A program made the translations under genes and the position numbers. This document shows, piece after piece, positions 1-49,152 of a DNA stretch of 49,152 nucleotides; the stretch's first letter is position 1, and each line of letters starts with the position of its first letter. The notes beneath the pieces were generated by a model, which was given only the letters and a program-made list of their open reading frames with translations, had not been told where the DNA came from and ran no database searches. Source of the stretch: Cyanophora paradoxa CCMP329 (lineage: Eukaryota; Plantae; Glaucophyta); NCBI GenBank assembly GCA_004431415.1, contig QPMI01000229.1:1-49152 (forward strand), in the 5' to 3' direction.

Positions 1-125
1 ACGTCGGGATCCTCAGGCTCAGCCCACAGCATGTTGCGGGATTGCCGAAGCCTTCGGCGCCCTTGTAGGCGCGGGCTTGGACGAGGAACCGTCTGCACCG
101 CCTGGCTGCCAGACGGGGTGGTCCT

Positions 126-549
126 TTAGGGAGACGCGAGCACGCGTCGGGACCCCCGTTCTGCTTGCCAGGGCGGTAGAACGATCTCAAAGTCGTAGGC
201 CTGCAAGAGCAGGGACCAGCGACCGAGGCGGCCCGTCGTCGGGTCCAGCGTCTTCAGCCACTGGAGGGCGTGGTGGTCGGTCCGCACCAGGAACTGGGGG
301 CCGCCCAGCAGATAGTGGCGCCAATACTTAATGGCCCAGACTACTGCGAGGCACTCCAGCTCCGTAGCGGAGTAGTTCATCTCGGCCGGCAGCAGCGTGC
401 GGCTGATGAACGCGAGCGGCCGCTCGACGCCTTTGTCGTCGGCCTGGCTCAGAATTGCGCCGATGCGTAGGTGCTGGCGTCCGTCTGGAGAATGAAGGGC
501 TTCGAGAAGTCCGGGAACCGCAATATAATATCGCGGCCCAGGAGTTCTT
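126..549 (-). CDS. pol: Pol RNase H domain (Ty3/Gypsy type), frameshifted
   Basis: FPDFSKPFILQTDAS...LSQADDKGVERPLAFISRTLLPAEMNYSATELECLAVVWAIKYWRHYLLGGPQFLVRTDHHALQWLKTLDPTTGRLGRWSLLLQAYDFEI, read across frames. Confidence 0.95.
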
Positions 550-1530
550 TCAGCTCTTAAAGGCGCGGTCGGCGGGGCCGTCCTCTGGCCAACTCCAGAC
601 GGCGTCCTTCAATAGAAGGCGCTGCATGGCGTGCACCACTTTGGAGAAGTTCTCGACAAAGCGGCGGTAGTAGCCGGCGAGGCCGAGGAACGAGCGGAGC
701 TCGTCCGCGTTCTTCGGCGTCTGCCAGTCCGTGATCACCTTGGTCTTCGCAGGGTCCTGGCGGATCCCTTCGGCGGAGATGCGGTGGCCGAGAAGGTCGA
801 TTTCAGGCACGCAGAAGCGGCACTTCGACGGCTTCAGGCGCAGGTTCGCCTTAGAGATCGTCTCGAAGAGCGCCTTCAAGTCTAGAAGGTGCTGATCGAT
901 GGACGGTGAGAAGACCGTGATATCGTCGATGTACGCGACGACGCAGGTGGTCAGCAAGGGGCCCAGGATCGCAGTGATCGCGCGGGAGAATGCCGCGGGC
1001 CCGTTCGTGACCCAAACGGCGTAACCTTCCACTGAAAGTGACCCCAGGGGACCACAAATGCAGTGTAGGCTCGGGAGCCGGGGTGCAGAGGCAGCTGCCA
1101 GAAGCCGGCAGTCGCGTCAGCAGTCGAGAAGACCATCGAGCCGCGGAGGCGCTCGAGCTGGTCGTCTATGCGGGTAGGGGAAACACGTCCCGCTCGGTGA
1201 TCTGATTCAGCCTCCGATAGTCGACACAGAAACGCCAAGTGCCGTCCTTTTTGGGGCCAGCACTACCGGCGAGCCATATGCCGCTTGGGAGGGCTCGATC
1301 AGCCCAAGCTCAAGGAGTTTCTGAATTTCCTTGCGGGCGTGTTCCTCGGCGTGCGGGTTCATACGCCGCGGAGGCGTGAACACCGGAAGGCGAGTCGTGA
1401 GTTTGATCACGTGCTCGTAATAGAGCAGGTTGCTGGTGCCCTCTTTGGCCTCGACCTTTGTCTGCGAAGACATCCTTGTAGCGCCGCAGGAGCGCGTGAA
1501 GTTCGGCTTTCTGCGCCGTCGTGATTGACG
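550..1530 (-). CDS. pol: Pol reverse transcriptase domain, split across several frames by indels
   Basis: [12 protein letters not shown]; [17 protein letters not shown]; [22 protein letters not shown]; [17 protein letters not shown]; [26 protein letters not shown]; [18 protein letters not shown]; [12 protein letters not shown]; KPSKCRF; [15 protein letters not shown]. Confidence 0.97.
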
Positions 1531-2109
1531 GGTGAGAGCCGAGCTCAGGAATCTTCTTCAGCAGCTCTTGCCACTTCCTCTGCATTAGGCACCGGCCGCG
1601 GTGCCTCAGCGGCTTCGCGTCGGGTGCTGCAGTCGTAGGGGGTGGGGCATCGGGCCGGGCCGAAAGCGAGGCTGTGACCACACTCTGGGGTGGGGCCTCG
1701 GCGTCGGCGACCGGTGCGGCCTTGCGGACCGTAACGTCGCCGCGCATGGCGCGGACTGCATCGAGCAAGTCGCGCTCCGCTTTTTCGGAGAGACCGGGGA
1801 AGGTCGAGCGCAGGGTGGCGTCTCTGGGGACGGACACTGCCTCGACTGCGGCGACGAACTCGTCGACCGAGGGGCCTGTGATCGGGGCCGGCGTTGGGGA
1901 CGCGCTTCGTGACGACGTGCTCATAGCATCGTCGTCGAGGCTAATGATGCTCATAGCATCAAGGTCCTGCAACGGCCGGTCGGCTGTGTCGAAGGGCAGC
2001 TCGCCAAACGTGACGACTATATCGTCGACGTCGTAGGGCGGTGCGCGGGGTGGGTCGGCGGGCTCAGCAGGCGCTGCGCTAGACAGAGCGCGCTGCTTTT
2101 CCGCCTCAT

Positions 2110-2570
2110 CTACGACAGAACGTAGGTGGAGATTATTTTCTCAACGTCTTTGGCGGGCTCATATGCCGCGCCAAGCATGCGTGCTTTTCTATTAAAGTGG
2201 CGGAGTCCAGTGCGGCGTTTGGCAGGCACGATTCGCAGCCGGCGAATCAAGAGGTCTGTCAATGCACTCGCACTACAAGGCATTTGCTCAGGTTCGTACT
2301 CAAAATCACCAGGCGGTAGGGCGACCGCCGAAGCGACCGCTACTACCGATCCTAGCGGCAGGGTTACCGGCTGCCGGCCAGGATTGCACAACCGCACGTG
2401 AAACATTTTGTCTCCCGGGTGATTATGCAGCTGGTAAGGGCAGAGTACGCCCAAGGCTTGCGGGGACTCCGGCGACGGCTCGACGTAGAGGTGCGGCAAC
2501 TCACGCGTTGCCGGGCCCTGCCCATTGAGCGTGCATGGGACGAGGGCCTCTCCGACGGGGAGCTTTACTG
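2110..2570 (-). CDS. PR-RT spacer with degenerate dUTPase-like beta fold
   Basis: GPVKLPVGEALVPCTL...LYVEP...FHVRLCNPGRQPVTLPLGSVVAVA resembles the spacer pattern seen between PR and RT in many Gypsy elements. No intact dUTPase catalytic motifs were recognised. Confidence 0.55.
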
Positions 2571-3050
2571 GTCCCAGGACTCGGACCAGGATCCCAAGCT
2601 GGTCCGGAGCCGAAAAGGGACGACGACTTCGCGGTGCAGGTGGTCACGGGCCCGGAGGCACCACCCGGACAGCGTCGTGTCGATCTGGCCGTGGACGGCC
2701 TGGATCGCGTCCAGGCCGAGCAGAATGTCCGGCTCAACGCCCATGGCGCCGCGCGGGACGACGAAGACGCGGCGGCAGAAGCGGAGCGAGCCCAGAACGA
2801 AGACTACGTCGGCGCGGCGACAACGAATTTTGTCCCGGTCCATGAAACCGCGGACTATCGTGTGGCCCTCGACGTAATTGACTTCGTCGGGCGGCAGGCG
2901 GTCGAGGACTTCCTGGGGAACTACAGTTCCCTGGGCGCCCGTGTCGACAACAATGCGAGCGGGCCGTTCAGCGCCGGAGCGGCCGTTCGGCAGGCGCATA
3001 GCAATGCTGCCGTGAATGTGCAGTGTCTTTGGCCGGAAGAATTCCAGGGC
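2565..3050 (-). CDS. Retroviral-type aspartic protease
   Basis: RIVVDTGAQGTVV (DTG catalytic motif) and the downstream DILLGLD motif. Confidence 0.93.
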   Translation of the reverse strand, partial: ALEFFRPKTLHIHGSIAMRLPNGRSGAERPARIVVDTGAQGTVVPQEVLDRLPPDEVNYVEGHTIVRGFMDRDKIRCRRADVVFVLGSLRFCRRVFVVPRGAMGVEPDILLGLDAIQAVHGQIDTTLSGWCLRARDHLHREVVVPFRLRTSLGSWSESWDQ

Positions 3051-6000
3051 CCGGTCGCGCGGGAAGCTAGGTCGGGCGCGGCGGACGTGGAATTCTGGTT
3101 CCGGCGGCGCGGTGGACCCGACAGGTCCGTTGCGCTTGCGGTTGGGATGGGGGCCGGGACTGGCGAGCCGCGGCTCGCTCGGCGACTCGGCGCTGCTCTG
3201 CCTGGTCGGCCAACGGCGAGGGCTTGGTCCGCTTGCGCGGGCCCGGGCCGTGGCGGTTGGCGTAGAGCAACTCGTCGCTGGGCGGTCATAGCCGGCGGCG
3301 TTCCCAGCGGCGTCTCCTCTGCCGGGCGGGCACGGCGAGGGACGGGCGGTTTTTGGAGCCCAGGGCGTGGCCCGCGGGCATGAGAGCTTCCTCGTCGGAG
3401 GTCAGGCCCTCGGGGTAATGATCGCGGCGGCCTCGAGCGCGTTCTGCGGGGCGAACGCCGCTGTCGGCGCTGAACCGAGAACCACGCGCGAGTCGGCCGT
3501 GGCGGGGCCTTGTAGCCCGTTTTGCGCATCGAGATGCCGTAGCGGTCCATGATCGCCTGATGCACCGCGCGTAAGCGGGCTCCAGGGTCTTTGGATCGAC
3601 CTGCAGCATTTGCGCGGGGTTCGACAGCCAGTTGAAGACCAGCACGGTCGAGCGCGGCCCGAGCTTTGTGCAGCAGGCGGCGGGCCCAGGCCGGCGCAGG
3701 CTCGCGGCTCTTTGGGGGCCGGGGCGGGCGGCGCGGCTGGCGCCGGCGGCGCGACTGTTTGAGCGGGCGGCTCGTGGACGACCGTCTGGACGCGGCGGAT
3801 CGAGATGTACTTCTCGTCCGCCGGCACCGGCACAGCGGCCCCGGACCGACGCCGGCGTATGCAAGTGGGCGGGAAGGTCACAGGGCGCGCGGGCCTCGTG
3901 CCCGCGGGGTGACGACGCTTCTGCGGCGGTGTATACCGCGAAGAAGGGCTTTGGGTTGGCTTTTGCCGCGGCCTGCATTGCCACGCGAGCCTCGTGCTGG
4001 CGCTCGCGCTCAAGCAAGGCTCGCCAGTCTTTGGTGGCGATCGAGCGTGGCCCGCAGAGCCTCGGAGATCGGCGGGGCCCGTCTGGGAGGAGCGAGATCA
4101 TCATGCCCGTCTCCCCAGCGGAGAGGCTGATCTGCATATCGATGCCGGCCCGGAGGGCGCGGCAGACGTCTTCCGGGCCGCCGAGCGCCTGCTTTGCCTG
4201 GGCGAAGCTTCGTCTGAGACCTTCTGAGCGCCGCCGGGCTTGGCGCGCGTCTCGGCGTGGCTAGCGGCGGTGCGGATCTGGCGCTCGACTGTTTGAAGCC
4301 AAAGCCCCAATTCCGTGACCCTTGGCCCCGGATCTTCACGTCGCGGCAGCTCGAGCACTCGCGCACAAACTGCAGGAGGCCCCCTGCTGGGACGTCAGCC
4401 TGGGGGTTGAAAGTCGTGGCGGCGGAGGCCGCGGCGCGGCCACTGAGGCGCGCGGCTGCTCCGGCGTCGACTGTCTGCGCGCGGCGGCTCGGCCTGGCTC
4501 GCACGCGATGACCGCTCCTGGGCCTGAGAGATGGAGGCGCGACCCTCCGCAGGCTTGGACGGCGCCGCCGACTGCGGACCGGCCTCGCTCTGCCCCTCAG
4601 GCCCCTCTAGAAAGGGCTGCTGGCGCTCGTTGCGTCCGCGCCGTCGGCGGCTGCCCACCCGATGGTGGCGCGGCGGCGCGGGCCGAGGACGACGCGGACT
4701 GAGCGTCCATCTGGTTCTGGAGCTTGATCAGGACCAGCGCGGTGGCCTGCTCAGCTCGCGCGGACGCCGAGAGCGAGTCTGGCATCTCAGCGTACTGCGC
4801 CTTCCAGACCATGTCGAAGAGCTCGCGCAATGTGGGCGGGCAGCCTCGCAGGCGGGCGTCGTTCTCGTGCCGCTTGTACGCAGCGTCTACGGCGCCGCGC
4901 GGCGGGTCCGGCGGGCGGCGAGAGGACTGGCTGCTGCGAGGGCTGCGGCGGTCTCGCGGCGAGGCGCGGTCGCGCGAGCCCTTCTTCGAGCTTTGCGCCG
5001 CTTATCGTCATGGCGGGGGCTCCGGCTCGGGCTCCGATCGCGCGAGCGCGAGCGGGAGCTAGAGCGGGACGGTGTTCGGCTCCGGCGGCGTTCCCGCGAG
5101 CCTCGGCGAGGGCTCCGCCTGTCGCGAGTGTCGCGAGCCGTGGACCGTCGGCTCGGCGGCTGCGGTCGCGGCGCGGCGGCGAGCGATCACGGCGGTCCGG
5201 GGAGCGGCGGCGGGAGGCCTCGCGTCCCGGCGGTCCGGCGAAGGGCGTCGGGAGCCCTCGCGATCGCGGCGTTCCAACGAACGGCGGGACGGCGGCGGCG
5301 CCCGGGATTGCCGGTGGGGCTCCGGGGAGCGCTCGCGGCGCGTGGAGGGGCCCCGCGTCTCGCGCCTGTCTGGGGTGCGAGAGCGGCGACTGGACGGGGC
5401 TCGGCGCGGCTCGGGTGTGCGCGAGCGGCGCTGAGACGAGGCCCGCTCAGGGGTCCGGCGGGCCTGCGACGCGCGACTGGCCGTGTCGTCCCTGCGGCTC
5501 GAGCTTGCCTCGGCCTGGCGGCTCGAGCTGGGCGGCGGCATCAAGGTCCGGGAGGGAGTCTCAGCCGGCGGGGCTTGGTCTGGCGGAGCGCTCTCGGCGA
5601 TCCGCTCGACCTTCACCTTCCCGTCCGAGACGGTTACGCGCATGGTCTTGGGGTCATACCCCTGCTGCCGCGCGAGGAACGCATCCAGCCCGAACGGGTC
5701 GTTCGGGTCGACAGCGGGTTGTGCGGGTTGCGCCTGGCCACCGCCGCGGTCGCCGCCACGGTCACGGTGGCCTCGGCCGTCGCGACCGCGGTGCCGGCCG
5801 CCCCGCTGTGACCCTGCCCGCGGCCGCCTCGGCCAACGGCCTGGCCCGCGTTGCGCCGGGGCCGCGCCTGCTGCGGCGCCGTCGGCGGCGCGGCGGTCTG
5901 CGCAGCGGCCTGCGCCGGCGCGGGCGCCGACGGGGTGGCGGATGGCGCCGCCTCGGCGGGTCGTCCGCGAGCCCGCCGACGATGGTTGAGGGCGGCTGGA

Positions 6001-9000
6001 ACCGCACGCCCGCCCACGTCGCGCGGACCGCTCCTTCGTAGATCGGCTGGTACGGCGTGCGAACCAGAAGGCTTTCGCCTCCTTATCGACAGCCGCCGTC
6101 GCAGTCAGGCTGCGCCGGGCCGAGGCGCGGCGCCCTTGTTCTGGACCGCGTCCCACATCAGCGCCGGGCGCAGAGCCTCAACGTCCCAGTCGGGGAGCAC
6201 GGGTCGTCCGTCTCCCAGTCGATCGGCGCGCGAGGCGGATCGCGACATTCAGATCGGCGTAGAGCGAACGGAGCATCGTCTCGAACTGAGGCCGCAGGGG
6301 TATAGCCTCATCGGTAAAGATGAGCCCCAGCGGGAAGTTCCCGGGACAGTTCTCCAGCTCCTCGGCGGCGCGGGCGGCCTCAAGGTGGCGCTGTATCCCA
6401 CTCTTGCCCCCGGCGCCAAGGTCATCGCCGGCGGGCCACGCGTCCTCGGCGCCGGCCATCGGGGCGAGCCGAGCTCAAGACGCTGGTACCCGAGACCGTG
6501 CGGCATGTTTGTGAGGTACGCGCGGATGCCGTCCGCCAGCGCGCGGGCATCCGAGTCGGCGCACTCATCCCTCGTCATAGTGCGCAAGAGGGCCCTGAAG
6601 ACCTCGGCCACGTTCTGGGGCATGGCGGCGTTCAGGGCGCACAGTTGTCCACCCGCTGCGCGAGCAGCGGGATGCGGGATACTGGAAGCCCTGCAGCATC
6701 GCGAGCAGGATCCGCCCACAGATCGCCGCACGACCCTCGTGGTCCGGCACGACCGCATTGTTCGGGCCAAACTTCCACGCAAGCGTGGGATGACCGTCCG
6801 GGTACGTCGGCCTCGCGTCCGCGTCGAAGACCTTCTTGCCCTGAGGCAAGACGTCGGACCCGCGTCCGGCTTGGCCGTCGGCTTAGTCAGGAAGGCCTCG
6901 TGAATGAACACCATCAGACCGTCCGGCACCACGCAGCGGAACGAGTTCAACACCTTGTTGAAGTCATCCATGTGATCGGCGACCGCCCGAGCGATCTCGG
7001 GACGTAGTCAGCCGGGCGTTCCGACTCGACGTCCATGGCCGCAGCCGACAGAAAGTCATCAGCCCAGTGCTGGCTGCGGAGGTGCTTGCCCGGCGCGTGA
7101 CGCTGGAAGAAGCGCGCGTGCCAGGCCAGCGTAAAACCGATGGCCGTCGCGAGGATTTCCTCTTCCGCCGGGATCGGCGCCCAAGGGCACGTCCCGGAGG
7201 TGAGTTCGGGAAAGGCGGCAGCTCGTAACCGAACGCGGTGACGAGCCGCGGGTTCGCGTGGCTCTTCTTGGCTGGCTCGCAAGCTGGGCGACCGTCACTG
7301 CGAGCCACAGCTTCTTGTTCTCGCGCTGGTGCGGCGCGCCCCTGCGACGTCCTTGTCGCAGGCAGCGTTCGGCGCGGGCGTGGCCGTGCCTGCCACGAGG
7401 CGGGGCGCGTAGATGCGCCGCGTCTGCAGGCGACCCTCAACGTTCTCGACGCGCTTGTCGGCGAGCGGGCGCAGCAGGGCCAGCACGGCGACGTCGCGCG
7501 CGAAGCGGGTCGCGAACGGCGTCCTGGCGTCCTCCTCGTTCGGGTCGGCGATGTTACCGCCCAAGACTGAGGTGTGCAGGGTGGGGCGCTCGGGGTGCGG
7601 CATGTACGGCGGCGGGGCGTTCCGCGCGCCGCCGCCTTCGTGGAAGAAGGCGGTATACAGCACCCGCGAGACCTGGCCCAGGGTCGAACACACGGGTGCG
7701 TGGGCTGTGCCCTCGTGCGTGAGATCCCAGGCGCCCGTGTACGTCGGGACGGCAGACTGTGCGGTACGGGTCCCGACCGCGAGGTACTGCACGATATCCA
7801 AGCTGACGCCGCAGGCGGCGTGCGGGAATGCAAGCCCCTGCAGGTCGAAGAGCTCCGGATCCTCGTCGAACGGCCGCTGAGGCGGGCCTACGAGCGAGAA
7901 CCAGTTCACTATGCCGCGCGCGGCGGGGCCGACGCGCTTGAGCATAGTTGAGCACAGCTCGCCCATGTGCTGGTCCTGCAGCGTGAGCACGTCGACGTTG
8001 TACTCGTCAACGTCGCCGGCGTGCTGCCAGCGCAAGGGGTAGCTGATCGCGGGCAGCGTTGCCCATTCAGTGAACCCTGGCTCATAGCATTCCAGGGGCC
8101 GGAAAAACGCGTGTTTCCGGTCCATGTACTCGCGCAAGAGCTTGTGATCGTTGGCGTACGTCGGGTCCGCCAACGAGAACAGCGGCCGCGGCTGCCAGTC
8201 CTTGTGCGGCTCGAACGGCCTGTGCGCCGCCGCAGGGATGGCAGCCGGCGCCTCTTCCTTCTCGCCCTCTTCCTCTTCGCTCTCGACATGGTCAATGTCG
8301 AGCGGCTCGAGGCGGGGCTCAGGCTCATCGGCGATGTAGGTGCCCACAAGCGCATCGTCGAACGTGAACGACTGCCGTGCAGCGTGACGCTCGAGGGCAT
8401 GCAAGACCTTCTCCTGGAAGGCCGCGCGCTGGGCGGTCAGGGCCAAGCCCCTGTGCGGGTCGCTCTCGGCGGCTTCCTCCTGCGCGCGCGTCCCTAGCTG
8501 CAGGTGGCGGCGCAGCCAGCGAACCCCGTACGGGAACTCCAGGCCGGCGCGTTCCGCGGAGGGAACGGTGGTCCCAACCGCCTCGGCGCGGAACATGGTG
8601 TGAGCACGCAAGAGGTACTGGGCCCACTGCGGCGGGATGACGGCCGCGCTCGGGTTGAAGCGGCCCCCGTGCGTCCACCGCGGCAGGCGCGTGGCAGGGA
8701 TCGTCCAACGCAGAGTCAGGAAGTGCTCCAACTGCTGCTCCGTCCACTCATGCAGGTGGAACGGGAGATCGTGGGAGTGGGGCGTGACGGGGCCACGGAG
8801 CCCCAGCGCGATCATGAAGAGCTCGAACGCGGCCGCGTTGAGCCGCGCGAGGCGAACGGTGCGATCGGCTCTGAGCGCGACGCGGCCCTCCGGCGGCTCC
8901 TCGTGCGGCACGGGCGGCCCATCCAGGCGGTTCTGGATTGGCGTGCTCCTCTCGCTGGCGAGAAACGCCTTGAGGTGCGGGACCCGCAGGTCCTCGAACG

Positions 9001-12000
9001 TGCCCTTCAGTGCGTCGAAGGGGATGCTCCAGCGGTGGGCGAGATCAGACCGGGCCGTCATGGGCCACTCGGTGATCTGTTTCCCCTCACAGAGCCGAGG
9101 CGGGCACCCCGGCACTGCGAGGACGCCGCTCATCACGCCCATAGCCTCGTACAGGGCCCGCTGGCTCAGGTTCTCATCGATAGCCGACGGCGGCGGCGGC
9201 GGCGGCGCTTCTCGGGCGCCTCATCGCCGTCGCCCCGCTCGCCCATCTCGGCGTCTTCCCCCTCAGCCTGCCCACGGCGGGCGCTGCGGGTTCGTGGCCC
9301 CTGCGAGCCGCGCCCACGGGTGCTGACGCGCACGACCCCGTCCCCGCGGCCACGCTCGCCGCGACGGGCGGCCTGCGGGGAGCCGGCGCGGTCGCGCGCG
9401 CGACGTCGAGTAGCGGCTCGCTCAGGCGAGGCTCGACAGGCGCGGGCTCAGTGGCGGGCGGCGTCGGAGCGGCGGTGGGCCGCGGCGCCATCGGGCTCGC
9501 AAGCGGCGGCCATGTTGCCGCGGCGTGCAAGGTCACGAGCTTCGCCGTCGGTGCAGGCGGCGGGACAGGAACGGGCGCCGGCCGCGCCGGCGCTGGCGGG
9601 TCCCTCGGCGAGAGCGCCTTCACAGGCGGGCGCGGCGGCAGGCAGGCCTTAGCCTCCTTGATCGTCGCGCTGACGGCCTTCGCCGTGTAGGCGCCCGTCG
9701 TGTCCGACGCCGGCTTCGGCGTGGTGGGCAGGTCGTGGAGAGGAGTGGGGGTGCGGCTGCCCGCATCCGTGCGCCACTTCTCCACGAGCGCGATCATGTC
9801 CTTGACAGCCTCGTCATTGAAACCGGCCCGCTTCTTCAGCAGCCTACGGAATAGAATGACGAGGTGGGCCCGGTCGCCCGCCTTGGCCCCTCGATGTACC
9901 GGAGCAGCTCCGCGGCCCCGGCGGATCCGGGAACCGTGCGGGCCCAGGCTGCATCGCACAGGGCGGTGAGCGGCGGCGCGGGCCGAGCTGGCTCAGCACG
10001 TAGAGCTCCTCAGGCACGATCGTGGGCAGCTGCCCGCCTCGCGTCGTGCCGTGCAGGGCAACTGCGTGGTGCGCGTGATCGGGCGCACGCGGCCGACCCT
10101 CCACGTGCCAGGCTCTGCCCGTGCAGGCGCGGCCAGTGCAGCCAGGTGTCGCACAAGTGCAGGTCCCGGAGGTGCAGAACGCGGGCGGCGGCGACGCGGG
10201 GCTCCACCGGAACGCGTTCAACCGTGCGGGACTCGCCCTCGCTCACGACCGGGAAGGCGGGGGCACGGCCGTCGCGGTACGCAGTCAGACGCTCCGCGAG
10301 CGCTGCCCGCAGCCATCCTCGGCGTCCCGATCCGAGCGGAGACGTGCCCGCCCCGGGATCGGAACCTCAACGGAGGCAGCCAGGACGGCAAGCGAGTGAA
10401 CGGCTTCCGTGAACTCCGAGTCCGAGGGACAAGAGGGTTCCCGTCGGCCAGGGCAACGGCGCTCTTGTGGGCGTCGTGGGGACCGGCGCGGCCGCCGATG
10501 CAAGCCACGGTCTTCCACTGGATCGCGTGCTCGAGGGCCAGCAGGGCGAAGCCATAGGCGTCGACCCGCGCGTCCACCATGAGCGGCTCGGCGAACTTAA
10601 AGAAGCGGCCGAGGATCTTCTCGACGGCGCCGGCGGTGCCCGGGCACCGTAGTCGACGCGGTGCAGGAAATAGCCCGCAACAGTCGAGGCGCACGCAAGG
10701 CGGAGGCGGTCCTGTGCCGGCAACAGCTCGCTCAGCTCGATTAGCTGGCGGCGGCCCGACACTGTCATCTCGTGCGGCTCGAGAGAGGCCGCCACGGGCG
10801 AGTGCTGGCCAATGCTCCAGTGGCGGCGGTATGGCTCCAGCCAGCCGGCGGTAGCGACGCACTCGTCCCCAAGCTTCGTAAGCTTGTGGGCGTCGGGCTC
10901 GACTGCGGGGCGACCCTCGGGCGTGAGGCCCTCGGCGTGCGGCCACGCGTGGCCCCCGGCCCACTTCGCGGCGACGCGAGAGGCCTGGTGCGTGAGGCTC
11001 ATGATTTCATAATAGTGCGTCGGCCAGGCGTGAGCCAGCGTGTCCTGGGACAGCGGGTCATGCCCCAGCATCTGCAGGAACGCAGTGGGGAGGGTCCGCG
11101 AGCCGAGGTACGTGCTCTCGGTGGCGAGCGGCTGAGAGAACGCCGCAAGCAAGAAGGAGAGCGTCTGGCGGGTGCGGGCCGGGCAGCGGAACGCAGTGGC
11201 ATACCACTGCTCGTCCCGGACCTCGATCAGCCCCTCGCTCACAGTGCAGCCGCAGTGAGTCTCGCACGGCGCTGGGTACAGGAACGCCGCGCGGTCGAGC
11301 GGGACCGACGCGGCGCCCTTCAGCTTGTGCGCGTCCACGTTCCAGAGAGGAACGGGCCCCAGCTCGTGCTCGCGGCCCTTCACCGGCTCTAACTCAACGG
11401 CTCCGAAGTGAGTGAGGTCTAGGCCGGGGCTAGCGCTGAGGAGGCGAGCGCGGTTGAGGCGCAGGGTCTCCTTAGACGCTACGGTCGCGTCCTCGTCGGC
11501 GAGGGAGGCGCCGTCGTCGGTCACCTCGAGGCTCGCTACCGTCTCGGCCCCCGAGGAGTACCCCAGGCAGCAGCCCACGCCGGCGGCGGGTCCGCCGGAG
11601 CCTCGGCGGCGGCGGTCTCGGGGACCGACTTGGTGGGAGCGAGCTCCGTCGCGGGCTCGGGACCCTTCGCTTCTGCGTCAGCGCCCTCGACCTCCGTTGG
11701 GTCCGGGGCGGCCGCCAAGAGGAGTGCGACCTCCTCAAGGGCGGCGTCCACGATGCCGGCGGCGAGCTCGGCGGGGAAAGAAGTCGGCACGGGCGTCGGC
11801 GCGGGACCCTTCGCTGCTGCGTCAGCGCCCTCGACCTCCGTTGGGTCCGGGGCGGCCGCCAAGAGGAGTGCGATTTCCTCGAGGGCGGCGTCCACTGCGT
11901 CGAACGCGACCTTCTTCTCCCCTCGTCCAGGCCCGACTCCGGCGGGTCGGCAACAGGTCCTGCGCCTCGCAGGGGGCCGGCCTCTCGGCTCCCGTGGGGC

Positions 12001-12460
12001 ACAGGTCTGGGCGGCTTTCCCCGGACAGCTGCACTACTGCGATCGCGAAAGCGGTGGCGGCTGCGGCGACCGCGTTGAGAGCGGGGCCGTCCCGGGGGTC
12101 CTGCAGCGCGGCGGCGTGCGCCGCGGCCGCTGCGGTGAAGGCTCGGAAGGTATCGTCGACCAACGCCTCGTCGCTGCGCACGATGCGCACACGGTACACG
12201 TGCTTTTCCTTGCCAAGCTCGGCGGGCGCCGGGGCCGCCGTGGGCCCCGACCCGTGGCCGCCGGTCGGCGCGGGAAGCAGTGCAGTCGCGGACGGGCCGG
12301 CGGCGCCGCTTCGGGCAGCCTGCTCGAGCATGGCGCGCGCGATCGTGAAGGCGTTGGGGTCAGCCCAGGGCGCCGGCGTCGCGGGCGGCACGGGCGGGGC
12401 TGCAGCGGCGGCGGCGTGTTCTGCAAGCGCGCGGCGGACCGCGGCCTCGAGCGTCTGCGC
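3051..12460 (-). CDS. Unrecognised ~3,100-codon coding region between Gag and protease (frameshifted pieces)
   Basis: Chain of abutting or overlapping minus-strand ORF pieces with protein-like composition (11822-12391, 11536-11895, 10367-11578, 9174-9959, 7295-9142, 6947-7282, 6249-6971, 6178-6459, 5059-6156, 4597-4830, 3286-4137). No introns are visible. Confidence 0.65.
11659..11895. repeat. Internal direct repeat: two ~93-bp copies with a 144-bp period
   Basis: 11659-11751 versus 11803-11895; each encodes VDAALEE(I/V)ALLLAAAPDPTEVEGADA(A/E)AKGP on the minus strand. Confidence 0.95.
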
Positions 12461-14045
12461 CTGGGCCGGGCAGGACGCGGCCAGGTGGCCGGTTTTGCCG
12501 CAGTTGTAGCACGCCCGGGGCCCTGCAGCTTGCTGGGGCGGGGGCTCGAGCGGCCGTTCCCACCCTGCGGCGCGGGGTAGAACCGGCGCTTCGGGTCACC
12601 GGTGCCTGCGCCCGTTGGCCCGCGGCGCTTGGCCGGGTTGATTGCCGACCACTCGGGCAGAGGCCGCGGGTTGGTCCGGCACTCAAACGAGTAGTGCGAC
12701 TCGCCGCAGTGGCACGGCCGCCGGGGCTTCTCGGGAGACCCCGGGCCTTCAGGAAGTCTTTGATCTTCTGCTGATAGACCGGGTCGTCAAGGCGGGGCGG
12801 CGGTGCGGACGCCGACGGGTAGAGCGCGCGGACTACGACGAGGGGCTCGTCCCGAGCAATGAGCTGCAGGAACGAGATGACCTCGGCGTTCTGATCCTCG
12901 GCGTCGTCCGCGTCCCACCCGTACGCGTTTGCCTCAAGCTCTGCGATCTCGGCTTCCGACACCGTCGTCGCGAGCATGATGCGCGTGCCCGCGCCGGCGC
13001 CCGCGTTCGAGCGCGAGGGGACGACGGGGACAGCTGGCGTGTGCGTGATCGGCGGCGCGCTCTGCGGCGTGCGCGAGGCAGCCGTGGGCGCCTGCAGCGG
13101 CGTCCCGCGCGAGCCCAGCACTAGGGCCGAGCCGGGGACTTTGGAGATATCGACGTCCCAGGCGCCCAGTTCATTGGTGCGCTTGGTTACCAGGTCGATG
13201 ACCGCAGAGGGTCCCGTGATCTCGCGGTCCGCGATCTTCTGCGACAGCTCGTCATAGATCTTCCGAGCCGTGGAGAAGTTCGTCATCATGTGCCGGCGAT
13301 CGGTGTCCGAAATCTCGGAGTCTTCGAAGTCGCGGCACTGATTGCGAGTGCGGCGCTTGAGCATCTGGCCCGCGTGGCGCATGAGTGCCATAAGCGGTGT
13401 CTCGTGCGCCTCGCGGCACTCCGGGATGATGCTCAAGTCGAGGACGCGGCGATAGAACGCCTCCGGCGCCTCGCCCACGTGCGGCAGGTCGAGGAGCGCC
13501 TTGTACCGGTCAGGGTTCCGCATCTCGGCGTCATCTTCGAGACGGCGCCTGATCGCGGTGTACGTGACCGTGAGGGCGGTCCGCTGCAAGCCCTCCTCGG
13601 CTTGCGCGATCTTCTCGTCGAGCGTCTCGAGGATCGCGACGTCTCGCGGGTCCGCCGTGCTCGTGCGCGCACGCTCGGCCCGGTACGCCTTCAGCTTCTC
13701 GAGCTCGCGAGTGTCGATCTGCTCGGCGCTCTGGAACAGCGAGATGTTCTGGCGCACGGGGTGCCCGTGATCTAGCGTGCCGAGAAGAGCCCACCCAGTT
13801 CGCTTCTGCACTTCAATGTGTGCAGTCGGCGAGACACTGAGCAAGTCCTTGCTCATGCTCGCGCAGCTCTCGAACTGGCGGAGGTGGTCCTGAACCGTGC
13901 GCTGATCGCTGCCCGGCGGCAGCTTCGGCAGGCTCTGGATCCATTGCAAAACATTTGATCCGCTCATAGAGTCCATGTCGGCGGCGCCACGCGCGTGCGC
14001 GGCCCGGACGACGAACTCCGCGGAGGCTCCGGTCCCCGAGGACAT
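12461..14045 (-). CDS. gag: Gag (capsid-like region plus nucleocapsid zinc knuckles)
   Basis: ATG at 14045; N-terminal LPKLPPGSDQRTVQDHLRQFE is capsid-like; canonical knuckle CYNCGKTGHLAASC at 12470-12511; variant knuckle CHCGESHYSFEC at 12679-12714. The knuckles are reached via frameshifts. Confidence 0.85.
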
Positions 14046-14408
14046 TCTCAGGTCAAGCGGCGACGTAATGCCACGCTTTTCCGTGAGAGAATGTGCCTCG
14101 CTCGAGATCCGAGGCCGTCGTGGTCCACAGCAGCGGCGAGCAAGCTCACTAGCTCGGCTGCGGCGATTCCGGAGACAGCTCGGGCGCGCACGCCTCAGCC
14201 GTCGATCCGATCGCTCTTCGTCTTGTCCAGCACGATCGCAACAGCCGGAGAAGGCTGGCGTCGCGGCGAGTGACTAGCGACCGATCAGGAATGATCCCAC
14301 GGGCTCGCACGCAGCTCGCTCAGGAAACGGCGACGATCCGATCGGGACGGGGATCCCTCGGTATTCGCGCGCGTTCCTGGATCCGCAGGACTAAGTTCTG
14401 GTTCTTTC

Positions 14409-14426
14409 CAGAATGTTCGGTCGCCA
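14409..14426 (-). promoter_or_regulatory. Candidate primer-binding site (TGGCGACC..., tRNA-Arg-like)
   Basis: The minus strand reads ...CCGCA-gt-TGGCGACCGAACATTCTG, i.e. CA, a 2-nt spacer, then TGG. A full tRNA match was not verifiable. Confidence 0.45.
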
Positions 14427-14428
14427 AC

Positions 14429-14846
14429 TGCGGATCAGCCCGGAGCGGCGCAGGCGGGGCGCGAGAAGCGACCCACGACCTCTGCTGAGGTCTACCTGCG
14501 CGCCGGCTGAGCCGCGGTCGCCGAGCTGGGTCGGTTGCTGATGACGGGTCGCTGATGATCGGGGTTCTGGCTCCGTGAGCAGATGGCGCCTGTCGGATGA
14601 GAGGATTCCCACCCGGTGCAGCGTCCGTGCGGTCACGCACGGGCTGGGGCTGTAGCTGGGAGCACAAGTGGTCTATTCACAAGTGTACCCGTCCAGGGAT
14701 CGCGTACCCCCAAACGGAGTCGCGCCCGGCGCTAAGTCAGAATACAGAGAGTGCTAGAGCTAGCTGCTCGATAGCACTAGACTAGGGCTAGCGGCTACGC
14801 ATAGACTGCCGGCTAGCCTAATCCGAGGGAATCGCGGCACGCGACA
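14429..14846 (-). repeat. Candidate 5' LTR
   Basis: Begins TG (14846) and ends CA (14429) on the minus strand, next to the PBS candidate. An alternative inner end at 14591 gives a perfect TGTCG...CGACA terminal repeat. The second LTR is not in the window. Confidence 0.5.
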
Positions 14847-14907
14847 CATATGCATGTAATCAGCAACAGGCATTCATCGTCATTACATTCGCACGCGTTG
14901 TGCAAAC

Positions 14908-17900
14908 CCTTTGTGGTCAGAAGGGTCTCCTCGCTCTTGTTTGATGCGCCTGCGGCAAGCACGCACAGTTATCACGTTTGAACACGTTTGCTATGCGTAT
15001 GGGCGTATGGGCGCAGGACTGAAAACCGATCGCGATCACGAACCATACTTATTATGGCACTGCAGGAGAAATGGGTACGTCGTCGATGGGTCCAGTCCAC
15101 GCGCCCTCAGGCGAAGTGGGGTCTGGCTGGATCCGGACGGGACGATAGCTAACGTGTCCGCAACTTCTTCTCCGCTAATGATCGATCTGATGACGAGCAG
15201 GTCGCACTGCATCGCGAGCGCGCACCGCGAACGATTAAATTCGGCGAGATATTCATGATTACTCAGTGACTAGCTTCGCTGATCATGAGGTTCGCACGCT
15301 TGTAATGGGAGCGACAGGGCTGCCTGGCAGCGTGAAAGTGACGGAAACCGAGCGAGGAGAGGCCTTGATGAGGACTGGCGCCGCAGGTGTGGCGATGCCT
15401 GTCGCTCCGCGATCACTTGCAAGTAGAGTCATAATAATGCAAGTTCATATAGAAACTTGTAACTTAGAAGTTGCAATGGGTGGACTCATGATCAATTGCA
15501 ACGCTCACCGGGGTCGATAAGAGGGAAGATCATGGCGTTCTTGATCAACAGAGTGTCTTTCGTTGCAGGGTCAGTCAGTCCGAGCGCTGAAAATCGATTC
15601 ATGATCAGATTCGAATCACGGAAATGCGCGGATGCGGGGACTTGATTAAGACTGGGACTAGTACTGTCGAACCATGGTCGGGGTTCTGCGCCGAAAACAC
15701 GCGCGCGCTGGTCACTCGACCGCAATCGATTATCATTTGCGCATTCTGAATGCACCGAGAAGACGTTCAGCGCGGCCTGACGCAAAGCGCGCGAGTGGAG
15801 CCGAGCGGCTGTTGATGCAGGTCGCAGGTGCTCGGGCAGATGCGGCATCGAATCGACCCGATTGAACCAGCATTTTCCATTCTCATCCTGCGCATGCGCG
15901 AATGCTTTTGATTACAGTCGAGAAAATTTGAAAGAGATCTCGTGCGCACACAGCCTTCCTGCGTTCTGTTTGCAGACTCATTAATTAATATTATCGGCGA
16001 GAGGAACGAATGAGTGGGGCGCGCACGGCCTCTGGTAGTATGTCGTCGCGACCTGGCCGGTCTGCAGCAGCTGCCGCCGGCCAGTGCCAGTCGTCGCTAC
16101 GACGGGGCAGATCTCGACGAAGTTGCCCTCGGCTCCCTGACGCGTGTCGGAGTATTGCTGCGTTACATTCAAAAATCAGTATGCAGTACTTGTAGAATAA
16201 GGTGCGCAATATTCCGGGATCCTTCTAGAGAGCCCGCCATAGATCCAATATTCAGGCCCGGCCCGCATGCGCACCGGGCATCCGGCCGTAGCGATGTCCT
16301 GAAGTGCGCTACGGGAGAGATTGCCGATAGCGCTGCCGCGGCTCGAAGATGAAGTGACACCGTGGCTGAGGCGATCGGCAAGCAGCCGCCGCCGCGGGGG
16401 AGACCCGAACGGTAGGAGCTCCGGCCCGTTCAGAACGAACTCGGTGCCAGCCGGGGCCAGCTCGACGTCGCTAAGCAGCGCGCGGCCAGCCGGCGCCGCG
16501 CGCTCGCGATCGTACGCGTGTACGATCCGGATCGGGGTTCCGTCGATCTCGTACTCCACGTCAACATCCACCATCGGCGCGCCCCGCTCAGAAAGTTTCC
16601 GACGGCGGGCAGCAGATATAACAGCGACGTCTGCAATTGCGCGTGTCAGATCGGTTGCACGCTCTCGAATCTAAGAATAACTGCCCAAGCAGCTGAAAGC
16701 GATTGCAGTCGTGAAGATGGCTAGTGTATATGTGTAATATCTAAATGCGCACGATTGCTCGAAGAGACAGTCGTGGATGTGGAAGTAGCTCCCGCCACAG
16801 GGGGCGCGGGCGGCGGATAGATGGGCGCCACTGCTTGTATTCCGCCGTCTGGTGCCACGGTGTAGTCGGCAAGTCATTAGCGACCGAAGTAAAGAAAAGC
16901 CGACTCGAACTCAGGCGAACCCCGACTGGATTGGAATTTCGAAATATCGGCGGATGAGATTTGAACAGCTGATTATATGTATCATATGCATGCGCGATCG
17001 CATCAAACGAGTCGGTGGAGAACCAAGAGGGGAGCAGAGCGGCGGGCTGACCCTTGTTTGCGGTCTTTACTGTGATCGGAGCGGATTTCAAGCTTTCGCC
17101 GTCGGCCGTTGAGCAGGATGCAATAACGCCTGCGCACACTTCGTTACCATATGCATTCCTAAGTTAATTATATATACAATATTATGAATACTAAGGGCAC
17201 GCTCATATGCATGATCACGATCCGTTACAGGGGACATGTACAGCGCACTGTAATCAGTGTTCTTCATGAGTTCGACAGTCTTGAGAGAGGTTGAGACCTT
17301 GATTGTCGGGAGTTCCCCAAAGCGTAGGGTAAAGTAGATCTTGGGATCCACCAATGTTTGACCGGCGATCAAGTTCGTGACGGAGCCGCCTGCGACATAC
17401 CCTGCAGGTTTCGAGAACGCTGACACGGCTGCGCGCACGCGGAGGCCCGGGTGTGGTCAACGCTTGCGCAGGCGGGCTGCGGCGCGCGCAGGCGGCCGCA
17501 CTGGCGGGCTTCCCGCTGATGTAGAGCGTGCAGAACTTGACTGCGATCGTTCAAATTCCCAGTCAGCGAGTCGATCGAGAAGGCAGAGGCCGGGCGAACT
17601 TCGGACATCATCAATGGATCCAGACATCTAGCTATAGATCTAAAGCTAGCCATAGCTCGAGCGGCCGTGGACCAAGGCCTAGGGCCACAGTAGAGGGCGC
17701 ACATACACTGGTGACGAGGTTATTTTGAACACTCGAGGGCATTGAGCCCACGTCAGAACGTCCGAGCTTCATTGAGACTGCGATGACCTGTAGACAGCAA
17801 CGAATTAAATTGAGCTACAATTTCCGCGAGGATATTGAAGCGCTAACGCTTGCCTGGTTTTCTTGATCTGCCGCGGCGGCTGCCAGTTCGCTCGGCGCCT

Positions 17901-20900
17901 CGATGATACCGGTTTTGAATGCCAGACCTCTAAAATAGTGACCTGGAAAATCGCTTTCGCCGCCGGCATTCTTGCAAGACGCAAACCACCTCCCGCTTGG
18001 GTAGGACGTGTTGGGCTGAAGATTCGTGATGGGGGAGAAGTAACTCGGCATCCAACCGGAGCTCTTCATGATGCAGCCTTGCACCGTGCCGATGACCTTC
18101 GTGTCTGCATCGGTGCAGGGCTTGATGGTAAAGAGCGCCTTGCGTGTATCGAAAGTGCCGCCCTCGTACAGCGTGCAAGTGTCGATGACAGTGCCGGGGG
18201 GGAACGTTACCGAGACCCTCGCCGTGGTAGCGGTTGCAGAAGCGCCCACGCTAACGGTGGCTGGCGCCAAAACGCTCGGTACAGTGAGCGAAACGGGCGG
18301 GCTGGCAGCGGCTGCCGCGCCATACTGCGGTGCGACAAAGAAGCTCAAGTTTGAGATTGCGGGGCAATGGCAGCGCTCGATTGCGACGCGAGCATACCTT
18401 GTTCCGACACTTCGTAACGAATATGTGCGTGGCGCCCGGCTTGAAGCCGCCTCGGAGATTGTTTTCATTTAGGGCGACCTCCAATGCTCGGCTTGGGGGG
18501 GGAGCGTTGGCAAAAAAGGCCCCAGAGAACATACCGAGTCGGACCTGCCGCGATATCGATCGCGCGCGAGCGTGTTCATGATCAGAAATAGATCATGGTC
18601 CTTGTTAACTATGTAATGTTAAAGGCTCTTGGAAAACAAGCATGAGACGTACGAGTGAGACTCCGGTTTCGGAAACAATGTCGAGATCACATCCAAATGC
18701 ACCATCGAGCAGGTCGCGTTGGTGGCTCCCAGAATTCAGGTCGGACGGATACACAAGCAAGTAAACGGTGAAAAGGGAGGGGTTGGGCGACTTTCCGACA
18801 CGGACGAACTTCGGCGAGGGCGGCGTGAGAGGAACGCCCTCCGCTGCGGTTTAATCAGCGCGCGTGCATTTGTAAATGTTTTTCTTAAATGCATATATTG
18901 GTTGAGCAATTAATCATATAATTTATTTATGAGGTCCAGAACGCCTTCGACATGTGCGCACTGTAGAGAGTTGCGGCGGACGAGGCGGGGCTCGCTCCAT
19001 TGTTGTTGTAGCACTTGGTGACAAACGAAACGGCCGTGTTCTCCGCCCCAACCTCGACGGTGAAGGACGCGGATCCGTCCAGGCCGAAGAAGCTCGGCGT
19101 GTTCGTCTCGTTGAAGGTCGCGAGGACGGGAAGCCCGCTCACGTTTTTCATGAGCTCGCACTTAGTGAGGTTCAGAACGTCCGGAGCCGTGCGCCTAGTG
19201 AAATGAACCACGACGACCTGCACCGCGGCGCAAGGCTTAAACTGAAATCTTGAGCGGCTGAAGGCTGAAGCCTTGAAGGCTGACGGCTTACCACTGCCTC
19301 TTTAGCACGGGTGCCGAGCAGTGTAGACAAGCCGGATGGTGTAAGGAGCTCGGTCGGCGCAGGCGGAGCGACGGGCGGCAATGCACTCTGCGGGGCGTTC
19401 AATCTGTAATGCACAGTGACTCAATTGGAAGTGACTTGCGTTCGGAATAGGCGTCGGGCTTGGGGAGGGGGTTGGGCTCGCAGTCGGGGTGGGGCGGGGG
19501 GTAGGCGTCGCCTGCGCGCAATTGAAATCAGCGGAAGGAGCAGTAATTACAGAATATATTGTAGGCTGCAATTATAGTCAGATCATAACCTCTTCGAACG
19601 GAGGCTGCAATTATAGTTTAACCAAGATTGAAATAGTAAAAGTCTAGCAAATTCAATGGAATGATTTGCATGATTCAATATCGCGTTCACCGGGCCAGGA
19701 GTGGGCGTCGGCTGCGTGCGCGGAATCAGCGACGGCAGATTCGGAAGCCGGCCTGTGCGGATTCGAACCTTGACGGCGCGTTCGGCGGTGCCGTGCAACT
19801 CGTTCCCGCTGTAGTCCTGTCGCGTCCCTATCTTAAAAAGGGGCGACTCGTATGGAATGATCAAAGTACCGTGATGGTCTTCGTCTGCCGCGTCATCGGA
19901 AATGAAAGTCAGCACGTCGCGCCTTAATGTACATACATGCATATGTTGCGCACCGTTCCGTCATCATCAAATTTATAGTAAAGCTGAACAAAAGGGGAGA
20001 ATCAAAACTCAGCATGCGCAGAAAATTCGGGAGGATTTGCTTACATAGACGACCCCGTCCGCGCCAGTGCCCTTGAAGAGGGATTCAGCTTGGGACGCAG
20101 TCAGAGCGGTCTTCCAGAGGCGGAAGCCGGACATGCGCATCTTGTCGAGGAACGCTCCCTAATTCGGTGCTACGATCAGTCCCAGAGAAACCGAAAACAA
20201 CCGCCTACTCAACATCTGCGATGCGCACATTTCTACTAGCTATCGAACCCTGCCGCACGTGCAAGCGCGGTCAGCCGAAGCGCTCTGGTTCAGCAAAGCT
20301 TCCAGCAACGCACGAGGTAGTTCTCTGTCCGTGGAATCGCCTCGAAGAAATCGGTGCTCGGTTTGATAGGTGCATAGGGCATAGCTGTCGGGACTCCGTC
20401 TATATACGTCTGGATTGTCTTGTCCGTGTTGAAGACAATGACTGCGCACGATAACGTTCGTATCAATCGATATTACGACTGCCCGGCCCATCAATGGACG
20501 CCGGCTGCAGCGCAGGCTCACCAATGTGGTACCTGGAGTACGCATATGGGGGCAAGTGTGCGGCGAGCAGCCGAAATTAAAGATTAGTTTTGGAAAGTGA
20601 ACGGCAGAGATTTTTTTTACGCAGAGATCCAAAAGAATTACTCAATTCAAGCGTACAAAGTGCCGGTCTGCCACGATTTCGGATAACGCAGTCAATATTA
20701 ATGTAACATATCATATATATAATCATGAATACATCGCGAGTGCGCACGGTGAAGAAAGGGAGAGTGGGCACGGCGAAAAAGTCGATAAACTTGTACGCAT
20801 TGCCGTTTGCAACGATGTTACTAGTGTAAGCGCCGTCGTATATGGTTTCCATTCGCATCCAGTATCTGCCTATGCCGTGTACGAAGTTGATTCTTACGTA

Positions 20901-21534
20901 ATCTTGAATAAACCCAGAGGTGTCCTGGTTGCCCACATCTGAATCCCGCGGTATGGAAGGCAGTGGTCAGTTACATTATACAGTCGATCGCGAGATCGGG
21001 GGGGGGGGGGGGGGGGGGGGGGGAGGGGAGGGGAGGGGGCGAAGCCAGGTACCCATGAAGGGCAAGCTGATCGTCGAAATTGCGTCGAATTTGAATCTCG
21101 CCTCTATAGAAACTGCGTACGTGTACAAGTCGAATCATGGATCGAGGCTGCGAAAGCTCAAATAAAGAGAACAAATATAAGCCGCGCACGAGGCACGCTC
21201 CACGTCATAGTTGGCATTTTGAGATACTTCGTGTCGTACGTGCTTGCTTCGGATCCGAATTTAATCTCTGCGCATGCGATTTGTTCGGGAATCGATGAGA
21301 ATTTCTCGCATCCCGAAAAACATCCTTAAATACCGTTGGTGTTCGGGAAGCTTTGTTGACTCGGTAGCACTGCGCATGCCGGCCGCGATCGGTCGATGCG
21401 CGGTGCGATCGGTCTAAGGGCACAAGATGCAGGATTCCCGGAATACGGGGAATCGAATGCGAACACGCACACGCATCCACAGTGACGATCATCATCACCG
21501 CGAGAACTGCGACCACCTGGGCGCAACTGCGCAT
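14908..21534 (-). CDS. Multi-exon secreted/cell-surface protein: signal peptide, LamG/ConA-like domain, Pro-Thr linker and FN3-like repeats; 3' end not in the window
   Basis: ATG at 21534, MRSCAQVVAVLAVMMIVTVDA. LamG-like pieces: SIEARFKFD, IVFNTDKTIQTYIDG...RTENYLGS, MSGFRLWKTALTASQAESLF. Linker TPTPRPTPTASPTPSPSPTP. FN3-like pieces: TNLQPNTSY..WFASCKNAGGES and PAAPVLIKASPRSVSVTFTLP..GLDPSTTYPFLLQCHNKYGASNKS. Short GT-AG introns; the last visible exon (14908-14949) ends at a donor, not a stop. Confidence 0.75.
20998..21039. repeat. Poly-G tract (intronic; poly-C on the transcribed strand)
   Basis: Long G run directly visible. Confidence 0.9.
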
Positions 21535-23843
21535 GCTGAACGCGTACGTCCACAGTGGCTCACTCAGACGACGGCGAACTCCCATTTCGAGTTCGTGTTG
21601 GGCAACTGCGCAGACGCACGCGGTAAGCTTTAAGATGGAATGCGGATCAGAAAGCCCTGCTCAAAGTCACGCTTTATCGGTTCAATGCTTCCCGAGGTCT
21701 TTAAAGATTCGCCGCGCGCGTTTACGGTGCTACGGTGAGGCCACGGTAATTATTGGGGAAGGACCCCCTTCCCCTTCCCCCACTTGGGGGTGTTCGGGTG
21801 CCCACCCTAGGCCAAAATGAAATGTCCCGACCTCCCAAAACTCAGGGTTTCTCGCCGGATGCTTGCAAGGCATGTCCCTAGGAGTCCGGAAACGTGTTCC
21901 GGGACATTCGGGCCCCGTCCGGTGGGCCAGGAATGGGCAATAACATGTTTTCGAAAAATGCGGTCTAGCGCCTCACCAGGTGGCGGTATATCTGCCGAAC
22001 CAAGTGCGCCTAAATGCGCGTAATGAGCCCGACGATTCATGTCATACATGCCGAGACCGAAGGAGCACAGGGTGGCCCGCTAGGCCGCCTCAAGTACCTT
22101 TGTACTTGCTAGTCCGAGACTCGATCTATCGAAACTCCTGAGAGTTTCGGCCGATTGCTGGGTACACCGCTTGAACGCTGAGGTCCGCTAGGTGCCACGG
22201 TGGACAAGGAACAGCAGCTTCGTTTGTGCAACAGAGCAGCCGCAAATGCTCCGGCACCGTGCTCGACACCCAAAACGTGCTCGGCACCCATTGCTCCGGC
22301 CGCAAATGCGCGTTGTGCGCCCATATGGCATATGCCTGGTTCTAGATCTGAGTCCGCCGGCGTCCATCCGTTGCGCCGCGCTAGCGCGCTCGCGCCCCCG
22401 CCTACAGTTCTGACCGGCCGAAGGCTGCGCGTGCGCGCTGTCGAGCAGATCATGGCCTGTCGTCTGGTTCTCAGCTCCTGTCTCAGCGCTTCGTCGAAGC
22501 ACCTTAGCTAAACAATTGCGATCGCTCTCCCGGCGCGGGCCGGGCCGCCACAACGACTCCTCGAGCTCACGTGCTCGTCCGCTCGAGCTCGCGCGCTCGC
22601 CGCGGCGCTGCTTTCGGAACTCTAGCGCATCAGTACGCCATGCTCCACCGCAGTGTGCACATCGAACACCGATTATCTGCCTCCAGCTGCAGCGGCACGC
22701 GTCGACCGCCCCGCCACCCTCTCATTTCCCGCGAGGCGCAGCAGCGAGCGTCGCAGCTGACCATCAACATCGCATCTGTTCCATCGGTGCGCATGCTGCA
22801 CAGCTGTGCTCGCTTCCTTTGCCAACGGGGAAGGGTCGCATCGCTCATGTTTGCCACCCTCACTCAGTCTTACAACCGCATGCAATCGACCGGGTCGACG
22901 TCGAGCCTCTAGCAAGCATATGCATCACATCATCTCCAAGACTGCGGCCTCCGCCTCCGGCGCCGCCCCCGCCCGCGCCCCCGTCGCCGGCCCCGGCGGC
23001 GCGGCTCCTCCCGCTCCTGGAGCGCGACCTATCCGCCATCGCACGCTTCCCCGCGCTCCAGGCGATGGCGGCGGTGGTCTAGCGGCGGCACTCGGGCCGA
23101 GACAGCTAGCTTCGATTCATTGGCCTCCGGGACTCACCCCCCCTCTCTTCTTTCCTTTCTCTTCACCCAGCCCACAAGAGCCCGGCCCCCTTCCCCCGCC
23201 TCCCTCCTCCTCCTCCTCCTCCTTCCCCCCCCCCCCAAATTTCCCACTGGGCCACCTCTCCCCCCGTTCACGCCGTGACGCAGCGCCAAGGTCTATGTTC
23301 CACATGCTCCTGTAAGGCTAGGATCAGACAACTATAGCTAGTTAGCACGTCGCCCCCCTAGGCCTTCCAATTGGATGGAAGTCTCAGAGCAAGCCTCGCT
23401 TCCAATTGGGTGCCTGTTCAAAGTCTACTTTCTAATTGCAACCTGCTCAGAACCTGCTCAGAACTTAGAGGTCCTTCCCCTCCAACAGGGCCGCTGCGAC
23501 AGCAGTGTTCCTGTTCCGTTCTATAACTTCGGTAAGCTTATGCCATGTCGCAATCCGATGATCATGATCTAGGCCTAGGGTTGGTTCTACGCGTACGATA
23601 GTTCGCACCGCCGGGCCGCCCGATCCGATGATCGATACTATCATAGTATGATACCGCGAGCACCGCACAACTTGCTCACTAGTTAACGTTGCCAATTTGT
23701 GATGAACCGATCGCGACTCGGCGATGCGAGCGGCTTGCCCGATGCCAGCTGCACTAGTACTGATCATGATGCTGCAGTGCACCGTCACGTCACGACTCAC
23801 GACTCACGTGTACTGATGTACTGTGCACGTTAACTTAGTAAAT

Positions 23844-25830
23844 TGCCGACCGTCGGACGGCGCGGTCGCCGAGTCGGAAACTCGGGCCGCGGGCACTGGC
23901 CGGCGTGGGTTCCGAAGTTCTCGTTGACCGTCGGACTCTCGCCGGCGCCCGGCGCCGGCCCGGCTGGCCGCCAGCCTCACTGGCGGCACCGCCGTGAGTC
24001 CGTGACCGGTCAGCTGGCCCGCGGCCGGCGCCGGCCTGGCCGCCAGCCTCTCAGAAATTCGAGTCAGAATCTTCCGAAGTTCCTAAGGCTTTGCGGAGTC
24101 TTCAAGGCTTTGCGGACCAAATTGCGGTCACCGGGTCCGACCGTCTCCGACGCCGGACCGACGGTCGACGTCGAAGCCTTAAAAGCTTTGAAGCCGCGTG
24201 ACCGTACGGTACGGTAGGCTCCCAGAGTCCGTAGCCTCAGCTGCGCATGCAGCCTGCAGCCTGCAGGTCAGGTCAATAATACCGACAACTTACCGTACCG
24301 TAGTACCACGGTAATATTAATAACGTCTTGCCAAGTTGACATTTCGAAGCTAAAGTACTAGTACTTAGGGCACTTCAGTCTTCAGTAGGCTAGCGCGGGC
24401 AATTCACTCACTAACGCGCGCAGTACCAAATTAACGCGCCAAAATCCGGTCTCACCGGCGACTCTCGGCGGCGAGTCACCGCGTTAATTTGCAATGTACC
24501 GCGCGCGTTAATATTCTCTGCCGCGAAGTTGCCCCATACAGTACCCCCCCCACAATTACCGCCGCCCCATACAAGCCTCAAACGTTTTACACCGATAGCG
24601 TTAATTTGGTACCGCGGTATTTGCTCAACGGAGGGCGAGATTTGATAACGCGTTATATTAATTTACGCCACAGTAATTTAGTGCCCGACGGTCGATAGAG
24701 GGTATTAGAGAGTCAATATATACTACTAGTACTGTAGGAATGCTTAAATTGCCGCGTAGTTAAATTGCCGAATTCGACCAAAACCGGAATTGCCGTGGCG
24801 ATAAAATGCCGAATCCAGAGTCTGCTCTATGGCGGTCTAGGAAAATCCCTACCCCCAAGCAATTGCCGTAAAACACTTAAGTAATGCCGCCTCGTACAAT
24901 CCTGAACATTTCATGACGACATAATTTAAGAATGTCATGTTTCCATAGCCCGAATCTCGGAATCTCGATGTTCTGAGTTACGTACTACGGTAATTAATAT
25001 TCCAGTGTTCCACGCGGTAGCTACTAGGCTATAGGCTATAGCTGTAGCCTATAGGCAGCAGATAATAGGCTATAGCCGCCGCCGGCCCGCCGGGCCGGTT
25101 CTCGATCGATTTTCTCCATTTTCTCCAAGCCTTTATTATTATTGATTATTATAGCGAGTTCATTATAATTTATAATTAAGCCTGAATCTGCCCATGCAGT
25201 TCCAAAGTTGGTTTTTTCCTCGATTTTTTCATTTTTCGGTGGAAAAAACGAACTTCGGAACTACTAGGCTACCGTGGCCAGTGGCCCACTGGCCACTACC
25301 GTACCCCCCGGTAGTGACTCATGCTGCTGAGTCATGCACATGATCTCAGGATTGAGGAATCACGATTTCTGATCATGCTATGAGGATCATCGGATCATGA
25401 ATCCGATCCGGCCCGCGAACGTTAACTTGCCAAGTTGGAAATTGGAATTTGAAGTTGGAACTTGCATTAATATTGGGGCGGCCGGGGCCGCCGCCGGCCC
25501 GCCGGGCGCCGGCAAATCATTGAATGCAAATGCCGCGGCGCGCCGGCGCCGGGCCGGGCCGTCGGCAAATTGCGGCGGCAATGCATATGGGCCGATGATG
25601 TGGCCCAGTGGTCCCATTATATATATATGCCATTATGGCCCAATTTATGGGGCCGGATTCGGAAGTTCCGCAAGTTGCCAAGTTAGAACGAAATAACTCT
25701 TCCCGGAACGAAAAAAAAGTACCATGTACCAGTTCCGCCCGTAAAACACAATATAAAGGTTGTCACTTTACTATGTTACTATGTTGCTGAGCATGCGCAG
25801 GAGTGGCCTTGGGTCTTGGGGCTTCAAGGC
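23844..25830. mobile_element. Probable nested, degenerate non-autonomous DNA-transposon (MITE-like) remnants
   Basis: TA-CCGT/ACGG-TA and TA-CAGTACCCC..GTACTG-TA type ends, inverted motifs GACCGTCGG/CCGACGGTC, a long imperfect hairpin at ~24412-24510, and no credible ORF. Confidence 0.4.
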
Positions 25831-25977
25831 GTGATCGATATCATGAGCCTCGGAGAGTGGCCGCTCTTTGTTTTAACGGGGGTCGGCAATCGCGCGCGGT
25901 TACCCGGGAGAGGGGGGAAGCTTAAGAGAAACAGGGGGGCCCACTCGCGATCGGCAAGGGTACACAGTGCTACACAC

Positions 25978-27243
25978 TCAAGTGAGAGGGTACAGAATTG
26001 TGACGTCGATGCAAGGGTACAGATATCGATGCGGGGCCCAATCGGCCCCGGCCCCGGCCGAGGGGCCCGTTGGTCGTTTCAGTTCACGGTTGAATGAAAA
26101 CGACTTTTCGTATCCCCCCGGCCAACGCCCTGCGCGATTCAGTTCGCGCCTGCGGGGGGGGGGTACGGGATCAGGGACCAGGGGGTGGGGGAGGAGGCGC
26201 CGACGCCGGCGCGCCTCGGTCGCTGCGAGTTGCCGCATGCAATTCTCGAGCTGCTCGGCACTCATTCCCGCCACCGCCGATTCCTCTCCCGCCAGCGCCG
26301 AGAGCCGCGCGATCTGCGGGGGGTACGCGTCGGCTTCGGAAAGGTGGGGGATGGAGCCGAGGGGGGTACCTGTTCGCGGAGGTGCTGGGCCTCGGCGCTG
26401 GCGACGTTCGCGGCACGCTCCTGGCGCTGGATCTAATCGATCGTTAGATAGGGGTACAAGAAAGAGGGAAAAGGACGCACGGGGGGTACGGCGCACGGCG
26501 CGCTCCATGTCGCGGAGGCGGGAGTCGCGGATGCGGACGGCGAGGCGGAGCTCGCCGCAGATGGCGCGGAGGGCGGCCGGGTCCTCCGTCGCCTCCTCCA
26601 GGCGCGGGCCCCGCAGGACGTCGCGGCCGCCCAGGGGCGGCGGGGGCGGCAAGGCCCGCTGCTGGGGCGCCGGCGGGCGCGGCGGCGGGCGCGCGACGTG
26701 CAGGAAGGGGTGGCCCATCGAGAAGGGAGGCGGCGGAGGCGGCGGAGGCGGCGCGAAGGCCGCTGGCGGGGGCGGGGGAGGAGTGGGCGGGGGCGGGGCG
26801 AGGCCGGCGGCGCGGGCGCTCGCGGGGAGGGCGGAGATCGCGGGCGGTACCCCGAGCCAGGAGGAGGGGGCGGCGGGGGAGGGACATGGGGAGCGGAAAC
26901 TGGCGCGCGGGGCCGGGCGGCGGCGGCTGCGCATGTGGCGGCGTCCGCTGCTCCTGCGCAAAACGGGTCAGAGCCGGGCGCGTGCGCGGGCAGCCGCGCA
27001 GGGAATGATCTCACCGGCGGGGATGCGAGGGCCTCGGGCGCGGCGGGGCGCGGGGCCGAGGGCCCGGCGCCGGGATCCGAGTCGTCCGGCCGCGGGGAAC
27101 GGACGCGCGGCGGGCGGCCGGCGGCGGTGCGGGTCTCTTGCGCTGGCAAACCAAGAGGGAGCTCGTGTCGCTCGCGGCGTCAGCGGGACGAAGGAGCCGT
27201 CGGCGCCCGACCTCCCCGCGTTCGGATCGACGGGGTCGGCCAT
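25978..27243 (-). CDS. Hypothetical multi-exon protein, Pro-rich with a coiled-coil segment
   Basis: ATG at 27243 (MADPVDPNAGRS). Hand-spliced exons EEATEDPAALRAICGELRLAVRIRDSRLRDMERA / IQRQERAANVASAEAQHLREQ / IARLSALAGEESAVAGMSAEQLENCMRQLAATEAR are flanked by splice signals. The 3' end is uncertain. Confidence 0.55.
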
Positions 27244-27560
27244 GCGAGAAGACTGGGCGCAGGATGTGACGCAAGAAGGGCAATGGAGCGCTACGTCAAG
27301 CCGCCGGCAGCATTCAAGCTCGCCGGCAAGGCTTCGGCCGGCCTCGGTGCTGGTGAGCTGCTCGAGGGCGCACGCCGGCGGCCTAGCGAAAACACATTTG
27401 GAATGCCGCGGTTGCTGTCCGACATCCGAGCTTTGGGTGAGGCCATCTGAAGCCGTCGTTGAACCTGAGAATCAACCGCAGCGCCGACTTGCGGCTGTAC
27501 CCAGAGCTGCGGCCTGCTCATCTCGCCGGCGCAGCGAGCAGCGCAGCCGCAGCAGCGACC

Positions 27561-30072
27561 ATGTCGCTGGATCGGCTGATTCCTATCCTCAACCGCCTGC
27601 AGGACGCGTTTGCGGATGTCGGGCTCGGGGTGCGTCGAGCTACGCCGCGCGCAAGCTGCAGCGCAACGTACACGCGCTCGTTGGGCCTCTAGTGCCCCTT
27701 TCGTGCCTTCTGCATCGCATTCGCGGGCCCTCCGCGCCTGCGTGGCCCGCGTGTGCAGCGCGACTCTAGAACCACATGTTCGCCCTTGCGGCGTCCGCGC
27801 GCGGCCCGCCGCGGTTGTTGCCGTGCTTTGCTGCATACAGCGCGTAACATTCACCGCACATGGTTCCCGCGCGCCGTCGATGGGCCCTTCTCGACGCTCG
27901 CCGGCTGAGCTGCAGCTGACCTTCCCCCCGCCTCCGCCGCTCCGCGCAGGTCGTCGACCTGCCGCAAGTCGTCGTCGTGGGCGCGCAGAGCAGCGGGAAG
28001 AGCTCCGTGCTGGAGACTCTGGTCGGCCGCGACTTCCTTCCTCGGTGCTCACCGCCTAGAATTCAAATTCGCCTTCAAGTTGGCACTCACGGCCCCGCGC
28101 GCGCAGCGGAACGGGCATCGTGACGAGGCGGCCGCTGGTGCTTCAGCTGCGGCGGGCGCCGGCCTCGCAGCCCGAGTGCGGCGAGTTCCTGCACATGCCG
28201 GGCCGCCCCTTCCACAACTTCCACGCGATCCGCGACGAGTGCGGGCGCATTCTCTCCCCCGAATCCGTCCGCTCTTCGCTCACTTTTCGTCCGTTGCTCA
28301 CTTCGTTCGCAGAATCGTACGCGAGACAAACCGCGTGGCCGGCGGGCAGAGCATCTCGGCCCTCCCCGTGCGTCCGGCCCGCGCCCGCGCTCGCGCCCGC
28401 GGCGCCCTTCCGCTTCCTCCTCCTAAGACTCTGCAGATCAATTTGAAGGTGACGTCGCCCAACGTGGTGGACCTCACCCTCGTCGACCTGCCCGGCCTGA
28501 CCAAGGCAGGCCCCCGCGCGCGCCTCCTGAACCTTCTTGAGGCGCTCTCCGGGGCGGCTAGCTAGAGGGGACGCCGCCCGCCCCCGCGGGCGCGCCTAGT
28601 GCTCTCCTATCCACTGCCTTTCGCACCTTAAAGCTTCGATCTCGTCCTCTTGCCTGACACTCCGGCCGCGGCCGATTGACGGCAGGTCCCCGTCGGGGAG
28701 CAGCCGCCGGACATCGACGTGCAGATTCGATCCATGGTCCTGCAGGTCTGCGCCCGCAAGACCCCCCCCCCCCCCTTCCCCCCCCCCCCCCCCCTTTTCT
28801 TCACCCTTCCTGCCGCTTCCCCTCTCGCCGGACCCCTCTCACCTCGCCACCCCGCCCGTCCCGCCCCGCCCCGCCCGCCCCGCCCCGCCCGCGCCGCTGA
28901 TCGCGGGGGCCGCTTTGCCCGCGCCCGCCCCGCAGTTCATCTCCAAGCGCAACGCCATCATTCTCGTGCGCACTTTGTATTCGAAACGAAGCTAGGAGAG
29001 CCAGCTCATCGACCTCCTTCTCCTCGCCCTCTCTTCCTGCTCCATTCGAAACAGATCTAGAGCTAGAAACTCTCTCTCAGTGACATCGCAGTGAAATCTC
29101 GCTAATCGGCCTCCTCCTCGGGGCAGGCGGTGACGGCGGCGAACACGGACATCGCGAACAGCGACGCGATCCAGCTCGCCAAGCAGGTCGACCCCGCCGG
29201 TCCGCCCCCCCGCCCCGGCCCGCCCCGGCCCCGGCCCGGCCCCGGCTCCCGGCCGGTGGAACCGCTCGCCCGCCGGCCCCGGCCCCGGCCCCGCCCGCTG
29301 CATTCGCTCAGAGCTGACTCGGCCCCGCCCTGCCCCTCCCGCCCCCCGCCCCCTTGCCCCGCAGGGGACCGTACGATCGGGGTGCTGACGAAGCTGGACC
29401 TGATGGACCAGGGCACCGACGCCACCGACGTCCTCCTCGGTACCCCCCGCAGCCTTTCCCCACAGAGCCTTGAAGCGCTTCTAGCGCTTAGGCGAGCTGC
29501 TGACCTGGCGGGGCCGGGGCGCAGGGCGGGTGGTCCCCCTCAAGCGCGGCTTCATCGCCGGCGCCGTCGTCTGCCGCTCCCAGTCCGCCGTGCGCGCCCC
29601 TACCCCCCCTCGCCTCCCCTGTGTACCCCCTCCTCTGATCCTCCCCTCCTCCCCACCCGAGCCCTTCCCCCCACCCCGTAACCCCTCCCCGCGTCCCTCT
29701 CCTCCCCCCCCCTCGTCCCGCGTCCCGCACCCCATATCCCCTAGGCCTCCTACCCCAAGCCTCCCCCTTTTCCCCCCCGCCTCCCCTCTCCCCCCCCAAC
29801 GCTCAAGCGGCGCGCGCAGATCAACGCGAACGAGAGCCTCGAGGTCTCCCGCCAGAAGGAGGTCAGCCCCCCCCCCCCCCCTCGCTCCTACCCCCCTCCC
29901 CCCCCCCCCCACCCCTCTCCCCCTGCAGGCGGCGTTCTTCCGGGGCCACGCGGCGTACGCGAACCTGGCCGGCGTCTGCCTCGGCACCGACCAGCTCGCC
30001 ACCGCCCTCAACAAGGCCCGCTCCCCCGCCCCTTATATATATAAACTCCTTATACAAGAACTCCTTATATAA
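27561..30072 (+). CDS. Dynamin-related GTPase (DRP/Vps1-like), G domain only; possibly truncated or pseudogenised
   Basis: About 12 short exons: [17 protein letters not shown]; [29 protein letters not shown] (G1); [14 protein letters not shown] (G2); [12 protein letters not shown] (G3); [23 protein letters not shown]; [18 protein letters not shown] (G4); CRSQSAINAN; [12 protein letters not shown]. No middle domain or GED was found downstream. Confidence 0.9.
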
Positions 30073-30877
30073 GAACGGCCCTACCCCTCCCTATTCCCCC
30101 CCTCTGAGCCCCTCCTCCGCTACCCTACCCCCCACATCCCGTAACCCTGTCCTGCCCCCCCCCCTCTCCCCGGATACCGCGTCCCGCGTCTCGTATCCCC
30201 CCCCCCCCCCCCCCCTTTGCGGCAACCTCCCCCCCCCCCCCCCCCCCACACACACCTCCGGCGCTGCCCCCGGGCCCAAGCCTCTCCCCCCCTTCCACCC
30301 TCCTCCCCCCCCCCCCCTCTTCTCCTCCCCTTCCCCTGAAGCTTAAGTGTCGGGCCCGGGCGCAGATCAACGCGAACGATCGCGAGAGCCTCGAGGTCTC
30401 CCGTGGCCGCCAGAAGGCGGCCGCCCCCCTCCTCCCTCTCCTCCCCCTGCCTAAGGCCTTGAAAAGCATTTTGTGGTCCCCCACCAATGCCGCACTGCCT
30501 CGCTGCGCGAAAGTTGGCCGCGAAGGTCGCTGCGCCCGGCCTCCTATCCATGGCCAGCCCCCGACAGCTCGAGGCATTCCATATCCCGCCCAGGCCCCTC
30601 CGTACCACCAACTGCCCTTCCCGAGACTCGAACGCTGGAGCAATAAGACGCCGGCCGGGTGCACTGCTAGCTCGGCACACTCTTATTCCCGCATCCGCGA
30701 GAGAAGTGAGCATGTTGAACGCTTGGTCCGCCGCCGAACAGCCACCCTTCAAACGGGGGGGACGAGGGGACAGCTAACCAAAGTCGGCGTGCTCCTCGCC
30801 TAATTCTCCAGGCCCACTTCAGACGCTAGCGCGTAAAACCACGCCCAGCTTAGAGCCTAGTCAGAGATATCGGTAAT

Positions 30878-30938
30878 GATTATATAATGACCCATATTCC
30901 CCTCCACGATTATATAATGACCCATATTCCCCTCCACA
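30878..30938. repeat. 30-bp tandem duplication
   Basis: GATTATATAATGACCCATATTCCCCTCCAC occurs twice in succession. Confidence 0.9.
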
Positions 30939-31160
30939 CCACCGGGCCGACCCCCGCCCCCGCCGCGGCCCCATGCGCATGCTGACGCTGAAGCCGAAGC
31001 CAGAACGAAACTTGTATTCACCAACGATGCCATGATGTGCCATGCATATGATCAATTTCAGAGCTGACTCAGTGAGGCTAGGAGAATGATGCCGCAGTGC
31101 GAGAGAGTCTAGGAGGAAGTCTTTTTTGGAGGAGATGAGATGAGGAAGTCTGTAATGAGG

Positions 31161-32583
31161 CTAGGAGAAAGTCTTTTTCTTGGGCTTTTGCGCCCCGAGG
31201 AGCGGTCCGGATGCGGTGGGGACCGCCAGAGTGGCCATGGCGGGGCGGACGCCGGCGGCCATGGAGAGTCCTGCGGCGGCTCGCGCCGAGCTTGCGCTCG
31301 TGCTCGCGAGGACCGCGGCAGAGGCCGCCGGGCGCATCCCAAAGTTCACGCGCTGCGCAGGGCGCCGCGGCGTGAGCTAACGCTCGACTCCAGCAAAGAG
31401 CGGCTCAGTATTAAGAACAAGCGAGGAGCTGCGGAGCGCACGTTGTAGAGGGCCTGGAGGGCCTTGTAGAGGTGGTACGTGTGCGCGCAGGTCAGCTCCT
31501 TGTGCACGCATGCCTGCCGCCGCGCCAGCCTTGTCAGAGATAGAAAGCATAATTATAATTAGAGTCCCGCCGGCTCGCTAATAAAAAGCATTAGAGTCCC
31601 GCCGCCGATTAGAGTTTAAGCAGATTCCCGCCGGCTCGCTCGCCTCGATGGCGTCGTCGGGCGGGGCGGAGGCGCCGGCGCGGCGCCAGAGGTCCTCCCG
31701 CTTGAGGTGCTCCGCCAGCGGCTGCCGCGCCGCCGCCGCGTCCGCGCCCGTCCCCGCAAGGTACCTAAAGACGGCCAGGGTCAGTCGGCCGATCCCGAAG
31801 CCGCCGTCGATCCCGACGCCGGCGGGTCATGATCATCGTTTCCGATCGGTAGTATTTAGCGGAATACTCTGCGCACCTGAAGATGAAGCGTCGCAGGGCG
31901 ACGCGCAGGTCCTCCAGGCGCAGCCGAGGCGGCCCCGTCGCCGTCGTCGATTCCGACGCCGCCGCCGATCCCGACGTCGATGCCGGCGGAGCGCTCCCCG
32001 CGCGGGCCTCGCGCTCGGGCGCCAGGTCGAGGCCGGCGGCGAGGGCCGCCTCGGCCCCCTCGGGCAGCGCCCGCTTGAACTGCTCCGCCACGCACTCCAC
32101 CACCACCTGCGCGGGACAGATTCAGAGTCGGTGCGACGGAAATCAAGCGTGCGGTAGAATCTCAAGCCAAACGCAGCCAGAGTCGGTGCGAAGGCGACAT
32201 TTTAAGCTGCAGATCTAGATAGCTGCAGATGTGAGCTGAGCGCAGGAAATTCATGTTTCTAACTTCACAGGATTTCGCGCGCTGAGTTCTGCATTCTGAG
32301 CAGAGCGGCGGCGGGCGGGCGCGCGCCTCGCAGCAAATGCCCTCGAGCTCCTCGTAGACGGCGCAGACGTGCTTGAGGGCGAGGCCGCGGAGCACGGGCA
32401 GCGAGAGGAGCCAGGCTTCAAGCGAGCCGGCCTCGAACTGCCGCGCGAAGTCGCCCAGCGGCTGCTCCTCCGGCCACCGCCCCGAGGCCCGGTTCAGCTG
32501 CGCGCGTGCAGAATCAGCTAGAGCGCGCCCGCAGAATCAGCTGGTAGCTAGTTAGGTGGGTAATAGATAATTAGGAAGCGTTG

Positions 32584-32625
<42 letters not shown>

Positions 32626-35522
32626 AGGTTTGGTACCGTGGAGAGGACGACGTCCATGGCAGACATGAGCCGCTGGCGCTTGCCCTTCAGCGCGAAGTCG
32701 GCCTGCGCGCGGCGCCATGATCGGGACCGGAGATCGACAGAGCGCCGTGGCGGGCACAGATAGGAAGGGCGGAACGATATAAAAGAACTAGTACGACTAG
32801 GTTAGAAAGGCCGCTATTAAAAGGCACCTCGAGGGCGGCGGCGCTCTCGCGGGGCAGCGGCTCCTGCGGGACCTTCCGATGGATCTCCTCCATGATCGTC
32901 CCCGCGCTGTGGGCCCGGGGGCGGAGGTCAGGACGAAATTCGGAAATTGGAGCAAAGCAGAGCAAAGCTTGGCTTCAGGCGCGCGCGCGCGCCTGGGGAA
33001 GAGCTCGAGGTGGTAGACGAAGGGGCGGACGAGGGCGCGGGCGCGGTCCTCGGGGTCCGCCTGCAGCAGCCGCCGCCCCGCGAGGGCCGCCGCCGCCAGC
33101 GCCGCCTCCGCCGCGCCGAAGTCGTAGTCGACGGCCCCGCGCCCCGCGCCGGCGAGGGCGAGGGAAGGCAGCGCGTGCCGCCGCGCGAACGCGTCGTCGA
33201 CTTCGAAGGCGCACAGGTCCGCCTCCGTCGCGTCCTGCGCGCAGCGGCCGCGGCCGTGAGCGGCGCCGAAATCGGCGGAAATGTAAGGGAAAGCGGCGAG
33301 CCTGGACGGGGACTTGTCCGAAGGCGGCGGCGGAGGTGGCGAGGAAAGCGACGGCGGGGTGGCCCTGCCGCGCCAGCGCCGCCGCCTCGGTCAGCAGGTG
33401 GTTCTGCACGCACGCGATCTGGTCCAGCCCGATGCACAGGAACAGACTGCGCGTGTGCACATCCAACAGGTGAGCCGCAAAAAACGCGCGAATTTTGCAC
33501 AGGAATGGCCCACCCGCTGTCCTTGCGCTCGGGGAGGCAGAGGGCGATCGCGGCATCACCCGCAACGGTCATCTCGGGCATAACCAGGTCGCCCAGGCAT
33601 TCGAAGCGCGTGACCTCCGGCCGCAGCTCGTTCCACGCCTCGACAAAGGCCGCGAACGACGCCTCCAGCGCCGCCCGCTCCTCGGGCGAGCGCTGCCACT
33701 CCTCGATGCAGCGCGCCACGGGCTTCTGCGCCGCCTCTGCGCGCGTGATCGCGTGCTGGAGGCGCGCCGCCACCGTCCGCGACCACTCCGCCAGCGCCCA
33801 CATGCGCCGCAGCGCGCGGGCGCCCCCCTCGCTCTCCAGCAGGAGGGCCAGCACGGGGAAGCGGCGGGCGTTCTCCGGGCGGAGGCGGAATGCGGCGCGG
33901 AAGCCGTCGGCGGAGCCGGCGTGCACGGTGGCGAAGACGCGCGGGAGGAACCGGCCGGCGTAGTCGCCCTGCAGGAGCGGCCCGAAATCCTCCAGGATTT
34001 CCGCCTCCAGCACGGCGGACTGCTCCGCGCCCTCCCGCGGGCGGCACTCCTCACGCACGGCGGCGGCGGCCGCCGCCGCGCCGGCCTCGACCAGCGGCTG
34101 CACGTAGCGATGCGCGAACTCGCGCTCAAAGTCCCGCCGGCCCTGCGCCGTGCCCGCCGCGGCGGCGGCGCGGGCGAAGGCGGCGCGGGCCCCGCCGGCC
34201 TGCAGGTCGGCGGCGAAGCGGCGGAGGATGCCGTGGAGCGCGAGGAAGACGGCCGGGTCGGGGTACACGGCGCCGAAGATGCGCCCCAGCGCACCGACGT
34301 CGCTAGCAACCATGAAAAGGCAGCTGCGCCCGTCGCCGTTGTGGAACAGAGCGCGGCCGCTCGACTCGGGCAGCAGCCCAGCGCGGGCGGCGGCCGCCAG
34401 CGCGAGGTACGTGAGGAGGTGAAGGGTGCGGAAGGCCGCCGGGTGCAGCCCGCGCTCCGTGTGGCCCGCCGCCCGCAGCGCCCCCGGGTCCTCCGGGACG
34501 ATGCCCGGCTGGTCGGGGTCGCCCGCCGGCTGAGCCGCCTCGTTGCCCGCCGCAGGCATGTGGTCCACGCCCCCGATCGCGTGCCCGCAGTTCGGGCACT
34601 GCATTACCTGCATGGGGCGGCCGCACGCGCCGACCGAGTACCTGCCGCCAACGGCGTCAGCAAAAACGCTAATATGGGGGCTAGTCGGCCCCGCGAAATT
34701 AAAACGCGATTTCGCACCAGTACCCGCAGGCGTGACGGTACCAGCGGTTCGTTTCGCGGAGGCCGTTCTCCAGAAGGGCCCGCGCGACCACCGCCTGCTC
34801 GTTGGAGGGCGCCCCCGGCACGAAGAGCGCCGCGGCTCGCCCGGGCTCCGCGAAGAGGGCGTGGAACGGGGATGCGTCGGCGGGGCTGGCGGCGAAGACG
34901 GACGCTGCGTGGGCGAGCAGGGCTGACAGGTGCACGTCGAAGAGGTCGCAGCCGGGATGCAGGTCCAGCCAGCAGGGCCGGGGCAGCGCGAAGGCGCCGG
35001 CGGCGGGCGGGGCGGCCGCGTCGGGCGCGGCGACGAGGGCGCGGAGGAGGCGGGCGGCGTGGCCCGGGGGCGGGCGGGCCTCGAGGAGCGCCTCCAGCGC
35101 GGCGCGGGCGGCGGCCTCGCGGTCCGTGGGGGCGGCCGAGGCGCGGGAGAGGTAGAAGCGGGCGAGGGCGGCCTGCAGGAGCCCGCGGGCGGCGCCGGCG
35201 TCGCCGCCGTGCGCGGCGGCGAGGACGGCCTCGAGGTCCTCGCGGGCCTCGCGGATGACGAAGGCGTCAAGGGCGCGGTCGGCCGCCGCGTAGCGCGCCT
35301 CGTTCGCGAAGGGGTCGACGTCGAGGCGGGAGGCGGCGGCGCGGCGCCACGGGAGCTGGCCGGCCCAGGACAGCCGCTGCGCGAGGTCCCGGCTGCACCA
35401 CGCGCGGAGCTCCTGCAGCGGGAGGCCCTCGGCCTGGTGCCGTATGGCGCGGAGCACGGCGACCTTGGCCGCTTCCAGGCGCGGGGTGCCTCCGCCGCCG
35501 CCGCCGTCGCCGTCGCCGTTGC

Positions 35523-35553
<31 letters not shown>

Positions 35554-38500
35554 GTCGCCGTCGCCGTCGCCGTCGCCGCCGCCGTCGCCGCCGCCGTCGC
35601 CGTCGCCGCCGCCGTCGCCGTTGCCGTTGCCGTTGCCGTTGCCGTCGCCGTCGCCGTCGCCGTTGCCGTCGCCGTTGCCGTTGCCGCCGTCGTCGCCGTT
35701 GCCGTTGCCGCCGTCGTCGCCCCTGCCGCCGTCGTCGAAGCTGCTGCCGCTGCCGCCGCCGCCGTCGCCGCCGTCGACGGCGGGATCGAGGCCCTCTGCA
35801 AGGGCGCGCTCCACGTGCTCGCACAGGTCAAAGCGCTGGCTGAGGGGCACGAGGAAGGGCGCCGCGGCGCGCGCGAGGGCCCGCACGAAGGCGGCGGCCA
35901 TCGCTAGGCGGAGGGGCGACCGGTCCGCCTCGGCGGGGTCGGATGCCAGGGCGCGGCAGGCGGCGAGGAAGCACTTGGCGAGCTCGCGCGATGCGCTGCC
36001 GCCGCCGCCGCCGCCGCCGCCGGTCGCGCACTCCTCGGGCCCGATGCGGGCGTACTGGGAGAGGAGCAGGAGGTCGCAGACAAAGGCCCAGGGCTCGCTG
36101 TCGGGCGGGTGGCCGTGGGCGGCCAGCGCGCCGTCTATGGCAGAGAGGGCCGGCGAGGCGGCGACGAGCTCGGGATCGAGGAGGGCGTCCCCGTAGAGCC
36201 CCAGGCCCGAGTCGTTGGCGTGCTCCTCGGCCGCGACGGTGAGGAGCGAGCGCAGGACGGCCGCCGAGCCCGCCGTCGCGCGGGGCCGCGCGCCCAGCAG
36301 GCGGTCCGCAATGATGCGAAAGAGTTCCGCAGAGTTCGCTGAGCTGTTGGTGGCCTCGACGCATCGGGCGAAAACGGCGCACTCAAAGCGGGCAAGGGCG
36401 GCGGCGTCGAGGTGCGCGGCGTGCCGGTCGACGGCGCCGAGGAGGCCCGCGACGAAGGGCGCGGACGCGGGGAGCGGAGCCGCCTCGCCCGCCTCGGTCT
36501 GCGCCTCCGCCTCGCGCCCCAGGTCGACGACCTCGCGCAGCAGCGCCCGGTGCTGCGGCCGCGGCGGCTGGCGGAAGCAGGCGGCCAGCTCCGTGCAGAT
36601 GCGGAGCAGCTGGAAGGGGGCCGTCGGGGGGACCTCGAAGGGGCCCCCTGAAGTGATCTGAGCCACGACGAAGCGTGCGGTCGAAAGCCAGTCCAGAGCG
36701 GCGCCGCCCGGCCCCGCCGCCCCCGCCCGCTCCAGAACCGAGCGGCAGACGCGGTCCGCGATGAAGACGCGCGTGCCTGCTGCGCCGCTGGCCCCGCCGG
36801 CGTCGCCGGCGTCGGCCCCACCATCGCCGATGACGTTCGGCACGCTCACGACGTCCTTGCAGGCGGCGAGGAGCGCGACACAGGCGCCGGTCTCCTTGGC
36901 GGCGCCCCACCAGAATGCGTGCACCTCGGCCGCGTCGGCGAAGGACGCCGGGTGCAACGAGCGCAGGAGCCACGTGACGACGCCCGCCGCCGTCTCGACG
37001 GAATCGAACGTGTCCGCCATCGACGTGCACGCGACCTGAGAAGCAGCTGAGGGAGCGGATAGTAGCAAGATAGAGCCGATGGGACAACGCACGCTGACGG
37101 CAAAGTCGGCGACGTAGGCTTTCATGCTCTGGAAGGCTGGGGACTGGGCGAGGCAGGGCAGTGTGGCCGCAATCACGATGCGCAGGTCCCGTAGGCAGTC
37201 GGACGTGGCGGCGGCGGCCGCCTCCTCCTCGTCCATCGCCTGCTCGTAGTGCCGCCGGAGCGCCTCGAGCTTGAGGCGGTGGCTGTCGCGGAACTCCTCG
37301 AGCCGCCCGAAGACGGCGCGCGAGAAGGGCAGGCGGCGCGGCGGGAAGGGACCCAGGACCGCGTAGCCCTCCACCCTCGGCTCCGGGATCGCGGAAAGGT
37401 CTTCCAGATCGATTCTGAGGTCGGAGGCGACGGGGTACCACGATTCGACGAAGGTCACGGGCTGCGAGACGAGCGTCGCGAGGGCCTCCTCCCTCTCGAG
37501 CGCGAAGACGATCTTCGCGAGGGGCGTGCGGATGTGGCGCCGCAGGCACTCCAGGACCGCCGTCCCCAGCGTCATCGACATCGCCAGGTCCTGCACATCG
37601 TTAATCGCACATGCTGCACGTTTCTTGCATGAAAGAAAAGCCGCACCTGGAAGTTGGAGGCGACACGCAGGGCCCACATCGCGTCGGCCTCCTCGTCGTG
37701 CCGGAGGCTGCCGACGATAATCGCCTGAAGGAAATTTCGGGCGGCCGGGGAGGCGCGGATGCCGGCCACGACGCCCTTGACGTGGTCGATTGCGTGCGCC
37801 GAGCGGCGGTAGCGGAGGGTCGAGAAGGCCCACTGGAGGACCTCGGCGAAGAGCGCGTCGAGGAGGCCGCCGCCGCCGTCGACGTCCTGGGCGCCCTCGC
37901 TCTGCAGCAGCTCCGCCACGGAGAGGCCGAGCAGCGACTGCACGTCGAGGCGCACGCGGCCCTCGGCGTCCACCGTTATCGGCTCCAGCGAGTCCACCGT
38001 CACCTACGAAGATGGGTTTAGAATAATAAAGCTTCGAGTGCGATGCAACGAAAAAGGCACCTGGCGCCACTGGCCGAGGTGGCTGAAGTCGGCGGAGCAG
38101 GCGGCGGCGGAGCGGTCGAGGTGCACGACAATGAGCGCGTGCTTCGGCCGCGCCGCCTCGCCGGCCTTGGCCGCGGCCGCGGCGTACTCGTCCCGGTGCT
38201 GGTCGAGCAGGTAGCGGGCGAGCGGGATGGTCGCCCGGTCGAGCTGCGCCGAGCACTGCACGACGAGCAGGTCCTCGCCCGACTCGCTGCTCCAGAACGA
38301 CTTCAGACGCGCGACGAAGTCCGCCTCGCGCTTGATCGCGCCCAGAATGACGACGGAGGGCCGGAGGCCGCCGACGCTGACCGACGCCGTCGGCTGCGAG
38401 AACGTGTACACGACAGCGGTGACGCCGGCCGCCCCGCCCCACGCCTTTGGGCGCTGCCTCCAGCCCTCGACCGCGGCTTCCATGAACGTGGCAAGCGAGC

Positions 38501-41500
38501 CGTGCTCCTGCTCGCGCCGGTAGACATCCGCGATGCGGCGCGCCGCCTCTGGGTCCGACGTGCCGAGGCGCGTCAGCGGCAGCCGAACAATGCAGTCTTC
38601 CGTCGCCGTGTTGATCAGGTCCGCCTTGCAGCGTTCCAGAACCGCCTCGCGAGACCGCGCGTCCGCGGGCCCGCCCGAGTGCAGGCGGACCAGGGACGGC
38701 AGCGTGTCGGCGTTGAATCCGCAGAAGGAGCGCTCGGGGTGACCCGGGTCAAAGCTGCTGTTAGGCACGTTGCACGCACTGACGTTCTCCACCCAGCGTT
38801 GGAGCTCGCGGATGAGCGAGCGCTGCTCGTCCGTGAGGATGTCCTCGTACGAAATGACCTGCTTCTCGAACCGGTTGAGGAACGGCGGATCTGCGGGGCG
38901 AAACAAGGCGTTCAGACGGCAGTGAGTGGAAACCCGCCTATGCGATCGCGAATTTCCAAGCGGACCCTGCTTCTCGACGTCGTCGCGGTCGACGACGACA
39001 ATGCAGCGGAAGAACTCATCGACGTGGCACATCGGGTTGGAGTAGGCGCCGAGCGCCACGCGGCAGTTGCGCTTGTTGCCCACGACGCTGTAGTTCTGGT
39101 TCAGCATGTCGTAGAGCGATCCGTACACGTTGAGGTCCTTCAGGATGACGCAGTTGCCGGCCTCCATCGAGAGGATGATGCGACTTAAGACGCGGTACAT
39201 GTAGTCCTCGCTGCCGACGTCGTCCGGGAACGCGCTGCCGACGATGATGACGAGGCTGCGGTTGCGGGCGGCGAGGACGGGCGCCAGCTCCTTCTGGAGG
39301 ATGCCCATCGTGGCGTCGCAGCCGGAGGCGACGAGAAGGTGGCGCGCCTGCGCCGAAACGATCAGGGAGACAGCGCATGGCGGGGCGGGGCGGGGCGGCC
39401 GCGGGCGACGCGGGCGGACCTCCGTGTCGAGCCAGTTCTCGCGGATGAGCTCCAGCACGGGCGGGCGCTCGTGCCCGCCTGCCGGCCTCGTGTTGCCGTC
39501 CAGGTGCAGGTGCCTCACGAACGACTCGATCATAGCCTGGGCGAGCTCACGGGATCCCTGCCCGCGCAGCTTCGAAGAGGGCAGCGCCGACAGTCCGCCG
39601 AAGTTGCGGTGCAGCGCGCGCACGACCGTCTGCAGCGTCTCCTGCGGCGTGCCGGGCGGTGCCTTCGCCAGGCTCTTGACCAAGCTGCTGAAAATCAGAA
39701 CGGCCGCCAAAAGCTCTAGCTGATTCTCGATTTTTCAATGCGCACCAGTAGTAGTCGCGCAGGCCGTGGAAGTTCTCGAACTGGTTCTCCTTCATCTTCG
39801 TCTGGTGCTCGTGGTACGCCCTCGCGAGCCCGCGCAGACGTGCATCGTCCAAGATGGACGCCCTGCTGCCTACCGCATTGTTCTCACGGCCGCCGTCGAT
39901 GATGGCCTTGGCGGTCCTGTAAAGGTCCTCCTCGTCGGGCTCGGGGCGGGAGAGGTGGATGGCGCGGTTCATCTTCGCCGGGTCCAGCTGCCAGTTGCTG
40001 ATCCCGACGACCGCCACGTCCGGGAAGACCTTCGGGTAGCTGCGCGATATTCAGTTGCGTAAATTGCACTCGTTTTTTATATATATAAAAAGAAGACGCA
40101 CCCGGGCTCGAGGAGGGCGTGTAGGACCTTGAGGGGGTTGAAGCGGGAGACCTCCGCCAGGCCGACCTCGTCGAGGAGCACGACGGGGATCGTCGCGGGG
40201 CGGCCCGCCTCGCCCTCCGCGCCGCCGCCGCCCGCCTCGCCCGGGTGCGAGCCCGAGCCGAACCTGCGCGCTTTCTCGAAGACCTTCAGGATGCCGTCCG
40301 ACGTCGACTGCTCGGAGCCCTGGAACGACACGAAGTAGAGCTGCGATTTTCGCGCGGATTCAGCCATCCGTGCGATTTCGCGCTCTGCGTTTTCGGTAGC
40401 GGCGCACCTGTGGCAGCGTGCGGAAGAAGGGGTCGCGGCTGTCGGGCCCGCGCAGGTTCGTGTAGATGAGGCGCATGGAGAGCGACTTGCTGCAGCCGGG
40501 CTGCTCGGACAATATCGATATCAGCGTTCCAGGCGAAACGAATCGACATGCGAAGCTGATTTCACCTTGCCGACAAGGAAGACGGGGATGCAGTGAATGA
40601 TGCAGATCAGCAGCACGAACACGTTCTCGAGCAGGGCCTCGTTCATCGCTGTGCCGGGCGGCAGCTCCATCCGCCGGAGGTAGTCGCGCTGCTCCCAATG
40701 GATGATGTACAGCAGATCGCTGGCCGTCCGGGCCGGCCTGAAGGTCCTCCCCAGCAACTCGCGGTAGCGTTCGCGCTCGTTGCGTCCGGCGAGGCGGCTG
40801 TGGTAGCAGTGCGCGAGCGCCAGCACAACGGCCCGCACGCGCACGGAATCCGAAGGAGCGTCGTCGAACCCAAAGGTCCTTTTGAAGAAGCCCCCTGAAG
40901 CGCCAAGGAAACCGCTGTTCTTACGGTCGATGTGAAGCCGCCGGTCGAGCAGGTCGAGGAACTTGCCCATCAAAAAGATGCAGCGGCGGACGTCGCGCAG
41001 GCTGATGCTGGAGAGCCCCTCGACGTCGGACATGAAGTGCTGCGAGGCGACGAGCAGGCTCACGACGAGCTGCGCCGTCACGCTGCTGTCGGGGTGGCGA
41101 CGGTCGCGGAAGAAATCGCTTGTCTCGACCATCGCCTGGATGTACTGCTCCTCGTCGGCGCGCGTCAGCGAACCGAAGTCCCACACGTAGTCCGCCAGCT
41201 TCTCGGGCAAAGGGTGCACGCGGTAGACGAGCTTCGACATTGGGTCGTCGCCCTGCTTCAGCTTCAGACCCGCCTGCCGCTGCTTCGCCACCTCCGCAGC
41301 CGAACGCTTCTTGTACGGGTTGCACGCGGCGAGGAACGCAATGTTGCCAGAGATGCGTTGGCCGTTGATGGTGTGCTGGCAGATGATCTCGCCCACCAAT
41401 CCGATCGAGTCGCTCGTGTTGATCTCGTCGAGAAAGACCCAGACGGGCTGTCCGTCGGCCGCCTGCTCTTCCGCTTCCTCGATCACTTCTTCGATGTGCC

Positions 41501-44500
41501 GCTCAGTGATACCGGCGTGGAAGTTCAGCACCTCGAAGCGCACGCCCGCCGCCTTCGCAAGAAAACGGATCTGAGACATTTGGGAGTCAGCGTCACTGCT
41601 AAATTTAGCAGAGCAACGTAGTGCGAGAAGCGCACCAGGCTCGTCTTTCCGCAGCCAGTCTCTCCCATCACGACGACCGGGACGCGGGCGCGGACGCGGG
41701 TGAGGATGAGGCCCATCTTCAACAGGTTGTCCAGCGTCATGACGTAGCCGTCCGTCTCCATGTCGGCCGCCCGCGTGCTGGAGGAGAGGAGCTTCATCAG
41801 CTCCTCGAGCAGCTCCGTCGGCTTCAGCGTGCCGTAGTTGGTGAGCCCGGGGTTGCTCCGGAACGACTGCGTTCACTTTATGAACGAAAAACGCCTCTCA
41901 AAGACATGGACGCTCACCTGGCTCTCGATCAGGCGCCTGACGGAGTCGGGGACGCGGTTCGGATCGCGGTAGAGCGCCGTGATGGAGCCGACGGGGTGGA
42001 AGAGGACGAGCAGGTGATTGTTCTCCTCCGCTGACCACTGCACCAGGCGGGAGAAACGGTCGACAAGCCGGTCGATGTCGTCCATCGTGGCGCCACCGCT
42101 GTGGACCGCCGCCTCGTTCGACTGCTTGAGGCTCGCGAACTCGGCGGCCATGTCGATGAGCGACCCGAGGAGGAGAGCGCGAACGTCGCCCGAGTTGCCC
42201 GCCATCGCGAACGCGAGGTTGCGCACTCTGAAGAACGGACTCTTGGAGAACGAGATGAGCTGGCAGGCGAGCACGTTGATGAAAGTGCGCAGAGCGGAGA
42301 ACGACGCGTTCCGCGGCACTCGAGCGTTGTCGAAGAAGTACTTGTGCAGAAGCGCGCGGCACTCCTGCAGCGGAATCGGACGGATCCCAGCTGCAGATCC
42401 AGCGTTCCGCTGAACAACGGCAACATCCTCAATCGACAAACGACCGCTTTCCAGTGCTTGCAGATATCTAACGGGAATACCGAAGGAGATTTGAGAGACG
42501 TTCACGTCGACATGGGAAAATTAAATAAATACATCGCACCTGCAGACAACTTGATCGGGGCTCGATGGTACAGTGCTGACAGCGATACGGTCCGTCGACC
42601 ACTGGAGGCGCGTGTGCGGAAGACAGCCACAGAATGAAAGAGACGAGAGGAGCGAGCCGCTCGCAGTGTTGCCAATCTCGACGTAGACGGGAAGGTCCGA
42701 CAGGTGGAAGGTCTCGTCTCCGGCCGATGCAGAGCGGAGGAAGAGCAGCTCCAGCAGGAACAGGTTCAACGCCTGCGGAGAGTCCACCGGGCCCACATCG
42801 ATGTGCAGCGCGTCGCGGGCGGAGTCCAGCTCGAGCTCATTTAGGCGCCTGGCAAGCGACTCGGCACTGAAGACTCCGCTGATGGTGAGAATGTGAGGCT
42901 CGCGGCCCTGGCGGAAGCACTGTAGGCGGATCTCCTCCGACTTGCCAAGGCCGGCGGCCGCAGACGTGTACAAGGTAACGTGCGGCAACAGCTGCTCGGC
43001 GACCTCACGCATGGCGTCCTCGCCGAGGCCAGTCGTCGGGACAACGGAAGAGGCGAAGTCAGTGAGGATCTGCGACTGCTCGGACGCTGCGCCACGGCGG
43101 CAGCAGACGATGGCGAGGCGGAATGGGTTGAAAGCCGCCTCCTGCTGCAGCTGGCGGACGAGCGCAGAGAGCTCAATCTGGAGGTGGTAGTCAAGAAGCT
43201 CGGCGTTGACGATGCAGAACAGGCGTTCCGAGAAGCCATTCTTTGACGCGTAGCGGCAGCGTTCAACGAGAAGATGCACATCCTCCATCGTGGTTGCCGG
43301 CGAGCAGAAGAGCACCTGGCTACGCGCCGGGACGTGCCCGTCGTTCATGCACAGCGAGAAGAGGGCGTTGACGACTTGCTCGGGGCGGTCCACGGCGGCG
43401 ATGAACAGACGAGCCCGCTCCGCATGCTCCGCGTGCTTTGCTCCGCCTGAGCGCGGCCGAGGGAACGCCTTTGGTGCAGCTGCACGCGTGGCTTCGTGAC
43501 CAGCGCAGTACCCAACGAATTCGGTGACCAGCTCGAAGCATTCCTCGGGCATTTCAGTGTCACGCATGGGATGCTCCGTTCTGCACTGCGCCCGAGAGGC
43601 CTCGACTGCCTGCACGTTGATGCCGGGCTCGAACTTGCGCAACAGGTTGCAGATTTGGATCGTATCGCCCTCCTCGAGCTGATCGTCTGACTTGTCGACG
43701 AAATCGAAGATTGACCAAATCTGCCGGGCGCGGAAGAAGAGAAGGCAGTAGCTCTTGCCCCGAGCCTTGTCCAGATCGTCGGAGCACTCGTCCCGGTGGT
43801 GCTTCAGCTGGCCGAGAAGGTCTCGAAGATCGTCGATGCCCTTCGCTCTCGCCGACCACTCCCGGTAGTGCCCCGAGAGACTCTGAAGATCAACAAGAAC
43901 GCCGAAGACCTGTGCTTAGGGCAGTCAGCATAACCAGTTCATTGCATAAAAAACCGGCACTCCAGATCAAAACATACACTTTGTTGCTTAAATGGCACTA
44001 GAAATGCAGCAAATTTAAAACCACCTCACCTCCTCTGCGAGCGAGCTCTCTTCGATGAACTTCTGGGAGAGGGCTTTCTCGGCGTCGTGGTGCTCGTCCT
44101 GTTCGCCTTGCCCGAGGTCGTTGCGCGAACGCGAGCTCAGAATCAACAGCGCCCGGCTGCGGATGTCCTGCAGCTCGTTGAAGTCAATGACCCGGCTCTC
44201 GTTCTCGCGCCGCTGGGAAGGGATCTCCAATTCGAGGCGGGCGGAGCCGCAAGCTGCCGTGAAGAGGTACACGCCAGACTGGACGGCGTCCCGCACGGCA
44301 CTCTTTGTCACTTCGCTGCGGTTGGCGATCGTATCGTAGAGGCGCTCGAGGCCGTGAAGGTTGGCGCTGCAGACGTGAATCTTGCCGGCCATGGTCTTCT
44401 TCCCGGGCCGATCCAGCAGAGCTTTGAGGAAATCCGTAACAGAGGCACTGGCCGCGGAGAGTTTGAACAGAGGCTGCAGGTAGCGGCGCACGTCGATTAG

Positions 44501-47500
44501 ATCCTTGAAAGTCTCCTGCGTAATAAAAACGCAGCCGCGGCGGTCAGCCCATGATCAGATCTAAAAGAGATAAAGCTTCATAAACACACCGCACGGGAGA
44601 ACATGTCGTTATGTTCCTCCACTGCGTCGATCAGGTGGCGAAGCTCGTCGTTCTCACGCCCGACACGCTTGAGAAATTCGACAAGGTCCCGTCCGTCCTG
44701 CGTCGCGAGGGCCTTGATCACTGCAGCTGTGTCTGGGCACACACTCCGAAGAAGGCGATCGGCGGCACGGTGGGTCTCCAGCGCATCCCGCACAGTAGCT
44801 CCCTCGCTCGCGAGGAGAGCCTCAGCGCGACCGAGAGTGTTCGTCTCGTCTCGAGTCGGAAGGCAGGAGAAGGTGTCCATGCAGTGGAGCAGATCGCGGC
44901 ACAAGCCCGAGAGCTCAGCAGTCTTCAAGCAGACGTTGATGCCCGACGCAATGTCTTGGTTGCGGCGCTGCTGCGCATGCTGATCACGGTCAACGGAAAA
45001 GCGTGGAGTAGTTCCACCAGAATTCGATGACCACGTAGAAGACAGCAGCATCGACGCGATAACCAACTGCTGCGCTGCTGCGCCAGACTCGGAGGCTGCG
45101 CCACTCCAGTACTTCACAACGTCGTGCACATTGACGGTCTGGTGGTCGCGCATGAGAGCTGCCATGTGATCCACGTACACCCTCCAGGAGTTGACAGTCG
45201 CCGTTGCCATGAGCTGCTCAAACGCCTGCAGCTGACCGGATGTGGATCCGTTTTCATACGAAACTTGCAGAATGTTGCGGAAGACAGATGATGCCAGAAG
45301 CTGCGACGGAGGCCTGGGGAGCTGTTTCAGCGCTGCCGTGAGGACATAGAAGGCACCAGTCGATGAAGTGGACGCTGAACTCGCGAGCTCTGCAAGAGAC
45401 TGATCCGGAAACCGCTGTTGCGCCTCAGCAAGCACGGTACGAAGTGCGCTATACTGGCTGCTGTCTTCCTTCGTCAACAAAACCACCTGCCATGCTGAGA
45501 ACAGCTCGGCCAAGCTTTCGAGTTGACTTCGTTGCTCCTGCGTGGTACAAACTGCCGATCGCAGCTCAGCATCGTCTGCACGGATGCCTGCTGCATTGAA
45601 GCACGCCGAGAGAGTGTCGATGCCGGCTGCTGCAATGGTCTCGATTACGTGGACAGGAACTGTCTGCTGCACGACGGATTGATGCAGAGTGCTGAGAATG
45701 CTCGTGGCGGTGGTGAAGATTTTGCTTGCAGCGACGACAGGAATGTTGCGCAGAGCAAACGCGGGAATCCAGAAGTTGCGAGTTTTGACGAGGGCCGCCA
45801 CCGTGTCCTCGTTCTCAAAATTGAGGAAGCGGATCGAGCAGAAAAGGTGTCCCAACAAATCGTCTCGAATCCTGGGTCATAATCAGCAAATGAATTCTGG
45901 CTAGCGACAAATCGAACATCTTACCGATCATCGCAGAACTCCACAACGTCCTTTGTCCCGCAGAGATGACCGAGCAACGAAGCGGCTGTGTCGGATGCTG
46001 CAGCAGCTTTCGAAACGATAACAGCACAGCCATCGACAAACGCAGCACGAGTCTCGTCACGCCATCGGGAAGCTGTCGTATCGTTTCGCCCTGCAAATCG
46101 GGCTGAACGCAAAATGTTCTCATCTCTGTGCTTGCGGCACGACTCCCACGCGAAAGCAAGGATGGCTGGGTGACGCCGGGCTTGAGCTGGGAGCTGGTCG
46201 ACGGCGTTGAAGATAGAGAGCGGGTTCGCATCTGCGCACATTGGAAATGTGGTTTAGTTGACGCGAATAGTTGGATAAAACAGACAGATTTCGCTTGCGC
46301 ACTCTGAGCTTCCATGCCGTATGCTTTGACTAGAAAGTTCCGCGTGCACTCGACCAGCTTCGCGCCCGTCTTGTCCACTGAGCGAGCGGCAGTTGCCGCC
46401 AGCAAGCCCATATGCTCCTTGAGGTCGACGCGATTGCAGTGCTCGATAAGAATTTCCAAGGGTCGCCAGATGACTTCTTCAGGCAGCAACGAAGCGTACA
46501 AGTCACTGTTGATGAGAGAAGGTAGAACATTGTGAATATGAGTAAAGGCGCCATGACCTCTAGACAAGAGCTTGTCTAGAATGAATTCTTGCAAGGAGTC
46601 TTGCACGACGGGGTCCAGCCCACGTGGAAGCTGCTCCCAGCAATCGAGCGCAGTCTCGATCCGGCCGACACGACGAAGCAACAACATTACGACTGCCTTA
46701 CGGTTCGGGAAGGCGCTCTGGAGGTGCTTGAAGAAGCCCGCCGTGGTCACCTTTTCTTCGACTGCTGGCCACCACGAGTTTAGCACATCCACAAGCGAGC
46801 GGAGTGATGGTGCAGTCACGAAGAGTGCTTTGATGACTGAAATAAAGCTGGCTTGGCCGAGGTGCGAGAGGAGTTGAGCAACAACTCTGGCTGTCTCCAC
46901 AAATTCGATATGGAATCGCTCAGGATCCGTAGGAGTCGACGCCATTGGCAGATCGAGCAGAAAAGAGAGGTCGAGACCCAGCTTGGGTTGGGCGAAAACG
47001 GCCTGCATCCAAGCGGCTGGATTCGGAGTGTAGTTCGCGTAGCCAACGCTGACGGTTTTGACGAGGAACGTGATGGCCTTGCAAAGGACGTCCTTCTCGC
47101 TCGCTTCTGTGAGCTCGGTGCTTGACAGTTCATTTAATCCAAAGCACATCGAAGATAAGAGTGTCGATGACAAAGCTCCCCTATAGCTGGTTGGTACTTG
47201 CTGTACCGCAGAAGCGTACGTAGTCTGAGAAGATTGCGACATCTGCACTTGTGTGAACAACTGAATTTGAAGACGTACACGTTGCATTCAAAAACTTATA
47301 TGCAAAACGGACCGTCTGCCACACAGTCGCGATGAAGAGAGCTGTTTCGAAAGGAAGACTTCGAGGGTCTGCACAAAATTGATTATATTGCTATCGATAT
47401 CGCATGATGTACATATCGACATCGCAAAAAAAAGTGCGCACTGTTGCGAAATTCTGGAAGCTCACGCTCACAGAAAAGCGACATAAACTCCTGAGCCTTG

Positions 47501-48696
47501 TTTCCGAATCCAACGTAATTGTAGCCAGATCGGTCGGCTTCGAACTGGACGCACGGAAATTGCGAAATAAGATTATCACAATTAGAACGCTGATAACGAA
47601 GAAATAAAAAAAATCAGAGCAGCGCACCTGCTCGCGCAGCATCTTCAACAGCACTATGCGCGCCATGAAAGGAGAAGAAGCCAGCGAAAGCACGTCCGGA
47701 ACTTTGTCGGCCCACTCTTCGAGGCGTAGAAAGTGTCGCAGATAAGTGACGGTAGGATCGGCAGTCGAGCTGATGTTCAAGTCACTCCGGTCGGCTTTGA
47801 AAAACAGATCGATCTGGAAATAGCAAGGCCGTGTAACGCGATTGATTCGCGGCGGGTTCTCCCAGAGAGTAGACCCAGAAGAAGGATTGAATGTAAGTAA
47901 GCGGGCGACTTTGGAGCCGAAGGACTGATCAGGAACGTGGAAGTACTTGTATTGAACAGGCACATCCGCAGGAATTTCCACGACGTCGGAGACCCACAGC
48001 GACTTGCGGGCATCGACTTGGTGGAGCTGCTTGACGTAGCTAGGCGCGTGGGTCCAGTCGCCGAGAGAGAGCGTCTCCCCTGTGACAAAGAAGGCCCCAT
48101 TGGTCTCTGCTCGCGTCGGCAGCAGCAGCATGAAGCGTATCCGCCGCGTTTTGGGACCACTGTGACGACGATACATTTCCGAATTAGCTAATAGTTTGAC
48201 TCAAAGCTCAAAGAAAGCTAGCGTAAAAGTAGGCGTGGCGCGGCTGCATGCACCTGGCACAACTGTTGTTTGCGCTGGATGCATGTGCCGAGCCAGTGCT
48301 CCCAGACGATGCAGGGGCAGCAAAGTCGACGCTGTCGGCGGAATGTGCACGTGTTAGTGCAGCAGCTGTTGATAAAGTTGAATATTTGAAAGCGCACCCA
48401 TTCTCTCCGGAATTAGCTGCATGAACCGGCAGATCCGGCTCCTGCTGTGGTTGTTCTCGACGCGCATTTGACCTGTTCCTTGCATTTCAGCAATTGACTC
48501 TCAGAATCGAACTTGTAATTATATATCATTACGTCAGTATGCCCACCCTGGCTGATCCACATGTACATCCGCATCTGCTAAGCTGCAGCGAAATTAAACA
48601 GAAGCAAACCGCGATCATATGCCTCAGTGGCCCCTATACTAACCCGTCGACGGCCTGCGAGGTTGACTGATGTTTTGCTTTCTTGTTCTTCGCCAT
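31161..48696 (-). CDS. RNF213: RNF213/mysterin-like giant AAA+ ATPase and RZ-finger E3 ubiquitin ligase (multi-exon)
   Basis: CBM20-like N-terminal domain; TSAAAGLGKS; VPVVVMGETGCGKT with VFLDEINT and FLAACNPY; IPVFLVGK|PGCSKSLS with VVLLDEVGLAE, ISNWQLDPAKMNR and FHGLRDYY; GSAFPDD..SLYDMLNQNY..CRVALG..PPFLNRFEK; RZ finger; C-terminal LRRFIFRYL. Probable start MAKNKKAKHQ at 48696 and probable stop after KPKKKTFS at 31161. The terminal exons are less certain than the core. Confidence 0.92.
32585..32625. repeat. (TTAG)n microsatellite, about 10 units, intronic
   Basis: Directly visible; lies within RNF213-like intron 32498-32636. Confidence 0.95.
34555..34745 (-). other. RZ finger (RNF213/ZNFX1 type) coding segment, split by intron 34642-34717
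   Basis: Spliced translation WYRHACGYWYSVGACGRPMQVMQCPNCGHAIGGVDH. Confidence 0.9.
35491..35775 (-). repeat. Coding trinucleotide-type repeat giving a Gly/Asp/Asn tract
   Basis: GCC/GTC/GTT triplets on the plus strand; in frame within ORF 34699-38442 as DGGDGGG...GNGDGDGGGGG. Confidence 0.95.
38800..43000 (-). other. Dynein-like AAA+ core of the RNF213-like gene
   Basis: Walker A motifs at ~42940-42970 (AGLGKS), ~41640-41675 (GETGCGKT) and ~40480-40575 (GK|PGCSKS, intron-split). Walker B motifs at ~41415-41445 and ~40150-40190. Confidence 0.93.
47835..48146 (-). other. CBM20 (starch-binding-type) domain of the RNF213-like gene
   Basis: FFVTGETLSLGDW..A....L....LWVSDVVEIPADVPVQYKY......LWENPPRINR matches the CBM20 pattern (G-x4-LG-x-W, YKY, WE-x-NR). 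Confidence 0.85.
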
Positions 48697-49152
48697 GCTT
48701 CGATCTAGATCTCAGCTGCAGAGAGTCTGAGCAAAAGCAGGGTGGTTTAAGCAAGGAAGGGCATGCAGATTGCACGAGGAAGGGATAGGGATAGGGCAAT
48801 ATCGGTAGGTATAGGAAGAGAGTGAAGCAGAGAAGTGTGTGAGAGAGGAGAACTTCGGGAGAAGAACTGAAAGTTGAAAAAAAGGGGGGGGGGTAGGTGG
48901 GGGGGGGGGCGCGACGCCCGAGTAAACAGATAAGGGGGGGGGGGGCGAACAAATCTAGATCTAGAGGAGGGGAGGAGGGGAAGGGGGTGGGTGGAGGGTT
49001 GGGGGGGTGGGGCGAAGTGGTGGTTCGATTCGGATTCGGAGATGTAGACGGATGCTTTTGACGGGAGGATTCAGAAGGGAAAAGGGGAGGCCTAGGGCGA
49101 CGGAGATGAAGATAAGGGCTGGTGAAGGGGGGGGGGGGGGGGGGGGGGGGGG

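What the first reader, a model, noticed from the sequence alone, without database searches (positions are those of the whole stretch)
3051..12460. Giant Gypsy element with ~3,100 codons of unknown cargo between Gag and protease
Seen: the CCHC knuckle (12470-12511) and the protease (~2950) are ~9.4 kb apart. The interval is filled by same-strand, intronless, protein-like ORF pieces that hand over by frameshift, whereas the neighbouring host genes are intron-rich. I saw no internal LTR, poly(A) tail or second Gag. Established: in typical Ty3/Gypsy elements NC and PR are adjacent, and giant lineages (plant Ogre, planarian Burro) are rare. Inference: a single Gag-X-Pol polyprotein of over 4,600 aa before integrase, with alternating globular blocks and Pro/Ala or Arg/Ser linkers that the protease could release as accessory proteins. 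This may be an undescribed lineage of cargo-carrying giant retrotransposons.
Basis: partly seen in the sequence, partly recalled or inferred. Interest (0 to 1): 0.9.

Follow-up and report, generated by a model that had tools for sequence, protein, structure and literature searches.

The report
Giant-Gag algal retrotransposon with unknown cargo
A multi-copy jumping gene, most likely from a freshwater alga, carries about 3,150 codons of conserved but unrecognised protein between its capsid and protease genes, likely made as one giant protein that the protease would cut into accessory proteins predicted to handle the element's own RNA.

Summary
Real, and mostly as seen. The minus strand holds the 5' part of a Ty3/Gypsy LTR retrotransposon. 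The roughly 51 frame breaks between Gag and protease are errors of this copy's sequence: short-read contigs show indels with almost no substitutions, and gene models of other copies bridge them. ORF1 is very likely one frame of about 3,840 codons: Gag, two knuckles, about 3,150 codons of cargo, protease, then a real stop. So it is not one Gag-X-Pol ORF. Pol lies in the -1 frame, behind the only in-frame slippery heptamer found in 3,508 codons and a hairpin (frameshift inferred). Near-identical models lie on 16 other contigs labelled Cyanophora paradoxa. A sister family keeps Gag and cargo blocks A and B collinear, and the blocks are as conserved (53%, 48%) as Gag (42%). It is not a nested insertion or a misassembly. 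No cargo homologue outside this host was found, and folding failed, so cargo function is inferred only from RG- and RS-rich tracts. Planarian Burro is the architectural precedent; cargo and host are new. Cargo-less derivatives are not excluded.

The parts
14429..14846 (-). 5' LTR, about 418 bp, TG...CA (ends inferred)
   Evidence: The single-copy flank contig begins at 14818 and overlaps the repeat by up to 30 nt, so the junction is near 14847; depth about doubles in bin 14176-14742. The 3' end is inferred from CA just before the PBS-like motif; no second LTR in the window to confirm it.
14847..14851 (-). Candidate target-site duplication, one side only
   Evidence: Flank next to the junction; cannot be checked because the 3' end of the element is outside the window.
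14418..14426 (-). Candidate primer-binding site TGGCGACCG, 2 nt after the LTR end
   Evidence: Sequence. Likeness to a tRNA-Arg 3' end is recalled, not tested; no tRNA gene in the window.
2565..14045 (-). ORF1, Gag-cargo-protease, about 3,841 codons, read here with X at about 51 sequence-error breaks
   Evidence: Every segment is stop-free in the implied frame; other-copy model P0007 runs collinearly from the ATG to 4114; P0021 runs from the cargo tail into PR; length.
13140..14045 (-). Gag capsid-like region
   Evidence: No Pfam hit. Assigned by position before the knuckles and an MHR-like stretch (recalled motif); 42% identical to the sister family.
12679..12714 (-). Variant zinc knuckle C-x-C-x3-H-x4-C
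   Evidence: Motif scan; conserved in P0011/P0013.
12470..12511 (-). Canonical CCHC knuckle (NC)
   Evidence: PF00098 E 6.8e-7.
11643..11912 (-). 126-nt tandem duplication (86%) in an Ala/Pro/acidic linker
   Evidence: family D10; the motif occurs once in the sister family.
9740..11563 (-). Cargo block A, about 610 aa, globular-like composition, no known family
   Evidence: 53% identical over 602 aligned residues to P0013; no Pfam, PHROG or NCBIfam hit and no PDB hit of note.
9187..9740 (-). Pro/Ala then RG-rich linker
   Evidence: Composition table; 38% identity and an RG-rich stretch in the sister family.
6000..9184 (-). Cargo block B, about 1,050 aa, globular-like composition, no known family
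   Evidence: 48% identical over 747 residues to P0013 up to 6866, where that model ends; phmmer of its first 615 aa over 1.84 billion representatives gave 6 hits, all models of the same host.
4900..5970 (-). RG-rich and long Arg/Ser (RS-like) low-complexity tract
   Evidence: Up to 40% Arg and 14 RS/SR dipeptides per 100 aa; 7 RG in 5971-5673; same frame in P0007.
3110..4900 (-). Cargo tail: short helical-looking blocks between Pro/Ala linkers; holds the two least certain breaks (near 4383 and within 4010-4140)
   Evidence: P0021 reads the same frames from about 3730 to 3330. No sister-family sequence was available.
2709..2966 (-). Aspartic protease at the C-terminal end of ORF1
   Evidence: PF13650 E 3.4e-5, PF13975 E 2.8e-4.
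2613..2619 (-). Slippery heptamer C CCU UUU (predicted -1 frameshift site)
   Evidence: The only in-frame X XXY YYZ among 3,508 codons scanned, inside the 25-codon overlap with the -1 frame.
2578..2611 (-). Predicted stimulatory hairpin; its 8-bp core starts 6 nt after the heptamer
   Evidence: -17.9 kcal/mol, z -2.0, 6 of 200 shuffles as good in a 39-nt fold; the two longer folds (81 and 94 nt) are not unusual, z -0.48 and -0.18.
2565..2567 (-). Real stop codon ending ORF1
   Evidence: Contig pieces 2474/2477-2627 have 0 gaps and 0 substitutions in 4 of 4 runs.
1..2613 (-). ORF2 (pol), -1 frame: about 450-aa spacer region, RT (about 1250-560), RNase H (about 550-180); linker and integrase lie beyond the window
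   Evidence: Pfam RVT_1 and RT_RNaseH; other-copy models P0021 and P0022 add integrase; best PDB match Ty3-G Gag-Pol, E 3.9e-76.

Best explanation
This is a multi-copy Ty3/Gypsy LTR retrotransposon whose first reading frame very likely encodes one giant Gag-cargo-protease protein of about 3,840 residues, which the protease would cut into capsid, nucleocapsid and accessory proteins predicted to bind and handle the element's own RNA, while reverse transcriptase and integrase are likely made by a -1 ribosomal frameshift just before the stop. Shown: domain order, many near-identical copies, breaks being sequence errors, a real stop after PR, pol in the -1 frame, and a cargo kept collinear and under protein-level constraint in two families about 50% apart. 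Inferred: continuity across two unplaced breaks, the frameshift, proteolytic release, and present activity. Most speculative: cargo function. Because cargo and PR sit in the Gag frame they would be made one-to-one with capsid, which fits structural or RNP roles better than catalysis. RG clusters after blocks A and B and the RS tract point to RNA binding, condensate or particle-assembly scaffolding, or export of the unspliced 18-kb RNA (about 40% for this role; counter-defence about 25%; Env-like under 10%).
For: Domain order PR-RT-RH-IN and Ty3-G as best match. Depth over the cargo is about 10x, 17x and 15x the single-copy flank in X1, X2, X16, with one unbranched 6,157-nt contig over 3980-10108 carrying 0 substitutions and 34 gaps (depth is only a rough guide to copy number). 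Models 95-100% identical where aligned lie on 16 other contigs (P0016 left out as possibly this locus). 10 of 10 hits of a Gag-only query and 15 of 15 knuckle-bearing models carry block A. Implied breaks match contig gap counts in 16 of 16 pieces, 13 of them largely independent. Sister-family identity: Gag 42%, block A 53%, block B 48%, linker 38%. Minor variants in the cargo: 8 of 13 synonymous against 25% expected, P 0.006; RT/RH 10 of 11 (drawn from the 40 of 254 rows shown; one further cargo site, 3926, dropped as an error of the window). Real stop. One slippery heptamer in 3,508 codons, falling in a 25-codon overlap, about 0.7% by position. Hairpin. The 151-nt contig over the frameshift site has about 20-27% more depth than the PR contig in X2, X9 and X16 while variant contigs branch off beside it, which suggests that a diverged subfamily shares it unchanged (suggestive only).
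Against: Cargo depth is only 0.57, 0.82 and 0.70 of Gag depth in X1, X2, X16. GC bias or subfamilies that share Gag words can explain this, but so can cargo-less derivatives. The Gag search covered only proteins of 766-2185 aa, so a plain Gag-PR of about 700 aa could not appear, and it missed the sister family. Only 15 of 48 joints were shown. Two breaks are not placed exactly; a stop would intervene if one fell in 4396-4403 or the other in 4104-4113, and P0007 does end at the stop near 4103. Three breaks in 10118-10427 rest on other copies' proteins only. The hairpin is unremarkable in longer folds. All five PR-RT gene models join PR to RT by a predicted intron, although at different places. 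No fold or family was obtained for the cargo, so its role rests on composition alone. No sister-family sequence covers the last 1,400 cargo residues or the frameshift site.
Confidence: 0.72

Rival explanations
1. Same giant Gag-cargo-PR frame, but pol is reached by splicing out the stretch between PR and RT, as in plant Ogre, not by frameshifting.
For: [quoted passage not shown] 5 of 5 PR-RT gene models put an intron here.
Against: The predicted introns use different ends in different copies, as do the many other predicted introns that skip sequence errors. The -1 frame stays open from the overlap into the spacer. The unique heptamer and hairpin lie exactly in the overlap.
Confidence: 0.1
2. 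The cargo is mainly a counter-defence or host-manipulation set (suppressing silencing or restriction), as suggested for Burro's apoptosis and ubiquitin domains, rather than an RNP scaffold.
For: Blocks A and B are more conserved than capsid, as enzymes or host-binding domains would be. Precedents: Burro and an orchid Gypsy m6A demethylase (PMC9289625, abstract and introduction).
Against: No enzyme or host-domain similarity in any library tried. One-to-one synthesis with capsid is wasteful for an enzyme (inference).
Confidence: 0.25
3. The cargo is an in-frame envelope or cell-exit module, making this an infectious retrovirus-like agent of an alga, as proposed for Burro.
For: Burro has Env homology in frame between Gag and PR. 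One hydrophobic helix near 12082 is conserved in both families (KD19 1.89 and 1.88).
Against: No strong transmembrane segment, 3 N-glycosylation sequons and 41 Cys in 3,640 residues read; no match to fusion proteins in Pfam or PDB; no relatives in two scans of viral contigs.
Confidence: 0.07
4. The insert is a nested element, captured host gene cluster or misassembly sitting in an ordinary Gypsy element.
For: Cargo depth is below Gag and pol depth.
Against: In-frame continuity, no termini seen, one unbranched contig over 6 kb, collinear models on 16 other contigs, and the same cargo behind a Gag only 42% identical.
Confidence: 0.03
5. ORF1 is really two long ORFs, split by a true stop near 4100 or 4397, with the tail and PR expressed by another recoding step.
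For: P0007 ends at the stop near 4103; two breaks are unplaced.
Against: Net frame counts join Gag to PR in frame. The depth dip puts both surplus bases in 4036-4092, so the window's reading at about 4113 is not a surplus base. Only 8-10-nt windows would give a stop.
Confidence: 0.07

Closest known systems
Burro / GYPSM1 giant Gypsy-like elements of planarians (PMC6431247, passages of section 7)
   Same: N-terminal Gag with CCHC knuckles followed by thousands of in-frame residues (ORF1 of 4,873-5,140 aa) and extra domains between Gag and PR.
   Different: Burro cargo has recognisable domains (AIR1, Smc, MATH, BIR, ankyrin, BCL2, Env), a 25-kb internal region and thousands of copies in an animal. 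Here no cargo domain is recognised, no Env signs were found, the element is about 18 kb (estimated) in some tens of copies in an alga, and ORF1 ends right after PR. Relationship by RT phylogeny was not tested.
Plant Ogre/Tat elements (PMC6317226, passages; PMC6431247)
   Same: Large Ty3/Gypsy elements with GAG-PROT in one ORF and RT-RH-INT in a second; extra coding capacity of unknown function.
   Different: Ogre's extra ORFs are separate from the polyprotein, its size comes largely from long LTRs, and PR-RT is bridged by an intron. Here the LTR is about 0.4 kb, the cargo is inside ORF1, and the two ORFs overlap with a -1 signal. No aRH or chromodomain hit in P0021/P0022.
Alpharetrovirus (ASLV)-type Gag-PR with a -1 frameshift into pol (recalled, no call)
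   Same: Protease at the end of the Gag frame, one-to-one with capsid; RT and IN by -1 frameshift.
   Different: Here Pol is Ty3-like, there is no env, and 3,150 residues separate NC from PR.
Cer1 CERV protein of C. elegans (PMC10309623, abstract only)
   Same: An LTR retrotransposon accessory protein needed for export of unspliced genomic RNA: a functional model for an RS/RG-rich cargo.
   Different: CERV comes from a spliced mRNA; no sequence comparison with this cargo was made.

Membership tests
Ty3/Gypsy (Metaviridae) LTR retrotransposon | Order PR-RT-RH-IN | tested here: met
   PR, RT, RH in the window; IN after RH in other copies P0021 and P0022.
Ty3/Gypsy (Metaviridae) LTR retrotransposon | RT/RH most like Ty3-type enzymes | tested here: met
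   Best of 20 PDB matches is Ty3-G, E 3.9e-76; next other family E 1.8e-38. No tree was built.
Ty3/Gypsy (Metaviridae) LTR retrotransposon | Two LTRs, PBS, PPT and TSD | tested here: inconclusive
   One LTR by depth and junction, and a PBS-like motif; the 3' end is outside the window and no genome is held.
Ty3/Gypsy (Metaviridae) LTR retrotransposon | Gag with capsid and CCHC nucleocapsid | tested here: inconclusive
   Knuckle met; the capsid region has no Pfam or PDB hit and was not folded.
Burro-like giant elements | Multi-thousand-residue ORF1 with cargo after the Gag knuckles | tested here: met
   About 3,841 codons.
Burro-like giant elements | BIR, ankyrin, MATH, BCL2, AIR1, Smc and Env-like cargo | tested here: not met
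   No such hit in Pfam, NCBIfam, PHROG or PDB sequence searches; HHpred-level sensitivity was not available.
Burro-like giant elements | RT clade shared with Burro | not testable with these tools
   No Burro sequence could be fetched.
Ogre/Tat | GAG-PROT ORF separate from RT-RH-INT | tested here: met
   Real stop after PR.
Ogre/Tat | Intron between PR and RT; aRH domain; separate extra ORFs; multi-kb LTRs | tested here: not met
   Overlapping open -1 frame; no second RNase H family in P0021; cargo in frame; LTR about 0.4 kb (inferred). Splicing itself could not be tested on RNA.
Chromovirus | Chromodomain after integrase | tested here: not met
   No chromodomain hit in P0021 or P0022 at E 0.1; both are error-prone gene models.
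-1 programmed ribosomal frameshift | In-frame X XXY YYZ heptamer in the ORF overlap, short spacer, downstream structure | tested here: met
   Heptamer 2619-2613, 6-nt spacer to the core stem, hairpin z -2.0 in the short fold only.
-1 programmed ribosomal frameshift | Measured frameshifting | not testable with these tools
   Needs a reporter assay or ribosome profiling.
dUTPase-like domain between PR and RT (rotifer, fungal and Burro elements) | Similarity to dUTPase | tested here: inconclusive
   2643-2113 resembles such domains by eye (recalled), but has no Pfam, PHROG, NCBIfam or PDB hit.

The most novel reading that the evidence does not exclude
An old glaucophyte lineage of LTR retrotransposons has independently evolved a 400-kDa Gag-cargo-protease precursor. 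It makes two large protein domains of folds or families not yet known, plus an RS/RG RNA-binding tract, one-to-one with capsid, and these perform a new function in the retroelement cycle: a particle shell or assembly compartment, RNA export, counter-defence, or cell-to-cell spread in an alga. It would be the second known case of a giant in-frame Gag cargo after planarian Burro and the first in Archaeplastida, in near-identical, probably still mobile copies in a culturable host.
Probability: 0.5. Interest if true: 0.85.

Novelty: new variant of a known kind. Interest (0 to 1): 0.72.

Why it matters
Stable gain of large protein domains inside the Gag polyprotein is rare among LTR retrotransposons. 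Here about 1,650 residues of globular-like cargo without detected homologues are conserved as strongly as capsid across two families, so they do something the element needs. The copies are near-identical and the likely host can be cultured, so particles, processing, frameshifting and structures can be tested directly. The finding also shows that at least 20 'multi-intron host genes' of this species in public protein sets are fragments of these retrotransposon families broken up by long-read errors.

Tried and rejected
No whole genome is held, so no BLASTN of copies, 3' LTR, PPT or TSD. AlphaFold2 failed on block B as a single sequence (pLDDT 35.2) and with a 6-row alignment of only 2-3 distinct sequences (pLDDT 27.9); no fold search was run on these models. 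ESM Atlas: no usable hit for block B; block A did not complete. Pfam, PHROG, NCBIfam and PDB gave nothing for the cargo; weak hits (SctB2 E 0.02, zf_VAL1_N E 0.017-0.042, eIF4A and CTLA-4 E over 1.7) were rejected as chance. Related-locus scans found nothing: viral contigs with block A and with P0013; metagenomes with block B and with RT (one RT pattern came from a wrong-frame stretch). These scans need near-exact peptides and are weak evidence. No RNA holder was listed and the one RNA-guess run laid, X21, gave only short low-complexity matches; this says nothing on expression. No joint linking Gag to PR was among the 15 of 48 joints shown, and none at all in 2440-4140. The 75-86% identities of P0003-P0005 first looked like diverged families but come from predicted introns over errors. 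Biological frameshifts inside the cargo were rejected. The Burro primary paper is not held. Complex prediction was not used: no binding claim is made. No RT tree was built for lack of named reference sequences.
Full report
Observation. The minus strand of window 1-14846 holds the 5' part of an LTR retrotransposon. Pfam finds a CCHC knuckle at 12511-12470, an aspartic protease at about 2966-2709, RT at about 1250-560 and RNase H at about 550-180; none of the pieces tested between knuckle and protease has a significant hit (31 pieces). A codon model trained on three clear frames traces a coding path through most of the interval, with frame changes that nearly all look like one missing base and that also occur inside RT and RNase H. 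The repeat scan shows no internal LTR-like repeat among the 20 of 50 direct-repeat families printed, only a 126-nt duplication.

The frame breaks are sequence errors. 20 of 24 listed runs, all 'organism A', hold 83-84% of the words of 2900-12800. Their contigs differ from the window by indels and almost no substitutions; for example one 6,157-nt contig covers 3980-10108 with 34 gap letters and 0 other letters. Protein searches returned gene models of other copies, all labelled Cyanophora paradoxa by their source. P0007 (3,082 aa) follows the window from the Gag ATG at 14045 to 4114 and crosses most breaks without loss of residues. I compared the breaks implied by these proteins with contig lengths and gap counts: 16 of 16 pieces agree. 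Three pieces near PR are circular, three carry a contig-derived term for 3980-4140, and 10108-10456 is covered by proteins only. Read with X at each break, every segment from the ATG to PR is free of stops. ORF1 is about 3,841 codons with about 51 breaks. Two breaks are not placed exactly, and each has an 8-10-nt window where a stop would intervene.

ORF1 ends after protease. Contigs over 2474-2789 show no gap and no substitution in the main pieces of all four runs, so the stop at 2567-2565 is real and pol lies in the -1 frame, overlapping by 25 codons. The only in-frame X XXY YYZ heptamer in 3,508 ORF1 codons scanned (4641-4037 left out) is C CCU UUU at 2619-2613, inside that overlap. A hairpin follows, with its core stem 6 nt downstream (-17.9 kcal/mol, 6 of 200 shuffles as good); two longer folds are not unusual. 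A -1 frameshift is therefore the best reading, but it is inferred. The rival is Ogre-type splicing (PMC6317226, passages): all five PR-RT models have an intron here, but with differing ends. Another copy, P0021, joins the cargo tail, PR, RT, RH, a linker of about 500 aa and integrase; its best solved match is Ty3-G Gag-Pol. The whole element would be about 18 kb (estimate).

The cargo belongs to the element and is under selection. Depth over the cargo is about 10-17 times that of the flank. Models near-identical to the window lie on 16 other contigs; P0016 follows the window with no single-base joint and was left out as possibly this locus. A subfamily about 90% identical is seen on 4 contigs (P0014, P0017, P0022, P0027) and a sister family about 50% identical on 2 (P0011, P0013). 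In the sister family Gag, both knuckles, block A and block B are collinear, with identities of 42% (capsid region), 53% (A), 38% (linker) and 48% (B). All 15 knuckle-bearing models of the 27 proteins held run on into block A, but 8 were found through cargo queries and the Gag query saw only proteins of 766-2185 aa. Minor variants listed in the cargo are 8 of 13 synonymous (expected 25%, P 0.006), from the 40 of 254 rows shown. Against full coupling: cargo depth is 0.57-0.82 of Gag depth, which may reflect GC bias (68-78% against 66%), shared subfamily words, or cargo-less derivatives.

What the cargo is. Anatomy from composition: Ala/Pro/acidic linker; block A (about 610 aa); Pro/Ala and RG linker; block B (about 1,050 aa); RG cluster and an RS tract with up to 40% Arg; a tail of short blocks; PR. 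There is no strong transmembrane segment (maximum KD19 1.89, an Ala-rich helix conserved in both families) and only 3 N-glycosylation sequons, so an Env role is unlikely. phmmer of 615 aa of block B over 1.84 billion representatives gave 6 hits, all from this host. Block A had no such exhaustive search. Pfam, PHROG, NCBIfam, PDB, viral and metagenome scans gave nothing, and both folds failed. My committed reading is that PR cuts the precursor into CA, NC and accessory proteins made one-to-one with capsid, and that these most likely bind and organise the element's long unspliced RNA (assembly scaffold or export; compare CERV, PMC10309623, abstract only). Counter-defence is the main rival. These functional steps are inference only.

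Comparison and novelty. Burro elements have Gag, knuckles and many extra domains in a 4,873-5,140-aa ORF1, with Env homology before PR (PMC6431247, passages), so the kind is known. Plant extra ORFs are separate from the polyprotein, and GAG-PROT / RT-RH-INT splits are known. This element shares no recognised cargo with either. I found no description of it in print. Searches: Cyanophora paradoxa + retrotransposon + Gypsy, 4 papers; glaucophyte + LTR retrotransposon + Ty3, 1 paper; Cyanophora + assembly + LTR + repeat, 21 papers with 15 listed; for giant elements and recoding; all seen as listings only except the papers named here. The species' genome paper (PMC6704402, passages) gives LTRs as 1.77% of the genome and describes no element in the passages seen; its supplements and Repbase were not seen and may hold an entry. 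PMC5009743, PMC5408684 (passages) and PMC9289625 (abstract and introduction) gave background only. The ASLV comparison, the MHR-like motif, the tRNA-Arg PBS and the dUTPase-like look are recalled, from no call.

Verdict. A real, multi-copy giant Gypsy lineage with a Gag-cargo-PR precursor and a predicted -1 frameshift into pol: a new variant of a known kind, interest 0.72. Confidence is high in the architecture, moderate in the frameshift and low in the cargo's function.

Noticed in passing
window 32900-48200, minus strand: Multi-exon host gene like RNF213 (mysterin): AAA region matches RNF213 structures at E 7e-37, with an RZ finger (PF20173, E 6e-11) and an N-terminal CBM20 (PF00686). An RNF213-type immune E3 ligase in this host may be of interest.
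   Followed up: partly
window 27900-30100, plus strand: Intron-rich dynamin-family GTPase gene (PF00350, E 8.6e-5) with poly-C-rich introns.
   Followed up: partly
P0026 and P0001 (neighbouring models on one contig): The knuckle region of P0026 is of the 90% subfamily type while its end and P0001 are of the window's type, which suggests a recombinant copy between subfamilies.
   Followed up: no
P0021 aa 885-1380, P0022 aa 420-915 (beyond the window's left end): A second long Pro/Ala/acidic insertion of about 500 aa lies between RNase H and integrase, and about 450 aa lie between PR and RT, so Pol is also expanded.
   Followed up: no
window 2477-2627: The contig over the frameshift site is deeper than the PR contig while variant contigs branch off next to it: possibly a cis-element kept unchanged between subfamilies.
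   Followed up: partly
window 16179-16670 and 17818-18468, minus strand: Two open frames with protein-like composition and no Pfam hit in the single-copy flank.
   Followed up: no
window 35414-35836: Gly/Asp/Asn-coding 9-12-nt repeat array inside the RNF213-like gene; (TTAG)n tract at 32572-32639.
   Followed up: no
public protein models P0001-P0027: These predicted multi-exon 'genes' are pieces of these retrotransposon families; their introns mostly skip long-read errors.
   Followed up: yes
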